Source: a virus. Taken from it: 64,000 nucleotides of DNA. Below are positions 1 to 64,000 of this stretch, one piece after another. The first letter of the stretch is position 1, and each line of letters starts with the position of its first letter. A model generated the notes under the pieces. The model was given only the letters and a program-made list of their open reading frames with translations. It had not been told where the DNA came from and made no database searches. The position numbers and the translations under genes were made by a program. The stretch lies in the IMG/VR virus record IMGVR_UViG_3300020165_000009; one strand, written 5' to 3'.

Positions 1-602
1 TCGATATTTGTTTTTTGTTTAGTTGAAGCATAAAGTTTCGTTCTAATGTAATTGCTTCTCTGCAAGGCGCAGCATTTCGCTTGTACATATAAACTACCTC
101 TATACTCTCTTATTTTACAGTCTATTTCATCAAAGGCAAATAGAATGTACAAAGAAATTTTACGCTCGCCTAAATGTTTAAAAAACACCGGTAAGTTATT
201 TTCCATATAATCTGGATACTGTCCAATAGGTACTCCTACGCTTTTACAGAAGTCATTTATAAAAACTAGACTACTCTTAACGAAGTCTAATGCCACCTTC
301 TCATCTGGGTTGCTCAATAGATAATCATCGTGGTATCTAGTATAAGCTTTAATAGCTCTCATACTACTATAGAACTCTAAAGGGAAGAACTTATCGTCGT
401 ATACGAAATAAGGAGCCTCGAAAAAAGTCTTTATATCTAGTGAAGGATGCCTTTTAAAAAAGTTGGCTAGCTTAACAACAGCCGGATAGGATTTATTATC
501 TTCAAACTTATCAAAATTCTGACGTACCTTGAACGGTTTACTATCTACAGCTCTCGAAACTATCAACCATTGATTATAGATGGTTTTCTCTAGTTGAGTC
601 AT
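1..602 (-). CDS. hypothetical protein, 3'-truncated by window edge (replication operon)
   Basis: ATG at 602-600 (MTQLEKTIYNQWLIVSRAVDSKPFKVRQNF...); frame appears to run off the window start; absent from the ORF track presumably because it has no stop; same strand as the helicase operon. Confidence 0.7.
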   Translation of the reverse strand, partial: MTQLEKTIYNQWLIVSRAVDSKPFKVRQNFDKFEDNKSYPAVVKLANFFKRHPSLDIKTFFEAPYFVYDDKFFPLEFYSSMRAIKAYTRYHDDYLLSNPDEKVALDFVKSSLVFINDFCKSVGVPIGQYPDYMENNLPVFFKHLGERKISLYILFAFDEIDCKIREYRGSLYVQAKCCALQRSNYIRTKLYASTKQKTNI

Positions 603-608
603 ATATGA

Positions 609-890
609 CTATGATAGTACCTGTTTGTTCTTATTCAAGTACTTTGTCACATATTTACTCTTTGTTATAGAGGGCTCTGTCTCAATAAATTTCTGAATTG
701 CTCCAAAATCACTTTCTTCACCTATAAGATCAATAAACATTTTTCGGATCTTTTCGTTCTCTAAAATCTTGAGAAAGACAGTAGGGAAATTCATTTTCTT
801 ACCGTGCAGGAGAGATACAAAAGTACAAAAGGAGTAGAACGCGTGTTCAAACTCTGCATCCTCCATGTTTTGGGAAGGTGACTTACTCAT
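609..890 (-). CDS. hypothetical protein
   Basis: 93 aa ORF overlapping the stop of the DHH gene; operon-like spacing. Confidence 0.6.
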   Translation of the reverse strand: MSKSPSQNMEDAEFEHAFYSFCTFVSLLHGKKMNFPTVFLKILENEKIRKMFIDLIGEESDFGAIQKFIETEPSITKSKYVTKYLNKNKQVLS

Positions 891-1776
891 TGCTAATCTC
901 CTTTAAAAGCTTTGTAAGGTTAATAATATTGTCGTTTAACGTTGCTCCGGCAGCATCGTCATGCCCACCGCCATCCGATAATTGACTAGCTAGCTTTCTC
1001 ATACTCAACGTACATTTACTTGATCGTCGAAAGACTACCGTCTTATTTTTAGTGCTCATTAACATACAGATATCAGCATCATGATCCTTAAGAGCTCTTT
1101 CGCATATTTCGTTCGGCGAAAAGGAAAAGAAACCTCCAATCAGTTTATATTCGGTACCGTTTAACTCTACATCATTCATGTATAGCTTTTCAGTCTTAAA
1201 GTATTTTTCTAATCTACTCTCAACTAATTTAAGTGCGCTTTTGTGATATGTATTGAAACCATTAAAGCCAGCGCTGAAATCAGTAAGGAATTTTAGGACT
1301 CTATCGCCTGTATAGTTCCAGAAAATATGATTTAACTGCCTACTGTAAGGTATACTCAAAGTATAGCTATCGTAATCATCGATGAGTTTAACTAAGAGTA
1401 ACTGGTAATCATTTAGCTTAGATTTTAGCTTTAGCTTATCATAGATAAGCCGTGTGCATGATGTATAGTCTTCAACAACCGGCTTAGCTTTAACGTATTC
1501 GTTCTTTACCTCTACGTGATCTTTATGGTGATCAAATACTATAACGTTCTCTACGTCGACAAGGGATGTCTCATCCTTAATATTGAGGTCACATACAAAT
1601 ACTCTATCATAGTTCTTAAAACTGTCGGTTAATTGCCAGTTGAGAATGTCCTGCCTGAAGCTTCTTTCTGTAGTTACCTTATAAGATATCTCATGAGCTG
1701 GAAAGGCTTGTCTGAGTAAGAAGACGCATCCAGCCCCATCTAAGTCTGCGTCAGTAAATACGTGTATTTTACCCAT
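883..1776 (-). CDS. DHH/DHHA1-family phosphoesterase (NrnA/RecJ-like)
   Basis: Motifs TDADLDG, VCDL, FDHH, C-terminal GGGHDDAAG. Confidence 0.85.
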   Translation of the reverse strand: MGKIHVFTDADLDGAGCVFLLRQAFPAHEISYKVTTERSFRQDILNWQLTDSFKNYDRVFVCDLNIKDETSLVDVENVIVFDHHKDHVEVKNEYVKAKPVVEDYTSCTRLIYDKLKLKSKLNDYQLLLVKLIDDYDSYTLSIPYSRQLNHIFWNYTGDRVLKFLTDFSAGFNGFNTYHKSALKLVESRLEKYFKTEKLYMNDVELNGTEYKLIGGFFSFSPNEICERALKDHDADICMLMSTKNKTVVFRRSSKCTLSMRKLASQLSDGGGHDDAAGATLNDNIINLTKLLKEISNE

Positions 1777-1820
1777 ATAAACTATTTACTGCTCCTTTTT
1801 AAAATCTCAACTTATACAGT

Positions 1821-3137
1821 CTATAGGCTCATCCTATCGAGCTTATCTGTCATCTCGCCAAAGTCACCATCGTCGTTATTGAGAGTATCATCCTCTGATA
1901 CGGTAAGAGTACCATAATCAATTCTCATTTCATTCCTACCGAAGTTAGCACCGAAACGATTCTTCATCATATGCAGGTTAATGATATTAAGTTCTTTATC
2001 TGTATCACTCTGAGTAATACCAACAATAACATCAGCTGTAGCGGCTAAGCCAATACTCTCACCAATAGTATCAAGAGTCGGTGACTCTGTATCGTAACCT
2101 GTACGGTTAAGCTGAGTAGCACTAATAATAGGGCAGTTGAATTTATAACTCAACGCTCTCACTTCTTCAGTAGCACACTTAATACGCTCATATAGATTAC
2201 TGTTAAGTGAACCTCTCAACAGGTTAATGTAATCCAGTACAATAGCGTCAATCTGAATACCTTTTAATTGAACGGTCTTGACATAGGAGGCAATCTGCTG
2301 AGCAGTAATAGTATTAGGAGGAAACTCTTTGATAATAAGTTTACCCATACCTTCCATGCTATCCATACTATGCTTTAACGTAGGTGTTTGAGATCTAAGA
2401 TCTGCAATAGGTATTTTAGTAATATCGGATGCAAGTCGACAAGCATACATAATTTCACTCATCTCAAGAGATAGTACTAATACGTTCTTACCTTTTCTAG
2501 CTAGATTGGTCGCAATATTACCTAGGAAAATACTCTTACCAACGTTCGTCTGGCCCGCGAATACATAAAACGCTCTTCCATTCGCTAAGAAGCCACCATT
2601 TAAGTTTTCGTCAAGCCAGTCCCATCCAGAAGATAGCGTCGGTTCATCTACACTCAACTCACGGGCCACCTCATCAATATCACCGAATAGATCAATACCA
2701 AGGTCGTCCTTCAACTCGATACTACAGCTCTTTTCAAACTTCTCGAGAATATAACTAGTATCAACCTTACCGTTAGTAATGTCTTCAGCTACATCCATCA
2801 TTGTATGGTAGATAGCTCTTTCCTTAAGGTATCTTTCAGTATTATCTAATAACTCATCTTTATTAAGATTCTTATCTATTTCATCGAAACTACCAGCAAC
2901 AGTCTTAAGAGCAGCTTTAACATCATCATTGACTAGATATGTCTTTAGTTCAGTGAGAGTCGGAGGCACACCTCTCTTATCATAAAAGCTCTTAATGATG
3001 GTAAAGAGTACCTTAATATTCTTATCGGCAATAATTTTAGGGTCTACATGACCGATGATCTCCGCAAGGTACTGCTCATCAGTTAAGCTTTTATATATTA
3101 AAACCTTCTCAAAATAATCTAAATCAATTTTTTCCAT
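1821..3137 (-). CDS. gp41: DnaB-like replicative helicase (T4 gp41-like)
   Basis: Walker A GQTNVGKS, SLEMSE, VLDYINL, SATQLNR, MKNRFG. Confidence 0.93.
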   Translation of the reverse strand: MEKIDLDYFEKVLIYKSLTDEQYLAEIIGHVDPKIIADKNIKVLFTIIKSFYDKRGVPPTLTELKTYLVNDDVKAALKTVAGSFDEIDKNLNKDELLDNTERYLKERAIYHTMMDVAEDITNGKVDTSYILEKFEKSCSIELKDDLGIDLFGDIDEVARELSVDEPTLSSGWDWLDENLNGGFLANGRAFYVFAGQTNVGKSIFLGNIATNLARKGKNVLVLSLEMSEIMYACRLASDITKIPIADLRSQTPTLKHSMDSMEGMGKLIIKEFPPNTITAQQIASYVKTVQLKGIQIDAIVLDYINLLRGSLNSNLYERIKCATEEVRALSYKFNCPIISATQLNRTGYDTESPTLDTIGESIGLAATADVIVGITQSDTDKELNIINLHMMKNRFGANFGRNEMRIDYGTLTVSEDDTLNNDDGDFGEMTDKLDRMSL

Positions 3138-3153
3138 TATATTTTATGTTGTA

Positions 3154-3822
3154 CTACTTTCGCCACTTCTTAATAAAGTATGTCTCGCCGTCGTAAAATT
3201 CTTTATCAGGTTTAGTTAGTCCTGGGCTACTGTGAATGATCGGTATATCCACTACGCCTATTGTAACGTGGTTCCTATTACATTCAAGTGAGAAGTCTAA
3301 ATCATAATAATGAAACTTAGATGGATAAGATTCGTCAAATCTCACATTTTCAGGTAACTCTTTAATATTGATGCCAATAAAGACTCCGTCAATAACTAAA
3401 CATCTGCTCGGTACAGGTCCGAAGGAGGTATACATATATGAATCTTTATCTCCATGAGCTACACACCCTCTTTGATCTTCCCTTTTTGACATAATATGCC
3501 ATAAAGCAGGGCTACCAACTTTACAAGAAGTAGCACCGGCGAGCCCGAATACGGTGTATTGATCTGCAGCTTTAGATATAAGAGAGTATAAATCACGGGT
3601 ATTAATATGTACGTCATCATGTACCATAACTGCAATATCAATATTGTTTTTCCGTGCATCGTCAATAAAATTATTGTAACACTGTTGAAGGCTTTTAGTA
3701 TTTTTATCCTCGTATTGTACTGAAACTCCTAGGTGATCTAGCCCGTAACTCTCTAAACATTTATAGAGTACGCAGTCCTCCTTATTGCCTTTAGTCGCGC
3801 TATAAATTTTAATATTATTCAT
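3154..3822 (-). CDS. GT2-like glycosyltransferase (Glyco_tranf_2_5/StrF-like)
   Basis: SLQQCYN, MVHDDV, GLAGA, VIDGVFIG, FDE..FHYYDLDFSL, IIHSSPG; start reassigned to MNNIKIY, which overlaps the upstream stop. Confidence 0.7.
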   Translation of the reverse strand: MNNIKIYSATKGNKEDCVLYKCLESYGLDHLGVSVQYEDKNTKSLQQCYNNFIDDARKNNIDIAVMVHDDVHINTRDLYSLISKAADQYTVFGLAGATSCKVGSPALWHIMSKREDQRGCVAHGDKDSYMYTSFGPVPSRCLVIDGVFIGINIKELPENVRFDESYPSKFHYYDLDFSLECNRNHVTIGVVDIPIIHSSPGLTKPDKEFYDGETYFIKKWRK

Positions 3823-4153
3823 AATCTTTGCGATCATCCAGTTCTGGTTTGTTATCTCTATTCCAAATCATACCCATTACATTCCACAATACCGCCCCTA
3901 GGTGGTCTTCACTCTCATCACCTCTGAAGTCTTGCATTAGATGTCTCATTGCACTGTCATATAGTACAGAATGCTTCATACCTCTCCGCCAGTTATTTTC
4001 TCCATAGGCCTCAGCACCTTGCAAGTATCTCACCATAACCGATTCTAAGGCTTTGTGTGGTACTAAACTCATACGTACCTTACCTTCACAGTTATCACGT
4101 TGTGCGCCAGTTTCAAACTGACGAGGCTTCCCAGTTGTTTTCAGATCATCCAT
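3815..4153 (-). CDS. dATP/dGTP diphosphohydrolase domain protein (DUF5664/dGTP_diPhyd_N-like)
   Basis: FETGAQRD..GK.RMSLVP, GAEAYGENNW.RG, DSAMRHL, EDHLGAVLWN. Confidence 0.8.
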   Translation of the reverse strand: MDDLKTTGKPRQFETGAQRDNCEGKVRMSLVPHKALESVMVRYLQGAEAYGENNWRRGMKHSVLYDSAMRHLMQDFRGDESEDHLGAVLWNVMGMIWNRDNKPELDDRKDYE

Positions 4154-4168
4154 ATAGAAATTATAATA

Positions 4169-4690
4169 TCACTTAGTAAAGAAATCAAGCCATAGATTAA
4201 GTGATATGTCCTTAAGTGTAGTAAACATTTCATCTAATGAGGCACATTCATTTTTTACACCATGTGACAACACTACCTTACCTTCATCAACACCGGGTGT
4301 AACGTGATGAATAACTGAGCCTATAGTAGAGTAGCAGCCCTCAAAGGCACGTACTTGCGGATCTTTACCTTTAAGTTGTGGATAGGATGTTATTAGTCCG
4401 GGATGGCCGTTATAAATTTTATACTCCTCGCATATCTCCTTAGGTATAATATTAAGCCATCCATGTAACGTAATAAAGCATGTGGATGGGTCACCAAAGC
4501 AATCTCTCAAGTACTGAACATCCTTAACGTGCCTCTTTGCAATTCGATGACCTACATCACTAATATTAAGTCTACGGTCAATCTTAGTATCATCTTTCTG
4601 ATCAAAAAATATAGAGGATGGATTAACTCCTCGTTCTACCAGGCTCGCTATCTCTGAACCAGTTTGTGAAAATAGTGCTATATGTCTCAT
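4169..4690 (-). CDS. PurN-like N10-formyl-THF formyltransferase (DpdN-like)
   Basis: LFSQTGS, LHGWLNII, catalytic YNGHPG, GSVIHHVTPGVDEG. Confidence 0.8.
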   Translation of the reverse strand: MRHIALFSQTGSEIASLVERGVNPSSIFFDQKDDTKIDRRLNISDVGHRIAKRHVKDVQYLRDCFGDPSTCFITLHGWLNIIPKEICEEYKIYNGHPGLITSYPQLKGKDPQVRAFEGCYSTIGSVIHHVTPGVDEGKVVLSHGVKNECASLDEMFTTLKDISLNLWLDFFTK

Positions 4691-5367
4691 AGTGTTAAGA
4701 ACGGTGATTTATGATTGAATGTGGATACTATCTCGTACCCAGTGGGGGTATATTTGTATATGGTACCTTCCGCTACCTCTATATAACCATTGCCCTTAAT
4801 AGATGATACATGTGTTCCTTTATAGAATAAAGTACTACCCTGTCTAGCTACATATAAGTTATTACTCCAGGTATTATACATCCAAACAGCATAGGTACCC
4901 TCAAGTCGTTGCAGCACTCTTGTAATATTATTAATTTCACCTTCTATTACACTTTCACACGGGCCATCTTTATAATCATTCTCGGCTAGAAGGTATGGTA
5001 TAATATAACTATCTACCGGATTATGAGGTACAGCTCTACATTCTTGTTGTAACTCCTTAAAGTTAGTCAATACCCCGTTATGAGCTACTACCCAGTCACC
5101 TACCTCGAATGGGTGTGATGTATCGTCTTGGAAATACCTCTGACTGCTAGTAGGAGCTTGGTTATGCCCTAGGAATAATTTACAATCTGCAGGTACACCC
5201 ATATCTTCCATACAGAAAGAACCTTCTTTACGTATAATGCCGTAATGTGCCTTATCACCTTTAACAGATGCATACAATAATCCAGTAGCAAAGTTGCCTC
5301 TAGATTGGTTAGCTTCCTCTAACACCTCGAAGGTATTACTATCATCACTACAATATATTCCGCACAT
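4687..5367 (-). CDS. class II (Ntn) glutamine amidotransferase
   Basis: True start is MCGIY at 5367 (Cys2 nucleophile), with TATAAT just upstream; motifs RG..ATG, LGHNQAPT, HPF, AHNGVLTN, VDS. Confidence 0.85.
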   Translation of the reverse strand: MCGIYCSDDSNTFEVLEEANQSRGNFATGLLYASVKGDKAHYGIIRKEGSFCMEDMGVPADCKLFLGHNQAPTSSQRYFQDDTSHPFEVGDWVVAHNGVLTNFKELQQECRAVPHNPVDSYIIPYLLAENDYKDGPCESVIEGEINNITRVLQRLEGTYAVWMYNTWSNNLYVARQGSTLFYKGTHVSSIKGNGYIEVAEGTIYKYTPTGYEIVSTFNHKSPFLTL

Positions 5368-5413
5368 ACTCTTATTATAGTATAAAACCAGTGTAGAATC
5401 CATAAATATTATT

Positions 5414-7051
5414 ATGAATTTCGCTACATGGACAAACCGAGTAATTAATGAGAGCAGTGAACATTACTTTGCTGAAGAGCTTCTAGAGGAAAGTATTGCT
5501 AAGACACTGAAGCCAGTAGTTAATAAAATGAAGAAACTAAACATAGGTGTACCATACCGTGATGCTCGCTTATTTTTCTTCAATTACCTTCAAGATCAGC
5601 ACCCTGAAGTTATTCCAGCTGAATTTAAAGATTCAAAAAGAAAACCATCAGCAAAAGATGTTAATGCAATGGTAGGTCAGATTGCAATTGATCGCCCAGA
5701 AATGCTCGATACGTTTGCAAACGAATTCGAAGCATACGCCACCGGCAAGGATGACGAAAATCCAGATGAGGATAGAGTATCAGAGTTTCTTAGAATCGCG
5801 ATGATACTTAGAACTGGCAAAAACGTTCGGCCTAAAAAACATGAAGGTTATAAGACAAAGGAATATAGCAACTTATCAGCTGAGGAGATCAAAAACACAA
5901 CAATGGATGCAATTGAAAAGGCTCCAGTTGAAAAAGGAGTAGATCCTGATATTGGGGATGAGAAGCTTCTACTGAAAGTAGCATTCACTAAGGTACTTGC
6001 TCAACTCCAAGAGCTTGACGAGCTTGACCCTAAGGTGCTTGTCAATATCGCTGACACTGGCGCAAAAGTAGACAGCATTGATAAGTTCAAGCAGTTTTTA
6101 GATTACATGCACCAGTTCGAAGAGTACCATCTCGCCGAAGCATACTTACGTGATATGATCGCAGTTCTTGAAAGGGAAATGGCTAGTAAGGAAGACGAAG
6201 AGCTTGATGATTTTGATACAAGTCGTCATTCAGATGAAGATATTCCGGAATATTTAGAGGACTTGCATGCGATGAGGGCTGGTAAATTTCCTGGTATGAA
6301 GAAGAAGAGAAAGGTAGTTGATTATGATACATCTTATGCACCCGTTTACGACACAGAAGAAGACGCTGAAGGTGTCAGTGTAAAGCAAGAAGTACTTAAC
6401 GCTGTTAAACAAGGTGCTGGTGAGTTTGCTCATAAAGCAGCTGGTATGCTTCAGTCAGCTAAAGAGCTTCATGACCAATATAGCAGACAGGGTGATCAAG
6501 AAAGAGCTAGTATCACTAAGTCACTCGTTAATCACTTCACTGTACAATCAAAGTTTGATGAAGATGCAGAGGCAAAGCCGGACTATATGGATATGGACGG
6601 CGATGGTGACAAAGAAGAGTCGATGAAGAAAGCTGCTAAAGATAAGCACGCTGCATGTGAAGATGCCGAAAATGGGTGTGATTGTGGCATGTGTCCGGAT
6701 TGTGCTGATAATGCAAGATATGGTACCTCGGATGAAGAGCAGAAGAGCATTAAAGATGAATACCATCTTTCCCCAGAGCAGTATGAAAAAGCTCGAGGAA
6801 TGGCAGACTTTGATGCTAGTGAATGGTTCTTTAGCCCGTCACAGAAGCTATACTTTAGAAAAAGAGAAGGTGGTGAAGATCAAGAGCAATCAACTGCTCA
6901 ATATATGTCCAAGGCCCCTGTCGAAAAACGTGAAGAGTCTGAAGAAGCGAGAATGTCTCAACAAGAGATTAACCAAATGCTCGCTAACCGAGAGAGAGAA
7001 AGAGTTCAAAACCTTTACGCTCAACAAAGACTGCATACTCAAGGATATTAA
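5414..7051 (+). CDS. acidic modular late protein, probable internal head protein
   Basis: TAAATA 5 nt upstream; N-terminal MNFATWTNRVINES; repeated EDxE linkers; DMDGDGDKEES and CDCGMCPDC modules. Confidence 0.55.
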   Translation: MNFATWTNRVINESSEHYFAEELLEESIAKTLKPVVNKMKKLNIGVPYRDARLFFFNYLQDQHPEVIPAEFKDSKRKPSAKDVNAMVGQIAIDRPEMLDTFANEFEAYATGKDDENPDEDRVSEFLRIAMILRTGKNVRPKKHEGYKTKEYSNLSAEEIKNTTMDAIEKAPVEKGVDPDIGDEKLLLKVAFTKVLAQLQELDELDPKVLVNIADTGAKVDSIDKFKQFLDYMHQFEEYHLAEAYLRDMIAVLEREMASKEDEELDDFDTSRHSDEDIPEYLEDLHAMRAGKFPGMKKKRKVVDYDTSYAPVYDTEEDAEGVSVKQEVLNAVKQGAGEFAHKAAGMLQSAKELHDQYSRQGDQERASITKSLVNHFTVQSKFDEDAEAKPDYMDMDGDGDKEESMKKAAKDKHAACEDAENGCDCGMCPDCADNARYGTSDEEQKSIKDEYHLSPEQYEKARGMADFDASEWFFSPSQKLYFRKREGGEDQEQSTAQYMSKAPVEKREESEEARMSQQEINQMLANRERERVQNLYAQQRLHTQGY

Positions 7052-7061
7052 TTCATAACAC

Positions 7062-7430
7062 ATGTTAATAGCAAATACACTATACACTTATAAGGCAAAA
7101 GTAGTATCCATATATGATGGTGATTCCTTGAGATTGGATATTGATCTCGGATTCAAAGTCGTTATGCAAAACCAGCGCGTTCGATTACTCGGAATAGATA
7201 CACCGGAAGTGAGGGGTGAGGAGCGTGAATCTGGTATAGCTGCGAGGGATTACATGAGAGATTTATTATCAGATAAAGAAATTATAATTACCACTATAAA
7301 GGACAAGTACGGTAAGTATGGTAGGTGGCTGGTAGAGGTGTTTATACCAGACGAAACTCAAGAGAGTGGATTTCTAAATGTTAATCAACATTTAATTAGC
7401 GAGGGCTTAGCTGTCCCATACGGGGAATGA
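7062..7430 (+). CDS. thermonuclease (staphylococcal nuclease-like)
   Basis: IYDGDS, VRLLGIDTPE, KYGRWL, VNQHLISEGLA. Confidence 0.88.
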   Translation: MLIANTLYTYKAKVVSIYDGDSLRLDIDLGFKVVMQNQRVRLLGIDTPEVRGEERESGIAARDYMRDLLSDKEIIITTIKDKYGKYGRWLVEVFIPDETQESGFLNVNQHLISEGLAVPYGE

Positions 7431-7699
7431 GTGAGTACGAGAAAAATAAATACTATTGCGGTGCGTGGTGGACGCCGAAATGGGTTCGTAGGATTTTAAG
7501 TACTAGGTTTAACGCTAGTTGTAAAGTACATGATCTAGATTATGATACTACGAGGTTTAGTAGAGAAGAGGCAGATACTAGATTTTTACTTCATATGATA
7601 AGACAGGCAAAGAGCTCTATATTCTGGGAAGTTATAGCTACGTTGTTTTATATCTCAGTTAGACTTATTGGTAAGCTATCGTGGGGTAAAAAAGATTAG
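7427..7699 (+). CDS. small phospholipase A2-like / DUF1353-like protein
   Basis: YCG...SCKVHDLDY...R.EAD..F motif typical of prokaryotic PLA2-like folds. Confidence 0.5.
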   Translation: MSEYEKNKYYCGAWWTPKWVRRILSTRFNASCKVHDLDYDTTRFSREEADTRFLLHMIRQAKSSIFWEVIATLFYISVRLIGKLSWGKKD

Positions 7700-8436
7700 T
7701 TGATAGACTTACAACCATTCTTCTCATATATAGCGTCTAACTTATCCTGCTGTATATAATCTAAAGGGTCCCTCAGCTTAGCTTCAACGAAGCCTTGTAG
7801 CCTTAAGCTGCTGCTAGCAGACTCAACGTCACAAGGGTACTCGCCTGAATAGCAGGTATATGTATTACTAAAGTTTACCCCAAGGGAGACGCCGTCTAAG
7901 ACGATATCTTTTTTAGACATTTCAATAAGAGGAGCAACTACTGTAATTCTATTCTCTCTATTAAGTGCTGTTACGTCATTTAACTGATTTACAAACTCTT
8001 CAGATCCATCCCAGTAACCGGCTAAACTATCTGCTTGCGCGGCCCCGTACCATACCTCACCGGCACCTACAGCCTCAGCATAAGAGCAAAGCATACTCAA
8101 GAACATTAAATTACGGAATGGTACATAACTCTTAGGTTGAGCTTCACCCATCATATCATTTACATTCGGGGTATCAATACTATCATTAGTGAGTGACGAT
8201 ACTGGCGCCATCTCACGTATAAAAGTTGTATCAAGTAATTTATTATGAAATACTTTATCTGGGTATAAGTTCTTAATATCAGCTAGCTGCTTTTCAACGC
8301 ACTCTAGTTCTCGTTTATGACGCTGCCCATAATCAAAGCTAATAGTATGTACTTCATCAGCTAGCCTCGCAGCTTTAAACAACAGTACAGCAGAATCCAT
8401 CCCACCACTGAGAGTTACAACAATTTTTCTTTTCAT
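7696..8436 (-). CDS. queC: 7-cyano-7-deazaguanine synthase
   Basis: PP-loop LSGGMDS, FDYGQRH, YVPFRN, TYTCY; C-terminal Zn motif degenerate. Confidence 0.9.
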   Translation of the reverse strand: MKRKIVVTLSGGMDSAVLLFKAARLADEVHTISFDYGQRHKRELECVEKQLADIKNLYPDKVFHNKLLDTTFIREMAPVSSLTNDSIDTPNVNDMMGEAQPKSYVPFRNLMFLSMLCSYAEAVGAGEVWYGAAQADSLAGYWDGSEEFVNQLNDVTALNRENRITVVAPLIEMSKKDIVLDGVSLGVNFSNTYTCYSGEYPCDVESASSSLRLQGFVEAKLRDPLDYIQQDKLDAIYEKNGCKSIN

Positions 8437-8457
8437 TCTTTAATTATATACTAGTTA

Positions 8458-9576
8458 CTACTCAACTGCTATCACAGCATCCTCAGTTACTTCGTCTGGA
8501 ATAATCTCATCTGTATCACCTACATCTTTATTACTGTACTTCCATTCTTTCTTAATCTTCTCTTCTACAACCGGTATAATAGTCTTATCCCATAGTTCAG
8601 TATCATCTTTCCACTTACTATAATAGCCGAGTTTCTTACCATCTGGTAATTGATATGTTGCGCCAGTCTGTATAACTGCTCCAAGACCTACCGCGAGATC
8701 CAATAAGCCAAAGTACTTGTGCAGGCCACGATCAAATGACAGGTACATCTCACCTTGCAAGTACTGCTTAACGAAACGATTCTTAACGGTCAGTGCTCGT
8801 AGAATAACACCAGAGTAGCTCTTTTGACCTACAGCTAATTTGCCGTCAGTGTTCTTGTCTTCCTTAACCGGTTTACGAGCTAGCTGTATAGTAACAGAAG
8901 GTAGATATACAGTAGCAGTACCACCTGGCATTGCTTTTACAAGCGACGGAAACATTGCTGATGGGTCTTCATAAATGTGGTTAGTGGCAAGAATAGTAGT
9001 TTTAGTTAAGCCGGATAGTTGAGTAAGTGTACGTAATAGCGACTTCATTGCTTTAGCTCTACTACCCATATCAGCACTTACATTACCCTTTGTCTGACGA
9101 TTGATCTGCAATTGACTTTCCATATTACCTAGAGAGTCAATAGCGATTATAAATTTACCTTCCTGACCCTTCTCCTTTACTTTAGTTAAGAAGTCGAAAA
9201 TCGTGTTGCGGCATTCTTCAATACTAAAGACTGGTACATACTTCACCTTACTAACATCTAGACCTAACGCTTCAGCACCATCCCTATCGATAGCGTTCTC
9301 ACTATCAAAGATAACTGGAATTAAACCTTCCTTTTGAGCATTAGCTAGAATCTTTTGCAGAATAAACGATTTACCGGTCATACTCGGACCAGCTAGTAGG
9401 GTCATTCTATTCTTTGGAATACCGCCGTGGAGTGAACCTGATACAATACCGTTAAGTACCATAGAACCAGTATCGATCCAACCGTCTACGTTGCTAATAG
9501 CGCTCTCATTTAAGAAGGACGCGTAAGGATTAGACTTATCAATTACAGATAAAATATCGTCAATTTCTTTACTCAT
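8458..9576 (-). CDS. uvsX: RecA-like recombinase
   Basis: DTGS..LNG..SG, Walker A GPSMTGKS, FDSE, IDSLG, TNH. Confidence 0.92.
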   Translation of the reverse strand: MSKEIDDILSVIDKSNPYASFLNESAISNVDGWIDTGSMVLNGIVSGSLHGGIPKNRMTLLAGPSMTGKSFILQKILANAQKEGLIPVIFDSENAIDRDGAEALGLDVSKVKYVPVFSIEECRNTIFDFLTKVKEKGQEGKFIIAIDSLGNMESQLQINRQTKGNVSADMGSRAKAMKSLLRTLTQLSGLTKTTILATNHIYEDPSAMFPSLVKAMPGGTATVYLPSVTIQLARKPVKEDKNTDGKLAVGQKSYSGVILRALTVKNRFVKQYLQGEMYLSFDRGLHKYFGLLDLAVGLGAVIQTGATYQLPDGKKLGYYSKWKDDTELWDKTIIPVVEEKIKKEWKYSNKDVGDTDEIIPDEVTEDAVIAVE

Positions 9577-9584
9577 ATACCTAA

Positions 9585-10427
9585 TTATAGTATACCTTTC
9601 GCCTTGTTCAAGTAATAGTTTAGCTCTTTCGTATATACGGGTACAAAGTTTTTAATGCCACCTTGACCAGACCATATACACGCATCTACTCTAAACTCTG
9701 TATTATCTGGACCACCTTCATCTTTATATCTTAATGGCACCTTTAAGCACGTAGGGTTAAATAACTTGCACGCATCATTAAATACAGACTCGTCTGATGA
9801 TACATTAAATAAATCAATTTTTTCAGCACAAAACTTTATAAATTTACGGCTTACCTCTGTATTTCTAACAACAATTAAACCACCTGTTTCGAGTTCAAAA
9901 TCCTCGCCGAGTTTAACTTTTTCAAAACGATTAAAATTATTATCGTCAACCTTGACCGCGACATCTGTCACGACACCAATATCCGACTTATACTCGTGCA
10001 TAGCATCATAGAGATCATTAATATCTTTACGTACTATTGCATCTACGTCACTATATATATAAACTTCATCCACCTCATCTACCATCAACGTATTGAGGGT
10101 ATCATATTTTATACCTGTACAATAACTTGCATGCTCACTATATACTCGTTTAAAAATTTGATAATCATGAATCTTAGGTAAGTTTCTTAAATGTTCATCA
10201 GTAATATAATGCTTGTCTGCCCAATCAGGGTATAATATAGTAGGCTTCGTATTTAACTCTATATTATCAAATATATATTTAACGTTATTAAAATTTATGA
10301 GAGCGGATTCATCAACATTGACGCATCTACATATAATTTTAACATTTGGACTATTATCTAATGCAGACTGTGCAAAAGCGTTAAATAGGGGTAGATATTT
10401 TTCATCACTCGTACATACTATAGTCAT
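9585..10427 (-). CDS. GT-A fold nucleotide-diphospho-sugar transferase
   Basis: TSDEKY, YSDVDAIVR (DxD), YKD...IWSG; paralogue of 33185 and 40364. Confidence 0.65.
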   Translation of the reverse strand: MTIVCTSDEKYLPLFNAFAQSALDNSPNVKIICRCVNVDESALINFNNVKYIFDNIELNTKPTILYPDWADKHYITDEHLRNLPKIHDYQIFKRVYSEHASYCTGIKYDTLNTLMVDEVDEVYIYSDVDAIVRKDINDLYDAMHEYKSDIGVVTDVAVKVDDNNFNRFEKVKLGEDFELETGGLIVVRNTEVSRKFIKFCAEKIDLFNVSSDESVFNDACKLFNPTCLKVPLRYKDEGGPDNTEFRVDACIWSGQGGIKNFVPVYTKELNYYLNKAKGIL

Positions 10428-10927
10428 AGTAGTTCATCAGTCTCTTTTAGTAATTTTTTAATCTTTACAGATATATGGTTACTCTTCCATTTATATTCTT
10501 CGAAGAATGCCTTCCATGATAGAATAATCGTCCTCAATCTTTCGAGATTATCGTCTTTTAAATCGTCTTCAGTCAGCTGACCATATCTTATTGCTCTATA
10601 TAAAGCATTATTAATAGTCTGTATATCCTCGGACTCTGAAAATGTTGCTGATATTACACCTTTTGTATATTCAGGCGGAGGACCAGGCTCAATTATTGCC
10701 GGCTCTGTTTTTTTCGGAGCTGCTTTGAGCTTGTCAATCCTCGCTTCCAATTTAGCAATTTCAGCGTCTTTTTGTGTAACAATATTATGTATGGCTGCAT
10801 TAGCTTCTGCCCGTACTTGCTGATTAATCTCATTACGGATTTTTTCGGCTTCGTCCTGTCTCACATGACCGAAGTATGACGAGTCATCAGACGGAGGCCG
10901 GAATGATTGTGTTGACCAATTTGACAT
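10424..10927 (-). CDS. hypothetical coiled-coil protein
   Basis: 167 aa ORF; TAAGTA (late-box variant) 5 nt upstream. Confidence 0.55.
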   Translation of the reverse strand: MSNWSTQSFRPPSDDSSYFGHVRQDEAEKIRNEINQQVRAEANAAIHNIVTQKDAEIAKLEARIDKLKAAPKKTEPAIIEPGPPPEYTKGVISATFSESEDIQTINNALYRAIRYGQLTEDDLKDDNLERLRTIILSWKAFFEEYKWKSNHISVKIKKLLKETDELL

Positions 10928-10957
10928 AAAAATACTTACTTATCTTTTAGATTTTTT

Positions 10958-10993
10958 GCCAGGTTACACATACATTCAGAGGCGTAACCTGGC
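10958..10993. other. intergenic inverted repeat (10-12 bp stem)
   Basis: GCCAGGTTAC (10958-10967) / GTAACCTGGC (10984-10993); no U-tract follows it on either strand. Confidence 0.7.
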
Positions 10994-11006
10994 GAGCAGA
11001 TAAATA

Positions 11007-11381
11007 TTACTCATCAAAGAGCTTAATTACCTCGGCATCCTCTGCTTCGTCTGATGATGCCTCAACCGGTACTAGTACCGGGTTAACAACCTTCTCGTAC
11101 TGCTCAACAATACGTGGCTCGATTGTAAACTCACTACCTAGAGCGATGTTTTGAACACTCCAGGAGAAGACAGTAGATCGCTCTGCATCTTCACCTACTG
11201 GTTGAATAAACTCTGGGAAGAATAGTGGAAAAAGCTGCACGGCCATCTGGCCATCCTGCTGAGGCTGAACGGTGATCATTACAGGATTCTTTACCTGAAT
11301 GCAATCGCCTTTTGATACTTCCTCACCGAAAACGGTGCGGCCTGCGTTATCAATAAATGTGGTATATTTCTTATCTGTCAT
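11007..11381 (-). CDS. Sm-like beta-barrel protein adjacent to the polymerase
   Basis: GRTVFGE...IQVKNPVMI...QY pattern recalled from small T4-like proteins near gene 43. Confidence 0.5.
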   Translation of the reverse strand: MTDKKYTTFIDNAGRTVFGEEVSKGDCIQVKNPVMITVQPQQDGQMAVQLFPLFFPEFIQPVGEDAERSTVFSWSVQNIALGSEFTIEPRIVEQYEKVVNPVLVPVEASSDEAEDAEVIKLFDE

Positions 11382-11388
11382 ACGTATA

Positions 11389-11415
11389 ATTATACAGGTG
11401 TTCCTATCTAATCAA
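11389..11415 (-). promoter_or_regulatory. promoter TTGATT...GGAAC-N5-TATAAT
   Basis: Minus-strand TTGATT (11415-11410), GGAAC (11404-11400), TATAAT (11394-11389), 7 nt before the ATG. Confidence 0.55.
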
Positions 11416-13970
11416 CTAAGTAAATCAAATAAATCTGTCTGAACTGCAGCTCCGGGTCGTTGAATAGACCAACTCACATTATCATAAAAGCGCTCAATAG
11501 CAGAGTAGATAATCTTCTCAAACATTAATTCATAATCTATCTTGAGCTTTTCCTTAAATTCGCTAGGTAGGTAGTATTTATATGCCACATTACCTATGTT
11601 ATATGGATTAGGTTTCTGCACGTAAAAAAATCTAACCTTATCCCCACTACCAATCTCTTCATATTCCTTATCAATATTAAACTTCTTGAGAAGTATGTTG
11701 TGATAATACGCAGCTTTAACATGACTAGGCATACCTTTGCATGTAGTAAAGCCATTGCATTGAGTCGAATACTTCTCGTAATTCTTAATACCCGACACAA
11801 AAGCAATATCCTCAATAGGTAGGCTCTTGAAGATCCTATAAGCTTCATTCAGTACACTATTAGTCTTATTAATATCGCGAGTACTCAGCATCGTCTCAAT
11901 AATATTCTTAACATAAGGTTTAATAGCTGCCGGCATAGTACTACGAACGACCTCTACACCGGTATACTTGTATTTATCCATGGCAATTCCCTCGTCATCT
12001 AGTACATGCATAACGTAACGTTTCTTCTGCAGAAACACGCCTACATCAGCGAGCATTTCACGTTTAAAAACAAACCTACAGTCCATAGAGTTGAGGGAAC
12101 GCGTTCCCCATATCTTAATTTTATCATTCAAGAAATCTTCAATCTTTTGAACCTCTTTATGTAACTCGTCAGTTATCTTACCATCCGGTCCTACAAAATC
12201 AATATCAGTATTATCAATAATATGCTTAAGGGATATATATGACGAATCTGTATCGTTGTATATAACACTATCATTAAGCTTCTTCTCGTCATCTATACCT
12301 ACGCGTTTAGTTATATACTGCTTGAGTAACTCGTTAGAGGTCTTAATTACTGCCTGTCCGGTCAGGGTAATTGACGCGGCAATATCATCATCGCCGAACG
12401 GGGCATGCTTATTGCCGAAGTATCCATATATCGAGTTAATAAAGATCTTGATACAGAGCTGCTTCGAGTCTAATTGATCAATACGTACCTTTAGAGCAGG
12501 TGTCGGGTTAGCAGCATACTCATGCTTTAGTTTAGTAAGTATCTTTTTAACCTCAACGCGCTTGTTATAATACTCATCGAGAATCTCAGGCATTACACCT
12601 TTACGCTTCTGTGTAAACAGTACATTAGCCCGACTTATACCGATCTCTTCGTCTTTGACAAACTTACCAAAGCTCTCGATAGGCATTGTAAATGTTTTAC
12701 CGTTGACGTGCCTAATCGTAACCTCCTCGTCAGTCTTATCTTCAATTTTACCTACCTTTGTCTCCGGAGACATATTAAGAGAGATCATTACGTTCGGATA
12801 TAGTGAGTTAGCATCAAACGAAATAATATCTTTCTGAAATCCCTTTAACGGTTCGCCTACATATGCGCCTGGATTCTTGCCAGTATCCTCATTGCGAATG
12901 AACGTAGGTATACATTGCTGACGTCGTCTACCTCTAATAGCAGTAGCACCGTTAATGACGGACAATGACCCCATAGCTGCTTCAAACGAAGTTAGGCCGG
13001 AATAAGCTAACATACGAATTAAATCAATATACTTCAGTTTAACATCTAAATTCTTAAGAAGTCTAACGTCTTGAATGTTGTAGTCAACAAACGTCTGCCA
13101 ATCCTCATCAGATAGAGTAGCAAGATTCATATTACCATACTCAACCTTTTTCTCACCGAGCTCTAATTCACCGATAGCATCGAGCTTATAACTCTCACGG
13201 AGACCCATAGAGAACTTTTTATACACATCAAGATAGTCAAGTAGTGATATACCTTCTATAGACCATTTCACCTGGTCTCTCCCAAAGGCTCCCTTAATGA
13301 TCCTACTAGTTACATTACCTGTAGGGGACATACGAGCAACCCATTCATCCCCAAGGATACGGCGGCATCTGTTAATAATATAAGGTATATCGAAGAACTC
13401 AGAGTTCCAACCAGACAGTATATCAGGAAAATCCTGCTCTAGATGTTGAATATACCTCTTAAAGAGGTCCCTCTCATCATCACATTTTATATAAGTTACG
13501 TCACTTTGATGATTTTTGTAGTCATATAGCCCGAACGTCGTGAAGTGATCTGCTATAGTATCGTATACAGTTATAACAGTTACTTTATGATTACCAGTTT
13601 GAATATCTGGGAAGTCGTCGGGGGAGTAAGTCTCAATATCAATAAACATCGTCTTAATAGGATGCTTATTGAAGTCCTCTTCTTCGTTCTCCTCCCAGTA
13701 ACGATCTACAAGATATTGTTGATGTGATTGTAAGTTTTCAAATACTCTCTTAATACCAGTATCTTTAATAAACTTATACCGGCCATACTGATTCTGAAAC
13801 TTCTTCTTAATTAGCTTAGTACCAAAAATAGACTCGTACTTACCGTTACCTTCAACAAATAGATACGGTTCATGAGACACCTCATAAGATATACGCTTAC
13901 CATCTTCATCCCACGTAAAGAGCTTAATTGAACTCTCCTTACCATTATATACTATATTTCGATAACTCAC
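11412..13970 (-). CDS. gp43: family B DNA polymerase (T4 gp43-like)
   Basis: Exo I DIET, Exo II GWNSEFFDIPY, Exo III YNIQD, DANSLYP, KIFINSIYG, YNDTDS, KKRY; GTG start. Confidence 0.96.
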   Translation of the reverse strand: MSYRNIVYNGKESSIKLFTWDEDGKRISYEVSHEPYLFVEGNGKYESIFGTKLIKKKFQNQYGRYKFIKDTGIKRVFENLQSHQQYLVDRYWEENEEEDFNKHPIKTMFIDIETYSPDDFPDIQTGNHKVTVITVYDTIADHFTTFGLYDYKNHQSDVTYIKCDDERDLFKRYIQHLEQDFPDILSGWNSEFFDIPYIINRCRRILGDEWVARMSPTGNVTSRIIKGAFGRDQVKWSIEGISLLDYLDVYKKFSMGLRESYKLDAIGELELGEKKVEYGNMNLATLSDEDWQTFVDYNIQDVRLLKNLDVKLKYIDLIRMLAYSGLTSFEAAMGSLSVINGATAIRGRRRQQCIPTFIRNEDTGKNPGAYVGEPLKGFQKDIISFDANSLYPNVMISLNMSPETKVGKIEDKTDEEVTIRHVNGKTFTMPIESFGKFVKDEEIGISRANVLFTQKRKGVMPEILDEYYNKRVEVKKILTKLKHEYAANPTPALKVRIDQLDSKQLCIKIFINSIYGYFGNKHAPFGDDDIAASITLTGQAVIKTSNELLKQYITKRVGIDDEKKLNDSVIYNDTDSSYISLKHIIDNTDIDFVGPDGKITDELHKEVQKIEDFLNDKIKIWGTRSLNSMDCRFVFKREMLADVGVFLQKKRYVMHVLDDEGIAMDKYKYTGVEVVRSTMPAAIKPYVKNIIETMLSTRDINKTNSVLNEAYRIFKSLPIEDIAFVSGIKNYEKYSTQCNGFTTCKGMPSHVKAAYYHNILLKKFNIDKEYEEIGSGDKVRFFYVQKPNPYNIGNVAYKYYLPSEFKEKLKIDYELMFEKIIYSAIERFYDNVSWSIQRPGAAVQTDLFDLLS

Positions 13971-13976
13971 ATCATA

Positions 13977-14004
13977 ATTATAATGTAGTTCCGCTTAGTA
14001 TCAA
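13977..14004 (-). promoter_or_regulatory. sigma70-like promoter TTGATA-N16-TATAAT containing GGAAC-N5
   Basis: Minus strand TTGATA CTAAGC GGAAC TACAT TATAAT TATGAT GTG; the start codon lies 6 nt after the -10 box. Confidence 0.65.
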
Positions 14005-14005
14005 C

Positions 14006-15220
14006 CTACTTATTGTATCTAGCTAGATTAACTCTCTTAGGATCACCGACGTTATACTGGTAAAGTTCCGTATAACAGTCGACATTAATATCGCTCTCTA
14101 GCCAGCGTGTATCAGCATATACTGAAGCTTTTTTGCATAAAGACTTGTAACGCTGTCTGTCGCCTAAAGTCCTCTCGATCTGAGCAATCATCTCATCTCC
14201 TGTTTTAAACCTAATGGGTGCATTCTCGTATGTACACATATCCTGGCATGCAATAGGTAAGCCAAGTGCACATGCTTCTATATATTTTAAATCTGACTTT
14301 GAACGGTTAAATACGTTATCTTGTAAAGGTGCAACAACCATATTAATGTTCAAATCACGTAATTTGTCGCCGTATTCAAAAAGTCTCACCCATGGGTGAA
14401 ATTCGATCTTACCGGACATAACTAATGGTTTAAGTGACAGCGGAAAAGCTCCTAAAAATACCCATTGATATTTATCAACTGTTTTAGCAATAACATTATT
14501 TACATGCTCAAAATCATCCTTCTGGCCTACATTATTATCAACATCAAAATGAGCACCGGAACCAGCATATAAGATTCTTGGCTTCTTTTTATTATCTTCA
14601 AAACTTTTCATCGTGCGACTCAGGTCGCTTCTATTACCTAACCAAAACTTAGGCATAAAATTAGGTATAACAGTTACATTTTCATTACCCGTTTTCTCTT
14701 TATAGTAGTCGCGCATGAATGGGCATGTAACAGTAATTTCGTCGCACATGGCCATAATCTCCTGAGCACTCTTTCTAATTTGAGGATCAGTAAATGCCCC
14801 CTTAAACTTATTATAATCAGGTATATCCTCCGCGAAGCAGATGTCATCAATTTCATATATAAGCCTAAAATTTTGTTTGTCTGCAATATTGCGCACAAAT
14901 TTAATAAACTCTAATTGCTGTGGCGTTGCTTGTCTCTGTATACGCACACCCTTCACTCCTACATACTGTCTCGTATCTCCATTCATTACTGTTGTACCAT
15001 GCACTACAGCTTTATTATGAGCATTCATAACCTGTTCAGGCCATATCATTCTCCAGTGACCACAGCCGGAGTAATCAGCGTAGTAGTTCATAAAACGTGG
15101 CAGACCGAGCTCTTGAGGCTTTGGCGTTGCTGGTTGTTGAACGTTACGCACTTGATTAGCTAGTCCCATAGGGAGAGCGCCTCGCATAGGTGAAGTCTGG
15201 AAGGGAGATTGGCTGAGCAT
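14006..15220 (-). CDS. GT-B fold glycosyltransferase (GT4-like)
   Basis: SGCGHWRM..P, YEIDD, IPNF.P, APLQDNVFNRSKSDLKYIEA..LG.P. Confidence 0.7.
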   Translation of the reverse strand: MLSQSPFQTSPMRGALPMGLANQVRNVQQPATPKPQELGLPRFMNYYADYSGCGHWRMIWPEQVMNAHNKAVVHGTTVMNGDTRQYVGVKGVRIQRQATPQQLEFIKFVRNIADKQNFRLIYEIDDICFAEDIPDYNKFKGAFTDPQIRKSAQEIMAMCDEITVTCPFMRDYYKEKTGNENVTVIPNFMPKFWLGNRSDLSRTMKSFEDNKKKPRILYAGSGAHFDVDNNVGQKDDFEHVNNVIAKTVDKYQWVFLGAFPLSLKPLVMSGKIEFHPWVRLFEYGDKLRDLNINMVVAPLQDNVFNRSKSDLKYIEACALGLPIACQDMCTYENAPIRFKTGDEMIAQIERTLGDRQRYKSLCKKASVYADTRWLESDINVDCYTELYQYNVGDPKRVNLARYNK

Positions 15221-15249
15221 ATATACTATTAATTATAGGGATTTTTTAT

Positions 15250-17055
15250 TTAATCCACAAATTCTACGCGTTTAGTAATACCGTTACTCTTCTCTAAAAA
15301 TACAATATCACCGGTAGCAGCTTTAATACTTTCCTTACGGTGACTAATTACAAATATACACTCTTTTTGCGTCTCTACCCGATCATTTAAGATCTCTAAA
15401 ACTAGATCAACACCTTTTTCATCGAAACTACTATCAAATAGCTCATCATAAAAACTAAGGTTATAATGAACATCTCCTTGAGCTTTTCGCATATCCATAA
15501 ATGAGAAGAGGCATGCGAGGTCAATAGCTTTTCTTTCAGCTCCAGAGAAGTTATTATAAAGACATACCTTACCTTTTTCATTAATAATCTCCTCTTCAAA
15601 ATACTCATTAAAGACGCAAATACTATTACTATCTAGTTTCTTGAGATAGTGCGTAAGTTTAGAGTTAAAGTTGCGTAAAATTTTCTTAACGATAAAGCTC
15701 TTTACTCCTTCTTCTGAGACGACAAACTTTGCAACATCTAAGAAGTCTAATCTATTTTTAAGACTGTTAATATCAGCCTTAATAGTATCAACCTTATCTT
15801 GATACTCATTAACTACACTATCGAAAGTATTAGTTTCATTCTTTACTCCTTCTAACTCACTCTCAATTTCGGTTATACATTTTTGTATATAATTAACAGA
15901 GTCACTAACTTGACTGATACTATATTTCTCTCTCTCAATGTTAGTAATTTTATCGGCTAGAGTTTGAATTGCATTATTAATTTTCTCTTCAAGAGTCTTC
16001 TTACCATTTAAGTCACTAGTAAGTTCATCTAGTTTTGTTTTCTGTTTGTTTATACCAGCCTTTATATGAAGCTTCTTTTCATTGATAGCTTCTATATCAT
16101 GATCAGCAATTGGCCGGAGACATACCGGGCAATCGGCTTCTGATGTACCTATCTGTTTATAGTCCTCAGCTGCAGTTCTTAGCGTTAGCTTACACTCAAT
16201 TAAATCATGATTAATTGCATCTATTTCATCTCGTACTGCATTCTTCTTCTGACTTACTTCCTCTTTCTTTTTTTCAAAAGGAGTAGCATCTAAATTATTA
16301 ATACTGTCCAGTCGCTCATTAGCTGCTTTAAGATCAGCTGAGTGTCGGTCGCGGGTTGACTCTAATGTATTGATCTTCCTGCCATGGTCAATATCAAAAT
16401 TATTCTTATGGTTCTGCTGTAGTTGCAAATAACCGGACGTTTCTTCTAACCGAGTAACATTAATATCAAAGTCTTTCTTAACCTCACTCTGATCGCCTCT
16501 AACATCGTTTAGCATCTTAGAGAATACTTCTAGATTAAAAATCTTTTCAATAAATTTACGCTTCTCGACCTTATTCTTAGCCATAAAAGGTATATGGTTA
16601 TTGAGAGTCATAATAACACAATTCTGAAATATCTCTGGTGATGATGATAATACGGTTTCAATATACTGGTTTGTATTTTGAATAGTATCACGTGTCTTAT
16701 CGATATCATTCTTATATATTGTGCATTTTGAAGGTCCTAAGGTACGTACAATTCTAAAGTCATTTATACCATATTGCGGATCATCAACACTAAACAATAG
16801 CTCGACAGATGTCTTACCGTCTGTTAAATTATTAGGTATAAAGGTCTTCTTAATCTCACGTAATGTATTACCGAATATTGAGAAGTATAGAGCATCAGCA
16901 ATAGTACTCTTACCCACACCATTTCTTCTATCCTCCTTATCGCGATTTATACCAGTAACAATATGCAAGCCAGTCTCGAAGTTTACCTTCACTACTTCTT
17001 CACCGACTGATAAGAAGTTCTTAATTTTTAACTCTTTAAAATTTACGTATTTCAT
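15250..17055 (-). CDS. gp46: Rad50/SbcC-like recombination ATPase (gp46)
   Basis: KNFLSVG, NGVGKS, CPVC zinc hook, FSGAE, YDELFDSS, VISH. Confidence 0.93.
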   Translation of the reverse strand: MKYVNFKELKIKNFLSVGEEVVKVNFETGLHIVTGINRDKEDRRNGVGKSTIADALYFSIFGNTLREIKKTFIPNNLTDGKTSVELLFSVDDPQYGINDFRIVRTLGPSKCTIYKNDIDKTRDTIQNTNQYIETVLSSSPEIFQNCVIMTLNNHIPFMAKNKVEKRKFIEKIFNLEVFSKMLNDVRGDQSEVKKDFDINVTRLEETSGYLQLQQNHKNNFDIDHGRKINTLESTRDRHSADLKAANERLDSINNLDATPFEKKKEEVSQKKNAVRDEIDAINHDLIECKLTLRTAAEDYKQIGTSEADCPVCLRPIADHDIEAINEKKLHIKAGINKQKTKLDELTSDLNGKKTLEEKINNAIQTLADKITNIEREKYSISQVSDSVNYIQKCITEIESELEGVKNETNTFDSVVNEYQDKVDTIKADINSLKNRLDFLDVAKFVVSEEGVKSFIVKKILRNFNSKLTHYLKKLDSNSICVFNEYFEEEIINEKGKVCLYNNFSGAERKAIDLACLFSFMDMRKAQGDVHYNLSFYDELFDSSFDEKGVDLVLEILNDRVETQKECIFVISHRKESIKAATGDIVFLEKSNGITKRVEFVD

Positions 17056-18101
17056 TTTGGTCTATCTACTGATCGGTTATATAGTTCTGTAGTGTATTTT
17101 GCAACTTCACTCTTATTATCAATATCTAACATGTTAATAAATTCAGTAATAGCTTCCGACATATCTACTCCAGAAAGATCAAACTCATTATCTTCTGCGA
17201 ATTGTACTTTATTATAATTAGCATCATAATCAATTCTAATGTCACTAGGCTTATAACTAGCAAGTTTTGTAACTAGTAAATCCATATCTGCTGAATTAAC
17301 ATTTTTATCTACAATAAATTTAATAATGTTACCGGTTACTTCAGATCTAAAGTATGCTTCAGGATCTTTTTGTGTTATAAGCTTAGATAGAAATATCTTA
17401 ACATGTTTAGGTGTTACAGTATTTTTATAAAACTCATAACTTAAATCCTCTAGATCTAAAACATAGTATCCTTTGGTCTGCCCTGAATCACCGAAATCCA
17501 TTTCATAAGGGTTACCTACATATATGATTTCACTATTATCGAACTTTCTACTCGCTCTTAAGTGGAAGTGACCTGAGAATACTAGAGGTGCTTTATTAGC
17601 TAGAGCCTCCGGATTGTCGCCGTGATCACATACCTTAAAGGAGTTCATTTTAAAGTTAACTAACTCAAAGTGACCGAATACTAAATCACAATCCGGAATG
17701 TCTTTTAGTTGAGTGCCCCATGGGCAGAAGACTGTATTAACGCCGTGTATATTACATTGCGTCATTTTATCATAAACCGTCAGGTTACTATAACCTCTCA
17801 ATATACTCAGACTGTTAATTTCACTAGTATCTTTATACCACGCATCATGATTACCAGTAATCATCGTAATATTAAAGTCGCTAAATTTATCTAAAAAGTC
17901 TTTAGCGAAATTTAATGTTTTAACACTTATTTCGTCTCTATAGTGGAAGAAATCTCCACAAAATATAATATCAGAAATACCTTTGGACTTCAAGTCCTCA
18001 ATATACCAGTCGCTCCATTGATTTGCTACACCTAGCCAGAAGTCACTATTCTGGTGAACGCCGAGGTGTATATCAGAAAATATGGCTACCTTTTTACCCA
18101 T
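17052..18101 (-). CDS. gp47: Mre11/SbcD-like nuclease (gp47)
   Basis: SDIHLG, GDFFH, GNHD, GHFE, SGHFH, YVGNP. Confidence 0.93.
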   Translation of the reverse strand: MGKKVAIFSDIHLGVHQNSDFWLGVANQWSDWYIEDLKSKGISDIIFCGDFFHYRDEISVKTLNFAKDFLDKFSDFNITMITGNHDAWYKDTSEINSLSILRGYSNLTVYDKMTQCNIHGVNTVFCPWGTQLKDIPDCDLVFGHFELVNFKMNSFKVCDHGDNPEALANKAPLVFSGHFHLRASRKFDNSEIIYVGNPYEMDFGDSGQTKGYYVLDLEDLSYEFYKNTVTPKHVKIFLSKLITQKDPEAYFRSEVTGNIIKFIVDKNVNSADMDLLVTKLASYKPSDIRIDYDANYNKVQFAEDNEFDLSGVDMSEAITEFINMLDIDNKSEVAKYTTELYNRSVDRPK

Positions 18102-18102
18102 A

Positions 18103-18615
18103 TTAATAGTCGTCAGGGTTGGTGGGTTTTACATAAACATGACCTCCTCCGGAATCCATCATCTCTTTTTCATAAACTACTTCTTTATAATCACATAGAG
18201 TTTGATGATGCTTTTTCTCTTTTTTAATTCTATTAATGAAAGCGTGAAATGCAATAGTAGTAAAATAAGAGAATGGATTGTATTCTGAATCTACATTAAA
18301 CTTTTTGTTCTGCAGAGCTGTATACATCTTAACTAGAGCGTCACCTATCATATCTTCTTTATAGGTATAATTTATAAAATTTGATTTATTACCAAGACCA
18401 TAAGCAATCTTCTTAAGTGAGTTTGCAAGCTCGAAAATACAATCCTCAGTTACATAATACTCTCTAATCTGCTGCTTAAACACAGCAGGATTAACATAAT
18501 ACTGGTCAATCTTAGGCTTAGGCCCTCTCTTCTTAGGCTTAGGCTTCTCCTCGAGTGCAGGCGCCTCATCAGTCTTAGGCTTCTTATCGGTCTTAGGTTC
18601 TTTGTCTCTAGGCAT
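18103..18615 (-). CDS. gp55: late-transcription sigma factor (gp55)
   Basis: YYVN, NFINYTYKEDMIGDA, NPFSYFTTIAFHAFINRIKKEKK; Lys/Pro-rich N-terminal extension. Confidence 0.92.
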   Translation of the reverse strand: MPRDKEPKTDKKPKTDEAPALEEKPKPKKRGPKPKIDQYYVNPAVFKQQIREYYVTEDCIFELANSLKKIAYGLGNKSNFINYTYKEDMIGDALVKMYTALQNKKFNVDSEYNPFSYFTTIAFHAFINRIKKEKKHHQTLCDYKEVVYEKEMMDSGGGHVYVKPTNPDDY

Positions 18616-18656
18616 AATATAACTATAGTATAGTATATGACTATGTAACTTTCAAC

Positions 18657-20090
18657 TTATTTTTCAGTAACCTGCACTATTTTATAAGGTATCCTCTCTT
18701 GCTCGTAGATTTCTTTTCTACGGGCAACATGCTTTTGACCATACTTAAGCTGATCCGCTATATCAATTATCCTAAGATTGTCTTTACTATCATGTAAACG
18801 TAAGCCACGGCCTATAGTCTGAATAGTACGTATGGAGCTTTTACCACCAGCAGCAAATACAATCATATGTATATTTTTAATATTAACCCCGGTACTAAAA
18901 ATAGAACTCATAGCTATACAAACTACATTACTTTCTACCTCCATTATTCTCTTAATATTTTCGCGCTCTTCGACCTCTAGCTCACCCTGAACAAAATATA
19001 CTCGCTTATCTTTTAAGGTTGACATTAGATCATAAAGTGTTTCACCATGTTTCAGGTGATTTACTAATACTAGAATGTTGTTGTTAAAGTTAGCACATAT
19101 CTGATTTATCATATTATTTCGAAATTGATTCTCATATATGAAATCTAATTCGAGCCTGTAATTCAGTTTAGCGTCTGCACCTGTTTTATATGCTGGTGAT
19201 TTTAAAAATTCAGACTCAATAATAGTTGTACTTGCTGGGGTAAGGTGTTTTTCGGTACGTAACTGAAAACTATCTTTCTCATATATGATACTCCCTATCT
19301 TACCGATAATATTCCATTCATCAACCTTACCATCAGGCATTGTGCCAGTCAATCCAAACTTATGAACAGTTCTAATTTGTTGTACCATCTTACTTACCTT
19401 ATTACTTTTTTTGACTTTATGACACTCGTCTATAACTAACGCATCTACCTTTTCTAACCAGTCATTATCCTTAAATTGACTCTGAAGTATACCTAGGTTA
19501 GCTATAATAACATTAGCAGTAAAGTCTGGTTTATTCTTACCGGACCATTTAGTATACTTAAAGGGTGCATCATATTCACTAAAGTCGCTAAACGTCTGAT
19601 TGACTAAGCCTAAATCTGGTACAATCAAAAGACATTTAAATGTATCACCCGTACTCTTAAACATACTCGATAGTAGAGAGCATATTGTTAGAGTCTTACC
19701 GGCACCTGTACCCATTTTTAGAATACCTCTACCAAATTGAATTGCTTTCTTACAAGCAGCTAACTGATAGTCTCTCAATGGTAGTGTTAACTCATCATAT
19801 ACGTCTGTGGCTGCTAACGTAGGTTTTATAATATCAGATACATTACTATCAATATGTAATTCCTCATCAGGATAAACCTCCTTAATGTATCTTAATATAT
19901 CAAAAAATAATCCAGCTTCGAAGAGACCGGTTGGTGTAATACAATAATTTCTGATATCAGCAAAATGTCTAGCTCTACCCTTCAACCTAAATCGAGCTGT
20001 TGCATCGGTTTCACTAAAAAAATCGCGAATAGCGGGCACGAGTTCGCCTGCTATTCTAATCTTATTATTAACTAGTTCAAATTTAATCAT
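18657..20090 (-). CDS. uvsW: SF2 DNA helicase UvsW
   Basis: LRDYQ, GTGAGKT, DECH, GLTGT, STGVNI, QTIGRGLR. Confidence 0.92.
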   Translation of the reverse strand: MIKFELVNNKIRIAGELVPAIRDFFSETDATARFRLKGRARHFADIRNYCITPTGLFEAGLFFDILRYIKEVYPDEELHIDSNVSDIIKPTLAATDVYDELTLPLRDYQLAACKKAIQFGRGILKMGTGAGKTLTICSLLSSMFKSTGDTFKCLLIVPDLGLVNQTFSDFSEYDAPFKYTKWSGKNKPDFTANVIIANLGILQSQFKDNDWLEKVDALVIDECHKVKKSNKVSKMVQQIRTVHKFGLTGTMPDGKVDEWNIIGKIGSIIYEKDSFQLRTEKHLTPASTTIIESEFLKSPAYKTGADAKLNYRLELDFIYENQFRNNMINQICANFNNNILVLVNHLKHGETLYDLMSTLKDKRVYFVQGELEVEERENIKRIMEVESNVVCIAMSSIFSTGVNIKNIHMIVFAAGGKSSIRTIQTIGRGLRLHDSKDNLRIIDIADQLKYGQKHVARRKEIYEQERIPYKIVQVTEK

Positions 20091-20092
20091 CC

Positions 20093-20509
20093 CTATATAG
20101 TTTCCATCTTCATTATCTCGATGATATTCTTGATGTCAAAACCTAAGCTTGTAAATGTTCTTTCAACCTTTTCTAGATAATCAACAATTAGTTCTTGCTC
20201 ATCGATACGATTTTGCAATTCTATCATTCCCTCATGTTGATATGAGCTTTTCTCTGCTATAGGTCTAGTCACCTTTACTGGAGATTCACGTTGTATAGCT
20301 TGTACTATATCTTCTCTTAAGGAATACCTCTCAGCTTTTAGATTAAGGAGTGACTTTTTATGCTGAATCAATCTGCAGACCCAGTAGTGTTTACGAGCTG
20401 GAGTCTTAAGTGACATCTCTTTGATATTAAACTCATCGATATGTAGCTCAGTCTCAATCTCTTTACTATATCTTTCAATTATTTCCGCATTCACATCCTT
20501 ATTATACAT
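20093..20509 (-). CDS. uvsY: recombination mediator UvsY
   Basis: IDEFNI...SLKTP..H.W and FDIKNIIE patterns; position upstream of uvsW. Confidence 0.75.
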   Translation of the reverse strand: MYNKDVNAEIIERYSKEIETELHIDEFNIKEMSLKTPARKHYWVCRLIQHKKSLLNLKAERYSLREDIVQAIQRESPVKVTRPIAEKSSYQHEGMIELQNRIDEQELIVDYLEKVERTFTSLGFDIKNIIEIMKMETI

Positions 20510-20587
20510 GTATTTACACGGCTTGCAACTACTAACTAGTGATATAACATAGAAAGCCTAAGACGTAATACATAAATAAATATTAAT

Positions 20588-20974
20588 ATGAGGGATACAC
20601 AGAGATTATTTGAACGTACAATAGATAAACTACTCAAAGGGGTGGAAGATATTGATTATGATGAAAATGAACTTAAAATGGGTATTGAGGTAGAGTTAGA
20701 ACATACTGATGATAAAGATGTTGCAACAACTATAGCCAAACAGCATCTCGCTGAAGATCCTGCATATTATAGTAAGCTTAAGACAATTCATGACGAGGAT
20801 GAAGGTAATACAGTAGGTGGAGGTGCTCTTGGACCAGCAGCTGCAGTAGGTCATTCACAATCAGGCGATTGGTACGCTCCCGGCGATGCTAGAGTACCTC
20901 AGATATTAGGCGGCATTCAGACTCGGCGCGGGACGATTGGCCGGAAACGTAGAAAAAAGAAAAAGAAAAAGTAA
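20588..20974 (+). CDS. late protein with DUF5661-like module
   Basis: ELKMGIEVELEHT...IAKQHLAEDPAYYSKL; TAAATA 5 nt upstream; basic tail. Confidence 0.6.
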   Translation: MRDTQRLFERTIDKLLKGVEDIDYDENELKMGIEVELEHTDDKDVATTIAKQHLAEDPAYYSKLKTIHDEDEGNTVGGGALGPAAAVGHSQSGDWYAPGDARVPQILGGIQTRRGTIGRKRRKKKKKK

Positions 20975-20980
20975 GTACAT

Positions 20981-21415
20981 GTGATGGAAACAGGTCACTG
21001 GACAATACATGGCACGATACCTGCGGATGCTTTCGGTTTTATATATGAAATTACTAATACAGTAAATCAAAGGAAGTATATAGGTAAAAAACAGATGGTA
21101 AAGCGTATTAAACGAGCACCACTCAAAGGTAAGAAGCGTAAACGAATTGATTTTGTAGAGAGTGATTGGAAGTCCTATACAGGCTCTTCAGATAGACTTA
21201 ATGCTGATATTGAAGAGCTTGGTAAGGAGACTTTTACATTCCAAATTTTAAGATTTTGTGGTAGTAAATTTGAACTAAGTTATTTTGAATCTAAGATGCA
21301 ATTTGAACGTGATGTTCTATTAAGTGAAGATTATTATAATGGTATTATAAACTGTAGAATAGGTAGACCACCTAAAGCTCTAAAGGAACAGTATTATAAT
21401 AAGGTTAATGAATAA
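20981..21415 (+). CDS. GIY-YIG-family nuclease (Seg-like)
   Basis: GFIYEITN..N.RKYIGKK, W..Y.GSS, YYN. Confidence 0.75.
   Translation: MMETGHWTIHGTIPADAFGFIYEITNTVNQRKYIGKKQMVKRIKRAPLKGKKRKRIDFVESDWKSYTGSSDRLNADIEELGKETFTFQILRFCGSKFELSYFESKMQFERDVLLSEDYYNGIINCRIGRPPKALKEQYYNKVNE
21385..21400 (+). promoter_or_regulatory. GGAAC-N5-TATAAT promoter
   Basis: GGAAC (21385-21389) AGTAT TATAAT (21395-21400), 7 nt before the ATG at 21408. Confidence 0.55.
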
Positions 21416-21965
21416 TGTAGATCTAGGAATATACAATATAAACCTTATTAACTGTAATGAGGTTTTTAAAAAGGCTAGTGATAGTATTGTAGATGACTTA
21501 TACAAGTTTGATTTACTTCAGAAATCTCTGAATAATACTACTGTAAGACGCCTATTCCTACATTACACTATACTCCATTTATGTGAAGCTATCCTAAAGA
21601 GTAAGTCTAACAAGAAAAATATTCTATTCTTTAATAATACACAGCTAAATGATGTTTCGTTAGCTAAATTTCACAATGAAAGTGATATTATTAAGTCTAT
21701 ATGCAGCGTCCTTAGGAAAGTTAAGGTTATGCTACCAGTAAAAGTATACATTAGTAGATATAGTCTGGATTACTTCCATCATCTACTCGAATCTAACCAA
21801 GGTAAAGGTTATTTACTACTAAATGAGGTAAGAAGTACTGCAGATCATGATAATACACGATTTACTTTTAGTAAAATTAAGCAATACACTAAAAAATACG
21901 GATTAACTTGGCTTAATGAAGAGTACTTTAATAGACTATCAACTAAGTTTCTTCTAATTAAATAA
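21408..21965 (+). CDS. hypothetical protein
   Basis: 185 aa ORF with its own promoter motif. Confidence 0.6.
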   Translation: MNNVDLGIYNINLINCNEVFKKASDSIVDDLYKFDLLQKSLNNTTVRRLFLHYTILHLCEAILKSKSNKKNILFFNNTQLNDVSLAKFHNESDIIKSICSVLRKVKVMLPVKVYISRYSLDYFHHLLESNQGKGYLLLNEVRSTADHDNTRFTFSKIKQYTKKYGLTWLNEEYFNRLSTKFLLIK

Positions 21966-21973
21966 ATAATAAC

Positions 21974-22789
21974 ATGGATAATTATACCCAACTTGCAAAT
22001 AAAATTCTCAACGAGAGTATGGATAGCTCGAGACTTAGCAGTGATACAGCATTAAGAGATGAAATGATCGCACTAGATGATGAACTTTTCAGTGCTGTAG
22101 ACGCAGGAGATAAAGCGGCTCACGAAAAGGCGCTTAATAGATATGAAGCTCTAAGAACTCAAGCCATCGACAAGTTTGGGATAGACGGCCCTATCCATCT
22201 TATCGATCCAGATCTGCACGGCGCACATTCGGATGATTATAAGGATGAAAACGGCGTTAGACCACACAATGTTACATTCCGTGACGCTGTAGAATTTTAT
22301 CCGTCCGGTGCATATGGTAAAATAGTTGATGGTAAGTTTATTGCCCCGCCTGTAAAGAGTTATATTGAAGATAATGAATCTCCATCAGACGGACTACAAG
22401 CTATCTTGCAGAAATATCCAAGTGAAGTAGAGGATCTCAAAAATAGTGGAGAGTTTGCTGATGAGCTGTATGATGAGCTATTTGAATTTTATCTTGATAG
22501 TGGTGAGATGCCTTATGGTGTAGCAAAAGCTAGAACAGGGGATCCATATGAGTGGGTACATGCTAAATTAGATGAGTTGGGTGTGTTTAATGATGCCGAG
22601 CACGTTGAAGATAATCAAAATGCTATAACTGCTGATGATTTAAAAACTCTAGAGACTGTCAAAGCACTAGCAGGCGGTAAAGCAGATGGAGGCCTTTTTA
22701 GCAATCCTGAAAAACAAATACAACAAGCGTATGGTAAGATGCTTACCAAGATATCCAAGCAAATGAAAAACGTAGCTAAGAAGATGTAA
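21974..22789 (+). CDS. modular late protein, probable internal head protein
   Basis: TAAATA 5 nt upstream; MDNYTQLANKILNES; EDNE/EDNQ linkers; GEMPYGVAKARTGDPYEW module. Confidence 0.55.
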   Translation: MDNYTQLANKILNESMDSSRLSSDTALRDEMIALDDELFSAVDAGDKAAHEKALNRYEALRTQAIDKFGIDGPIHLIDPDLHGAHSDDYKDENGVRPHNVTFRDAVEFYPSGAYGKIVDGKFIAPPVKSYIEDNESPSDGLQAILQKYPSEVEDLKNSGEFADELYDELFEFYLDSGEMPYGVAKARTGDPYEWVHAKLDELGVFNDAEHVEDNQNAITADDLKTLETVKALAGGKADGGLFSNPEKQIQQAYGKMLTKISKQMKNVAKKM

Positions 22790-22791
22790 TT

Positions 22792-23127
22792 ATGAATAAG
22801 TTTTTAAGAAGAATATACGAACTCGATTTGATCAATGAAGAAGATCAAGCACCACCTCCTCCAGGTGTTGCTGATGTCAATGATGTAACGCCTCAAGAGA
22901 TTGATGATGCTCCTGAAGTAGAAGCTGAGGTTGGTACGTTATCTCCAGAGAGCGAGGTAATGTACGTTAGATTACTAAAGAAGGCTCTAGTTGTAGATCT
23001 TGACCCTGAGGATATTGACAATATTAATAGCTTAGCGGAGGTTAACGAAGAAAATGCTAAGCAGGTGCTAGGAGATATCCTTAGAATTATAAAGAGTTAC
23101 TCAACTGAAATCGATATAGAAATTTAA
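22792..23127 (+). CDS. acidic late protein
   Basis: MNKFLRRIYELDLINEED; coupled to the upstream gene. Confidence 0.55.
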   Translation: MNKFLRRIYELDLINEEDQAPPPPGVADVNDVTPQEIDDAPEVEAEVGTLSPESEVMYVRLLKKALVVDLDPEDIDNINSLAEVNEENAKQVLGDILRIIKSYSTEIDIEI

Positions 23128-23129
23128 AT

Positions 23130-24182
23130 ATGAGCTGGAAATCATTAACACAAGTATACTTACAAGAGGCTGCCTTAAAGAATGTTACTAAACTAACACG
23201 GCAACAACTAGTCGGTGAGGACGTCTCAATATACGCTAAAGAAAACGATAAAACAGAGCATATAGGCGACGTGAGTAGAGAGTACTATGATAGTGTTCTC
23301 AAAAATAGAGTTGAGCTAGGTTCGCATGAAAATGTTAGCTTACGTAAGGTAGTAGAGCAGCGTTTAGATAAATGTAACGGTAATATTGATAACAATGCTG
23401 ACATATGGCAAAATTATATGTTAGAAGGTGCTTTCGATATGTCAGCTGATAATTTTGATAGTAGTGAAGACTATTTACTATCTCTAGTTGAGCAGAGTAC
23501 ACCGTTTTACCTAACTGATTTTATAAAAGCCAACTGGCCTGCTGCAGATGTAGTAAACAAATACTATGAATCTGCATTTACCAGTATGCCACAAGCTCCA
23601 GTTTTTGGCAGCCCGGGCGCAGGTGAATTATACTTAGCTTATTTTGCAAATGGCAGTAAGCCTAAGAAAGGTGATTTGAGTGTAGGCGGAGTTGAAATTG
23701 AACTTAAAGGGCCAGGTGGTCGTATTTTTAAGACACCAAAAATAGTTAATGATTTTAGCGACCTGCAGAAAGATTATAAAGATGAAGATGAATTATTAGA
23801 TAATATTACTGAATATATTGCTAAACTATCACAAACTGCGCCACATAAATCATTGATTCGCGAAATGGTAGCATTATTTAAAGAATCAATGATTGAAGAG
23901 CATGCCTACTTCAGAGAACGCGGAAAGATGAGACCAGGTAACGAGCTCGTCTATATAGGGGGTTTAGCTCAATTATATGCATATAAGCAAGTACAGGGAT
24001 TTGACATCTTTATGTCCTTCTCCACACAAAAAGATGGTAGAATACTCTTCAAGCCAGTAAATATGAAGAGTATCAATAATCTAGTAGGGCTGCATAAGCT
24101 AATTACAAGAGACACATTCTATAAATTTGGTGTTAACCGGGATGGTTCCGGTTGGTCACTAGATAGAACTCAACCAAAATGA
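23130..24182 (+). CDS. PD-(D/E)XK restriction-endonuclease-like protein with N-terminal targeting-like peptide
   Basis: GAGELYL...KGDLSVGGVEIELKG (E..D..ExK core); N-terminal MSWKSLTQVYLQE. Confidence 0.5.
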   Translation: MSWKSLTQVYLQEAALKNVTKLTRQQLVGEDVSIYAKENDKTEHIGDVSREYYDSVLKNRVELGSHENVSLRKVVEQRLDKCNGNIDNNADIWQNYMLEGAFDMSADNFDSSEDYLLSLVEQSTPFYLTDFIKANWPAADVVNKYYESAFTSMPQAPVFGSPGAGELYLAYFANGSKPKKGDLSVGGVEIELKGPGGRIFKTPKIVNDFSDLQKDYKDEDELLDNITEYIAKLSQTAPHKSLIREMVALFKESMIEEHAYFRERGKMRPGNELVYIGGLAQLYAYKQVQGFDIFMSFSTQKDGRILFKPVNMKSINNLVGLHKLITRDTFYKFGVNRDGSGWSLDRTQPK

Positions 24183-25999
24183 AAACATTCAAGCAATACT
24201 ATAACACTATCCTAAATGAAGGTGGTGCCGCAGGTCATATGGCTCATCCATTTGACCTACCTCAAGTTAAGACAGGTAAGGATTTAGTGAGCTTCTTCGA
24301 TAGAGCTGTTAGTTCTATTAAGACAAACCCACCTTCTGTTAAGATTGACGGTGTGAATGCTAGTTTTAGACTCATTGATACACCTGAAGGTAAGGAATTC
24401 GCACTCGACAGAGGTAGTATGAAGCCTCTAGACCTTGAAGGTATCACAATCGATAAGCTTGTAGCTAGATTCGGCGAGGGACATGGAATGGTTAATGCAG
24501 GCCGTACACTATTGACCATTATGAATGAGTCTATAGATGAAATTACACCCGAACTCAAGCAATTAGGTATGTGGGATAATGCAAATAGATTTTTTAATAC
24601 AGAGTTCGTGCAAGGTACTACTAATGTACTACAGTATGATAATGATTTCCTCGCGATCCATGGTATTAACGAGTTCTATCAAGCGACTCCTAAGAGAAGA
24701 GCCAGTAAAGAGGTTGAGTACAATCCAAAGGTACTTGATTCACTTATTGAAAAGCTTGATAAGACTGCAGCAGAATATAATTTTAAAGTATATGGTAGTG
24801 TACCTGCCACTTTAACTAAGCAGCCTAACTACGCACACGTGCTTAGTAAGAACTTTAACGTTAATGTAGGTACAGAAAGAATTTCAAAGCCCTTGCGCGA
24901 TTATTTAAATGATGCTAATAACCCATTCGGGGATAAGATCACATTACAGGATGGTAAAAAGGTAGGAGCTCTTAGTAAGTTCGTCTATCTACAGATTCTT
25001 AACGGTGTACCACTCGATACATTTATAAAAGATGAAGCTGATCACCAAAAGGCTATTGATGGAGCGGCAATATACCACGCTACTAGACTTTTAGGTGACG
25101 AGCTGCTAACAACCTTAACATCCGACATGGGTGACGTTAAGTACCACGAAGGTATTGTTATAAGAGACCCAAAATTTCATAGCTCACCAGTCAAGGTTAC
25201 CGGTGAATTCATTATTGGCGGTATGTCATCACAGTTTAGAAAAGAAGATGAAGAAGTGACGCCTTACTATTCTAATTACGTCACGGAACCACCAGTCAGA
25301 GGAGATTTCTTCGGTAGAGGTCGCTTTAAACAAAGTGTTGATGCAATAGGTGAGAGCTTTGATGCTGTCTACAACAGTATAATGCTAAGAGAGTTTGAAG
25401 AGCCTGACAATGAGCGCGTTGTTGTTATATACCCCGGTAGATTTCATCCGTTTCATAAGGGTCATTCATCAATATACAATAAATTGACGCAAAAATTTCC
25501 TTATGCCGACGTATATATTACTACTTCTGGTAAAACTGATGAAGATACATCACCATTTACGTTTGACGAAAAGAAAGAGATGATGATATCAGCTGGTGTC
25601 GATGCTGATAAGATCGTTCAAGTAGCATCTCCTTATATTGCTAAAGAGATAACTGAAAGATATGATGGAGATAATACTAAAATCATCTACGTAGTATCTC
25701 AGAAAGATATGGAGGGTTCATCAGCTAGATTCAAATTTGGCACTAAGCGAGACGGTACACCTAGCTACTTTCAACCTTTTGAGAGTGTAGGTGAGAGTGA
25801 GTATATGTCAAAGCACGGCTATGTTGATGTACTACCGACTATGGACTTCAAGATTAACGATAGAAGCGTAAGAAGTGCTTCAGAAATCAGAGATATGTAT
25901 AAGAATGCTGATGATAGTCAAAGAGAAGATCTTATCCATAGTTTATACGGTTCTAAGGACCGGAAGATAAAGAATATCTTTGATAATAAGCTAGTTTAA
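24179..25999 (+). CDS. fusion: nucleic-acid-ligase-like domain + HIGH-family (cytidylyl/adenylyl) nucleotidyltransferase
   Basis: N half: SVKIDGVN, FNTE, EGIVIRD, PVKVTG; C half: YPGRFHPFHKGH, PFTFDEK, SASEIR. Confidence 0.65.
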   Translation: MKTFKQYYNTILNEGGAAGHMAHPFDLPQVKTGKDLVSFFDRAVSSIKTNPPSVKIDGVNASFRLIDTPEGKEFALDRGSMKPLDLEGITIDKLVARFGEGHGMVNAGRTLLTIMNESIDEITPELKQLGMWDNANRFFNTEFVQGTTNVLQYDNDFLAIHGINEFYQATPKRRASKEVEYNPKVLDSLIEKLDKTAAEYNFKVYGSVPATLTKQPNYAHVLSKNFNVNVGTERISKPLRDYLNDANNPFGDKITLQDGKKVGALSKFVYLQILNGVPLDTFIKDEADHQKAIDGAAIYHATRLLGDELLTTLTSDMGDVKYHEGIVIRDPKFHSSPVKVTGEFIIGGMSSQFRKEDEEVTPYYSNYVTEPPVRGDFFGRGRFKQSVDAIGESFDAVYNSIMLREFEEPDNERVVVIYPGRFHPFHKGHSSIYNKLTQKFPYADVYITTSGKTDEDTSPFTFDEKKEMMISAGVDADKIVQVASPYIAKEITERYDGDNTKIIYVVSQKDMEGSSARFKFGTKRDGTPSYFQPFESVGESEYMSKHGYVDVLPTMDFKINDRSVRSASEIRDMYKNADDSQREDLIHSLYGSKDRKIKNIFDNKLV

Positions 26000-26307
26000 A
26001 TTTTTTCTATTGAAGCAATGTTTGCGTAATATGGTGTATTACTTAACACTACTTTGACTTCATCACCGGGCTTGAAGTCTTTACTGAGCTTAGGATCAAA
26101 ACCAAACTCATCTTTCATTCCCCATTTGGTTTTAGCATCGTGACCCTTAAAAGTCATAACCCATACTTTACCAAATCTACCAGGTGATCTTTGAGTTTGG
26201 TAAACATCGGAAATTGTAAGGTCTAGTTCTTCTCCGATATTATTCGCGAGAACATCATCATAAATAACAGCACTGCTCTCTTCAAAATATTGTTTAAATT
26301 TTATCAT
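25996..26307 (-). CDS. small late protein (OB-fold-like)
   Basis: Start reassigned to MIKFKQYFEE at 26307, just after the stop of the upstream gene. Confidence 0.5.
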   Translation of the reverse strand: MIKFKQYFEESSAVIYDDVLANNIGEELDLTISDVYQTQRSPGRFGKVWVMTFKGHDAKTKWGMKDEFGFDPKLSKDFKPGDEVKVVLSNTPYYANIASIEKI

Positions 26308-26311
26308 ATAA

Positions 26312-26971
26312 CTAAGCTCCTTCGAATCCTGTATCTCTAGCGGCGGGGTCTTCACTGATATCATCGAACTTCAAAGTCCTGATACCTCCATCTTCATCCT
26401 CTGCATCTTCTACTTGCTCATGATTATCCTGATAATCGAGGTGGTGGAATACTGAAGAGAGATAATCTGATGCCTTTGTAATTTTTGCTGCAACCCAACC
26501 ATCTAGAGAGTCTACATTGGCTATATGGTCGAATAATTTCGATGAATATTCAGCGGCTTTAAGTAGGTCAGCTCTCGCCATATCAACCTCACCATCATAA
26601 TCGTCCTGGTCGTGGTCGTGATCACAGTCATCATCTATCTCACCAGCTTGTATATATACTGTCTCATCTTCAGCAACACCACGAACATTTGGTATATGAC
26701 GTACCCGTGAATGGGGCGTAGTACTACCAATTGATGTTACTCTAATCATAGAGGGTGTACCGTGACCTAAACCAAGATCGTCCTCTTCAGGAATCTCTTC
26801 ATCATTAGGATTGACATAAGTCGGGTCTGATCTAAACTTCGGACCACCTCTACCATCTGAATCTGCATCTCCTTTACGGAGATGACCGCCCTTTGTATAG
26901 TGTTTACCTTTTGGAGCTTCTTTTGCTTCCATGTACGCCTCATATATGAGTTCAGATTCTACCTTAGCCAT
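26312..26971 (-). CDS. acidic modular late protein
   Basis: TATAAATA 5 nt upstream; MAKVESELIYEAYMEA; GEVDMARADL...WVAAKITKASDYL module. Confidence 0.6.
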   Translation of the reverse strand: MAKVESELIYEAYMEAKEAPKGKHYTKGGHLRKGDADSDGRGGPKFRSDPTYVNPNDEEIPEEDDLGLGHGTPSMIRVTSIGSTTPHSRVRHIPNVRGVAEDETVYIQAGEIDDDCDHDHDQDDYDGEVDMARADLLKAAEYSSKLFDHIANVDSLDGWVAAKITKASDYLSSVFHHLDYQDNHEQVEDAEDEDGGIRTLKFDDISEDPAARDTGFEGA

Positions 26972-27003
26972 AATAATATTTATACTATGTATTAAATAAT
27001 TAT

Positions 27004-27429
27004 ATGGAATTTGATAAGTTATATAACCAGCTCATGGAATCCTTACAAGAGGATGCAAAGAAGTGTTGGGACGGGTATGAAAAGGTTCCGGGTATTCCGC
27101 GTAGTAAGCAAGGCTCATGCAAGAAAAAAACTGAAGGTGAAGAAGTACCTGAAGAAGATGCTGAGTATAGAGGCAGGAAGGTAACTCTTAATAAGCCCAC
27201 CAGAGGTGATGTTAAGAAGTTTAAGGTATATGTAAAGGATCCTAAGACTGGTAACGTTAAGAAGGTTAATTTCGGACATGGTGGTACGTCTGCTAAGAAG
27301 AGAGGTGAGAAGACAATGAAGATTCGTAAGAGTAATCCAAAGGCTCGTAAATCTTTTAGAGCTAGACACAAGTGTGATCAAAAAAAAGATAGAACCACTG
27401 CAGGTTACTGGTCATGTAAGAAGTGGTAA
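27004..27429 (+). CDS. basic modular late protein, probable internal head protein
   Basis: TAAATA 5 nt upstream; MEFDKLYNQLMESLQE; KCWDGY and EDAEYRGRKVTLNKP...KSFRARHKC...YWSC modules. Confidence 0.65.
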   Translation: MEFDKLYNQLMESLQEDAKKCWDGYEKVPGIPRSKQGSCKKKTEGEEVPEEDAEYRGRKVTLNKPTRGDVKKFKVYVKDPKTGNVKKVNFGHGGTSAKKRGEKTMKIRKSNPKARKSFRARHKCDQKKDRTTAGYWSCKKW

Positions 27430-27463
27430 TAGAGTATAAAGCTATATATTAAATAATTATACG

Positions 27464-28351
27464 ATGAGTATTAAGACAACCATAAATACCCCAGAAAATA
27501 CTCTCAACTACATGAAGTATGTTGAGATTGAAAATGATACTCGCTACCCAGCAGTAACTGGTGGATCGGGTCAAGATGTTTTTAATAAGTCTGCAATTTT
27601 AGTACAGCAAATCGACCCGCTCGGGTTAGATATCGGTGGTCAATCAGGTACTGATTATGTTGAAAAATTTGGTGCTAATTTAGAACTTGGGAATAACTTA
27701 GAAACTATATGGGAGACAGGTGGTCTATATACCTTTTTAACTACTGCTGGTCCAATTTCAGCGGTAAGTACAGATGCTACAGATAATCAAGCGGGTACAG
27801 GAGCACGTGAGATAGAAATTTTAGGTCTTGATGAGAATTATGAAACTATAACTGAGCTGATTTCAACTAATGCGACTGATGGCCGGAATGGTGGTCCTGT
27901 ATCTACTCAAAACTTTTTAAGACTCTACAGAGCTAGAGTAACTAAAGCAGGTTCAACTGGTACCAATGATAGTGTTATAACGATGAAATCAGGTGGTATA
28001 ACGGTAGTTACAATAGGCACGCATGGTACCGGTGCCAATGAAGAAGGTTTTGGTCAATCACAGACAGGAGTATACACTATACCTGCAGGTAAGACGGGGT
28101 ATTTAACGCAGTGGACCATGGGATGTAGCCGATATAATGAAGGGGTAAATGCCTTTATTTATGTAAGACCAATTAACGGGAATGGTACTACATCTATATT
28201 AGATAATGTCTTCTTTATCGGTAATACAATAAAAGATTATAAAGTACCACTACCTCTAGAGGAAAAAACCGATATCGAAATCAGAGCATATAACGGCGCA
28301 ACTGGCATACCTGTCAACACTACGTTTAATATAATCTTAGTAGCTAATTAG
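27464..28351 (+). CDS. probable virion structural protein (beta-rich)
   Basis: TAAATA upstream; Gly/Thr-rich; KFG.N...ETIW..GG.Y...GTGAR...GLD.NY...YTIPAGKTGY. Confidence 0.55.
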   Translation: MSIKTTINTPENTLNYMKYVEIENDTRYPAVTGGSGQDVFNKSAILVQQIDPLGLDIGGQSGTDYVEKFGANLELGNNLETIWETGGLYTFLTTAGPISAVSTDATDNQAGTGAREIEILGLDENYETITELISTNATDGRNGGPVSTQNFLRLYRARVTKAGSTGTNDSVITMKSGGITVVTIGTHGTGANEEGFGQSQTGVYTIPAGKTGYLTQWTMGCSRYNEGVNAFIYVRPINGNGTTSILDNVFFIGNTIKDYKVPLPLEEKTDIEIRAYNGATGIPVNTTFNIILVAN

Positions 28352-28389
28352 GTTAGTTGTGAAAAAGAAAGAAGTAAATAAATAATCTT

Positions 28390-28974
28390 ATGAGTGGAGT
28401 TGTACCAAGAGCAGGCCAAGTAAGTATATCGTGCATCAATTCGGTAAGAAGGTGCAAGACTAATCAGCAATCCCGTATTGTCGAAAATCCAAATACTTAC
28501 GCTACCGGTAGTCAAAACTTCTATAGAAATCGGGCTGCCATGCGCGGGTTTAATGGAGAAGATAACGGTCTGTATTTTTCTGAATTTAGAGGTGCTCAAG
28601 TACTGACAGCTTGTATTCGTACATTCCCTGAAAGTAACGGAGGTACATATGGTACCATCAATGATGGTCGGATTCAGGCGTGTATTAGACCTGATACTAT
28701 CAACACAGACGGTGGTAATAGGTATTATGGTTACCGGATCAACGGCTCTGGTCCGTTTCAAATATGTACAAACAATAATGTTAAAACGTGGACCGGTTTA
28801 GAGGGCGGTGGTACAGGAGCTGGAGGTACTGCAAGTGGTGGATTTAGAGACTATTGTGTCGAGCTGAAAGATAATACATTAGGTGCAAATATTAGACAAA
28901 CTGCTCGCGTTACTTATGCTGGTGGTCAGAATCTATACGGGTGCGTGCAGAATCAAGATAATCTTAGCGTCTAG
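28390..28974 (+). CDS. tail-fibre/adhesin-like protein, Cys- and Gly-rich
   Basis: TAAATA 5 nt upstream; N-terminal P..GQVSIS.IN...LYFSEFRG motif recalled from fibre-tip proteins; GGGTGAGGTASGG; 7 Cys. Confidence 0.5.
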   Translation: MSGVVPRAGQVSISCINSVRRCKTNQQSRIVENPNTYATGSQNFYRNRAAMRGFNGEDNGLYFSEFRGAQVLTACIRTFPESNGGTYGTINDGRIQACIRPDTINTDGGNRYYGYRINGSGPFQICTNNNVKTWTGLEGGGTGAGGTASGGFRDYCVELKDNTLGANIRQTARVTYAGGQNLYGCVQNQDNLSV

Positions 28975-29022
28975 TGAAGTGGCTTTATGTTGATGTTTTA
29001 AGCGACAGTACTAAATAACCGT

Positions 29023-29913
29023 ATGCACTTTGAATATGTATTACAGGAAGTAAGCAAGCGCTTTTTATATACTATAAATTACACGGATGATTCCGGAGAA
29101 CGGTTATACGCGCTAGTAACAACATCACCTGATATAGCTCCGGAGGAGGTGGTGTCTGAAGTACACAGCATTACAGAACTCAAGGAATTTGTCTTTTGGG
29201 ATTTGTTTAGGAAAAAAATATTACGCCTGCCTACTGCGGAAGGTGATATTAGTTTCACCTTCCATAATTTGCACCTATTACCTGGTGATGATGTCGCTGA
29301 GCTTCTAAACATCACGGATCAGCAGATCATAGATGAGCATAATAAAGAAATTATTAATATACACAATAAGCGACGTCAGGTCATTATAGATATACAAACT
29401 GAATTAAGTGCTGAGTATAATATGGTATTTACAGAAGAAGATACAATGTGCTATATAAATCTTATTAATACACACCGATTTGCGGAGTTCGAGCCAGGTA
29501 GGCATGCATACCTGATCAAGTTGTGTATGCTACTCAAAAGCACACCCTATAAGCTCCTAAGAGGGCCGATGGATATGCAGGATTTTGAGAGAGCAAAAGA
29601 TCAGTGGTTATTTGTAATTAAGAGTCATGTTGAAAAAGCTAAGGCTCAGCTCGATAATGAGGCTGCCTCACTAGACGGTAAAGCAGATACATATGAATAC
29701 GATTTAGAAGAGATTGAAATTATAAAAAACTTACTTGATGAGATTCCCGAGGAGTTTAGAGATGACCTAGATGAGTGCACAACATATAAAGACCTGCTCG
29801 AAGCATGGCCACCGCTATTACTACCAGCGCCACAGTTTATTATTGATCCAAAAACGGGAGTAAATGTTTTCGCAGCACTCGAAAAACAGATCGAATGGAA
29901 GCTTTATGATTGA
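29023..29913 (+). CDS. protein with C-terminal tail-fibre-assembly-chaperone-like domain
   Basis: C-terminal ...KNLLDEIP...TYKDLLEAWPPLLLPAP; paralogous to 34969. Confidence 0.45.
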   Translation: MHFEYVLQEVSKRFLYTINYTDDSGERLYALVTTSPDIAPEEVVSEVHSITELKEFVFWDLFRKKILRLPTAEGDISFTFHNLHLLPGDDVAELLNITDQQIIDEHNKEIINIHNKRRQVIIDIQTELSAEYNMVFTEEDTMCYINLINTHRFAEFEPGRHAYLIKLCMLLKSTPYKLLRGPMDMQDFERAKDQWLFVIKSHVEKAKAQLDNEAASLDGKADTYEYDLEEIEIIKNLLDEIPEEFRDDLDECTTYKDLLEAWPPLLLPAPQFIIDPKTGVNVFAALEKQIEWKLYD

Positions 29914-30778
29914 TCTATCTAAGAACATACACTATGATGAGATTTTTTTAGGTCAACTTCAAATATGTTTGAGTAGCCTTAATATTGGTAGTAATGGGCT
30001 GCTGAGGGATGATGGTGTTATAGATATTATATCTAGCTACTATAATATTGATAAGAAAAATTTATCGATAGGTTTTGGCTCTGGGGATGTATTGAAGAGG
30101 ATTATAGATTTACCAGAAGTAGATCACTTATATGTTGTTGAACCGACGTTTAGAGGTGCGATGGTATACGCTCGTAATAAAGGCATATCATACAGACCGT
30201 TACATTACACTACATTTAACGAAGTACAACTATCATCACTCCCCACCAATGGTATTATTTATATAGCAAACCCGAACGGTAATAACGGTCACAGTTTTAA
30301 AAGAGAAGACCTACTCGCGATCATTAAACGTAGTAAGTTAACTATCCTAGATGAAGCGTACATTGAGTTTGGTGGTGAGTCACTTATAACTAATGTAAGT
30401 GATAAGTTAATAGTATTGAGAACATTTAGTAAGAGTTTAGGTATGCCTGGTATTAGGTGCGGTTTTGCAGTATCATCAGAGTCAAATATTAATAAGCTAA
30501 GAAAACGTGATTTACTGTATAACTCTACAAGTTTAGCATATCATATCTTAAACGAAAAAATTGATCAGATACCGCTAATTGTTGATAGAATGAAGCAAGG
30601 TAAGGATTTTTTACAACAGAATTTTAATCATATAAAATCTGATGGTAATTATGTTTTATTGGATACTAAGTATGCCGATACATTTAGTAAATTTTGTAAA
30701 TTCTCCACGCGCGGCGATTACTTGAGGATAGCATTAACAAATAAAAGATTATTAAAGGAATGTCTACGGATGGGTTAA
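29906..30778 (+). CDS. class I/II PLP aminotransferase (HisC/CobD-like)
   Basis: GFGSGD, ANPNGNNG, LDEAYIEF, LRTFSKSLGMPGIRCG; start reassigned to MIDLSKN. Confidence 0.85.
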   Translation: MIDLSKNIHYDEIFLGQLQICLSSLNIGSNGLLRDDGVIDIISSYYNIDKKNLSIGFGSGDVLKRIIDLPEVDHLYVVEPTFRGAMVYARNKGISYRPLHYTTFNEVQLSSLPTNGIIYIANPNGNNGHSFKREDLLAIIKRSKLTILDEAYIEFGGESLITNVSDKLIVLRTFSKSLGMPGIRCGFAVSSESNINKLRKRDLLYNSTSLAYHILNEKIDQIPLIVDRMKQGKDFLQQNFNHIKSDGNYVLLDTKYADTFSKFCKFSTRGDYLRIALTNKRLLKECLRMG

Positions 30779-31617
30779 ATATATCTGATCATAGGGATGC
30801 TCAATCTAATATAGATAAAGCTAGTAATATATACTCTATGCTACGTGCTGTTGAGATTAACCCAACTGAGCTATGTAACCGGCGGTGCTCATTTTGCCCT
30901 AGACATGATTCTAAACTATATCCAAACACTAATAACCATATAAGTGTAGATACAGTTAAGAGTCTATGTAACAGCTTAAGAGATATTAATTTTAATAATA
31001 GAGTAGGGTTCGTTGGTTTTGGTGAGCCTTTATTACATGAAGATATATACGAATGTATCCGAGTCACTAGAGATATACTACCTGGTCTAAAGTGGCTAGA
31101 GATTAATACGAACGGCGATTTATTAGATAGAGAGACCTTAGAGAACCTTCATACAGCAGGTTGCTCTCACATTGCAGTAAGTATGTACGACGAGGATATA
31201 ACTGATAGACTAACAGCGATGAAGGAGGATATACCTATTAATTTCATATTCAGACATCACTACGATAAGAGTAATAATTATAATCTGAATATAGTTAATA
31301 GGTCAGAATTACTAAAAGGCGATGCCACAGCTTATTTCGATACACCGTGCCATATTCCATTTTATAAAGCCATGATTGATTGGAATGGCGATGTATTGTT
31401 ATGTAATAATGATTGGAAGAGAAGTAAAATATATGGCAATATAAACGAAGTAAGTTTTGATAAAATTTGGTTTGGTGATGAGTTGAATGCTCATAGAGAT
31501 AAGCTGATGTGTAGTAGATCGCATTGCGATCCATGTAAGAACTGCTCTGTTGGTGGATTATTAAGAGGAGCTGAATCAATAGAGGTGTATACCGAATATC
31601 ATGAAAGAGTGCATTAA
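30760..31617 (+). CDS. radical SAM protein with SPASM/twitch domain
   Basis: CNRRCSFC, GFGEPLL, NTNG; C..PF...DWNGDVLLC.ND...CKNC. Confidence 0.88.
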   Translation: MSTDGLNISDHRDAQSNIDKASNIYSMLRAVEINPTELCNRRCSFCPRHDSKLYPNTNNHISVDTVKSLCNSLRDINFNNRVGFVGFGEPLLHEDIYECIRVTRDILPGLKWLEINTNGDLLDRETLENLHTAGCSHIAVSMYDEDITDRLTAMKEDIPINFIFRHHYDKSNNYNLNIVNRSELLKGDATAYFDTPCHIPFYKAMIDWNGDVLLCNNDWKRSKIYGNINEVSFDKIWFGDELNAHRDKLMCSRSHCDPCKNCSVGGLLRGAESIEVYTEYHERVH

Positions 31618-32284
31618 TATTTTTATCGGGTTAGATGAAGCGCATCCCGAAGCATATGATGTATGTCGTGAAAGCATATTAAAAGGTAATAAGAAGTATG
31701 AGCTTAATATTAAACCTATTAATTATAATACTGTTTCAGACTATTACAGAGCTAGGAATGAAACAGAATCTACTCAATTCTCGTTCGCTCGTTTCTGGAC
31801 TCCATGGGAAAGCAACCGAACAGGGGTAAGTATATTTGTGGATAGCGATTTCGTCTTCTTGGAGTCCATAGATAATCTTATTGATCTATATGATGATCGA
31901 TATGCTGTAATGTGTTGTAAGCATAAAGATTACGAACCTAAAGGCGACGTTAAGATGGGAGGTAAATTACAATCTAAGTACCCGAGGAAGAATTGGAGTA
32001 GTTTAATTATTTTTAACAATTCATATCTAGCAAACGATGCATTATGTCCTATATTTTTAAATACATATACAGGTGCACACTTGCATAGATTCGAATGGCT
32101 TCAAGATAGTGAAATTGGCTCAATACCTGTGGAGTGGAACTGGCTAGTTGATTACTATACGGAGACAGAGAGCTTCAAACCCAAAGCCCTCCATTATACT
32201 GATGGTGGTCCGTGGTTGAACCAACATAAGAACTGCTCCTATAATAAGATTTGGAAAGCAATACATAATGAGATATCTAGATAA
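31601..32284 (+). CDS. GT8-like glycosyltransferase
   Basis: STQFSFARF..P, FVDSDF, YPRKNWSS, EWNWLV, HYTDGGPW. Confidence 0.75.
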   Translation: MKECINIFIGLDEAHPEAYDVCRESILKGNKKYELNIKPINYNTVSDYYRARNETESTQFSFARFWTPWESNRTGVSIFVDSDFVFLESIDNLIDLYDDRYAVMCCKHKDYEPKGDVKMGGKLQSKYPRKNWSSLIIFNNSYLANDALCPIFLNTYTGAHLHRFEWLQDSEIGSIPVEWNWLVDYYTETESFKPKALHYTDGGPWLNQHKNCSYNKIWKAIHNEISR

Positions 32285-33212
32285 TTTTTTAAATAACCAT
32301 GATAGAGAAGTAGATGAGGGTGCATTTAAACCCCACACTCTTAATGAGAAATTTGGTAAGATGGTTAATATGCAGACTATTTTTAATTGTAACCTGAATT
32401 GCTGTTTTTGTAGAGGATCTATACCTAATATAAAGGAATTATCAAGGGTAAAGACAATGACGCAAACTAATTTCGAGATATTTGTTAATAAATTTGCTGA
32501 TTATGGTATAAAGTATATTGAGTTAACACCGGCGATTGGTGAGCCTTTTTTAGATAAGGAGTTTGATAAAAAGCTAAAATATTTAGAATCAAAAAAAGAG
32601 ATTGATCATTATCTCGTAACGACTAACTTAACAATACTTCAGCCTAAGCATTTCGAATTACTTAAGAACTTAAAAAAACTTATTTTAACGGTATCATTAT
32701 ACGGGTACGATAGCGAGTCTTTTAGCGCAAATACCAATAAAGATAACTTTAAGGTGTTTGAAGAAAAATTTAATACCTTATTTGATACCCTAAATGAAGG
32801 TGTTGATTTTTTAGTTGAAATAAACATAAGATGTGGTCGACACTTAACTGAATTTCCTAAGAACGATCTCTATATTAAGCTTTTACGACTTAATAAGTTA
32901 AAGAACGTTAAAATAAATCAAGAGGATATATACAACCATAATAGAGGAGATAATTTAAAGGATTTCGAAACGGAAAAGAGGCCTAGGTCAGGTATTTGCC
33001 CCTTCGGACCAGGTGTAGGTGGAGGTGTTTTACCTAATGGTGATTTTCTATTCTGCCCGTTTAATGATCTTAATAATACCGGTGTTGTTGGTAATCTTTT
33101 TAAACAGTCCTTAGAGGAAATATATAATAGTGACGGTTGGAAGAGAGTTGTTACTGAGCATAAGCAAGATAAATATACAGGTATATGCGAGAATTGTACA
33201 GAGACCTGGTAG
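32268..33212 (+). CDS. radical SAM protein with SPASM/twitch domain
   Basis: CNLNCCFC, IGEPFLD, TTN; C....NGDFLFC...GNL....LEEI...CENC. Confidence 0.85.
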   Translation: MRYLDNFLNNHDREVDEGAFKPHTLNEKFGKMVNMQTIFNCNLNCCFCRGSIPNIKELSRVKTMTQTNFEIFVNKFADYGIKYIELTPAIGEPFLDKEFDKKLKYLESKKEIDHYLVTTNLTILQPKHFELLKNLKKLILTVSLYGYDSESFSANTNKDNFKVFEEKFNTLFDTLNEGVDFLVEINIRCGRHLTEFPKNDLYIKLLRLNKLKNVKINQEDIYNHNRGDNLKDFETEKRPRSGICPFGPGVGGGVLPNGDFLFCPFNDLNNTGVVGNLFKQSLEEIYNSDGWKRVVTEHKQDKYTGICENCTETW

Positions 33213-33994
33213 GTAAAGATGTAATTACCTTTACATCAGATAAAAACTACATACCGTTCGCAAAAATATTAGTCAATTCAATTCAAAAAAATTCTCCAAA
33301 CGTAGAAATTGTTGGGAGATTTGTCAATTGCGAAGACGAAGATCTAGCTTGTTTTGATAGCATTAGTATTATTTCAGATAAAACAGAACTATCCACGGTA
33401 CGTAATTTAAAAACAAAAGAGGGTCTGTACGCGGTAGATAAAGAGGATCTTGTTCTTAAAAATAAAACTACGATTAAACCGCTGAGATTGTTCTATAGCG
33501 AGCTTATAGCTTATTGCTCAAATATAAAATTTGATACCTTGAAGAGGCTGCTTAAACTTCAGGTAGGGAGTGTAATTTATCTTGACGTTGACTCAATAGT
33601 AAGAGGCGAAGTATATAGACTATTTGCTGATTTAAGTAAACATGACTTTTGCTTTTTCAAAGATAAGCCATATAGCGAGCAATTAGATACTAAAAGACTT
33701 ATTGATGAGGATTTTTTGTATCACGGTGGATTAATAGGTGTCCATAATAATAAAGATACACGAGATATAATTAAATGGGCTTGTAGTGTTGTTAATGCAG
33801 AAATTTTTGACTGGGATGTGGATGAGAGAATAATTACTGAGTTCTTAGAGTTATCTAAAAGTATAAAGAATATAGATAAAAAATATAAAGACGAGGATTT
33901 AGAGAGTGGTTCTATAATTTGGTCTGGTTCCGGGAATACAAAATTTACGCACGACAGATATATAGAAGAATGTAAAAAGTATGGTGATCTATAA
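33185..33994 (+). CDS. GT-A fold nucleotide-diphospho-sugar transferase
   Basis: TSDKNY, YLDVDSIVR, YKD...IWSG.G..KF; paralogue of 9585 and 40364. Confidence 0.65.
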   Translation: MRELYRDLVGKDVITFTSDKNYIPFAKILVNSIQKNSPNVEIVGRFVNCEDEDLACFDSISIISDKTELSTVRNLKTKEGLYAVDKEDLVLKNKTTIKPLRLFYSELIAYCSNIKFDTLKRLLKLQVGSVIYLDVDSIVRGEVYRLFADLSKHDFCFFKDKPYSEQLDTKRLIDEDFLYHGGLIGVHNNKDTRDIIKWACSVVNAEIFDWDVDERIITEFLELSKSIKNIDKKYKDEDLESGSIIWSGSGNTKFTHDRYIEECKKYGDL

Positions 33995-34976
33995 TAAACA
34001 TAGCTATCTCCCGAAATATTATGAAACATTACCGGACGATGAGGTATCTACTTTTTTAAAGTTTCATCATTGTCATTTAAATTTTTTAAAAACCAGGAAT
34101 TATATTAAAGGTTTAAATTTACATGAACTCACTCTAGATAGTTTAGTAGACTATCTTTATTCTGAGTTATATAAAGAAAAATTTAAAAAGAGTGATATTG
34201 TAAGGAACGGTTATCGTATAAATTGCAAGCAATACACGAAACTAAAAAAGAATAACTTCAAAATAGAGTATAGCTCTGTGCCGCGTTTTGATTATGGTAC
34301 CGGAGCGTTTAAAGTGAAGGTAGGTGATATTAAGACAGCAGTATTAGACCCGAACATTGTTAATATTGGTAAGCGAACACTTGTTATATATTTCCGTGGG
34401 CCGTGGAGAGATTTGGAAAATACAGCTAGTATGGATATATTTCATACTATTTTAATTTATAAAATTATTGAAAAATACATAGATAATAATAATTTTAAAT
34501 ATTTTAATAATATTTTAATCGTCAGAGCAGCGCCACTGCATGAAAGATTTGAAATATTTGATGATTTAAAACTTAATCATAGTTTTGAAACAGGGAATAA
34601 TTTTATTACTCAGACTTGCTTATATTCTAATACACTACATTTTAATGGCGGTGCTTTACCGGATTTAAATTCATATACTATACCTATAATATCAAAACAG
34701 TTTATTCATTTTAATAATTCTAATATTAAAGGCGTGGATCGCGATCTTGTTTTAGACGCGATATATCCTGAAATACAGTATAAGGGCAACATAAAAAATT
34801 ACAGCGAAGATCCAGAACTTTATTACGGTGGTAAAGCTTCTTGCTGGCGCGATGTTTGTTCAAATAATACAAATCTAAAAATTATTGAAAACTGCGCGGC
34901 ATCAAATATATTAAACCTGGTCACCAATGTTATAGGCAATATATACAAGCTAGAAAATAAGATAGATAATGAATGA
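33981..34976 (+). CDS. hypothetical protein (very AT-rich)
   Basis: 331 aa ORF overlapping both neighbours; no recognised motif. Confidence 0.6.
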   Translation: MVIYNKHSYLPKYYETLPDDEVSTFLKFHHCHLNFLKTRNYIKGLNLHELTLDSLVDYLYSELYKEKFKKSDIVRNGYRINCKQYTKLKKNNFKIEYSSVPRFDYGTGAFKVKVGDIKTAVLDPNIVNIGKRTLVIYFRGPWRDLENTASMDIFHTILIYKIIEKYIDNNNFKYFNNILIVRAAPLHERFEIFDDLKLNHSFETGNNFITQTCLYSNTLHFNGGALPDLNSYTIPIISKQFIHFNNSNIKGVDRDLVLDAIYPEIQYKGNIKNYSEDPELYYGGKASCWRDVCSNNTNLKIIENCAASNILNLVTNVIGNIYKLENKIDNE

Positions 34977-35346
34977 ATTACTTAAAATTTTTAAAGTTGA
35001 GTCAGAAGAAGAGCTTATGAATATGAATATAAGTGTCGCTACTCGTATATGGTTTGAATTTATACTGACCTATAAGGAAAGAATATTACAAGAAATGGAC
35101 AGAGATCTTGCTGATACTCTAGATATACCTGTACCTGGCTATGAATATCAAGGCTCAGAATATAAAGGTGATAGAGATAGACTAAGGAAGGAGTTACTAT
35201 TTACTAAAAATCTTATTGAGAAAACAACACCCTATGAAGAAGAAAGGCAATTTCAAAGCATCAAAGATGTCTTAACGTATTGGCCGACACTTTTTTTACC
35301 GTACCCTAGCTTTGTCGAAAAATACTATCAACAGCGGATCGATTAG
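34969..35346 (+). CDS. tail-chaperone-like paralogue of the 29023 C-terminus
   Basis: KNLIE...SIKDVLTYWPTLFLPYP. Confidence 0.45.
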   Translation: MNELLKIFKVESEEELMNMNISVATRIWFEFILTYKERILQEMDRDLADTLDIPVPGYEYQGSEYKGDRDRLRKELLFTKNLIEKTTPYEEERQFQSIKDVLTYWPTLFLPYPSFVEKYYQQRID

Positions 35347-35719
35347 CTATATATAAGTGCCTCAATAGAGGGATATCAGTAGTTGTAATATCAATTACAT
35401 CTTTTTTCTCTAGTTTAGGAATAGGTAATTGTCTATCTATTTTTTCTTTTAAAATACTATACGCGCCTCCAGGCACTATCATGAGCTCATGAAGACATGA
35501 GTGACTCGGATTACTCATAAATTTCTTATCCATAACAAGATACATTACTATAATATATTCATATACTACTTTCTTAAAATCACTATTGTTAGTTTCTTGG
35601 ATCAGATAATTTAGAGCCATAAAGATATCTGTTGCCGATTTAATACCTTCTCTATTAATTGGCGTAAATTTAAGTATGTTTAATATACTACAAACTCTTT
35701 TATTAATATCGTCGTACAC
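35306..35719 (-). CDS. hypothetical protein
   Basis: 137 aa; GTG start with TAAATA 5 nt upstream. Confidence 0.5.
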   Translation of the reverse strand: MYDDINKRVCSILNILKFTPINREGIKSATDIFMALNYLIQETNNSDFKKVVYEYIIVMYLVMDKKFMSNPSHSCLHELMIVPGGAYSILKEKIDRQLPIPKLEKKDVIDITTTDIPLLRHLYIANRSAVDSIFRQS

Positions 35720-35769
35720 ATTGATATTTACAATTGCATTTATGAGAATATATACTAAAATATTTAATA

Positions 35770-36312
35770 ATGAAAGTTTGTAGAGAGTTTCTTACTAAAG
35801 AGAAAAAGGATGCACTCTCTGTATTTTTAGAAAACTCTTCGTACTGGGAGAGTTTTAGTGACAGTAAACATACAGAAAGAGACGCCTTTAACTTTACATT
35901 AAAGGCAGACGAACTACCTGATTTCCTCTCAGAATTTAAAACACCAAAGCATAACCTATATCACTTCGTCGCTATAAGAACATATAAAAGTGGTAGTATT
36001 GAAGAGCACGCCGACTTCGCTCTAGGAGAAGTACTAATACACAAACAACCCGGGATGCTTATTAGCAAGCCAGAGACGGTTGTCTATTATGAAACTATTG
36101 ATCCTAATATGGAGGGGGGTGAATTAGTGATTGACCAGAATACGTTCAAGCCAATAGAAAACGCTGCAGTAATAATATCACCGAATACGCCTCACGCAGT
36201 TACAGCGATTGAAGAAACAGATAAACCGAGGGTTGTTTTAGTGTGTGAGCGATATAGAGTATTATCAAAGTATCTTAAGGATATTAAGACCCCAGAATAT
36301 AAAAAAGGTTAA
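35770..36312 (+). CDS. 2OG-Fe(II) oxygenase
   Basis: HAD...GGEL...HAVT...R: facial triad and 2OG-binding Arg. Confidence 0.75.
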   Translation: MKVCREFLTKEKKDALSVFLENSSYWESFSDSKHTERDAFNFTLKADELPDFLSEFKTPKHNLYHFVAIRTYKSGSIEEHADFALGEVLIHKQPGMLISKPETVVYYETIDPNMEGGELVIDQNTFKPIENAAVIISPNTPHAVTAIEETDKPRVVLVCERYRVLSKYLKDIKTPEYKKG

Positions 36313-36313
36313 T

Positions 36314-37273
36314 ATGAACATAGCAATCGTAGGAGGCGCTGGCTTTATCGGCAGACACACCGCTCGTGAACTTATATCGCACGGGCATACCGTATCAATA
36401 TTTGATAATAACTTAGCTAACTGTCATGACTTCTTTAGTGAGGCAGAAATTCTGAGTTTACAGTTTGTGTATTGTGAGGCTCAGGATTATCGTATGCTTA
36501 AGAGTATGTTATCATACGGTGACGGGTTTAGCGCCGTATATATGCTTGCAGCTATATCAGATAGTAAGGAAAATCTAGCTGATATACCTCATGCAGTTAG
36601 TACTAACATTATGTGCCTCGCAAATACGTTAGAAGCCGCAAATAGTCTAAAGATACCGCGAATTATATTTTCATCTACTGTGTGGGTGTACAGTATATCA
36701 CCAGATACTCAAGTGAATGAGGAGTCTCCTCTACATATGAACAGCTCTGACCATGTTTATACAACATGTAAGGTAGCGTGTGAGGCTCTAGTGCGTAATT
36801 TTTGTGCTGTTAAGGACATAGATTACACTATATTACGGTATGGTATTGCATACGGCCCTGGTTGTCACCCAGATACCGTTATGTCTCGGTTTATAACCAA
36901 CGCAATTACCAGTGTTCCGCTCACTATAACCGGGGATGGGAACATTTACAGGAACTTCTTGAACGTAAATGATCACGCTAAGGGGAACTGCCTAGCTTTA
37001 TGTGATGAAGCAAAAAATGAGACTATCAATCTTGAAGGTCCTGAAAAAATAACACTCACTGAAGTCGCAGAAAGGGTCAAAGAGCTGCATTCAGGTGATA
37101 CTATTATTGAATTTACAGGGAAACGGCATGGTGACTATATAGGCAAGGTAGTTGATAATAAGAAAGCTGCAGCTATACTAGGCTGGAAACCTACAATTGA
37201 TTTTAAAACAGGTTCTAAAACACTTTATGAGTACATCAAAAAAGATATTAATAATAGCGCCGCATGCGGATGA
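36314..37273 (+). CDS. NAD-dependent nucleotide-sugar epimerase/dehydratase (extended SDR)
   Basis: GGAGFIG, SSTVWVY, YTTCK, LRYG..YGP; start reassigned to MNIAIVGG. Confidence 0.88.
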   Translation: MNIAIVGGAGFIGRHTARELISHGHTVSIFDNNLANCHDFFSEAEILSLQFVYCEAQDYRMLKSMLSYGDGFSAVYMLAAISDSKENLADIPHAVSTNIMCLANTLEAANSLKIPRIIFSSTVWVYSISPDTQVNEESPLHMNSSDHVYTTCKVACEALVRNFCAVKDIDYTILRYGIAYGPGCHPDTVMSRFITNAITSVPLTITGDGNIYRNFLNVNDHAKGNCLALCDEAKNETINLEGPEKITLTEVAERVKELHSGDTIIEFTGKRHGDYIGKVVDNKKAAAILGWKPTIDFKTGSKTLYEYIKKDINNSAACG

Positions 37274-37859
37274 TGAGGTATTAGGTGTCGGTGGCACTAC
37301 ACAAAAGCTTATCAGAGAAGGTCATGATGTATATCTTATTATATGTTGTACACGCGAAAAAGACATTGAAGAATATAAAGAATGTACTACACACTTTAAG
37401 CAAACATTTCGCTTACCTTTTGAAGACGAGTCTCTAGAGGCACAAGTAACTCCTCTACTAAAGAGTATCGAGGAGGTATATACGGTTATAAAGCCAGATT
37501 GGACTTTTATACCTCGTGAGAATGACCTTAATCTAGATCATAGAGCGGTACATAGAGCGTGTGAAGTAGTTCTTAGACGGTATCAAGAACATGCGCCAGT
37601 TAAGATTTTCGAGTACGAAATACCTTCTTCAACTACTCAGTCCTTTGATAATAATTTTAAAGGTAATGTGTATATACCGCTGACCCGCAATGACATTCTC
37701 ACTAAGATAGATTTACTCACATCATATATACATGAAGTGAGAGTGTACCCTAATCCTAGAAGTAGCGAGGGCCTTCTCACTTACGCTAAATTTAGAGGTA
37801 TGGAGTGTGATGCTGAATATGCTGAATACTTTAACTTAATATACTCAAAAGACTTATGA
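37227..37859 (+). CDS. PIG-L/LmbE-family N-deacetylase
   Basis: IAPHADDEVLG.GG, DH, EYE; start reassigned to MSTSKK. Confidence 0.85.
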   Translation: MSTSKKILIIAPHADDEVLGVGGTTQKLIREGHDVYLIICCTREKDIEEYKECTTHFKQTFRLPFEDESLEAQVTPLLKSIEEVYTVIKPDWTFIPRENDLNLDHRAVHRACEVVLRRYQEHAPVKIFEYEIPSSTTQSFDNNFKGNVYIPLTRNDILTKIDLLTSYIHEVRVYPNPRSSEGLLTYAKFRGMECDAEYAEYFNLIYSKDL

Positions 37860-38476
37860 ATACACCATGGGATAATGTCTCAAAATTTGAAGAATTAATA
37901 GCAGACTACGCAGGTAGTAAATATGCTGTTGCGGTTGATAGTTGCACAAACGCTATCTTTCTCTCTCTTAAGTATGCTAAGGATGTATTGAGGGAAGATG
38001 TAGATTATATTGAGGTGCCTAAGAAGACTTATATATCAGTACCCATGCAAGTAATGCATGCAGGATATAGAGTAAAGTTCACAACAGCTGAATGGATAGG
38101 TGCATATAAATTAAGCCCTCTATCTGTATATGATTCCGCTCAGAGATTCACAAAGGGTATGTATATACCGGGGTCTTTATATTGTTTATCTTTTAACCAT
38201 AAAAAAACCCTATCAACAGGTAAGGGTGGTATGATTTTAACAGATGATATCGATGCAAAAAAATGGTTGGATATAATGAAGTATGATGGTCGTACATCTA
38301 TATTTTATAATGAAAATACTGATATTGATCAACTAGGTTATCATATGTATATGGCCCCGGAACAAGCTGTTATTGGTATACAAAACTTCTACGGATTACC
38401 GGACAGGAACCCTGATAAAATGGGGTATAGAGATTATAATCTCGATCTCTCTACATTAAAAGCATTCCATGAATAA
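37856..38476 (+). CDS. short DegT/DnrJ/EryC1/StrS sugar aminotransferase
   Basis: FEE..A.Y.G.KYAVAVDSCTNA, YDSAQ, SFNHKK.LSTGKGGM. Confidence 0.8.
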   Translation: MNTPWDNVSKFEELIADYAGSKYAVAVDSCTNAIFLSLKYAKDVLREDVDYIEVPKKTYISVPMQVMHAGYRVKFTTAEWIGAYKLSPLSVYDSAQRFTKGMYIPGSLYCLSFNHKKTLSTGKGGMILTDDIDAKKWLDIMKYDGRTSIFYNENTDIDQLGYHMYMAPEQAVIGIQNFYGLPDRNPDKMGYRDYNLDLSTLKAFHE

Positions 38477-39284
38477 AAGAATTATAATTTTAGGTAACGG
38501 TAATTTAGGTAAATATTTAGAGCGGTATTTGAGTAAGCTTTACTCAGTTACAGTGTATGATAGAAGGCATTTTAATGCTATGTTCTTTTCTGATTCAGAG
38601 TTTTTTAGACGTAATATTAAATCAGGTGATGTAGTAATTAATAGTGTAGGTCTCTTAAAACCAAATATTAAGTCACAGGAAGCTGCATGGGAGGTAAATG
38701 CTGTATTTCCTCAAATTATGCAATCCATATGTGAAGATAATAATGCCAACTTTATACATATATGCAGTGATTGCGTCTTTAAAGGAGATAGAGGTAAGTA
38801 CCTAGAAATTGATGAGCCTGACTGCAACGAAGCCTACGGTATATCAAAAAGCCAAGTAACAGAAGGTACTATTATACGTACGTCATTTATAGGTAAATAT
38901 GGCGGCTTACTTAAATGGGTATTAGATAGCTATGAGCTCGGAGCCGAAGAGATCACCGGTTATGATAACTGTATATGGAATGGTGTTACAACTCTAGAGC
39001 TATGTAAATATATCGCTTTAATTATTGATGCAGATGACTTCTGGGACGGGGTTCGGCACTTCCATACACCCGGCGCCATTTCAAAATATGATCTGTGTAG
39101 ATTGATTAGTAATATTTACAGTTTAAATATTAATATTAACCAAGTAAAAGCTACTGATATAAGTGGTACAATAGTAGGTGTAGGTAATAAGCTAGATAGA
39201 ACGCTAGCGAGTACGCAGCGCTTACCATATGTACCTACTTTTAAGCAGCAGCTTAAAGAGCTTAAATTATATGATAGTAAATAG
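38469..39284 (+). CDS. RmlD-like NDP-4-keto-sugar reductase
   Basis: GNGNLG, VNA..P, HICSDCVF.G, YGISK, IRTSFIG. Confidence 0.8.
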   Translation: MNKRIIILGNGNLGKYLERYLSKLYSVTVYDRRHFNAMFFSDSEFFRRNIKSGDVVINSVGLLKPNIKSQEAAWEVNAVFPQIMQSICEDNNANFIHICSDCVFKGDRGKYLEIDEPDCNEAYGISKSQVTEGTIIRTSFIGKYGGLLKWVLDSYELGAEEITGYDNCIWNGVTTLELCKYIALIIDADDFWDGVRHFHTPGAISKYDLCRLISNIYSLNININQVKATDISGTIVGVGNKLDRTLASTQRLPYVPTFKQQLKELKLYDSK

Positions 39285-40383
39285 TCACAATGAATGGGAT
39301 CAACTAGAAGAAGTTATAGTAGGTGATGGTTTCCCGAGTGAACTACCCCTACTGGATTATTCGTTTAAATTGTTTTTTCATGAAAATCTCTGGGACGGCT
39401 GTCCGGACGGGAGAGACTATGAATTTGGTGAACAGACCATTCAAAAACGGCATTGTGAAGAGCATGCAGAAGACTTAAATAAGTTTTGTGATCTTTTACA
39501 GTCACTTAATGTAAAGGTTAGGCGACCTAAGACACCTAAAAGAATAAGCAAGACTAAAACTCCGCTATGGAGCAGTACTAACCACCCCGCTCTTAATGTA
39601 AGGGATATGGCGATGGTTGTAGGTGATACTATCATTGAGTCTCCTCCGACGTGTAAATATAGATATTTTGAGAACGATTACCTACATCACCTATTTTTAG
39701 AGTACTTTAAACAGGGCGGTAAATGGATCCAGGCCCCTAAGCCCATAATGACAGATCATAGTTTTGATTTATCCGGAATTAATGAAGATAATGGTAAGAA
39801 GTATTATATAGACGTCAGGCAAAAAGAACATTATATGGATTGCGGTGTTGAGATAATGTTTGATGCCGCTAATTGTGTTAGGATGGGTAGTCATATATTA
39901 ATGAATGTATCAAACGAGAATCAGGAACTAGGCGCTAAATGGTTACAGCAGGCCGTAGGTGACAAGTATAAAGTAATCACAACACCGCTCACAGATTCTC
40001 ATATTGATTCATCATTTCTACCATTACGACCAGGTCTAGCTATTGTTATGAAGGAGCCTGAGTATGTAAGGCCACGGCTTCCTGCTGAGTTACAGTCATG
40101 GGATCTGGTGCATATACCTACTAGAAACCGGACTCAATCTGAAAAGGAAGCGCAGGGTATTAAGCTGGCGTCTCCGAGGATAGAATTAAATGTACTCTCA
40201 ATCTCACCGGAGCTTATTATATGTCACTCCCAGTATGAGACGGAGTTAAATAAGGTTTTAGCTAAGTATGGTATAACAGCAATGGGTACTCCGTTCCGGC
40301 ATTGTGAGATTTTTGCTGGAGCACACCATTGCACTACCCTGGATGTAAGACGAAAGAGCAAATATGAAAACTACTTCGAATAA
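39271..40383 (+). CDS. amidinotransferase (glycine/inosamine-phosphate amidinotransferase family)
   Basis: NSHNEWDQLEEVIVG, RD, FDAAN, HIDS, GAHHCTTLDVRR (Asp-His-Cys triad); start reassigned to MIVNSH. Confidence 0.9.
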   Translation: MIVNSHNEWDQLEEVIVGDGFPSELPLLDYSFKLFFHENLWDGCPDGRDYEFGEQTIQKRHCEEHAEDLNKFCDLLQSLNVKVRRPKTPKRISKTKTPLWSSTNHPALNVRDMAMVVGDTIIESPPTCKYRYFENDYLHHLFLEYFKQGGKWIQAPKPIMTDHSFDLSGINEDNGKKYYIDVRQKEHYMDCGVEIMFDAANCVRMGSHILMNVSNENQELGAKWLQQAVGDKYKVITTPLTDSHIDSSFLPLRPGLAIVMKEPEYVRPRLPAELQSWDLVHIPTRNRTQSEKEAQGIKLASPRIELNVLSISPELIICHSQYETELNKVLAKYGITAMGTPFRHCEIFAGAHHCTTLDVRRKSKYENYFE

Positions 40384-41128
40384 CGCAATAACTTGCTCTA
40401 CTGATTACAACTATATTCACTACCTGTATAAACTAGTAGATAGTCTACATGCAAATAATACGGATGCTGATATTTTTATACGTATTGTTGATTTTACGCC
40501 GGATCAATTTGAGGAGGTGAGATCAAAAATAACAAGTAATAAAGTAGAGTATATCATCGATCAACCTAATCTTAGTAATCGAAAGGATATATTAAAAGAC
40601 GTTGATTCTGCAATGCATTATGTATATGGGGTTGATGTATGTAGAAACGGTAGTAAAAATATTAAAAAGTTACTGTATAGTAAGCGTAGTGTGTATACAT
40701 GTCATAGCCGCTTTAAGACGATTAGTATGCTATTGAATAGAGGTTATAATAATGTATTGAGTTTAGATGTAGATACTGTTGTTATAAAGGATATAAATCA
40801 TATGTTTAATAATCATACATATGATGTGTCTATAGTACCTACTTATACGAGCAATAAGATTGAATTATGGTATAACGAGGGTCTTTTGCATATAGGTAAT
40901 ACACCTCAATCAGTTCTATTCTTTAAAGATGTTGAAAACTTTATTTTTAATAGTGGTAGACATTTTGAGTGGAATATAGATTCTGAAGCTCTTGACAGGT
41001 GCTTCGCGAAGAGGCAAGATCTGAGAGTAGGTTATCTGGATAATACCTATAAGGATAGAGAGTTCAATGATGATTCTTATATGTGGTCAGGTGATAGTAT
41101 ATGTAAGTATAACGAGAGGTTTAAATGA
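40364..41128 (+). CDS. GT-A fold nucleotide-diphospho-sugar transferase
   Basis: STDYNY, SLDVDTVV, YKD...MWSG; third paralogue. Confidence 0.6.
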   Translation: MKTTSNNAITCSTDYNYIHYLYKLVDSLHANNTDADIFIRIVDFTPDQFEEVRSKITSNKVEYIIDQPNLSNRKDILKDVDSAMHYVYGVDVCRNGSKNIKKLLYSKRSVYTCHSRFKTISMLLNRGYNNVLSLDVDTVVIKDINHMFNNHTYDVSIVPTYTSNKIELWYNEGLLHIGNTPQSVLFFKDVENFIFNSGRHFEWNIDSEALDRCFAKRQDLRVGYLDNTYKDREFNDDSYMWSGDSICKYNERFK

Positions 41129-41919
41129 ATAAAATAATACACCAAACATGGAAAAATAAGAATATTCCTAACGATACTTTTAAGAGAAATTGGGTTGAGT
41201 CGTGGAAGAACTTAAACCCAACTTGGGAGTATAAATTATGGACTGATGAAGATATGCATGACTTTATCTCAACCAAATATAGTTGGTTTCTACCTACATT
41301 TGAGGCATATCCGGAGCAAATACAGAGAGTTGATTCATTCAGATACTTTATCATTTATGAATATGGTGGCTTATATGCTGATCTTGATATTGAATGCTTT
41401 AAACCATTAGACACCCTTTTAACGGACAATTGTATAATATTTCAGACATACCCGGAGCACCAAATGAAAGCAATAATAGATGCAGATAACCGAGAGCACC
41501 CACTTCGTAAACACTTCCCGTTACATAAACTTAAGAAGGGGTATTTTTTAACTAATAGTATTTTTTACAGTAATGGTGGTCATAAATTTTTTAAGAAGTG
41601 TATAGAGGGCTTAGAGAAGAGTTACGAGGAAAGTAAACGGTATAGATTTACAGAATTTGACTTTTTAAATAAGTCGTGTGTATGCAATACACACATAACG
41701 ATGTCAGCCGGTAGTGGATTTTTAACAAGAATGTTTTTTAAATATGGTAGGGTTTTTGATGTAAAGGATTATAGTTACGGTTTCTTTGAACCATACAAAC
41801 ACACCAGGCGTAAAGAAATTCTATTAAATCAAGAGGCTTTTAATAAAGAAAATTTATACGGTATGCACTGGAATCTAGGTAGCTGGATAAATTTAGAGGA
41901 CTCTGAATATAAGATATGA
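41125..41919 (+). CDS. GT32 (OCH1-like) glycosyltransferase
   Basis: KIIHQTW, YKLWTD, DSFRY..IY.YGGLYADLD. Confidence 0.85.
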   Translation: MNKIIHQTWKNKNIPNDTFKRNWVESWKNLNPTWEYKLWTDEDMHDFISTKYSWFLPTFEAYPEQIQRVDSFRYFIIYEYGGLYADLDIECFKPLDTLLTDNCIIFQTYPEHQMKAIIDADNREHPLRKHFPLHKLKKGYFLTNSIFYSNGGHKFFKKCIEGLEKSYEESKRYRFTEFDFLNKSCVCNTHITMSAGSGFLTRMFFKYGRVFDVKDYSYGFFEPYKHTRRKEILLNQEAFNKENLYGMHWNLGSWINLEDSEYKI

Positions 41920-42632
41920 AGGTGACTGATATACATGTTTGTTATGTTATTAACGATAACAAGGATTTTATAGACCTTACTATTAAGTCTGCTAAACAAC
42001 TGAAAAAATTCTTTAGATCTGAGGATCATAACCTAAAGATCTATGCGTTAAGTGAAATGGAGCTGGAAGGATTACCACCATTTATTGAGAATGTAATCTC
42101 GCCTCATAAGGATATACCGTTGTTGTGGCAGCGTATGTATATACCGGAGTTGATTAATTCTGATAAATGTATCTTCCTGGATAGTGATACTCTAGCATAT
42201 ACATGTATTAGTAAGTTATGGGATATTGATATTGGAGACAGTTATATAGCGCTGGCTCCACACTATTGCATGCATACTATCCAGGAGATGCTTAACCACT
42301 ACGGTTTAAATGAGTTTCCACTATACAGAGCCAAGGGAGACGTACAGCAATATTATAATTGCGGTGTGTCTGTTATAAACAGTAGACTATGGAGAGACCT
42401 AAGCCTCATCGAAATACCACTCGAGTATTATGAGAGTATTAAAAGTACATCGCACTGGAAAAATGATGAACCTACATATAACGTCTGTTTTTCTGATAAT
42501 ATATTTGAGCTCGATAAAACGTGGAATTATTACCCTATAGACGCCTATAAGAAAGCAAACATTGTACACTACTACGGTACGTACATTAAAGGTAAACCTT
42601 TTCATAATGAATTTGCTATTCATCCAGACTGA
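41916..42632 (+). CDS. GT8 glycosyltransferase
   Basis: RMYIPEL, FLDSD, YNCGV..IN, NDE...N, WNY, IVHY.G..KP. Confidence 0.82.
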   Translation: MKVTDIHVCYVINDNKDFIDLTIKSAKQLKKFFRSEDHNLKIYALSEMELEGLPPFIENVISPHKDIPLLWQRMYIPELINSDKCIFLDSDTLAYTCISKLWDIDIGDSYIALAPHYCMHTIQEMLNHYGLNEFPLYRAKGDVQQYYNCGVSVINSRLWRDLSLIEIPLEYYESIKSTSHWKNDEPTYNVCFSDNIFELDKTWNYYPIDAYKKANIVHYYGTYIKGKPFHNEFAIHPD

Positions 42633-42646
42633 TATAAATAATTTAT

Positions 42647-42844
42647 ATGAAAGAAGAAATTCAATTAAACATCCAAGACCTAGCAGAATATCAAACTCAC
42701 TTCCAAACGGATGTTAGTTTGTTTCTTGAAAAAGAGAACAAATCTGCAGCTACTAGAGCTCGTAAATCGCTACTAGAAATTTCTAAGCTATGTAAACAGA
42801 TTAGAAAAGAAATCCAAGAGATTAAGAATAGCGCTGCGGCCTAG
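42647..42844 (+). CDS. Hc1 (histone H1-like) N-terminal-domain protein
   Basis: ENKSAATRARKSLLEISKLCKQIRKE; TATAAATA 6 nt upstream. Confidence 0.65.
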   Translation: MKEEIQLNIQDLAEYQTHFQTDVSLFLEKENKSAATRARKSLLEISKLCKQIRKEIQEIKNSAAA

Positions 42845-42868
42845 TACATATACTGCTTAAATAATAAT

Positions 42869-43288
42869 GTGAAATCATTTAAGCATTTTTTTGAAGCAAA
42901 TAAGCCCCTTGGCTTAATAGAGACGCTTCATTTTCAAGATTTAGGTCCCATTGAAGCTAAAGTTGATAGCGGCAATGGGGCTTATAATGTACTGCATGGT
43001 CAAAATATCCAAGAAGTTGCAGATGGTCAAATATCATTTGATACTGTAAATGGAAAAACACTAACTGTGCCAGTTGAGGAGTATATCGATATTAATATCG
43101 GCTCTGGTAATATAGAGACAAGACCTGTAGTCAAATTTGATATAGAGGTCGGTGATGAGAGTTACCCTGGTACAAGTTTCTCTATAGGTGATAGGTCATC
43201 TAACGAATATAAGATTCTATTAGGTAAGGACTTTATCGAACAGCTAGGCGGCTTAATCGATGTAAGTGCTGAAAACAACCTCGATTAG
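42869..43288 (+). CDS. retropepsin-like aspartic protease (RimK-associated protease family)
   Basis: AKVDSGN, R.VV, ILLGKDF; N-terminal MKSFKHFFE; TAAATA 5 nt upstream of the GTG. Confidence 0.75.
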   Translation: MKSFKHFFEANKPLGLIETLHFQDLGPIEAKVDSGNGAYNVLHGQNIQEVADGQISFDTVNGKTLTVPVEEYIDINIGSGNIETRPVVKFDIEVGDESYPGTSFSIGDRSSNEYKILLGKDFIEQLGGLIDVSAENNLD

Positions 43289-43815
43289 TACCAGTCAGGT
43301 TTATTAACTGACGTCCAGGTAGCAAAAGGCTTATCTTCTCTAATATAAGATCTATACTGATCTATTACTGACAGTCTTTCGAAGTCTTTATCTCGTCGAC
43401 ATTTGCAGTCTTGATTAATAGCGACAGCAAATTCAGTCAACCCAGTTTTATTAATAATAGTATTGTGTAAATTACTCTTACACCATTTAATAAAATCTAA
43501 TGTAAAATGTTCTTTTGAGCCTGGCCATCTAACCATTCGCTCCGTAAACATTTCAAGTGTGTGGTCGACTAACCACATAAAGTTATCAGTCGTCTCACGT
43601 GCCCATATACTGCATTGATGATTGAAGTAGCCTTTACCTCGTTTACGTGGTTTACCAGTTGACGTCCTAGGACAATCTTCGTGATTTAACACTTCTTGAG
43701 GAAAGGCGTGTGCTAACATTATAGCACCTTCAATTTGCATCTTTGAACGAACATGTTGATCACATAATTCCTTCGCAGCAATAACAGGATCATTATCAGT
43801 ACAAAATATATTCAT
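43285..43815 (-). CDS. pyrimidine-dimer DNA glycosylase / DenV-like protein
   Basis: MNIF.TD.DP..AA...CDQHV.KM..E...ML, NH.CSIW.RE, YR.Y, W. Confidence 0.75.
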   Translation of the reverse strand: MNIFCTDNDPVIAAKELCDQHVRSKMQIEGAIMLAHAFPQEVLNHEDCPRTSTGKPRKRGKGYFNHQCSIWARETTDNFMWLVDHTLEMFTERMVRWPGSKEHFTLDFIKWCKSNLHNTIINKTGLTEFAVAINQDCKCRRDKDFERLSVIDQYRSYIREDKPFATWTSVNKPDWY

Positions 43816-43821
43816 ACCGAT

Positions 43822-43837
43822 ATTATAATAGTGTTCC
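43822..43837 (-). promoter_or_regulatory. GGAAC-N5-TATAAT promoter
   Basis: Minus strand GGAAC ACTAT TATAAT ATCGGT ATG. Confidence 0.55.
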
Positions 43838-43839
43838 TA

Positions 43840-44490
43840 CTATCTACCCCAGTCGTTAACGAACGTATAGAACTCACTACGCGTAGATGTATCATCGAGA
43901 AAGTCACCACTAATCTTCGCAGTCTTCATCTCGCACCCATCATGCTTAATACCGCGGAGGCATGCGCAAGTATGAGATGCAGAGATCATTACTGCAACAC
44001 CTTTATTACCTTCACATACTTCATCAATTGCTTTATGAATCTGAGTAGTTAGACCTTCTTGAATCTGCGGTCGTCTAGCATAATGCTCTACAATTCTATT
44101 CAGCTTACTCAGACCGATAACTTTACCATCGGCAGAGGGTAAATAAGCTACGTGACATCTACCCGTAAATGCTAGGTGGTGATGCGAACATAGACTCTTT
44201 ACAGGAATACCACCCTGAAATACCATCCCATTATAGCCATCAGAAGGGAAAGCTGTAATATTAGGTAGCTCATTATAACAACCAGCTGCAATATCATTTA
44301 CATAAGCTTTAGCAACACGCTTAGGTGTACCATCACTATTAGGATCGTTTCTCCAGTCAATACGTAAAGCATCTAGAAACTTTTCATAAGCTTCTGTAGC
44401 GTTAAGGATAACCTGTTGTTTTTCGTCATCGCTGAGCGGCATATTACCATTAGCGGTTGGTAGCTTGGTTAGTTTAATTCTATCGGACAT
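43840..44490 (-). CDS. folE: GTP cyclohydrolase I
   Basis: TPKRVAKAY, SLCSHH..F.G, GLSKLNR, RRPQIQE, HTC...RG. Confidence 0.95.
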   Translation of the reverse strand: MSDRIKLTKLPTANGNMPLSDDEKQQVILNATEAYEKFLDALRIDWRNDPNSDGTPKRVAKAYVNDIAAGCYNELPNITAFPSDGYNGMVFQGGIPVKSLCSHHHLAFTGRCHVAYLPSADGKVIGLSKLNRIVEHYARRPQIQEGLTTQIHKAIDEVCEGNKGVAVMISASHTCACLRGIKHDGCEMKTAKISGDFLDDTSTRSEFYTFVNDWGR

Positions 44491-44540
44491 ACCCTTATTA
44501 TATAGTATAGTCTAACGAAAGCAATAAATATATTTACAAT

Positions 44541-46055
44541 ATGAGTGATTTCTTAAAATTAGTCCAGGAAGCGACACCGCCACATGTAATTGATCATTAT
44601 GATAAAAATGCAAAGACAAAGAAGGGCGGTATACTTAATAAAGTTGTGAGTGGTGTGCAGAAAGTATCGAGTGCTATAGATACCATTGAGAAGTATGGTA
44701 CAGGTAAGTGGGATATCAATGATACTCTGCAGAAGATATTAACAAAACAACTAGATAAGAGTACGGATAAGATGGGATTATTTGGTAAATCAAATTATAG
44801 TCAAATTAAACTCGGAGCTGATATCACTGACAAAATTAATAATTATACCGATGGCGAGGACTATGACGTTAAGGCTGGTATTGAGAGAGCTAAAGCTGGT
44901 ATTGAGAGGTCACGTGAGGGTATGAGTGGAATGCGCGATACTTTAGATGGGGCGTCGCAAAAGACTGACCCAGTTACAGGTGAGTCTACATTAAATGGTG
45001 GTTTTCTGAACATGATTAGTGAAGCTACGGCCGTATTAGATAGAGATAGAGATGGTGAGTTTCAGAATACAGCACAAATGAAGGGTGATAAGGAGGGTAA
45101 GTCTGCACAATTAAAGGTCTGGGATGTGTTAAAGAGTGCTTTGGATTTACCAGAAGATGCACCTATGAAACTTACTCACCCAGATCCTCAATTGAGAGGT
45201 AAGAAAGAATTCGACAGAAGAATTGACTGGATTGCAAGAGGTGTACCTGCTTTTCTTAAGAATGTTAAAGAGGAATACCCAGATATACCATTTATCTTTA
45301 AAGATCATAGTAAAGAGGATGGATTGTCAGTCTCAGCAATTGAGCAGGACGAGGAAGAGTTTAACTTTAACGATACTACTAGACAGAATTGGATCAAAAC
45401 CCTAGGTGCAGAAAAAGCAGAGAAAATTGTTAGAGGGCTTGTAGATATATATCCCGGTGATCGTATTGTGTTTGATGAGCCAGTAGAAGATGAGCCAGTA
45501 GAAGACGAGCCAGTAAAACTAACTAGTGAAAATGCCTTGTTCAAACTAGCAGGCAGAACAAGCTTCGGTGCTAAAGGTATTCAATACACATTAAAGCCTG
45601 AGTTAGCGGATGTATCTAATATGCTTGAAGAGCGTGGTATAAAATATCTAACGTTCTTATTACAGACAAACGATAATGCATTCAAGGCTCCAGAAAGTAA
45701 TAATGGTGTTATATATGCGTATGATAATAATAACCAACCCATCAATCCAATAACTACTAAGGATGTAAATTTTCAATGGAACGGTCAAGAGGGCTTATAT
45801 ACTCTTAGTACTAATAATGCTACATTAATGGGTGTTAAGTATAGTGAAGGTCAGTTTGCTATTAATAAGGATGACGTAATGCCATTAACAGATGGTAATC
45901 ATGTATTATATAGACCTGATGAAAATTCAGTATATATGAAATTTAAGATAGTACAGGATATGAACAACGCTGACAAGTACCTGATAGATAAGGATAAAGG
46001 AGTTGCAGCGACCAAGGAAGATATAGCAGAAGCAGAAGCAGTTGGAGACAAGTGA
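44541..46055 (+). CDS. large late protein of unknown function
   Basis: TAAATA upstream; MSDFLKLVQEA; internal short repeats. Confidence 0.6.
   Translation: MSDFLKLVQEATPPHVIDHYDKNAKTKKGGILNKVVSGVQKVSSAIDTIEKYGTGKWDINDTLQKILTKQLDKSTDKMGLFGKSNYSQIKLGADITDKINNYTDGEDYDVKAGIERAKAGIERSREGMSGMRDTLDGASQKTDPVTGESTLNGGFLNMISEATAVLDRDRDGEFQNTAQMKGDKEGKSAQLKVWDVLKSALDLPEDAPMKLTHPDPQLRGKKEFDRRIDWIARGVPAFLKNVKEEYPDIPFIFKDHSKEDGLSVSAIEQDEEEFNFNDTTRQNWIKTLGAEKAEKIVRGLVDIYPGDRIVFDEPVEDEPVEDEPVKLTSENALFKLAGRTSFGAKGIQYTLKPELADVSNMLEERGIKYLTFLLQTNDNAFKAPESNNGVIYAYDNNNQPINPITTKDVNFQWNGQEGLYTLSTNNATLMGVKYSEGQFAINKDDVMPLTDGNHVLYRPDENSVYMKFKIVQDMNNADKYLIDKDKGVAATKEDIAEAEAVGDK
45474..45518 (+). repeat. 3 x 15 bp in-frame tandem repeat (DEPVE)
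   Basis: GATGAGCCAGTAGAA GATGAGCCAGTAGAA GACGAGCCAGTAAAA. Confidence 0.85.
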
Positions 46056-46084
46056 TCTCTCCCCCGTCCCTCTTATCTAAAGAT

Positions 46085-46169
46085 ATTTTAAGCTTACCAT
46101 TTTTATAAATCAACTAGTTTTTTTTTATTTTATTAATTTAGTTGATTATGATCTTCTATAGGTTATAAT
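46085..46169. promoter_or_regulatory. divergent sigma70-like promoter pair around a poly-T tract
   Basis: Plus: TTGATT (46142-46147) N16 TATAAT (46164-46169), 6 nt before the queD ATG. Minus: TTGATT (46113-46108) N17 TAAAAT (46090-46085) with no ORF downstream. Confidence 0.6.
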
Positions 46170-46175
46170 ACAATT

Positions 46176-46805
46176 ATGAAATACTTATCTACTAAGGTTA
46201 TACCCATGGGCAGTACTGCTTTTCGTCAATGGAAGGCGTATAGTCATTGCAAATTTATTCACGGATACCGTTTACAATGTAAGTTATGGTTTTCAGCTGA
46301 TGAGTTGGATGACCGTAACTGGGTATTTGATTTCGGTGACTGTAAAGATATTAAGACAGCTTTAGAGGATCAATTTGACCATACTACGTGTGTAGCTGCA
46401 GATGATCCAGAGCTTCATAGCTTTCAGCATTTAGCTGACCGTGGATTAATACAACTTCGTATTATGCAAGATGGTGTTGGAGTCGAGAGAGCGGCTGAGT
46501 GGGTATATAACAAAGCAAGTGAGATTGTTAAGGATAAGACGCAAGGTAGAGTTACAGTCGCAAAGGTTGAGGTATGGGAGCATGAAGGTAATAGTGCCGT
46601 CTATGAACAATCGACTAGCTCTGCAGAAGATAAAAGTAATGCAAAGCCTGATGTAGAAGCTGCTATGCGGACCGCAGCTGTTGTTGAAAATACGGTAACT
46701 GAAGTACCGCCTGCAGAACCTAATACCGAGCCCGGTCATCCCCCTAAGCAGAGAGTAACTCAGGGTATGTCAAATCCATTCGGTGGAACGAGTTGGGGAG
46801 AGTAA
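46176..46805 (+). CDS. queD: 6-carboxy-5,6,7,8-tetrahydropterin synthase
   Basis: AFRQW...SHC..IHGY, WVFDFG, FDH, G.E..A, VEVWEH..NSA; low-complexity C-terminal tail. Confidence 0.9.
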   Translation: MKYLSTKVIPMGSTAFRQWKAYSHCKFIHGYRLQCKLWFSADELDDRNWVFDFGDCKDIKTALEDQFDHTTCVAADDPELHSFQHLADRGLIQLRIMQDGVGVERAAEWVYNKASEIVKDKTQGRVTVAKVEVWEHEGNSAVYEQSTSSAEDKSNAKPDVEAAMRTAAVVENTVTEVPPAEPNTEPGHPPKQRVTQGMSNPFGGTSWGE

Positions 46806-47068
46806 TGAGTTTAGATAATGCTTACAATAGAGTACCAAAACACACTGTAGGCAGTACAGGTATGGGAGCGCCTGTAGCGAGAGAAAGAGACCCTCAGCTC
46901 CAAAAACTGGAAAATGATATATTTGCAAAAATGAACCAGGCTATTGTACCTCGTACTCCTACACCGGACTTACCAGAAGTAAGGAGTATCGAGGTACAAT
47001 CAGTTGGTTTTGAGCAAGCACTTAAAGAACTAGCTAATGGTATCGAGTCTCTCGACGATAAACCTTAA
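46805..47068 (+). CDS. hypothetical protein
   Basis: Start MSLDNAY overlapping the queD stop (TAATG). Confidence 0.55.
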   Translation: MSLDNAYNRVPKHTVGSTGMGAPVARERDPQLQKLENDIFAKMNQAIVPRTPTPDLPEVRSIEVQSVGFEQALKELANGIESLDDKP

Positions 47069-47800
47069 TACCTTGCTTCTTACAATGTCATCACCTGTAA
47101 ATTTGTAGGTATTAATACCCTGATCGATGCATGATTGAGAGTCAAAAGCTTTGTATATAGTATCAAAGCCACCTTTATCATTAATATCTGATTGATTTGT
47201 ATCTCCCACAATCATATACTTACTATGGTTGCCGAAACGAGTTAGTAGCGTTATTAGCTCACTTTTTGTAAGGTTTTGTGCCTCGTCAATAATAACACAC
47301 GAATTACGAAACGTCATACCTCTTGTAAAGTTGACGGGTAAGCAGGTAATATAGTTTTTATGTAGTAGATTACTAGCTACGTTCGGGTGAATTAATTCAT
47401 CTAGTTTATCTACTAGCGGCATAGACCATGGTGCGAACTTATCCTCCATCTCACCAGGTAGAAAGCCTAAGCTCTTAGATGCACTCTCTACTATAGATCT
47501 AATATATACTATACTATCAACCTCTCTATCTCTTAACATATTAAGAGCAGCTAAAACAGCGATGTATGTTTTAGCTGTACCAGCTGGTCCATCCACAAAC
47601 CCCATCTTAGTAGCTGGTTCCATCATTGCGGTATAAAAACTATGTTGTGTTGGAGTTAGTTTAAAATGATGACTTATTTTGAATGTTAAATCAAAATCAG
47701 TCTGATTATTTTCAACTATCTCATCCATAATGTTAACATTAGTGCTGTGAGATCTCCCCGACGCCTTCGAACTCTTGCGAGTACTCTTTTTTGTAGTCAT
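47030..47800 (-). CDS. phoH: PhoH-family ATPase
   Basis: GPAGTAKT, LGFLPG, RGMTF, IIDEAQN, GD..QSD, DIVRS. Confidence 0.93.
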   Translation of the reverse strand: MTTKKSTRKSSKASGRSHSTNVNIMDEIVENNQTDFDLTFKISHHFKLTPTQHSFYTAMMEPATKMGFVDGPAGTAKTYIAVLAALNMLRDREVDSIVYIRSIVESASKSLGFLPGEMEDKFAPWSMPLVDKLDELIHPNVASNLLHKNYITCLPVNFTRGMTFRNSCVIIDEAQNLTKSELITLLTRFGNHSKYMIVGDTNQSDINDKGGFDTIYKAFDSQSCIDQGINTYKFTGDDIVRSKVLRFIVERLDTIS

Positions 47801-47918
47801 TACACATATTTATACCATATATACTCAGTCCATGAAGCGTAAAAAGTTCATGTAAAAGGTATAAATAGTATATGAATTAGTTGATTATAACCTACCATGA
47901 GTTATAATAATACTAGTT

Positions 47919-48677
47919 ATGAACTTAGAAAAAGAAACATTAATACTCTCTGACGATAAAATATTTTATACGATAGAGGGTGAAGGTGAGTATATAGGTC
48001 AGCGCTCTTTGTTTATGCGCATGGCGATGTGCAATCTAACTTGCATTGGTTTTGCCTCTGAAGACTCTCCTCATGGTTGTGATTCCTTTATCTCTTGGAG
48101 TATTAAAAATAAGATGACTTTTAATGAGATCTTTCAGATGATGGAAGACAATAACTGGATTGAAAAACTTGAGAAGGGTACTATATGGAAGCTTACCGGT
48201 GGTGAGCCTCTAATTCAACAGAAGCAACTACTTAAACTAGTTGAAGCGTTTATTGAGAAGTATGACTTCACCCCGAAGATTGACTTCGAGACGAACGCTA
48301 CTCTTATGCCTAGCCCGAGATGGAAGGAAGAGTTTGATGCTACCTTCACAACTTCACCGAAGTTAACTACTAATGGTGACCCGGAGAATAAGACCTATAA
48401 GCCTGAAGTTCTCAAGTATCACAAAGAGATTAACTCTGGTTTTAAGTTTGTTATTAATGACCCTGCTGAAGATATAAAGGAGATATGGAGTAAGTACGTT
48501 GAAGATACAGAGGGTATTAATGTAAGTCTCGATAGAATCTGGTTCATGCCGTGTGCTGGTTCACGTGTGGAACATATTGCTAATGCTGAGGCGGTTGTTG
48601 AATACGCGAAGTTAATGCACGTTCACTTCTCACCTCGATTGCATTTATTAGTGTGGGATAAGGCTCTTAAAGTCTGA
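47919..48677 (+). CDS. queE: 7-carboxy-7-deazaguanine synthase (radical SAM)
   Basis: FYTIEGEG..IG, R...CNLTC-x11-CDS, TGGEP, ETN, SPK, PRLH..VW. Confidence 0.9.
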   Translation: MNLEKETLILSDDKIFYTIEGEGEYIGQRSLFMRMAMCNLTCIGFASEDSPHGCDSFISWSIKNKMTFNEIFQMMEDNNWIEKLEKGTIWKLTGGEPLIQQKQLLKLVEAFIEKYDFTPKIDFETNATLMPSPRWKEEFDATFTTSPKLTTNGDPENKTYKPEVLKYHKEINSGFKFVINDPAEDIKEIWSKYVEDTEGINVSLDRIWFMPCAGSRVEHIANAEAVVEYAKLMHVHFSPRLHLLVWDKALKV

Positions 48678-48692
48678 GTATTATCTTTAAAT

Positions 48693-48729
48693 AAAAAAAA
48701 GCCGTTCAATTAATTGAACGGCTTTTTTT
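48693..48729. terminator. bidirectional intrinsic terminator
   Basis: A8-GCCGTTCAATTAATTGAACGGC-T7 between convergent genes. Confidence 0.9.
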
Positions 48730-48766
48730 GGTATAATATGTAGTATAATATGTGTTATGTAAAATC

Positions 48767-49174
48767 TTACAGATAACCTAAATTAACTAGCCTTCTGATA
48801 CGAGGGCTTATTGAATTTCTATCCTGCGCTGTTACAACTTGCTCTTCAACACCAGTATCAAAAGTAAACCGAATGGAATTAAATTCCGGGTCTATAATAG
48901 CAAACTCCATACCAGCGTATGAGTCGTCAATATCCATTGTGAATTTGTATTCTGTGTCGAGTCCAAAACCTCCATAGGATGGGAAGCCTTCTGCAGATAC
49001 TGAAACTGCTGTTGAGTTGCCAGTAGCACCAGGTATGTCTTGATATAATAGCTCGCAATCTAGACCAGCTGGTTCTAAGCCGTTTGGAAATGTATCGATG
49101 TTATTGGCAGTATCTTCATTAGGTACATTTGGTGCACCAGAGAATGTTAAGGCGTTTGTAAATGAGATAGGCAT
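48767..49174 (-). CDS. hypothetical late protein
   Basis: TAAATA 5 nt upstream; 135 aa. Confidence 0.55.
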   Translation of the reverse strand: MPISFTNALTFSGAPNVPNEDTANNIDTFPNGLEPAGLDCELLYQDIPGATGNSTAVSVSAEGFPSYGGFGLDTEYKFTMDIDDSYAGMEFAIIDPEFNSIRFTFDTGVEEQVVTAQDRNSISPRIRRLVNLGYL

Positions 49175-49195
49175 ATTATTATTTAATATAAAAAG

Positions 49196-49417
49196 TTATT
49201 TTTTAGGAGGTAACCCGTAACGCTCTCTAAATGTAAGCTTCTTAGTTGGTGCTTTTTTAGACGTCTTCTTTACTGCCGGCTTCGTAGATGTAAAGAGAGC
49301 AATTGCTTTTGAGAGCAAGTTACTCTTTTTAAGTTTCTTATCTAACTTAACACCCTTGTCTTTGCAGAGAACTTCGAGCTCGTCTTTAGACATACTTTTT
49401 AATTCTTTCTCGGTCAT
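49196..49417 (-). CDS. small basic protein, HeH/Rho-N-like helical motif
   Basis: L..MSK.EL...C...GV.LD....K..L; TAAATA 5 nt upstream. Confidence 0.55.
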   Translation of the reverse strand: MTEKELKSMSKDELEVLCKDKGVKLDKKLKKSNLLSKAIALFTSTKPAVKKTSKKAPTKKLTFRERYGLPPKK

Positions 49418-49465
49418 ATTAATATTTATGGTTGAATGTATTATTTTTAAGGTTAAATAATATTT

Positions 49466-49669
49466 ATGGAAACAATAATTACACTAGTAGTATTCATCGC
49501 CGGTTTTATTACTGGCACGTTAGTTGCTCGCAATAACATTAAGAAAATTAATTCAATCGTAGAGGATGCAGAAGATTTTACCGCAGCAGTTGATCGTAAA
49601 ATTGATAAACTTCGCGATGAAGTAACTAAGAAACCTACCAAACGTGGGCGACCAGCTACTAAAAAATAA
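49466..49669 (+). CDS. small membrane-anchored protein
   Basis: N-terminal TM helix, basic tail; TAAATA 6 nt upstream. Confidence 0.55.
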   Translation: METIITLVVFIAGFITGTLVARNNIKKINSIVEDAEDFTAAVDRKIDKLRDEVTKKPTKRGRPATKK

Positions 49670-49684
49670 TTTAATATTATAAAT

Positions 49685-49759
49685 TCCTTGATAGCTCAGC
49701 GGTAGAGCGGGTGACTGTTAATCACTAGGTCCAAGGTTCGAATCCTTGTCGAGGAGCCA
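49685..49759 (+). tRNA. trnN: tRNA-Asn (GTT)
   Basis: Acceptor TCCTTGA/TCGAGGA, D arm GCTC..GAGC, anticodon loop CTGTTAA, T loop TTCGAAT, encoded CCA. Confidence 0.95.
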
Positions 49760-49764
49760 CTTTC

Positions 49765-49800
49765 AAATAAGCAACCTATCGGTTGCTTATTTTTTTATTT
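49765..49800. terminator. intrinsic terminator after the tRNA (probably bidirectional)
   Basis: AAATAAGCAACC TATC GGTTGCTTATTT followed by a T run. Confidence 0.8.
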
Positions 49801-50274
49801 ACCACCTGGGGTGAAGTAGAATCCGATGATGCACCCCAAAGTGGCGACTGAGACCAGAGAGATGTGCCCTGTTGTAATGGCTGTTGTGATCGGGTCCGAT
49901 GAGGGAAAAACAACCAATCCCCAGAGGAGGGAGAAATTTTCTTTATTTTCGGGTGGTGTAAAGGTGACGAGCTCGACTGCTGGCCAGAGGGTGCAAAGAA
50001 TCGAAATGACTGCGAAGTTGAGCATCCCGATAAGAGCAATAATGCGGCGAGTGCCGCGTGTGAACATACCAGCATCCTTATCCGCTTCACCGAACACTGC
50101 TTGTTGAAACTCAGCGTTTGATTTTTGGAGTGACATGTCTCTGATGAGCTCCCTCTTAGCACGCGCTTCATTTGCAAGTGATCTACTCTGCGCAATACCG
50201 CCGATAATTTTAAGCATCGAGCCCATACCAGTTGCTCCAAGTGTTGATAATAACATCGTAATAAGTCCAAACAT
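49795..50274 (-). CDS. multi-TM membrane protein, putative holin
   Basis: Three hydrophobic segments, C-terminal IIGFYF; GGAGG upstream; late promoter. Confidence 0.5.
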   Translation of the reverse strand: MFGLITMLLSTLGATGMGSMLKIIGGIAQSRSLANEARAKRELIRDMSLQKSNAEFQQAVFGEADKDAGMFTRGTRRIIALIGMLNFAVISILCTLWPAVELVTFTPPENKENFSLLWGLVVFPSSDPITTAITTGHISLVSVATLGCIIGFYFTPGGK

Positions 50275-50294
50275 ATCATTTTACCTCCATTTTA

Positions 50295-50308
50295 TATAAA
50301 TATTTATA
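50295..50308. promoter_or_regulatory. palindromic bidirectional T4-type late promoter
   Basis: TATAAATATTTATA contains TATAAATA on both strands, between divergent genes. Confidence 0.65.
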
Positions 50309-50352
50309 CAGAACCGAAGCACTTCATGTAAAATGAATTGTATAACATTGAA

Positions 50353-50556
50353 ATGATTACATTTAAAACATTTTTTGAAAACTACGCCGATGGTAAGGTC
50401 AAGGGTAAAAGTAAAACGGGACGAGTAAAGCGAGCAGGTGCTAGTTGTAAGGACTCTATAACTGAACTAAAACGTAAAGCTAAGAAGTATAGTGGTGAAA
50501 AGGGCAAAATGTATCAATGGTGTCTTAATATGAAGAGAGGTAGAAAGAAGAAGTAA
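50353..50556 (+). CDS. small basic late protein, probable internal head protein
   Basis: Start reassigned to MITFKTFFEN; NYADGKVKGKS..GRVKRAGASC module. Confidence 0.6.
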   Translation: MITFKTFFENYADGKVKGKSKTGRVKRAGASCKDSITELKRKAKKYSGEKGKMYQWCLNMKRGRKKK

Positions 50557-50560
50557 TTAG

Positions 50561-50776
50561 ATGTTTATACTGGCTGGAATAGAACAATTGTTATTTGAAG
50601 TATTAGGTAGCCTCTTTAAAGAAGCTCTTAAGAAAATGGTAGCTGCGGCTGCATCACTAAAAGATGCTCCAGCTAGTTTTTTTATAACAGTCGGAGTTGT
50701 ATGTACTAGCCTTATTGCATTAACTATTCTCTGCAAAAGATATAAAAGAAGTAAATTTAAAGAAAATGAAGCATAA
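50561..50776 (+). CDS. small membrane protein
   Basis: 71 aa with a C-terminal TM segment. Confidence 0.45.
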   Translation: MFILAGIEQLLFEVLGSLFKEALKKMVAAAASLKDAPASFFITVGVVCTSLIALTILCKRYKRSKFKENEA

Positions 50777-51392
50777 TTACGATCAACTAACTAACCTCAT
50801 ATTAGAGGGTCTAGGCGGGTATAAGCCAATCACACTACCATACTCATTTAATGATTTAGAACCTCATATTGATGCGGAGACAATGAAGCTCCACTATAAT
50901 AAGCACTATAAGGGCTACGTCAAAAAGCTAAACGACGCTATCGGTAAAACTCACATACCATTGAGAGAATTAGTAGTTAAAGCTGCAAACAGAAAAGCAG
51001 ATGTACGTAATAATGCTGGCGGAGCATACAATCATCAACTCTTCTGGAATATGATGACACCTCATAAACATTCATGCAGAGGCTTGATAAAGGAAGCTAT
51101 TGATAAGAAGTTTGGTTCCGTTGACAGTTTTTACGAAGAGTTTACAGCACAAGCAAAGTCGCATTTCGGCTCCGGTTGGGTATGGCTTATTAAAAGGGGT
51201 AATACCTTGAAGATTGTACAAACAGATAATCAGGATAATCCTCTTATGTTTGATCAAGGAGAACCAATACTAGGTATTGATGTCTGGGAGCACGCCTATT
51301 ATAAAAAGTATGGGCCGGATAGAGAGAAGTATATTAAAAACTTCTTAAAGGTGGTTAACTGGGATTATTGTAATCAGCTATTATCGCTTTAA
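50766..51392 (+). CDS. sodA: Fe/Mn superoxide dismutase (Mn-type signatures)
   Basis: LPY...LEPHID..TM..HY.KH, NNAGG.YNH..FW, FGSGW.W, NQD, DVWEHAYY. Confidence 0.93.
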   Translation: MKHNYDQLTNLILEGLGGYKPITLPYSFNDLEPHIDAETMKLHYNKHYKGYVKKLNDAIGKTHIPLRELVVKAANRKADVRNNAGGAYNHQLFWNMMTPHKHSCRGLIKEAIDKKFGSVDSFYEEFTAQAKSHFGSGWVWLIKRGNTLKIVQTDNQDNPLMFDQGEPILGIDVWEHAYYKKYGPDREKYIKNFLKVVNWDYCNQLLSL

Positions 51393-52044
51393 CTTCCTCT
51401 TTAAGGTAGTTGACGTGTATTTTTGACCACTCATGTTTTTCAGGATTTTTGTAGAAGATAACTAACCCATCACACTTCTTACCTGAGATTGCTTCATACA
51501 TATGAGCATATAAAGATAGCTGCAGCGCATACGAATTAAACTCACATACAGTTAGGTGACTCACCGGGCCATTCATATACTCACCATACTCATTGGTGTA
51601 TCTGAAACGCTTATTTGTTTTAAAGTCTCCTACCTTAAAACTATTTGTATTTTCATAAATTAAATCACCTGTACCTGCAATTCCATTAACTGTATCATAT
51701 AGCTTTTCCTCAGCGCGCAGCTTAGGATAACCTTTAAATATATCTGCATGTGACTTGTACGATTTATAAAGATCTTTATATTGGTCTTCTCGTTTATCAT
51801 CTACGAGAAAATCCTCCATTACTTTATGTATATGGGTACCGTAATCACACGCTTTGTTTTTAACATCTTCCCATTGCTCTAGAATAAAGTCAACATGAAC
51901 ACCCTCACGCTTTGCAACTCGAGTTGCGTTACCTATTGCATCAAACTTAGGTTTATATTTACCGAGCAGAGTTGTTACTGATATTAACTGCTTACCAGTC
52001 TCTGTATCTGTATACGTATGAGATGCTTCGTCAAAATGGATCAT
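51355..52044 (-). CDS. PD-(D/E)XK exonuclease (RecB/Cas4-like fold)
   Basis: SVTTLL, GTHIH..ME, AGTGDL, GDFKT, YALQLSLYA. Confidence 0.8.
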   Translation of the reverse strand: MIHFDEASHTYTDTETGKQLISVTTLLGKYKPKFDAIGNATRVAKREGVHVDFILEQWEDVKNKACDYGTHIHKVMEDFLVDDKREDQYKDLYKSYKSHADIFKGYPKLRAEEKLYDTVNGIAGTGDLIYENTNSFKVGDFKTNKRFRYTNEYGEYMNGPVSHLTVCEFNSYALQLSLYAHMYEAISGKKCDGLVIFYKNPEKHEWSKIHVNYLKEEVKAIIADYNNPS

Positions 52045-52100
52045 ATTATTATTATAACTTAAGACCTTGAAAATGCAAATTCTTATTATAAAATATATGT
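52045..52100. promoter_or_regulatory. overlapping divergent sigma70-like promoters
   Basis: Plus TTGAAA-N16-TAAAAT-6nt-ATG(52101); minus TTGCAT-N16-TATAAT-6nt-ATG(52044). Confidence 0.6.
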
Positions 52101-52928
52101 ATGAGATTAGCTATTAGCGGTACGGGTTGTCAAGGGAAATCAACATTAATTAAGGACTTCCTAGAAGAATGGCCCATGTATAAAACTGAAAGTCAGACGT
52201 ACCGTGACGTACTTACTAGTGAGAAGTTACCTCACAGTAAAGAAGCTACTAAAGAGACACAATGGAGGATTCTCAATCATATGATTGATGAGATGCAGAC
52301 CTTTAACCCCGGTGATAATGTCATTATGGACAGGTGCCCTATTGACAACTTAGTTTACTCTCTTTGGTGTTTTGAGAAAGGTGTTGGTGATATTGATAAG
52401 GAGTTTATTGATAAATGCATACCTCTTGTCTGCGAGAGTTTAAAGAATATAGACATCATATTTTTTACACCTATTACTAAAGCTGCTCCTATTACCCCTG
52501 TTGAAGATGGTGTACGTGAAACAGATTCTACCTATATTAAAGAAATTGATAACCTATTTAAAATGATAGGAGCTCAGCATATTGAAAACAACGGCCTCAA
52601 TCCATTCTTTCCAAAAGAAGATGCGCCGGGTTGGATTGAAGTATTCGGAGACAGGCCTGTTAGAATCGCCATGATTAAGCAATATATCGATGAGACCGGT
52701 GATCTTGTCGGTGGGTGGGAATGTGCTCCGGAGCCTGATATCGTCGACCCTAATAATCAATCTGTTGGTGATAACGAAGAAGCAGCTGCAATGAAAGCAT
52801 TAATCGATGATCAACAAAATGCTAAAGTGTTTGAGAAGGATCTCGCAGATCAGAAGCAGCTAATTAAAGATACGCTAGGTGATAAAGAAATCGATGAGAT
52901 TAACAGTCTATATAATCCCAAAGCTTAA
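52101..52928 (+). CDS. P-loop kinase/ATPase (AAA_28/NadR-like, possible nucleotide kinase)
   Basis: ISGTGCQGKST, MDRCPIDNLVY, DG.R. Confidence 0.7.
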   Translation: MRLAISGTGCQGKSTLIKDFLEEWPMYKTESQTYRDVLTSEKLPHSKEATKETQWRILNHMIDEMQTFNPGDNVIMDRCPIDNLVYSLWCFEKGVGDIDKEFIDKCIPLVCESLKNIDIIFFTPITKAAPITPVEDGVRETDSTYIKEIDNLFKMIGAQHIENNGLNPFFPKEDAPGWIEVFGDRPVRIAMIKQYIDETGDLVGGWECAPEPDIVDPNNQSVGDNEEAAAMKALIDDQQNAKVFEKDLADQKQLIKDTLGDKEIDEINSLYNPKA

Positions 52929-52948
52929 GCTCTCAGCCTAAATCACTT

Positions 52949-53155
52949 TTACGGATTTAACGCTGCGGAGAGCTCTGCGATCTGAGTTGTATGTAGTTCG
53001 ATAGTACTACCGAACGTAGTATTTTCTAAACCTACAACGAAGTTGCTAAAATTTAACCTATTAGTCGCATTAGGTGTCTGGAGGATTATAAAGTCTCCAT
53101 TAACGACTTGATTGGTTTCCGGTAACTGATTGATACTAACGTCTGTGCTTGCCAT
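52949..53155 (-). CDS. small late structural-type protein
   Basis: VSINQLP......GDF.I.....T..L motif recalled from fibre proteins; TAAATA 6 nt upstream. Confidence 0.45.
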   Translation of the reverse strand: MASTDVSINQLPETNQVVNGDFIILQTPNATNRLNFSNFVVGLENTTFGSTIELHTTQIAELSAALNP

Positions 53156-53183
53156 ATAAATTATTTATTATAAAATATATATA

Positions 53184-53978
53184 ATGTCAAAGATTGGTGT
53201 AGGTATAATAACGTGTAATAGAAATGATTTTTACATTAGGTGTATTAAAAGCATTAAATCTGACTGGTTCGATGAGATTGTTACCATTAATGACGGTGAT
53301 GAGCCTATAGCAACTACAGACGCTCCTCATCGTCATATTATTAACAACGGGAGGAATTTAGGTGTTTGTAAGAGTAAAAATAAAGCGCTTACACACCTAT
53401 TATCAAAAGGCTGTGAGTATATTTTTCTCGTAGAGGATGATATGGTGTTTAAAGGTAATGCGTTTGAAGAATATATTAGAGCAAGTAAGATTACTGGTAT
53501 ACAACATATGTCGTTTGCATACCATGGACCGGCTAATAAAGGTAATATTAGTAAAGGTAAACCTAAGCCGAGAAAGGTAATTGATTACGGTGACGTAAAA
53601 ATTGCACTAAATCAGCACTCAGTTGGTGCTGTATGTTTTTATACCAAGGAAGCATTAGATAGTGTAGGTATATTTGATGAAGAGTTTGATAAAAATAATT
53701 TTGAACATGTAGAGCATTCTTATAGTCTCGCCAAAGCCGGTTACAGTACACCTTACTGGTGGTGGGCTGATATAGCTAATAGTTGCGATCTTATTCAAGA
53801 ACAGGCTTGTAGTGAAGAATCCTCGTCAATAAGAAGAGGTGATGATTGGCAGCAAAAAATAATCGACAGTGCATACTTATTTCAGAAGAAGCATGGCTAT
53901 ATGCCGGCATGGCAAAATGCAGTCCCCGATACACCATTGCCTGACGTTATTAAGATTTTAAAGAGTATGAAAAAATGA
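53184..53978 (+). CDS. GT2 glycosyltransferase
   Basis: GIITCNR, INDG, NLGV..SKN, FLVEDD, GIFDE.F, EHVEHS. Confidence 0.8.
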   Translation: MSKIGVGIITCNRNDFYIRCIKSIKSDWFDEIVTINDGDEPIATTDAPHRHIINNGRNLGVCKSKNKALTHLLSKGCEYIFLVEDDMVFKGNAFEEYIRASKITGIQHMSFAYHGPANKGNISKGKPKPRKVIDYGDVKIALNQHSVGAVCFYTKEALDSVGIFDEEFDKNNFEHVEHSYSLAKAGYSTPYWWWADIANSCDLIQEQACSEESSSIRRGDDWQQKIIDSAYLFQKKHGYMPAWQNAVPDTPLPDVIKILKSMKK

Positions 53979-54700
53979 TATCTTTTATTATAGCTTACAA
54001 GCAAGATACTAAAGAAAGGGCTGTAAATTTAGAATACTGTAAGAAGTATTATAAACAATTGGTACCTGGTTGCGAGATTCTGATTAAAGAATCATCTGAT
54101 AATAACTTCAATAAGTGTAAGTTATATAACAAAGGAGCTTTAGAGGCCAAGCACGATGTGTTGTGTTTTTTAGATAGTGATGTGTTTGTTTCAAAATACT
54201 CTATTCAGAAATCTATTGAATTGGCAGATATGGATAACGTCATTATAGGTTATAATGGAGTGGCTATATATCTATCATATAAATCTAAACGCACATTAAC
54301 TAGTGATTTAAAATATCAGAATATGCTAGAGATACTACCGGTAAACTACGTACCGACTCGATTAGAGAAAAATGAGATGTTTGAGGTAGGTAATCTTAAA
54401 GCAGTCGGTGGCTGTTTAGTAATGTCTAGAGACTGCTTTAAAGATGTTAACGGATTTAATCCTAATTTTATTAACTGGGGATATGAAGATAATGAGATTG
54501 TAACCAGATGCCATAAACTCAAAAAGAATGTTATTTTAGCTAATACAAAAGACCCATATCTATTTCACTTACCTCATCATGATGTAGAGGGGGATAAGAG
54601 TGTACATGACTTTTACACAAACAATCAAACCGAGTATATGAAAGTATGCGAGATGAATTATAATGATTTACAAAAATACATAAAAACATGGAAGCTATAG
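53975..54700 (+). CDS. GT2/GT7C-like glycosyltransferase
   Basis: FNK..LYN.G, FLDSD, GG, F..VNGFN..F..WGYED. Confidence 0.8.
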   Translation: MISFIIAYKQDTKERAVNLEYCKKYYKQLVPGCEILIKESSDNNFNKCKLYNKGALEAKHDVLCFLDSDVFVSKYSIQKSIELADMDNVIIGYNGVAIYLSYKSKRTLTSDLKYQNMLEILPVNYVPTRLEKNEMFEVGNLKAVGGCLVMSRDCFKDVNGFNPNFINWGYEDNEIVTRCHKLKKNVILANTKDPYLFHLPHHDVEGDKSVHDFYTNNQTEYMKVCEMNYNDLQKYIKTWKL

Positions 54701-55356
54701 ATGTAATTATACTCTCAAATACAGCTAATTTAGAGTATTACAGCAAACTAAAAAAGTGTATTAACTCTCTAAAGTCGAGTACTAATATTAAAACTAATAT
54801 TATTGTTATTGAGACAAACAAAAAATTAAGAGGTAAAAATTTAAAGCTACCAATCGATACACTCTATATTCCCGAGGATGCAGAATTTAACTATAATAAG
54901 TTTCTGAATTATGGTCTCACTTTCTGCAAACACGATTATTTGTGTATATCAAATAACGACGTTTATTATAATAAAGATGTTTTATGTACCCTAGTCGATC
55001 ACTTAGATGATTATGATTCCGTTAGCCCGTGGGATGATAATTCTACGTGGCGGTTCCATCAAACCAAGGGAATACATGTAGGTTACTCTACCAGGATGTT
55101 TGTAACCGGTTGGTGCATTGTAACAAAGAGAGTCACTATAGATAAAATCGGTGGTAAGTTTGACGAGAGATTTTCTTTCTGGTTTCAGGATGATGATTAT
55201 TCTAAGCTATTAGAGACTAATAATCTAACGCATGCGTTAATTGGTGATGTATCGGTATGGCACGACTGTGGTCAGAGTCACGAACTATTCAGTAAAGAGG
55301 ATAGAGAGAAACAAACACATGGCTTATCAGAGGTCTTTAACGAAAAATGGAAGTGA
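54688..55356 (+). CDS. GT2 glycosyltransferase
   Basis: FNYNKFLNYG, ISNNDV, GWC, FDERF.FW.QD.DY, V.H. Confidence 0.78.
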   Translation: MEAIDVIILSNTANLEYYSKLKKCINSLKSSTNIKTNIIVIETNKKLRGKNLKLPIDTLYIPEDAEFNYNKFLNYGLTFCKHDYLCISNNDVYYNKDVLCTLVDHLDDYDSVSPWDDNSTWRFHQTKGIHVGYSTRMFVTGWCIVTKRVTIDKIGGKFDERFSFWFQDDDYSKLLETNNLTHALIGDVSVWHDCGQSHELFSKEDREKQTHGLSEVFNEKWK

Positions 55357-56162
55357 ATAAAAAAATTACATTGCGAGATAGTAACTTCGCTGGTAGGGAT
55401 GTCTTGAGTATGCCAGGTGTTAATTTTTCCTGGTATACAGGTGACAATATAGTTAGTGAGCACGTTTTCTTTACAGATAAAAAATTGCAGGATGTAGATG
55501 AGGCTCAGTATAGCAATGTTAAGAAAGTTGCGTGGCTGCTCGAACCTAAGGGTATCGACCCGTCTATATATGATTGGATCTTAAAAAATTATCATAAATT
55601 TGATAACGTACTAACATTCGACCGTAATATTATATCTCAAATTGATAACGGTATATTTCAGCCGTACGGTACCTATTGGGTTGAGAAAGATAGCCCTGTA
55701 AAGAGTCGCTCAGTCTCTATGATTGCATCCTACAAAAAAGAAGCTACTGGTCACAAGATCAGACACTCAATATATAAACACTTTAAGAGCCGTATAGATA
55801 CGTTTGGTACTATTACCGGAAGCCGGTTAACTAATAAAGATGCAGGCTTGAGGGATTTTAGATTTTCTGTTGCTATTGAAAACTGTATACAAGATGGGTA
55901 TTTTACTGAAAAAATACTCGACTGTTTTGCTACAAAAACCATCCCGATATACTGGGGTACACGTACGGTTGGAGAGTTTTTTAATACAGATGGTATTATA
56001 TTTGTGGATGATTTTAAGAGTATTGAAAGTCTAATTAACTCTCTCAGCGAAGACGTGTACAGTAGTAAGCTCGAGGCAATTCAAGAGAACTTTAATAAGA
56101 TAGACGACTACCATATACCGGAACTGTACATTGAGAAAAATTACAAGGGCTTGTTACATTAA
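55347..56162 (+). CDS. GT10 (alpha-1,3-fucosyltransferase-like) glycosyltransferase
   Basis: EP, S.IAS, GH..R, K...L..FRFS.AIEN....YFTEK..DCF..KTIPIYWG. Confidence 0.8.
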   Translation: MEVNKKITLRDSNFAGRDVLSMPGVNFSWYTGDNIVSEHVFFTDKKLQDVDEAQYSNVKKVAWLLEPKGIDPSIYDWILKNYHKFDNVLTFDRNIISQIDNGIFQPYGTYWVEKDSPVKSRSVSMIASYKKEATGHKIRHSIYKHFKSRIDTFGTITGSRLTNKDAGLRDFRFSVAIENCIQDGYFTEKILDCFATKTIPIYWGTRTVGEFFNTDGIIFVDDFKSIESLINSLSEDVYSSKLEAIQENFNKIDDYHIPELYIEKNYKGLLH

Positions 56163-56224
56163 TAACGTGAAAATACTGGTTAGCAGTAGCATTAGTACTA
56201 CTACGACATTATAATAGCTATAAT

Positions 56225-56797
56225 ATGAATATACAGGAAGAGTATACTAATCGAAAAAATAATAGTTCTGATATTAATGAACATTTAGAGACATTATACA
56301 AATATGGTAAAAAGTGTAAATCTATAACAGAGCTCGGCTCACGTCACGGTGACAGTACTGTTGCTCTACTTAACAGTCAACCGGAAACAATGGTTAGTTA
56401 TGACCTTTTTAAATCTGAATTTATTGATGAAATTAAATTAAAGAATTATAAGTTTATAACAGATGATTCCCTTAAAATTAGTATTGAAAAAACTGATTTA
56501 CTTTTTATAGATACCCTTCATAGATATTTTCAATTATATAATGAATTAGGTTTACATGCTAAAAATGTACGTAAGTATATTATTTTACATGATACTGAAA
56601 CGTACGGTTATTCAGATGAGCCTTTATATGCCTCGCATATAGCTGTAAAAATGAGTGATAAGGTAATTGCTACTAAAAAGAAAGGTCTTAAACAAGCTGT
56701 AAATGATTTTCTACATGAAACAAAAGAAGGTAAAAACTGGGCTGTTCATGAGGAATTTAAAAACAATAATGGCCTCACAATTCTATCGAGAATTTAA
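56225..56797 (+). CDS. class I SAM-dependent methyltransferase (Methyltransf_24-like)
   Basis: SDINEHL, ELGSR.G.ST, DLLFIDT.H.Y.QL..EL..H, IILHDT, NNGLT. Confidence 0.78.
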   Translation: MNIQEEYTNRKNNSSDINEHLETLYKYGKKCKSITELGSRHGDSTVALLNSQPETMVSYDLFKSEFIDEIKLKNYKFITDDSLKISIEKTDLLFIDTLHRYFQLYNELGLHAKNVRKYIILHDTETYGYSDEPLYASHIAVKMSDKVIATKKKGLKQAVNDFLHETKEGKNWAVHEEFKNNNGLTILSRI

Positions 56798-56848
56798 ATG
56801 AGAATAACTAGTTGATAAGTTATTATTAATACGCTATAATAAGAATAT

Positions 56849-57436
56849 ATGATTATTAAAGATATTCAAGTTTACGACGGCCCTCTCATTCATAAGAGAT
56901 TCGCATACGATTATTTCCGTAATAAAGTATTACCTACTGGTAATATAATTGCTTTTAGATGTCCGATGGATGTGAGCATTGATGGTATGATTGACCAAGA
57001 AGATGTGCTGCAGGGAGATTATATATATAGTGATGATGCAGTTAACTTCTGTTGGGAGATTCCAAACTTAGATAGGTTTGGAGCCGTAGCGTTTCAGCGC
57101 TTACTCAACACTCAGATTGCTAGTATACTATCTGGTTTAACCAATAAGCCGATTGAGGTAGATGGAGACGACCTCATGGTTCATGATGAATTTGAAGGAA
57201 ATGACGGTAAGCTACAAGCTGTTGGTAAGTGTAGTGTTAGTATTACATACTCAAAAGATAATGTAGCTATTGGGCATACGGGTATTAATATTAATGCTGG
57301 TAGTAAAGCTCCTGCATTTGCTTATAGTACTAAACTTAATGAGGAGCAGACTCAAGAGTTTATGACTAGGGTTATTGATACCTTTTACGGTATGGTAGAT
57401 GATATCTTCATCGCTACTACTAAGATTAATCTATAA
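56849..57436 (+). CDS. DUF366-family protein (biotin/lipoate-ligase-like fold)
   Basis: YDG..I...FAY, I.AFR.P.DV...MID.ED....D.I.S, QRL, GDDL, GK.SVSI, HTGIN; TTGATA-N17-TATAAT upstream. Confidence 0.65.
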   Translation: MIIKDIQVYDGPLIHKRFAYDYFRNKVLPTGNIIAFRCPMDVSIDGMIDQEDVLQGDYIYSDDAVNFCWEIPNLDRFGAVAFQRLLNTQIASILSGLTNKPIEVDGDDLMVHDEFEGNDGKLQAVGKCSVSITYSKDNVAIGHTGININAGSKAPAFAYSTKLNEEQTQEFMTRVIDTFYGMVDDIFIATTKINL

Positions 57437-57798
57437 TGACTATTTTTCAGTATCTAAATAGCTTACTCTATAGTAAGAAGGTAATAGATATGAACTGCGA
57501 CGATGAGTCGCAGTTCAACCTGTTTATGGTCAATCGATGGGCTAGTATGTACTCACCTGAGATGGCTAATTATATTAACGAGTCGAGTAATAGGTATTGG
57601 AGCTTGTTTGATGATAAGCAGAATCAATATAACTATCTGTATAACCTATTGCCTCGTTTGAGATTTAAAAAGATTAGCTATCTCAAGAAGATTAAAAAGG
57701 ATAAAGTGAAGAAGGAAGAAGAGCCAATCCTACCTGAGTTTATATCTAAGAGGGAGTACAAACATAATGTTGACTTACAGAAAGTGCTTTATAAATAG
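57436..57798 (+). CDS. gp62: clamp-loader small subunit (gp62-like)
   Basis: IFQYLNS...FMVNRW.S......YINE...QY.YL...LP....K..YLKK. Confidence 0.6.
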   Translation: MTIFQYLNSLLYSKKVIDMNCDDESQFNLFMVNRWASMYSPEMANYINESSNRYWSLFDDKQNQYNYLYNLLPRLRFKKISYLKKIKKDKVKKEEEPILPEFISKREYKHNVDLQKVLYK

Positions 57799-57803
57799 TC
57801 TAT

Positions 57804-58238
57804 ATGGCTGAAGCATCTATTGACAACCTAGCAACAAAAAGAAGTCTAATTGATCTGAGCTCTCATAGCGATGGAGACTTCGATTTAAGTAAAGAGTTTA
57901 TTTTATCGTTTGTATATGACGATATTATTTTAGTTGAGTATATTGATGAAGCACCGGATGCTTCCGGTGATAATATTATGAGAGATGGTATTTATATACC
58001 CACTAATACTCTCACAAAAACGTGGCGTAAAGCTAAGGTCATTCTGGCTGGCCCGGAATGTAAATATACAAAAGCAGGTGACATCGTTATGTTTCCTAAT
58101 GATAAAGGAGCGTCAGTTGCAAATATTCAGATCGCTGATTATGGTACAATAAACAAGGGTATGTTTTTGAATGAGCAAAGATTGTTCGGTATTTGCAAGA
58201 GACGAGAAGATATAGAAGACGGTAATGCCAAAAGTTAG
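57804..58238 (+). CDS. groES: GroES-like co-chaperonin
   Basis: DIILVE...GIYIP......AKVILAGP......GDIV.F; late box upstream. Confidence 0.7.
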   Translation: MAEASIDNLATKRSLIDLSSHSDGDFDLSKEFILSFVYDDIILVEYIDEAPDASGDNIMRDGIYIPTNTLTKTWRKAKVILAGPECKYTKAGDIVMFPNDKGASVANIQIADYGTINKGMFLNEQRLFGICKRREDIEDGNAKS

Positions 58239-58590
58239 CCGTCAGAGTTTATTGCAGTTATTAGATAATAATGTCTGTGAAATAACATTTATCAAGCGTA
58301 CAACAGGTGAAGTGCGTACGATGCTCTGCACGAATGATCAGACTATTTTAAATAGTGTAAACGGTCGTACCACATTAAACTATAAACCACCTTCTAGGCT
58401 GCCTGAGTATGCACCAGGGCCAAAGAACCTAGTATTAACTTGGGACGTCTTCATGCAAGATTGGCGAATGGTTAACATGGATACTTGTAACCTTATTAAG
58501 AGTATACCACGTGATGAGTTCTGGGAGTATTTTAACACTAGTGTTTATACTATGACGACAGAACAGAAACAACAATTTATGGGTAAATGA
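58225..58590 (+). CDS. WYL-like/SH3 beta-barrel protein (DUF2693-like)
   Basis: VCEITF.KR..GE.R.MLCT...WD...DWR. Confidence 0.6.
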   Translation: MPKVSRQSLLQLLDNNVCEITFIKRTTGEVRTMLCTNDQTILNSVNGRTTLNYKPPSRLPEYAPGPKNLVLTWDVFMQDWRMVNMDTCNLIKSIPRDEFWEYFNTSVYTMTTEQKQQFMGK

Positions 58591-58934
58591 GACAGGTAGC
58601 AGCTATAGAGACACAATTGAACGACTTCCTGCTAAGGGACGTAGTATTTCTCCTGAGTAATGGAAAGACCCTTAAAAAAGGTAAATTAATTTTATTTAAG
58701 TTTAAGGAATTTCATTTTGTATTTACGCTAAGGAATCATAAAGATGAAACACGCGTGTATGAAATACCCTACCCGTATAACTGGGAACGGCAAGACGCTG
58801 GTAATTTAAAGTTCTCATATGACCTAGCGGAGCTCGCTGGTACTAGTAAGACCCTATTTTACCGTATAAAGGTACTTGACAAATCTAATTGTAATAAATT
58901 TTACGATTCAAGCCTTGTTTTATCTGTTGTGTAG
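58587..58934 (+). CDS. hypothetical protein
   Basis: 115 aa; ATGA overlap with the upstream stop. Confidence 0.55.
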   Translation: MRQVAAIETQLNDFLLRDVVFLLSNGKTLKKGKLILFKFKEFHFVFTLRNHKDETRVYEIPYPYNWERQDAGNLKFSYDLAELAGTSKTLFYRIKVLDKSNCNKFYDSSLVLSVV

Positions 58935-58948
58935 CTTATACTGGTTAC

Positions 58949-60571
58949 ATGGTAGGTAAACTTTTAAATAACTTTCCTCAGGGATATACCCCGAGTAGTC
59001 AACAAGATAAGATAATTAGAAAAATTGACGGAGCATTTAGCTCTGGAAATAAATTCGTTATATGTTGTGCGCCTACCGGAAGTGGTAAGAGCTTTATATC
59101 AAAAACTCTCGCGAATGCTTCAACTCCTTTTACTGATAACTTTACTGAGTTGGTTAATACATATGCAGCCTTTAAGATGGATTCTAACGGTAATTATGCG
59201 CATGCGAGCGAATGCAAAAATGACCTACCTGCCGGCGCGTTTGCATTAACTATTACAAAGGCTCTGCAAGACCAATACCAGGATTTATTCGAAGATACAG
59301 CTGTACTGAAAGGTAAGGCGAACTATAGAAGTACTATTGACGAGAATATTGATGTCGAGCAAGAGTCTGTAGTAATGCCGAAGAAGATTCTAGATGCTCA
59401 TAGACAGGCTAATAAATGTGACTATCATAATGACCGTAATGCTGCTCTTACTAGTAAGTTCACGGCTTTAAACTATAAGATGTTCTTAGCGTTGCCCGAT
59501 CATGTCAAGTATAAGAACTACATTATATGTGACGAGGCATCTGAGTTAGAAGATGAAATCATAAAGCAATTTTCTGTAGCGATTGATATTCAAAGATTGC
59601 AGAAACTTAAAGTTAAGATCTTCCCGCTCGCATCTACTAAAAATACTGCTGTTAAAAAGTGGTTAAATGAAGTACAGTCAACCATTATTGAGCATATTAA
59701 CATATTGACTGATGGTATTAAATTAGGCCTCTCAAATAACGAGTTATCTAAGTTAAAATATCTTAGGAGCTTGCATAGTACTTTAGTATTGATTAGTGAT
59801 ACCTGGCAGCAGTGCGAGTATATTGTACAGGTAGAGGATAAGTTTAATATCAGACTTACTCCGCTCAAAGTTGATACCCTCTCGAGCTATATCTTCAAGT
59901 ATGCTGAGAAAGTTTTATTGATGTCAGCTACAGTTATTGATCATAAGAACTTAGCTAAGACTCTAGGTATTAAGGAATATAAATATGTCGAGTCTGGTAG
60001 CTCATTCGACCCAGCTAAAGCACCTATATACATATCTAGATCTAATCGGCTTAATCATGCTAACCTACAAAAAGCTCTACCATCGATTGTAGAGCAGATA
60101 AAGGAGATTTGTAAGAATCATAGCGGTGATAAAGGTATTATACATACACATACAAATTACATTACCGGGTACCTTCAAAGAGGTTTGAGTGATTCGAGGT
60201 TTCTTTACCGAGATGGTATGACCCGTAATGAAGAGATCTTAGAAGAGCATACAGCGTCAGATCAACCAACAGTATTAGTAAGTCCATCCTTAGGACTAGG
60301 AGTCGATCTTAAGGGAGACCTAGCACGTTTTCAGATTATTATTAAAGCTGCGTACCTACCACTCGGGGATGATAGAGTAAAAAAGATGTTTGAGCAGGAT
60401 AAGCAATGGTATGCTAATAAGATGCTTTCAAACTTTATACAACAATGCGGTAGAGGTATACGTAATCAGGATGATCATTGCGTTACGTATGTTCTCGACG
60501 CTAATATATATGATGCGGTTATACGTAATAAATCAAAACTACCCAAGTACTTCCTAGATAGATTCGTATAA
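58949..60571 (+). CDS. DinG/Rad3-like SF2 helicase
   Basis: APTGSGKS, LQ.QY, LKGK.NY, DEAS, MSAT, G.DL, QQCGRGIR. Confidence 0.85.
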   Translation: MVGKLLNNFPQGYTPSSQQDKIIRKIDGAFSSGNKFVICCAPTGSGKSFISKTLANASTPFTDNFTELVNTYAAFKMDSNGNYAHASECKNDLPAGAFALTITKALQDQYQDLFEDTAVLKGKANYRSTIDENIDVEQESVVMPKKILDAHRQANKCDYHNDRNAALTSKFTALNYKMFLALPDHVKYKNYIICDEASELEDEIIKQFSVAIDIQRLQKLKVKIFPLASTKNTAVKKWLNEVQSTIIEHINILTDGIKLGLSNNELSKLKYLRSLHSTLVLISDTWQQCEYIVQVEDKFNIRLTPLKVDTLSSYIFKYAEKVLLMSATVIDHKNLAKTLGIKEYKYVESGSSFDPAKAPIYISRSNRLNHANLQKALPSIVEQIKEICKNHSGDKGIIHTHTNYITGYLQRGLSDSRFLYRDGMTRNEEILEEHTASDQPTVLVSPSLGLGVDLKGDLARFQIIIKAAYLPLGDDRVKKMFEQDKQWYANKMLSNFIQQCGRGIRNQDDHCVTYVLDANIYDAVIRNKSKLPKYFLDRFV

Positions 60572-60599
60572 CCGGCTGTATTTGTATAAATATTTGTCG

Positions 60600-61259
60600 A
60601 TGGAGACATTTAAACAATACTACTACCTCGATGAAAATTTAAAGAGTGCAATCGCTGCTGGTGCACTAGGCCTAGCTTCGCTTGCTGGCGGTACAACAGC
60701 AGACGCGTCTGGTATTACGTTCTCCTCACCCTCTAAAGCTGCTCTAAAGGTATCTCCATCACCTATATATAATCCTAGTTTTATTCAGGAAGTAAAGAGC
60801 GCCGAAAATTCCGTAATGTCTGGTTGGAAAAAAAATAAATTCTACCCTTACTCGAGCGCAGAGGGCGGCACAAATACAATAGGGTACGGCCATAAACTCA
60901 CTAGTAACGAGGCCAGGTCTGGTAAGTTCACGCCCGGATTAACCGAAGCACAGGCCACTGCTCTACTTTTAAAAGATCTTCGCCACTCTGAGGGTAGGTT
61001 GAAGAAGCATTTAAGAGATAAATTTAAAGTAGACTATAATCAACTAGGTGTCGATCAAAAACAAATACTGCTCGATTTCACTTTCAACGTAGGTAATGTA
61101 GTTGCTAAATTTCCCAAGTTTACGCAACATGTACTCAATAAGAACAAGGTAGGTATGCTTGAGGAGTATGAGAGAACGTACCGAGATGCGAGAGGAGTAA
61201 AACATCCAATACAAGACCGAAACGAGAGAACACGCCGCTTTATTGAGGAGCGGTTTTAG
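60600..61259 (+). CDS. lysozyme-like peptidoglycan hydrolase with N-terminal targeting-like peptide
   Basis: E......Y....G..TIGYGHKL, LL.KDL, DF.FN.G; start reassigned to METFKQYY, 7 nt after TATAAATA. Confidence 0.7.
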   Translation: METFKQYYYLDENLKSAIAAGALGLASLAGGTTADASGITFSSPSKAALKVSPSPIYNPSFIQEVKSAENSVMSGWKKNKFYPYSSAEGGTNTIGYGHKLTSNEARSGKFTPGLTEAQATALLLKDLRHSEGRLKKHLRDKFKVDYNQLGVDQKQILLDFTFNVGNVVAKFPKFTQHVLNKNKVGMLEEYERTYRDARGVKHPIQDRNERTRRFIEERF

Positions 61260-61488
61260 ATTTCTTCTTCTTTTTCTTCTGCCTTACCGGTAGAGTAACA
61301 AACATCGTCTTCATTTTTCCGCCCGGCTGACCCTTAAATCCAGAAATAGATTTTGTACTATGCGGTTCGTTCAATTGAGGATTAACAGTACCGTACTTAC
61401 CACTAGGTCTGACCTTAGCCGGTCTCTTAGTATCAGTAGGAGCAGTAAAGTCCTCTAGAAGTTGATTATACAAATCATTAAAGGTCAT
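61240..61488 (-). CDS. small basic late protein
   Basis: MTFNDLYNQLLEDF; TAAATA 5 nt upstream; poly-Lys tail. Confidence 0.55.
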   Translation of the reverse strand: MTFNDLYNQLLEDFTAPTDTKRPAKVRPSGKYGTVNPQLNEPHSTKSISGFKGQPGGKMKTMFVTLPVRQKKKKKKSKTAPQ

Positions 61489-61540
61489 ACTACTATTTAG
61501 AGTTTAAAGTTGAAAATCCCACAATATACCATATAATTAT

Positions 61541-61912
61541 ATGATGCCCAGCACCCAAAAGATTAATTGCGTCGTCACAGGTAAACCTACCGTTTACTCT
61601 GGTGACTTCCTCCAAAAGAAGATAGATGAATACGGTAGTGAGGATAATCTCACAAAATACTATATTTGCAGAGAAGTTAAGGCCTTTCTTAAGAAGGGTT
61701 ATAAGTGTGAGGATATACGAAAGGTGTTAAACGTATGCGAGAGTGTACTATACCCCGCTGAGGATATTATAACACATATACAGGAGAAGTTTGGTAAGAA
61801 AAGTATCTTAAAGGATCATCCTAGCTTTAATAACGCGTTGACCGGATTTACTTATAATAAAACTGATTCTGACGTTGAACATTTTATAAAGGAGTATATA
61901 ATCAAGGTATGA
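61541..61912 (+). CDS. hypothetical protein
   Basis: TTGAAA-N16-TATAAT upstream. Confidence 0.55.
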   Translation: MMPSTQKINCVVTGKPTVYSGDFLQKKIDEYGSEDNLTKYYICREVKAFLKKGYKCEDIRKVLNVCESVLYPAEDIITHIQEKFGKKSILKDHPSFNNALTGFTYNKTDSDVEHFIKEYIIKV

Positions 61913-62127
61913 ACTTAACTGCTCGAATTAATAACGATAAGGTGGAAATCTTTGATGTGCAAACCGGGGGCATCCATGCATCCCATAGTCTTCCGCCAGG
62001 TAAATATAGTGGACCTACTATCTCCGGTAATATGGTTTCTGTGACTATTATGACCCCTTATACTGGTGATAAGATTAGAACTATCGATCTCAAGACAGGC
62101 GCAATGGTTAGTGAAATCTCAATGTAA
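61909..62127 (+). CDS. hypothetical protein
   Basis: 72 aa, coupled on both sides. Confidence 0.5.
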   Translation: MNLTARINNDKVEIFDVQTGGIHASHSLPPGKYSGPTISGNMVSVTIMTPYTGDKIRTIDLKTGAMVSEISM

Positions 62128-62642
62128 TGGTTGATATAAGATTAGTTGACCAACCTGTCGATACTGATAAGTTTGAATCATTCGATGGTGATATGCCTAC
62201 CCTGTTTCTGGGATTCGCTATTAAAAATGAATATGACCATAAACGTCTCTCTATTAATAAAAAATATAAACCAAGAAAGATACTACTAGCGTTTGAGAAG
62301 GAAGCAGATGAATATGCCATATTACCGTTATATGGGCTTTTTCTACAGTTGAATAAGAACGGTAAGGAGTTGGCTGATACTCTTCTAAAGCAGCAAAAAG
62401 AAAAAGCAGTAGATATTTCGACATACGAGCAGATATTAGATGAGTATGGTATGACATGTCACGACGCATATTCGTATCTTAATAACCGTATATTCCCTAT
62501 TGACTTTAACGCATTTACACGCCTAACAGATAATCCTATTATCAATGATAAGAAGATTCTCCAGCACTTACTCAAATTAAATGAGAGTGAATTTAATTTT
62601 CAGAGATTCGGTGCTTTTAAACTATTAATCCTAACAAAATAA
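62127..62642 (+). CDS. hypothetical protein
   Basis: 171 aa, TAATG coupling. Confidence 0.55.
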   Translation: MVDIRLVDQPVDTDKFESFDGDMPTLFLGFAIKNEYDHKRLSINKKYKPRKILLAFEKEADEYAILPLYGLFLQLNKNGKELADTLLKQQKEKAVDISTYEQILDEYGMTCHDAYSYLNNRIFPIDFNAFTRLTDNPIINDKKILQHLLKLNESEFNFQRFGAFKLLILTK

Positions 62643-62659
62643 AGTAAATAAACTCATAT

Positions 62660-64000
62660 ATGAACATCGTGAAGAGAAACGGGGAATTAGTACCCTATAA
62701 CGTAGACAAAATTCACCGAGTTATTGAATGGGCTGTAGAAGGTATTAAAGGCGTAACGGCGTCTGATATCGAAATTAATGCTGATCTGCAGAAGAAAGAA
62801 GGTATGACGACAGTCGAAATTCACGACGTCTTAGTTGATTCAGCTGCAAATTTAATCAGCCTTAGTTCACCTAATTATCAATATGTTGCAGCGCGTCTAT
62901 TATCATACCATCTACGTAAAGAGGTATGGGGTGGTAAGAATCCTCCTAAGCTTGTCGACTTCATTAATGAGAATGTACATGATCATGATGTATATGATGA
63001 AGATATATTGATGATGTATAATAAGACAGAGATTAATAAACTCGACGAATACATCGATCACAGCCGTGATGAAAACTTCACTTATGCAGGTATGCGGCAG
63101 CTGTGTGATAAGTACCTTATTCAAGACAGATCTACTGGAAAGCTTTATGAGACCCCTCAATTTGCTTATATGATTATTGCTATGGTGTGCTTTGGTCAAT
63201 ATACTGGCGATACGCGGATTGCTTATATAAAGAAAGCTTACGATTACTTCTCAAAGTTTAAGATTAATATACCTACACCGTTAATGGCTGGTGTACGTAC
63301 CAAGATCAGGCAGTATGCATCTTGTTGTCTAATTGATATCGATGATACACTACCTTCTATCTTCTCGTCTTCCGCAGCAGCTGGTTTCGCTACAGGTTCA
63401 AGATACGGTATTGGTTTAAACATTGGCCGTGTGAGACCAATTAACTCTCCTATTAGAAATGGTGAGGTCTTACATACAGGTGTTATCCCGTTCCTTAAGT
63501 TAATGGAATCCACCGTCAAGTCTTGCCATCAGAATGGTATTAGAGGTGGTTCTGCTACAGTTAACTTTCCCTTCTGGCACTATGAGGCTGAAGATATGCT
63601 AGTACTTAAGAATAACTCTGGTACAGATGATAACCGTGTCAGAAAGCTCGACTACTGTATTCAATTTAGTGAGCTGTTCTATAAGAGGTTTCTTAGGAAT
63701 GAAGACATTACTCTATTCTCTCCGAATGAAGCGAAAGATTTATATGATGCCTTCGGACATGAAAACTTCGATGAACTGTACGAGCAGTATGAACGTAAGA
63801 CCTCATTAAAGTTTAAGAAGACTATACCGGCTCGATCTTTAATGTCCCTCTTCGTTAAAGAGCGCGTTGAGACTGGTCGGATTTACTTCATGAATATTGA
63901 CCACTGTAATCAGCGTTCTGCGTGGGATACAGATGTTAAGATGACTAACCTATGCGTTGAGGTATTACACCCTACAAAGCCTCTGCAAGATACTTCTGAT
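62660..64000 (+). CDS. nrdA: class Ia ribonucleotide reductase alpha subunit, 3'-truncated by window edge
   Basis: ATG at 62660, ATP cone MNIVKRNGE..., YETPQ, PTP.MAG.RT, SCCLI, HQNG.RGG.A, TNLCVE; absent from the ORF track because it runs off the end. Confidence 0.93.
   Translation, partial: MNIVKRNGELVPYNVDKIHRVIEWAVEGIKGVTASDIEINADLQKKEGMTTVEIHDVLVDSAANLISLSSPNYQYVAARLLSYHLRKEVWGGKNPPKLVDFINENVHDHDVYDEDILMMYNKTEINKLDEYIDHSRDENFTYAGMRQLCDKYLIQDRSTGKLYETPQFAYMIIAMVCFGQYTGDTRIAYIKKAYDYFSKFKINIPTPLMAGVRTKIRQYASCCLIDIDDTLPSIFSSSAAAGFATGSRYGIGLNIGRVRPINSPIRNGEVLHTGVIPFLKLMESTVKSCHQNGIRGGSATVNFPFWHYEAEDMLVLKNNSGTDDNRVRKLDYCIQFSELFYKRFLRNEDITLFSPNEAKDLYDAFGHENFDELYEQYERKTSLKFKKTIPARSLMSLFVKERVETGRIYFMNIDHCNQRSAWDTDVKMTNLCVEVLHPTKPLQDTSD

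Follow-up and report, generated by a model that had tools for sequence, protein, structure and literature searches.

A probable QueC-side locus of a dispersed fdPreQ1 system in uncultured marine T4-like phages, with an exchangeable acyltransferase slot

The closest described system is that of Flavobacterium phage immuto_2-6A, in whose DNA formyl-preQ1 (fdPreQ1) replaces all G and in which the protein YP_010114479.1 was named DpdN (Cui et al. 2023, PMC10516641). In this phage an AAA_28 kinase stands beside DpdA3 and QueF, and DpdN is encoded between DpdA3 and the kinase. Escherichia phage 9g and its relatives encode a Gat-QueC protein for dG+ synthesis, combining a class II Gat with N-terminal Cys and the QueC PP-loop enzyme (Hutinet et al. 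2019, PMC6884629). Pseudomonas phage pf16 (NC_041881) carries a cluster in the order FolE-gp80-QueF-QueC-gp77(Gat)-gp76(PRA-PH)-DNA polymerase; no publication describing modified DNA in pf16 was found. Finally, the MazZ-type dATP/dGTP diphosphohydrolases, known from 2-aminoadenine phages, bear PF18909 as their N-terminal domain, while their catalytic domain is PF04447 (bioRxiv 10.1101/2025.10.22.683976).

We analyzed a 64,000-nucleotide stretch (the window) of an uncultured marine T4-like phage known from metagenomes, whose relevant features are collected in Table 1. The gene order proposed by a sequence-only reading of the window was confirmed by Pfam and PHROG searches, and its interpretation as a 7-deazaguanine DNA-modification locus was supported. 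The genes for Gat, the DpdN orthologue, the PF18909 protein, the glycosyltransferase and gp41 form a single tight string on the same strand, which is closed by the gp41/DnaB-like helicase, an anchor that lies outside the pathway. A total of 53 IMG/VR loci share the synteny QueC-[insert]-Gat-{DpdN or GNAT}-PF18909-GT-gp41, as do two more distant contigs, so that the co-conservation which that reading had asked to be checked was found in about 55 related loci. QueC and Gat are separated by an inverted insert (5414..7699, plus strand) consisting of orf545, an SNase-like nuclease and orf90. Across the relatives the QueC-Gat spacing ranges from about 1.1 to 3.3 kb and the insert content differs between loci; since both content and size vary, the insert was placed outside the pathway.

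Table 1. Features of the window considered in this analysis.
Feature	Position	Strand	Support
gp41/DnaB-like replicative helicase	1821..3137	-	PF03796 E 8e-25; phrog_19 E 3e-71
GT-A glycosyltransferase (model-based)	3154..3837	-	PF13712 E 3e-9
PF18909 protein, 112 aa	3815..4153	-	PF18909 E 8e-20
DpdN orthologue, predicted PurN-family formyltransferase	4169..4690	-	PF00551
Class II (Ntn) Gat	4687..5367	-	PF13522, PF13537; ORF 4687-5403, true start MCGIY at 5367
orf545	5414-7051	+	no family match
SNase-like nuclease	7062-7430	+	PF00565, phrog_452
orf90	7427-7699	+	part of inverted insert
QueC	7696..8436	-	PF06508 E 2e-53; TIGR00364 156.7 bits vs cut-off 150.3
UvsX	8458-9576	-	Pfam/PHROG
FolE (GTP cyclohydrolase I)	43840..44490	-	PF01227 E 4e-47
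QueD	46176..46805	+	PF01242 E 2e-19; phrog_2389 E 9e-37
QueE (radical SAM CDG synthase)	47919..48677	+	phrog_2076 E 4e-40; PF13353 E 3.5e-5

All four preQ0 genes, encoding FolE, QueD, QueE and QueC, were recovered inside the window by Pfam, PHROG and NCBIfam profiles, with FolE and QueD showing 58% and 44% identity to the immuto_2-6A proteins. Alignment of QueC to the structures 2pg3 and 3bl5 revealed that Cys3 and Cys4 of the four zinc cysteines are changed to Ser, in contrast to pf16 QueC, which keeps all four, and to the immuto_2-6A system. The Ser-for-Cys change is conserved in 17 QueC orthologues, in which Cys242 within a C-terminal extension is invariant. Judged from these alignments, the protein is a clade-specific variant of 7-cyano-7-deazaguanine synthase that has lost two zinc ligands.

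The formyltransferase returned the immuto_2-6A DpdN (YP_010114479.1) as its best phage match, with 42% identity over 171/173 residues and an E value of 2e-42, whereas the second-best phage match reached only E 1e-4. When it is aligned with PurN structures, the catalytic residues prove to be retained: Asn and His in the PurN-type N-x-H-P motif, and Asp in VDEG. The protein is a DpdN orthologue, predicted to act on preQ1 or dPreQ1 by formylating their aminomethyl group, and a PurN paralogue of the DpdN group is thus co-encoded with the pathway.

The absence of DpdA and QueF from the window, also pointed out in the sequence-only reading, was borne out by tblastn with the immuto_2-6A DpdA3 and QueF (best E 0.47). 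A close relative, contig L022, which shares 88-91% nucleotide identity with the window at 53-64 kb, carries the trio DpdA3-kinase-QueF about 7-9 kb past the point matching the window end. Its DpdA3 and QueF are 52% and 45% identical to the immuto_2-6A proteins; the trio was also found in the 185-kb relative G002, and a protein 52% identical to immuto_2-6A DpdA3 occurs in L022, G002, G003 and G018. The relatives' QueF contains QueF_N and QueF domains (TIGR03138, 265 bits), the ESKSIKLY motif and the catalytic Cys of SNCRVTSQPDW, and it looks canonical with regard to both catalytic Cys and NADPH motif. A P-loop kinase of the AAA_28/NadR nucleoside-kinase type always adjoins DpdA3. Placed by comparison with L022, DpdA3 and QueF would be missing from the window only because the window ends.

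With DpdA3 and QueF located past the window in relatives, and with the identities to the immuto_2-6A DpdN, FolE, QueD, DpdA3 and QueF, the full published fdPreQ1 route appears to be present, which contradicts the proposal that the locus matches neither known route and hence makes a new G substitute. The gene identities and the conserved linkage of the route genes were established at the sequence level, and the locus is probably the QueC-side part of a complete, dispersed system replacing G by 7-(formylamino)methyl-7-deazaguanine. FolE, QueD and QueE (43.8-48.7 kb) would convert GTP to CDG, QueC would convert CDG to preQ0, and QueF, just past the window, would yield preQ1; the DpdN orthologue would then formylate the aminomethyl group and DpdA3, the neighbor of QueF, would insert the base into DNA. 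The PF18909 protein and the GT-A enzyme are conserved neighbors with no step assigned to them in this route. All seven enzyme families of the immuto_2-6A system, together with the kinase beside DpdA3 and QueF, occur in the window lineage. However, the genes here occupy three separate sites of a T4-like genome, and DpdN lies with QueC. There are also three proteins that immuto_2-6A lacks, namely a stand-alone Gat, the PF18909 protein and the GT-A enzyme; the immuto_2-6A cluster has a PRA-PH pyrophosphohydrolase and a PRTase instead. Since immuto_2-6A makes fdPreQ1 without these three proteins, their strict conservation is unexplained by the plain route. The two lost zinc ligands of QueC and the fact that Gat is not closer to Gat-QueC fusions also count against the fdPreQ1 reading.

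The Gat N-terminus reads MCGI, a start invariably shared by 18 orthologues and pf16 gp77, Cys2 included; the nucleophile Cys stands right behind the initiator Met, as in class II (Ntn) amidotransferases, and Gat looks active from its sequence. The Gat stop codon overlaps the DpdN start (ATGA), making the amidotransferase translationally coupled to the acyltransferase. Homologue clusters of Gat number 1,192 in metagenomes, and Gat-QueC fusions are no closer to the protein than GlmS or the Gat proteins of amidoligase clusters. The pf16 protein gp77 belongs to the same family (26% identity, profile E 4.8e-10) and is encoded directly after QueC in a cluster that includes QueF (QueF-QueC-Gat-PRA-PH). 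As in the window, a small nucleotide-hydrolase-type gene and then replication genes adjoin, although pf16 has neither acyltransferase nor glycosyltransferase and its pyrophosphohydrolase belongs to another Pfam family. A stand-alone class II Gat that is coupled to an acyltransferase, with a homologue also next to QueC in pf16, is new. Asparagine synthetase consists of an Ntn amidotransferase plus a PP-loop domain, and a parallel may be drawn for Gat and QueC: Gat, probably once adjacent to QueC, would hydrolyze glutamine to supply QueC with ammonia.

The PF18909 domain is the sole domain of the 112-aa protein, and the catalytic PF04447 (DUF550) domain was not detected in this protein or in 44 diverse relatives. 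PF18909 is common to MazZ and the window protein, but the enzyme name should not be transferred, since only MazZ has PF04447; the earlier assignment as a dNTP diphosphohydrolase is therefore not upheld. The gene is the most conserved of the string (73-99% identity), and a 73% identical copy occurs in unrelated genomic surroundings, which, with the missing catalytic domain, also speaks against the suggested depletion of dGTP by this protein. The family comprises 13,177 representative clusters and extends to thousands of phages that have no deazaguanine genes. Sequence and profile searches found no PDB relative, the AF2 model was poor (pLDDT 65) and gave no fold match, and no relation to the PRA-PH proteins of immuto_2-6A and pf16 was detectable. 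The label 'dATP/dGTP diphosphohydrolase' on PF18909-only proteins is an over-reach and can mislead predictions of pre-replicative base replacement.

The AF2 model of the glycosyltransferase (pLDDT 79, pTM 0.83) was searched with Foldseek and matched best the UDP-bound majastridin 2qgi/2nxv (E 1.4e-8), followed by other GT-A enzymes, the matches to UDP-bound GT-A structures spanning E 1e-8 to 1e-4. The Rossmann-like fold is accompanied by an acidic DxD-type motif, H73 D74 D75 (HDD), invariant in 23 orthologues, and, on the evidence of the model, the protein is a real GT-A enzyme. A tblastn search against 50,697 phage records gave no match. The gene is conserved beside the PF18909 gene throughout the clade, with inserts of about 1.1-1.9 kb parting the two in many loci. 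Further glycosyltransferase genes flank the DNA polymerase.

The fdPreQ1 reading was weighed against several alternatives. Gat and QueC might represent a split Gat-QueC archaeosine synthase, the DNA containing dG+ alone or together with fdPreQ1. In PHROG 10428, a 476-aa Gat-QueC family, the N-terminal half matches Gat and the C-terminal half matches QueC, and the phage 9g protein yields dG+ (PMC6884629). In the 9g protein, however, Gat is fused N-terminally to QueC, whereas in the window the genes are unfused and in reverse order, QueC then Gat, 2.3 kb apart across the inverted insert; no Gat-QueC fusion was found among the longer Gat homologues, the lineage has DpdN and a QueF with canonical NADPH motif, and pf16 too pairs QueF with QueC-Gat. 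We consider this explanation very unlikely. A new hypermodified base appears still less probable to us: the glycosyltransferase would attach a sugar to the side chain of the deazaguanine, or would transfer to DNA an N-formyl amino sugar made by the formyltransferase and Gat. The tight string of Gat, N-acyltransferase and GT-A enzyme and the glycosyltransferase genes around the DNA polymerase are consistent with it, and the N-acylation of amino sugars likewise typically alternates between formyl and acetyl. On the other hand, the formyltransferase groups with the DpdA3-linked DpdN of immuto_2-6A, which lacks both this glycosyltransferase and this Gat; Gat has no sugar isomerase domain, and the string contains no PLP aminotransferase or nucleotidyl-sugar genes. 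Moreover, N-acylated preQ1 offers no hydroxyl for glycosylation, the inserts often separate the glycosyltransferase gene from the PF18909 gene, and the structural neighbors of the enzyme act on proteins or glycans. Nothing links the glycosyltransferase to DNA, and the glycosylated deazaguanine suggested earlier found no backing.

It is also conceivable, but unlikely, that synthesis and acylation of the modified base take place at the level of free base or nucleotide; the DpdA3-adjacent kinase would then phosphorylate the product, and the DNA polymerase would incorporate it while dGTP is lowered, the PF18909 protein taking part in dGTP hydrolysis. Even so, the end product could be fdPreQ1. In the DpdA3 phages tested, G is fully replaced, and DpdA3 activity in E. 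coli could not be shown (PMC10516641), which fits such a pre-replicative route, as do the nucleoside kinase constantly adjoining DpdA3, the all-alpha NTP pyrophosphohydrolase genes in the deazaguanine clusters of immuto_2-6A (gp208, PRA-PH), pf16 (gp76) and phiST (CGPG_00068), and a nucleoside 2-deoxyribosyltransferase-like gene (PF15891) in the string of a distant relative. The properties of the PF18909 protein argue against it, namely the missing PF04447, the lack of a detectable relation to the PRA-PH proteins, and the occurrence of its family in other contexts; DpdA3, in addition, is a TGT-fold homologue to which the literature assigns a post-replicative role. We regard as unlikely the broader proposal that Gat, acyltransferase, PF18909 protein and glycosyltransferase are a working unit beyond the published fdPreQ1 route, either making and acylating the base at the free-base or nucleotide level with PF18909-aided dGTP removal, which would render G replacement pre-replicative, or adding a further group through the glycosyltransferase to give an undescribed base.

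The position behind Gat is occupied by DpdN in some of the roughly 55 related loci and by a GNAT acetyltransferase in the others. In the trees of Gat, QueC and glycosyltransferase, at least 4-5 changes of the DpdN/GNAT label are required on branches with good support. The pair examined, L153 and L119, loses homology at the acyltransferase ORF, and the breakpoints coincide with the gene borders. Close relatives repeatedly exchange the formyl enzyme for an acetyl enzyme, which is new. The gene behind Gat would be a terminal 'decoration' slot, occupied by DpdN here and by GNAT in sister phages, in whose DNA the exchange predicts acetyl-preQ1.

The known fdPreQ1 base is very probably present in these uncultured marine T4-like phages, which are an abundant group. 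The stand-alone amidotransferase by QueC in two distant phage lineages points to glutamine-dependent preQ0 synthesis. The final tailoring enzyme behaves as a swappable cassette, exchanged several times between near-identical backbones; this exchange predicts a ninth natural 7-deazaguanine, N-acetyl-preQ1, and suggests that the acyl group is itself under selection, comparable to the variation of glucosylation in T-even phages. If the working-unit proposal were true, the repeated exchange of DpdN and GNAT would amount to a 'serotype switch' of a DNA base in an arms race.

The formyltransferase of the locus was assigned by similarity to DpdN: its best match was YP_010114479.1 of Flavobacterium phage immuto_2-6A (immuto; 42% identity over 171/173 residues, E 2e-42), the protein given this name by Cui et al. 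2023 (PMC10516641), and the next matches reached only E 1e-4. The catalytic Asn, His and Asp of PurN were retained, and the best matches of the window FolE (58%) and QueD (44%) were also immuto proteins. The DNA of immuto contains 7-(formylamino)methyl-7-deazaguanine (fdPreQ1) in place of all dG (PMC10516641).

A tblastn search of the window with the immuto DpdA3 and QueF found neither enzyme, and the weak DpdA3 matches within orf545 and orf504 (E 0.5-1.3) were judged to be due to chance. The related contig L022, which shares 88-91% nucleotide identity with the window at 53-64 kb, carries DpdA3, an AAA_28 kinase and QueF about 7-9 kb beyond the point matching the window end. The L022 DpdA3 is 52% identical to that of immuto (phrog_19058, E 9e-60), the kinase is of the NadR nucleoside-kinase type and QueF is bimodular (TIGR03138 at 265 bits). 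Since this QueF carries both the ESKSIKLY motif for NADPH and the SNCRVTSQPDW motif with the catalytic cysteine, it is assigned as a reductase rather than a QueF-L amidinotransferase. G002, a 185-kb relative, and three further relatives have this trio too. More distant large contigs (RNR about 60% identical) were unrelated phages without DpdA3, unusable as comparators. Two AAA_28 kinases (phrog_2107 'thymidylate kinase'; NadR nucleoside-kinase-like) were noted, one between DpdA3 and QueF on L022, as in immuto, and a longer second one in the window.

As DpdA3 and QueF were found past the window end in relatives, the published fdPreQ1 gene set appears to be complete in the lineage of the window phage. 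The sequence-only reading had proposed a new G substitute and had indicated QueF plus DpdA elsewhere as evidence against it. As far as sequence tells, both occur in relatives and, together with the identity of DpdN, give the known fdPreQ1 set, leaving a new substitute unsupported in this phage.

The gene order described in that reading was borne out by the genes located between uvsX and gp41 and by FolE, QueD and QueE, and the window belongs to an uncultured T4-like phage, with uvsX, gp41, gp43 and gp32-type genes around the locus. The minus-strand genes from the class II glutamine amidotransferase (Gat) through gp41 are tightly packed: Gat ends and the formyltransferase begins within one shared ATGA, and the PF18909 and glycosyltransferase (GT) genes overlap. 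When 1.7-9.7 kb was scanned for promoters and terminators, the output was no better than chance, and no terminator-like sites were returned among the Gat-to-gp41 genes on the minus strand. The closest record, G001, was a piece of this locus 16 kb long. The GT8-like gene was missing in L164, a 166-kb ENA contig bearing a DpdN-type locus and elsewhere syntenic, and the DUF366 protein had no homologue in immuto or pf16.

Features of the window and of related loci (positions without prefix refer to the window; L numbers denote related loci or contigs)
Feature	Position	Strand	Remark
QueC	7696-8436	minus	between uvsX and gp41
Class II Gat	4687-5403 as called	minus	between uvsX and gp41
PF00551 formyltransferase	4169-4690	minus	
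PF18909 protein	3815-4153	minus	112 aa
PF13712 GT	3154-3837	minus	
orf545, SNase-like nuclease, orf90		plus	insert between QueC and Gat
FolE, QueD, QueE	within 43.8-48.7 kb		
GT8 / nucleotide-diphospho-sugar transferase-like gene	9585-10427		between uvsX and gp43
Fe/Mn superoxide dismutase	50766-51392		phage-encoded; PF00081 + PF02777
AAA_28 kinase	52101-52928		275 aa
DUF366 protein	56849-57436		PF04017, E 7e-23
AAA_28 kinase	L022:19188-19742		
GNAT in slot	L107:8619-9095		locus of G002
GNAT in slot, other loci	L111, L113, L114, L116, L119, L121, L122, L125, L127-L132, L134-L149, L166, L167		
Nucleoside 2-deoxyribosyltransferase-like gene	L166:5344-5829		PF15891; between GNAT and PF18909 gene
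PF18909 homologue	L150:6995-7327		
FolE, 440-aa protein, bimodular QueF, QueC, Gat, PRA-PH	L159 (pf16, NC_041881), 34.7-45.3 kb		directly upstream of DNA polymerase

The real start of Gat was located at the internal MCGIY at 5367, which places a nucleophilic Cys at the N-terminus, as is usual for class II amidotransferases, and all Gat orthologues showed the MCGI start and an invariant SPFLTL tail. No Gat homologue was detected in immuto by tblastn and by a profile that recognised pf16 gp77 as positive control. In pf16, a distant Pseudomonas T4-like phage, the order is FolE-gp80-QueF-QueC-Gat-PRA-PH pyrophosphohydrolase-DNA polymerase, so that the arrangement recurs, with a stand-alone Gat directly after QueC and QueF present. 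BLASTP revealed no similarity between pf16 gp80 and DpdA3 and no recognisable DpdA3-like protein in pf16, and no account of pf16 DNA being modified was found. A specific origin of Gat from a split Gat-QueC found no support, the longer Gat homologues being GlmS or the Gat of amidoligase/GGACT phage clusters and not QueC fusions; the window Gat has no specific relationship with the fused Gat-QueC of 9g-type phages. Asparagine synthetase combines an Ntn amidotransferase with a PP-loop domain, and QueC uses ammonia; by this analogy, the best inference is that Gat would render preQ0 synthesis glutamine-dependent. The predicted QueC and Gat complex scored 0.34 and a control 0.40, hence counting neither way. 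Towards the C-terminus of QueC, serine replaces two of the four zinc-binding cysteines throughout the clade, whereas pf16 QueC and PSTCR4 Gat-QueC keep all four, and an invariant Cys242 lies within a C-terminal extension of about 30 residues.

Further modification by glycosylation and depletion of dGTP had also been proposed for this locus. The window GT is a genuine GT-A enzyme: its AF2 model (pTM 0.83) had UDP-bound majastridin as best structural match, and the HDD motif was invariant. No GT homologues were found in isolated phages, and the 454 metagenomic homologue clusters were all without name. The PF18909 gene and gp41 remain its neighbours even in relatives at 46-54% GT identity but, as every clade member carries the deazaguanine genes, co-occurrence cannot separate GT function from the shared backbone. 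A glycosylated deazaguanine found no support: no evidence connected the GT with DNA, and preQ1, once N-acylated, offers no hydroxyl that could accept a sugar. The dGTP depletion had been ascribed to the 112-aa protein, whose family name points to a dATP/dGTP diphosphohydrolase. In MazZ-type enzymes PF04447 is the hydrolytic domain and PF18909 the N-terminal one (bioRxiv 10.1101/2025.10.22.683976); PF18909 alone was found in the window protein and in each of 44 further, diverse relatives that were scanned. The family comprises 13,177 representative clusters and is frequent in actinophages without a deazaguanine link. A homologue 73% identical to the window protein occurs on L150, a contig sharing no neighbouring genes with the window, which argues that the gene moves independently of the deazaguanine module. 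Neither phmmer nor a 45-sequence profile retrieved a relative among PDB sequences, and Foldseek returned no match for the AF2 model, whose quality was too low for a fold search. The PF18909-only domain content, lacking PF04447, and the occurrence in unlinked phages argue against citing the protein as a dGTP-destroying enzyme, and depletion of dGTP by it found no support.

Base replacement may nevertheless be pre-replicative, as genuine all-alpha NTP pyrophosphohydrolase genes are found in other deazaguanine clusters (immuto gp208, pf16 gp76 and phiST CGPG_00068), a kinase invariably accompanies DpdA3, and DpdA3 action on DNA has never been demonstrated in the literature. The window PF18909 gene, however, contributes little to this idea; hhalign comparison of its profile with immuto gp208 and pf16 gp76 gave no relation (probability about 1% or less).

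The organisation of this fdPreQ1-type locus was compared across 53 IMG/VR loci retrieved with the PF18909 protein and two more distant contigs. Wherever the contig reaches, a single architecture was observed, UvsX-QueC-[variable inverted insert]-Gat-X-PF18909-[optional insert]-GT-gp41. The QueC-Gat insert differs in size and content among loci, which places it outside the pathway, and QueC probably once lay next to Gat. Slot X, between Gat and the PF18909 gene, is occupied by DpdN or by a GNAT acetyltransferase of 157-163 aa (PF13508, PF00583), never by both; about 60% of the related loci have GNAT there instead of DpdN. In G002, DpdA3 and QueF share one contig with a GNAT-type locus. In L166, a more distant relative, the PF15891 gene hints at nucleoside or nucleotide handling within the string.

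When loci were labelled DpdN or GNAT on maximum-likelihood trees built for Gat, QueC and GT, at least 4-5 changes of label were required even on strongly supported branches. In the one pair examined, L153 (DpdN) and L119 (GNAT) share 93-94% nucleotide identity in Gat and the PF18909 gene, and identity breaks at the acyltransferase ORF borders. These patterns amount to gene-for-gene cassette exchange at the terminal decoration step, which took place several times between near-identical backbones.

The locus is probably a new representative, differently organised, of the fdPreQ1 system already described, in a marine T4-like lineage that is widespread, its variant features being a translationally coupled stand-alone Gat and a decoration slot alternating between formyl and acetyl transferases. 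From the gene-for-gene exchange of DpdN and GNAT, N-acetyl-preQ1 DNA is predicted in the sister phages that carry GNAT.

Follow-up and report, generated by a model that had tools for sequence, protein, structure and literature searches.

A marine T4-like phage carries a conserved gene island with a possible streptidine- and butirosin-like sugar chemistry

Introduction

The streptidine branch of streptomycin biosynthesis oxidises an alcohol with a dehydrogenase, transaminates the product with the DegT-type aminotransferase StsC and amidinates it from arginine with StrB1 (PDB 1bwd), and the butirosin/2-deoxystreptamine pathway includes the radical SAM dehydrogenase BtrN (PDB 4m7t) as well as BtrM and the PIG-L deacetylase BtrD. 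Sugars can also be added by viruses to their own virions: the capsid glycans of chloroviruses result from the virus-encoded, cytoplasmic glycosylation of virion proteins. The same kind of virus-encoded cytoplasmic glycosylation is described for capsid and tail glycans of mycobacteriophages by Freeman 2023, as cited in PMC12619734. Phages that build glycans on their DNA encode a C5-MT/5mYOX or a ThyA homologue plus glycosyltransferases (bioRxiv 10.1101/2023.12.21.572611; PMC13326640). Moreover, ORF301-310 of the Synechococcus phage S-SCSM2R (PQ898602) have been published as 'antibiotic synthesis genes' (PMC12801897), and the Campylobacter phages CP220 and CPt10 carry a module of radical SAM and 'glycine amidinotransferase' genes (PMC2853527). 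Here, we analyse a stretch of 64,000 nucleotides (the window) from IMG/VR record IMGVR_UViG_3300020165_000009, in which an operon for an amino or guanidino sugar had been predicted. The source phage is uncultured, marine, lytic and T4-like.

Results

Nine overlapping + strand ORFs (genes A to I; Table 1) tile the whole of 35770-42632, and the tight coupling noted in the original prediction is real, the junctions between the most likely starts being +1, -47, -4, -8, -14, -20, -4 and -4 nt. This operon constitutes the 3' half of a larger sugar-tailoring island, which spans about 13.6 kb (29023-42632) and in its remaining part codes for two radical SAM enzymes, a HisC-like aminotransferase and more GT-A transferases. 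Since the HisC-like gene and one radical SAM gene lie between the SDR and PIG-L genes in loci L003-5 and L010, the upstream HisC-like/radical SAM cassette and the operon cassette form one unit. The two-gene insertion that splits the island is local and specific to the window: homologues of its ORFs were found in none of the 84 phage loci compared, and in L001, the closest relative, gene A follows immediately on u33, leaving no gap between the two genes. The HisC/CobD-like aminotransferase scores under the cut-off of TIGR01141 (hisC, 1.4e-33) and has the FSK lysine motif. The acidic u29, present in 30 loci, matches nothing in Pfam, PHROG, NCBIfam, Atlas or the phage database, and family searches with u33 were equally without a match; u31, co-conserved in 11 loci, shows by eye a DXD-type motif, FVDSDFVF. 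No transmembrane-like segment was found in any of the 29 proteins checked, and the island encodes no 4,6-dehydratase, sugar nucleotidyltransferase or kinase.

Table 1. Features of the island and of the stretch ahead of gene A
Feature	Coordinates	Strand	Evidence
u29, acidic, 296 aa, leads the island	29023..29913	+	At the head of the cassette in almost every clade-I locus
HisC/CobD-like PLP aminotransferase	29864..30778	+	Pfam Aminotran_1_2 4e-22; PDB 1h1c 1e-19
Radical SAM/SPASM, BtrN-like, candidate sugar/cyclitol dehydrogenase	30760..31617	+	PDB BtrN 4m7t 2e-20
u31, probable GT-A transferase	31601..32284	+	phrog_28018, 1.1e-48
Second radical SAM/SPASM enzyme	32268..33212	+	Pfam Radical_SAM + SPASM; CNLNCCFC motif
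GT8-like GT-A transferase	33185..33994	+	Pfam Glyco_transf_8 2.5e-5; YLDVDS DXD motif
u33, 331 aa, co-conserved	33981..34976	+	Within the island in 13 loci
Insertion splitting the island, two ORFs	34969..35719	.	ORF 34969-35346 (+), ORF 35306-35719 (-)
Promoter-like stretch, weak	35727..35761	+	TTTACA-N18-TATACT, 10/12
A, small 2OG-Fe(II) oxygenase, P4H/PiuC/PolD type	35770..36312	+	Pfam 2OG-FeII_Oxy_3, 25.2 bits
B, extended SDR, NDP-sugar 4-epimerase-like	36245..37273 (likely start 36314)	+	Pfam Epimerase 8e-36
C, PIG-L family de-N-acetylase	37197..37859 (likely start 37227)	+	Pfam PIG-L 2.8e-14, 54 bits
D, mini-DegT, 206-aa PLP protein, sugar-aminotransferase-like	37856..38476	+	Pfam DegT 72.5 bits
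E, RmlD-like SDR, 4-ketoreductase type	38469..39284	+	Pfam RmlD_sub_bind 3e-11
F, StrB1/AGAT-family amidinotransferase	39229..40383 (likely start 39271)	+	PDB 1bwd (StrB1) 9.9e-50
G, GT-A transferase, Nucleotid_trans/GT8-like	40364..41128	+	Pfam 3.9e-11, 1.4e-8; LDVDT motif
H, GT32-like transferase, DXD region	41125..41919	+	Pfam Gly_transf_sug 5.6e-21
I, GT8 transferase, LgtC-like	41916..42632	+	Pfam Glyco_transf_8 4.2e-18; PDB LgtC 4.5e-10

The promoter originally proposed for the operon, TTGCAT-N16-TAAAAT, does lie at 35734-35761, yet it scores no better than a chance site: with only 8 of the 12 consensus positions matched, it does not appear in our promoter scan, and it is absent from L001. 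The better-scoring stretch listed in Table 1 is not conserved in L001 either, and promoter-like sites are not enriched across the region (36 observed, 42.5 expected). Ahead of gene A lies TACTAAAATA, and the similar TACTAAATA precedes u29.

Gene F is, judging by its sequence, a true arginine-type amidinotransferase. It matches StrB1, SxtG, AGAT and HsvA over the full length (other PDB matches are 6u1r, 2.3e-47, and AGAT, 1.6e-39; also phrog_25854, 2e-45), and the intact Asp-His-Cys triad seen earlier, Asp212/His258/Cys368, is invariant in 25 homologues, as are D126 and D260. The start is probably at 39271, because homologues begin at Met15 of the ORF. Gene F shares only about 35% identity with cellular proteins of the StrB1 type and falls in a phage-dominated clade, separate from 74 cellular sequences. 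In public annotations the family goes by the name 'glycine amidinotransferase'.

The first radical SAM protein matches BtrN over its full length with 76 bits, the next radical SAM match being at 2.6e-4; it has CNRRCSFC at positions 39-46, six C-terminal Cys residues and both Pfam domains, Radical_SAM and SPASM. For the second, BtrN is the sole PDB match (2.9e-5, 27 bits). Neither protein reaches an NCBIfam cut-off.

Gene D belongs to the DegT family, as predicted, and retains the Schiff-base Lys and the PLP Asp, but it is a minimal form in which some 45 residues of the large domain, and all of the C-terminal domain, are missing. Among 34 sequences D28, T58, Y59, S61, D93, S112, F113, K117, G122, G124 and G125 are invariant, and 127 of the 150 best library representatives have at most 270 residues; the 206-aa mini-DegT is a conserved minimal form. 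Its AF2 model (pLDDT 91.5) is predicted to fold as the large domain of sugar aminotransferases, with perosamine synthase, ArnB, PseC and BtrR as Foldseek matches (TMq 0.65-0.69). To our knowledge, the C-terminal domain is present in every characterised member of the DegT family; because it is missing here, the mini-DegT may have no transaminase activity, or NDP-sugars may not be among its substrates.

Gene B, originally read as a dehydratase, looks like a 4-epimerase, since it does not have the acidic dehydratase motif: SSTVWVY stands where 4,6-dehydratases have T-D-E, T-S-E or T-D-K. Its other motifs are GGAGFIG and YTTCK, and its nearest solved relatives are 4-epimerases and UXS (4zrm, GalE-type; 6zl6, UDP-GlcA 4-epimerase). 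The family assignments of the deacetylase and the reductase stand. Gene C lies well above the PIG-L cut-off of 28 bits, carries APHADDE and DHRAVH, finds diacetylchitobiose deacetylase in the PDB and weakly matches BshB1/BshB2/MshB in NCBIfam; gene E has GNGNLG, CSDCVF and YGISK and matches TIGR01214 at 7e-14, under its cut-off. The score of gene A is just under the Pfam cut-off of 27, yet H80, D82, H142 and R154 are invariant, and its AF2 model (pLDDT 93.9) finds PolD, PiuC and prolyl hydroxylases on top, with no TET/JBP in the Foldseek top 50. Genes G, H and I are the three glycosyltransferases predicted; they are GT-A enzymes with DXD motifs, H also matching an Och1-type mannosyltransferase in the PDB (2.8e-8).

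We compared 84 phage loci encoding the amidinotransferase with 80 cellular homologues (at most 42% identity). In 26 of 47 loci the mini-DegT gene overlaps its amidinotransferase neighbour or directly abuts it, and in 11 others it is at most 1.5 kb upstream with one gene between; this adjacency spans amidinotransferase identities from 27% to 82%, with direct overlap in distant phages (27-30%). Radical SAM genes occur in 56 of the 84 phage loci, and PIG-L and GT8-like genes also accompany the amidinotransferase, whereas the surroundings of the 80 cellular homologues show mini-DegT once, radical SAM three times, and neither PIG-L nor GT8-like genes (models of G, I and the 33185 type). The clade of the window comprises 24 non-identical viral sequences, window included (support 0.995); all have PIG-L and/or mini-DegT nearby, nearly all have GT8-like genes, and in every one the amidinotransferase gene sits mid-operon among sugar enzymes. 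PIG-L is found in 30 of 32 clade-I loci, and mini-DegT is missing from 10 of them. Radical SAM genes, but no mini-DegT or PIG-L, were detected in the CP220 and 34%-identity clades, and about 20 phage loci with homologues at 23-27% identity have none of the sugar partners. In distant phage islands PMM, UDP-Glc dehydrogenases, a carbamoyltransferase and GT2 adjoin the amidinotransferase. Co-conservation with the sugar genes, on which the original prediction could have failed, is retained across the clade and, for the mini-DegT, in distant phages at 27-30% identity.

Discussion

The proposed scheme of oxidation, transamination and amidination from arginine is that of the streptidine branch, with which the island also shares a full-length counterpart of StrB1 with the same Cys-His-Asp triad, and an RmlD/StrL-like SDR. 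It differs in its minimal 206-aa aminotransferase, in a predicted oxidant that is a radical SAM enzyme and not an NAD dehydrogenase, in lacking inositol, kinase or phosphatase genes, and in the dominance of GT-A transferases. As for butirosin, both radical SAM proteins have BtrN as their closest solved relative, albeit at modest similarity (76 and 27 bits), and a PIG-L deacetylase occurring together with glycosyltransferases recalls BtrM/BtrD; however, the island has no 2-deoxy-scyllo-inosose synthase, and its transferases are GT-A, not GT-B. The analogy with aminoglycoside biosynthesis first proposed is strengthened by the BtrN-like enzymes, but its dehydratase-first order is not supported. 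Among phages, ORF301-310 of S-SCSM2R likewise combine glycosyltransferases, radical SAM, a 2OG oxygenase, an amidinotransferase and GT2, and the 195-aa 'AHBA synthase' is a mini-DegT (38% identical over the full length); the amidinotransferase, however, is 28-29% identical to gene F, and no PIG-L, SDR or RmlD-like gene was found there with the models used. The CP220 amidinotransferase, 32% identical, is flanked by five radical SAM and two GT-A-like genes, but no mini-DegT, PIG-L or SDR was detected, and host and phage lineage are different. Together with that of MAG L085, with which its own pairing is weak (0.285), it adjoins the clade of the window in a 26-member clade (support 1.0).

On balance, we lean towards an island that performs streptidine/butirosin-like chemistry on a sugar, with soluble transferases then assembling a chain; the product is probably a positively charged (amino/guanidino) sugar chain. 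The gene set, the catalytic residues and the linkage are observed; the sequence of the reactions, a guanidino product and the nature of the acceptor are our inference. The BtrN-like radical SAM enzyme would turn a secondary hydroxyl of a sugar or cyclitol-like substrate into a ketone, the minimal DegT would transaminate the ketone to an amine, and the StrB1/AGAT-type enzyme would move the amidino group of arginine onto the amine to give a guanidino group. An amine may also arise in another way, if a GT-A enzyme transfers GlcNAc and the PIG-L protein then removes the N-acetyl group. The epimerase-like SDR and the RmlD-like reductase would set the stereochemistry of the sugar, and three to five soluble GT-A transferases would build the chain in the cytoplasm, directly on the final acceptor.

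We tentatively rank first, as acceptor, a virion protein, for example the tail-fibre-like proteins encoded just upstream, where the gene at 27464-28351 has matches among cyanophage proteins labelled 'virion protein' or 'tail fiber protein'; the host envelope, DNA or a free small molecule would come after. Mycobacteriophage and chlorovirus virion glycosylation resembles this scheme in its soluble virus-encoded transferases and in atypical glycans placed directly on structural proteins, with no lipid carriers. We know of no amino- or guanidino-sugar tailoring enzymes in those systems.

It is unlikely that the glycan is built on the phage DNA, as a base hypermodification akin to the glycosylated 5hmC/5hoC of other phages but bearing amino or guanidino sugars, with a role in DNA protection or charge neutralisation. 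Decoration of DNA with diverse glycans has been shown for GT-A and GT-B enzymes of phages, some of which require a partner epimerase, and the island resembles those systems in having GT-A transferases and a sugar epimerase in a large phage genome (bioRxiv 10.1101/2023.12.21.572611; PMC13326640); the words aminotransferase, amidinotransferase, radical SAM and deacetylase do not, however, occur in bioRxiv 10.1101/2023.12.21.572611. Further glycosyltransferase genes lie in the replication module (9585-10427, beside UvsX; 14006-15220, between gp43 and gp46), FolE, QueD and QueE are just downstream of the island, an Hc1 histone-like gene adjoins the operon, and a 2OG oxygenase heads it. Nevertheless, the structural matches of that oxygenase point elsewhere, no enzyme making a hydroxylated base was found, the ORFs scanned include no methyltransferase, and the window has no ThyA-family homologue (of three complete related genomes, only one encodes it).

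A free small molecule, a polycationic pseudo-oligosaccharide of the aminoglycoside type that might act as a DNA counter-ion or inhibitor, also seems unlikely. The nearest characterised relatives, BtrN, StrB1, SxtG, PolD and PasI, act on free small molecules, as do the PIG-L members BtrD, MshB and BshB; all proteins are soluble, lipid-carrier machinery is absent, and in L046 a TobZ/NodU-family carbamoyltransferase is encoded beside the amidinotransferase. Yet genes for a cyclitol synthase, a kinase, an exporter or self-resistance were not recognised, and the GT8/GT32-type GT-A enzymes, in place of the GT-B enzymes of aminoglycoside pathways, have nearest solved relatives that build LOS, O-antigen or mannan chains. 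The number of glycosyltransferase genes in the island varies from 1 to 6 between close relatives, in the manner of exposed glycans.

Remodelling of the host envelope during infection, for example of the LPS core at the inner membrane face, for receptor masking or phage exclusion, is improbable. LOS/LPS cores are substrates of GT8 enzymes such as LgtC, the island neighbours the host-range (tail-fibre-like) genes, and cationic sugars added to lipid A are known to alter surface charge (Ara4N/ArnB family), ArnB being among the structural matches of the mini-DegT; against this, no membrane-associated segment was found in any protein checked, no lipid A or core-specific family was detected, the phage is lytic and T4-like, and TAAATA-type late-promoter-like boxes precede neighbouring genes. 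Least probable is an amidinotransferase unrelated to the sugar genes, making a guanidinoacetate/homoarginine-type metabolite or modifying protein lysines, in line with the loci without sugar partners, the public annotation and the detection, in virion preparations of S-SCSM2R, of a glycine amidinotransferase with a different annotation (PMC12801897), but at odds with the translational coupling to mini-DegT conserved across 27-82% identity and with the mid-operon position throughout the clade.

The streptidine/butirosin-like tailoring of a sugar that we favour had been called unusual for a phage, which is overstated: relatives are encoded in 165 IMG/VR stretches, and the published genomes of CP220 and S-SCSM2R already carry, uncharacterised, members of this island family.

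The operon and its amidinotransferase

The interval 35770-42632 is filled by nine plus-strand ORFs (genes A to I) which, with their most plausible starts, abut or overlap by 4-47 nt, in keeping with the tightly coupled operon of the original prediction. Gene F is predicted, from full-length homology and catalytic residues, to encode an amidinotransferase of the AGAT/StrB1 type (pentein superfamily). Enzymes of this type carry a Cys-His-Asp catalytic triad and two guanidinium-binding Asp residues. F aligns end to end with StrB1, SxtG, AGAT and HsvA (among solved structures, 1bwd (StrB1) at 9.9e-50 over query residues 16-382, 6u1r at 2.3e-47, 2jdx at 1.6e-39 and 5wpi at 1.9e-38), and its residues D212 (FDAAN), H258 and D260 (HIDSS), C368 (HHC) and D126 align with their StrB1/AGAT counterparts and are invariant across 25 homologues; the Asp-His-Cys triad (D212/H258/C368) is intact, as had been claimed. 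No family of Pfam (even at E 10) or of NCBIfam matched F, and because the profile libraries miss its clade, routine annotation would leave the protein unnamed. Its true start is probably 39271, since homologues begin at Met15.

The promoter proposed ahead of gene A, TTGCAT-N16-TAAAAT, does not hold up, as it matches 8 of 12 positions and the region shows no excess of promoter-like sites (36, with 42.5 expected). In the closest relative (locus L001, proteins 75-99% identical), gene A directly follows the upstream gene, with zero gap. The 750 bp ahead of gene A in the window contain two ORFs, 34969-35346 and 35306-35719, for neither of which was a homologue found in any related locus, and which therefore represent a local insertion. 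Immediately before A, the box TACTAAAATA is similar to TACTAAATA ahead of u29 and to the TAAATA-type late-promoter-like boxes of neighbours, at most a lead that the island may be expressed late. Just beyond the operon lies a small Hc1 (chlamydial histone H1-like) gene, preceded by a perfect T4-type late promoter box (TATAAATA, 42633-42640), whose position is conserved in 11 related loci.

The genome is that of a T4-like myovirus, encoding a gp43-type DNA polymerase, UvsX, a gp41-type helicase, gp46/47 and PhoH. Its DNA polymerase is at most ~32% identical to that of any deposited phage, with the best matches in marine cyanophages and pelagiphages, and the lineage is therefore uncultured; no match to the operon was found by megablast among 50,697 phage records.

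Features of the island and of its surroundings
Feature	Coordinates	Strand	Assignment or remark
DHH/DHHA1 phosphoesterase gene	883-1776	-	within the replication module
GT8-like gene	9585-10427	-	beside UvsX
GT gene	14006-15220	-	between DNA polymerase and gp46; position reminiscent of T4 alpha-gt
606-aa fusion protein	24179-25999		C-terminal domain NMNAT/cytidylyltransferase-like
Virion or tail fiber protein-like ORF	27464-28351		two genes upstream of u29
u29	29023-29913		no family assigned; first gene of the 29023-34976 set
HisC-like gene	29864-30778		PLP aminotransferase
First radical SAM gene	30760-31617		radical SAM/SPASM enzyme
u31	31601-32284		probable GT-A
Second radical SAM gene	32268-33212		radical SAM/SPASM enzyme
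GT8-like gene of the 29023-34976 set			transferase
u33	33981-34976		no family assigned
Inserted ORF	34969-35346	+	
Inserted ORF	35306-35719	-	
A	35770-36312	+	small 2OG-Fe(II) oxygenase
B	36245-37273	+	extended SDR
C	37197-37859	+	PIG-L de-N-acetylase
D (mini-DegT)	37856-38476	+	DegT-family protein, 206 aa
E	38469-39284	+	RmlD-like SDR
F	39229-40383	+	amidinotransferase
G	40364-41128	+	GT-A transferase, GT8-like; DXD motif
H	41125-41919	+	GT-A transferase, GT32-like; DXD motif
I	41916-42632	+	GT-A transferase, LgtC-like GT8; DXD motif
Hc1 gene	42633-42844		65 aa
FolE	43840-44490	-	just downstream of the island
504-aa ORF	44541-46055	+	between FolE and QueD; no family match
QueD	46176-46805	+	
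QueE-like gene	47919-48677	+	radical SAM
Three GT2 genes and a GT10 fucosyltransferase-like gene	53184-56162	+	one run

A minimal DegT-type protein

Gene D had been read as a DegT aminotransferase. Its score with the family profile (Pfam DegT, 72.5 bits; cut-off 19.8) and the presence of the Schiff-base Lys and PLP Asp bear out the family assignment; the two-domain architecture of DegT/DnrJ/EryC1/StrS enzymes (about 360-400 aa) is not found, the protein being only a minimal form of 206 aa. Across an alignment of 34 sequences D28, T58, Y59, S61, D93, S112, F113, K117 and G122/G124/G125 are invariant and match the signature by which sugar aminotransferases bind PLP, with the Lys motif SF..K117 aligned to 7b0m and D93 as the PLP Asp. 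The AlphaFold model (pLDDT 91.5) can be overlaid on the large domains of GDP-perosamine synthase, ArnB, PseC and BtrR (TMq 0.65-0.69); the matched targets, 3dr4 among them, are of 357-439 aa (TMt 0.34-0.40). A profile search of 1.84 billion representatives returned 319 clusters at E 1e-30 or better, and 127 of the best 150 library representatives are 270 aa or shorter. Judged from its sequences, then, mini-DegT is a real short family, and a broken gene is excluded. Flavobacterium phage immuto also encodes the protein, within its glycosylation cluster and with no amidinotransferase hit; this would agree with mini-DegT serving generally in sugar transamination, with amidination following only in some systems. 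A "Rosetta-stone" search found twenty fused forms of mini-DegT, none of whose partners matched an island family, the amidinotransferase included; searches of the partners against the PDB and Atlas gave no firm identity, a StrG/PhyH lead (0.86) lying below the usable level. The natural fusions P0130, P0131, P0135, P0141, P0154, P0156, P0236, P0244, P0255 and P0258 have N- or C-terminal partners of 150-660 aa.

Other enzymes of the island

The nine-gene operon is half of a larger unit that includes the genes of 29023-34976: in related contigs these are interspersed, in shuffled order, among the nine operon genes, and in loci L003-5 and L010, for instance, the SDR and PIG-L genes are separated by the HisC-like gene together with one of the radical SAM genes. 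u29 had zero matches in all libraries searched. For the first radical SAM protein the best structure match, along its whole length, is BtrN, a radical SAM dehydrogenase from the butirosin pathway (2e-20; the next radical SAM structure, 2.6e-4); BtrN is the sole structure match of the second, and both proteins have CX3CX2C and C-terminal Cys clusters. The pair thus has the features expected of BtrN-type dehydrogenases and is predicted to belong with them, at modest similarity to BtrN. Neither protein reached any NCBIfam cut-off, and assignment to N_Twi_rSAM (NF033640) was rejected at 39.9 and 39.4 bits, against a curated cut-off of 170.

Gene B had been described as a dehydratase, a reading that its sequence does not support. 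NDP-hexose 4,6-dehydratases have one or more acidic residues straight after the catalytic Ser/Thr (T-D-E, T-S-E or T-D-K); in B the segment FSSTVWVYS, which aligns with SSTGGAIYG of the 4zrm epimerase, has no acidic residue after the catalytic Thr. The best solved relatives of B are 4-epimerases and UXS, and it scores 108 bits against TIGR01181 (cut-off 365). The predicted deacetylase is retained: gene C scores 54.1 bits with the PIG-L profile (cut-off 28.2), and its metal-binding AHPDDE and HxxH motifs are intact (APHADDE at 21-27, DHRAVH at 114-119). The 606-aa fusion protein at 24179-25999 was considered as a sugar nucleotidyltransferase or other sugar-activating enzyme and ruled out, its C-terminal domain being NMNAT-like.

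Conservation across phages and cells

Relatives of F are encoded by 165 stretches of IMG/VR; contexts were drawn from IMG/VR and GTDB loci, and 84 phage loci were annotated with HMM profiles built from the window's proteins. Of the 32 loci with an amidinotransferase identity of 48% or more, 30 have PIG-L, 22 have mini-DegT, nearly all have a GT8-like gene, and most have SDR, RmlD-like and radical SAM genes; each member of the window's tree clade has PIG-L and/or mini-DegT. A distant phage group (27-30% identity) has the mini-DegT gene directly upstream of, and overlapping, the amidinotransferase gene, with one to six radical SAM genes close by. The two genes form a direct pair in 26 of the 47 DegT-bearing loci, and a single gene intervenes in 11 more. 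Distant islands also include phosphomannomutase, UDP-Glc/GDP-Man dehydrogenases, TobZ/NodU-type carbamoyltransferase and GT2 enzymes. In one distant phage island the pair is flanked by a RuBisCO-like protein and a TobZ/NodU-type carbamoyltransferase (L046:2969-4105 and L046:10975-12507), and in a 289-kb phage contig a CHASE2 adenylate/guanylate cyclase (L013:2690-4720) lies a few kb from the amidinotransferase.

The 80 best cellular homologues (at most 42% identity; Streptomyces, cyanobacteria, Desulfobacterales and others) almost never have the island context, and in a FastTree phylogeny, in which Streptomyces and cyanobacterial homologues stood in for StrB1 and AGAT themselves, the cellular homologues of F fall outside the phage clades. 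From the partner counts in phage loci and this cellular contrast, the amidinotransferase is co-conserved with the sugar genes, and a lack of such co-conservation, one ground on which the original prediction was to have been given up, therefore does not arise.

Similar modules are present in described phages. S-SCSM2R has GTs, a 195-aa mini-DegT, a radical SAM enzyme, a 2OG oxygenase, the amidinotransferase and a GT2, a module labelled "antibiotic synthesis genes" in its 2025 genome paper (PMC12801897); CP220 has five radical SAM genes, the amidinotransferase and two GT-A-like genes, recorded in the 2010 CP220/CPt10 genome paper with no function assigned (PMC2853527). Literature searches turned up no publication on aminoglycoside biosynthesis encoded by phages, nor any on modules of Campylobacter phages that combine radical SAM and glycosyltransferase genes.

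Proposed chemistry and acceptor

From the observed gene content, motifs and linkage we infer an order of steps, a product and an acceptor. A BtrN-like radical SAM enzyme would carry out an oxidation, after which mini-DegT would transaminate and F would then transfer an amidino group from arginine; alternatively, the amine may be exposed by PIG-L de-N-acetylation of a transferred GlcNAc. The SDRs would set stereochemistry, and the soluble GT-A enzymes would assemble the chain in the cytoplasm.

As to where the product goes, a virion protein ranks first, albeit tentatively, because the ORF at 27464-28351 finds its matches among cyanophage proteins that carry the annotation "virion protein" or "tail fiber protein", and because a Gly/Asn/Cys-rich ORF followed by u29 stands ahead of the island in 14 loci. 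A glycan on phage DNA (hypermodification) was tested as an alternative and not adopted. The hallmark of such systems is a maker of hydroxylated bases, either a ThyA homologue or a TET/JBP-type 5mYOX. In favour of this route, the replication module contains extra GT genes, and 7-deazaguanine precursor genes (FolE, QueD and a QueE-like gene) adjoin the island. However, no ThyA homologue is present in the 64-kb window (PF00303 is found in one of three complete relatives), the model of gene A (pLDDT 93.9) matches PolD, PiuC and prolyl hydroxylases (P4H) but not TET/JBP, and the literature on DNA glycans does not mention the island's tailoring families. At least six more glycosyltransferase genes lie outside the island; beside the FolE, QueD and QueE-like genes, neither QueC nor DpdA was recognised. 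It seems unlikely that a phage-encoded aminoglycoside-like pathway instead yields, in the course of infection, a free pseudo-oligosaccharide, guanidinylated and polycationic, that would either condense DNA as a counter-ion co-packaged with the genome or inhibit the host or competing phages. A surface polysaccharide built on a lipid carrier (Wzx/Wzy or ABC), which would call for a membrane-embedded initiating transferase, flippase or polymerase, is disfavoured by the lack of any transmembrane-like segment in the 29 proteins checked from 23130-48677 (top 19-residue Kyte-Doolittle mean, 1.34).

Implications

On sequence grounds the island is real; it is conserved and widespread among phages as a unit for sugar tailoring, its chemical logic is a prediction, and it may be likened both to phage glycosylation clusters and to StrB1-type amidination. 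The analysis adds that the mini-DegT and amidinotransferase genes form a conserved pair, that mini-DegT makes up a separate family of short proteins, that the radical SAM enzymes have BtrN as their closest relative of solved structure, and that cellular homologues lack the island context; it also supplies negative tests for a DNA target and corrects the dehydratase and promoter readings. To our knowledge, the guanidino sugar group has so far been known from aminoglycoside-type natural products and not from viral glycans. If the chemistry is true, large aquatic phages, together with cultivable phages of Campylobacter and of cyanobacteria, would make a guanidino sugar, and a cationic sugar would be added to the decorations made by viruses. 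The many radical SAM genes of T4-like phages, for which no explanation has been offered since 2010 (PMC2853527), would then gain a role, and a family of minimal, 200-aa DegT-type PLP enzymes would be defined.
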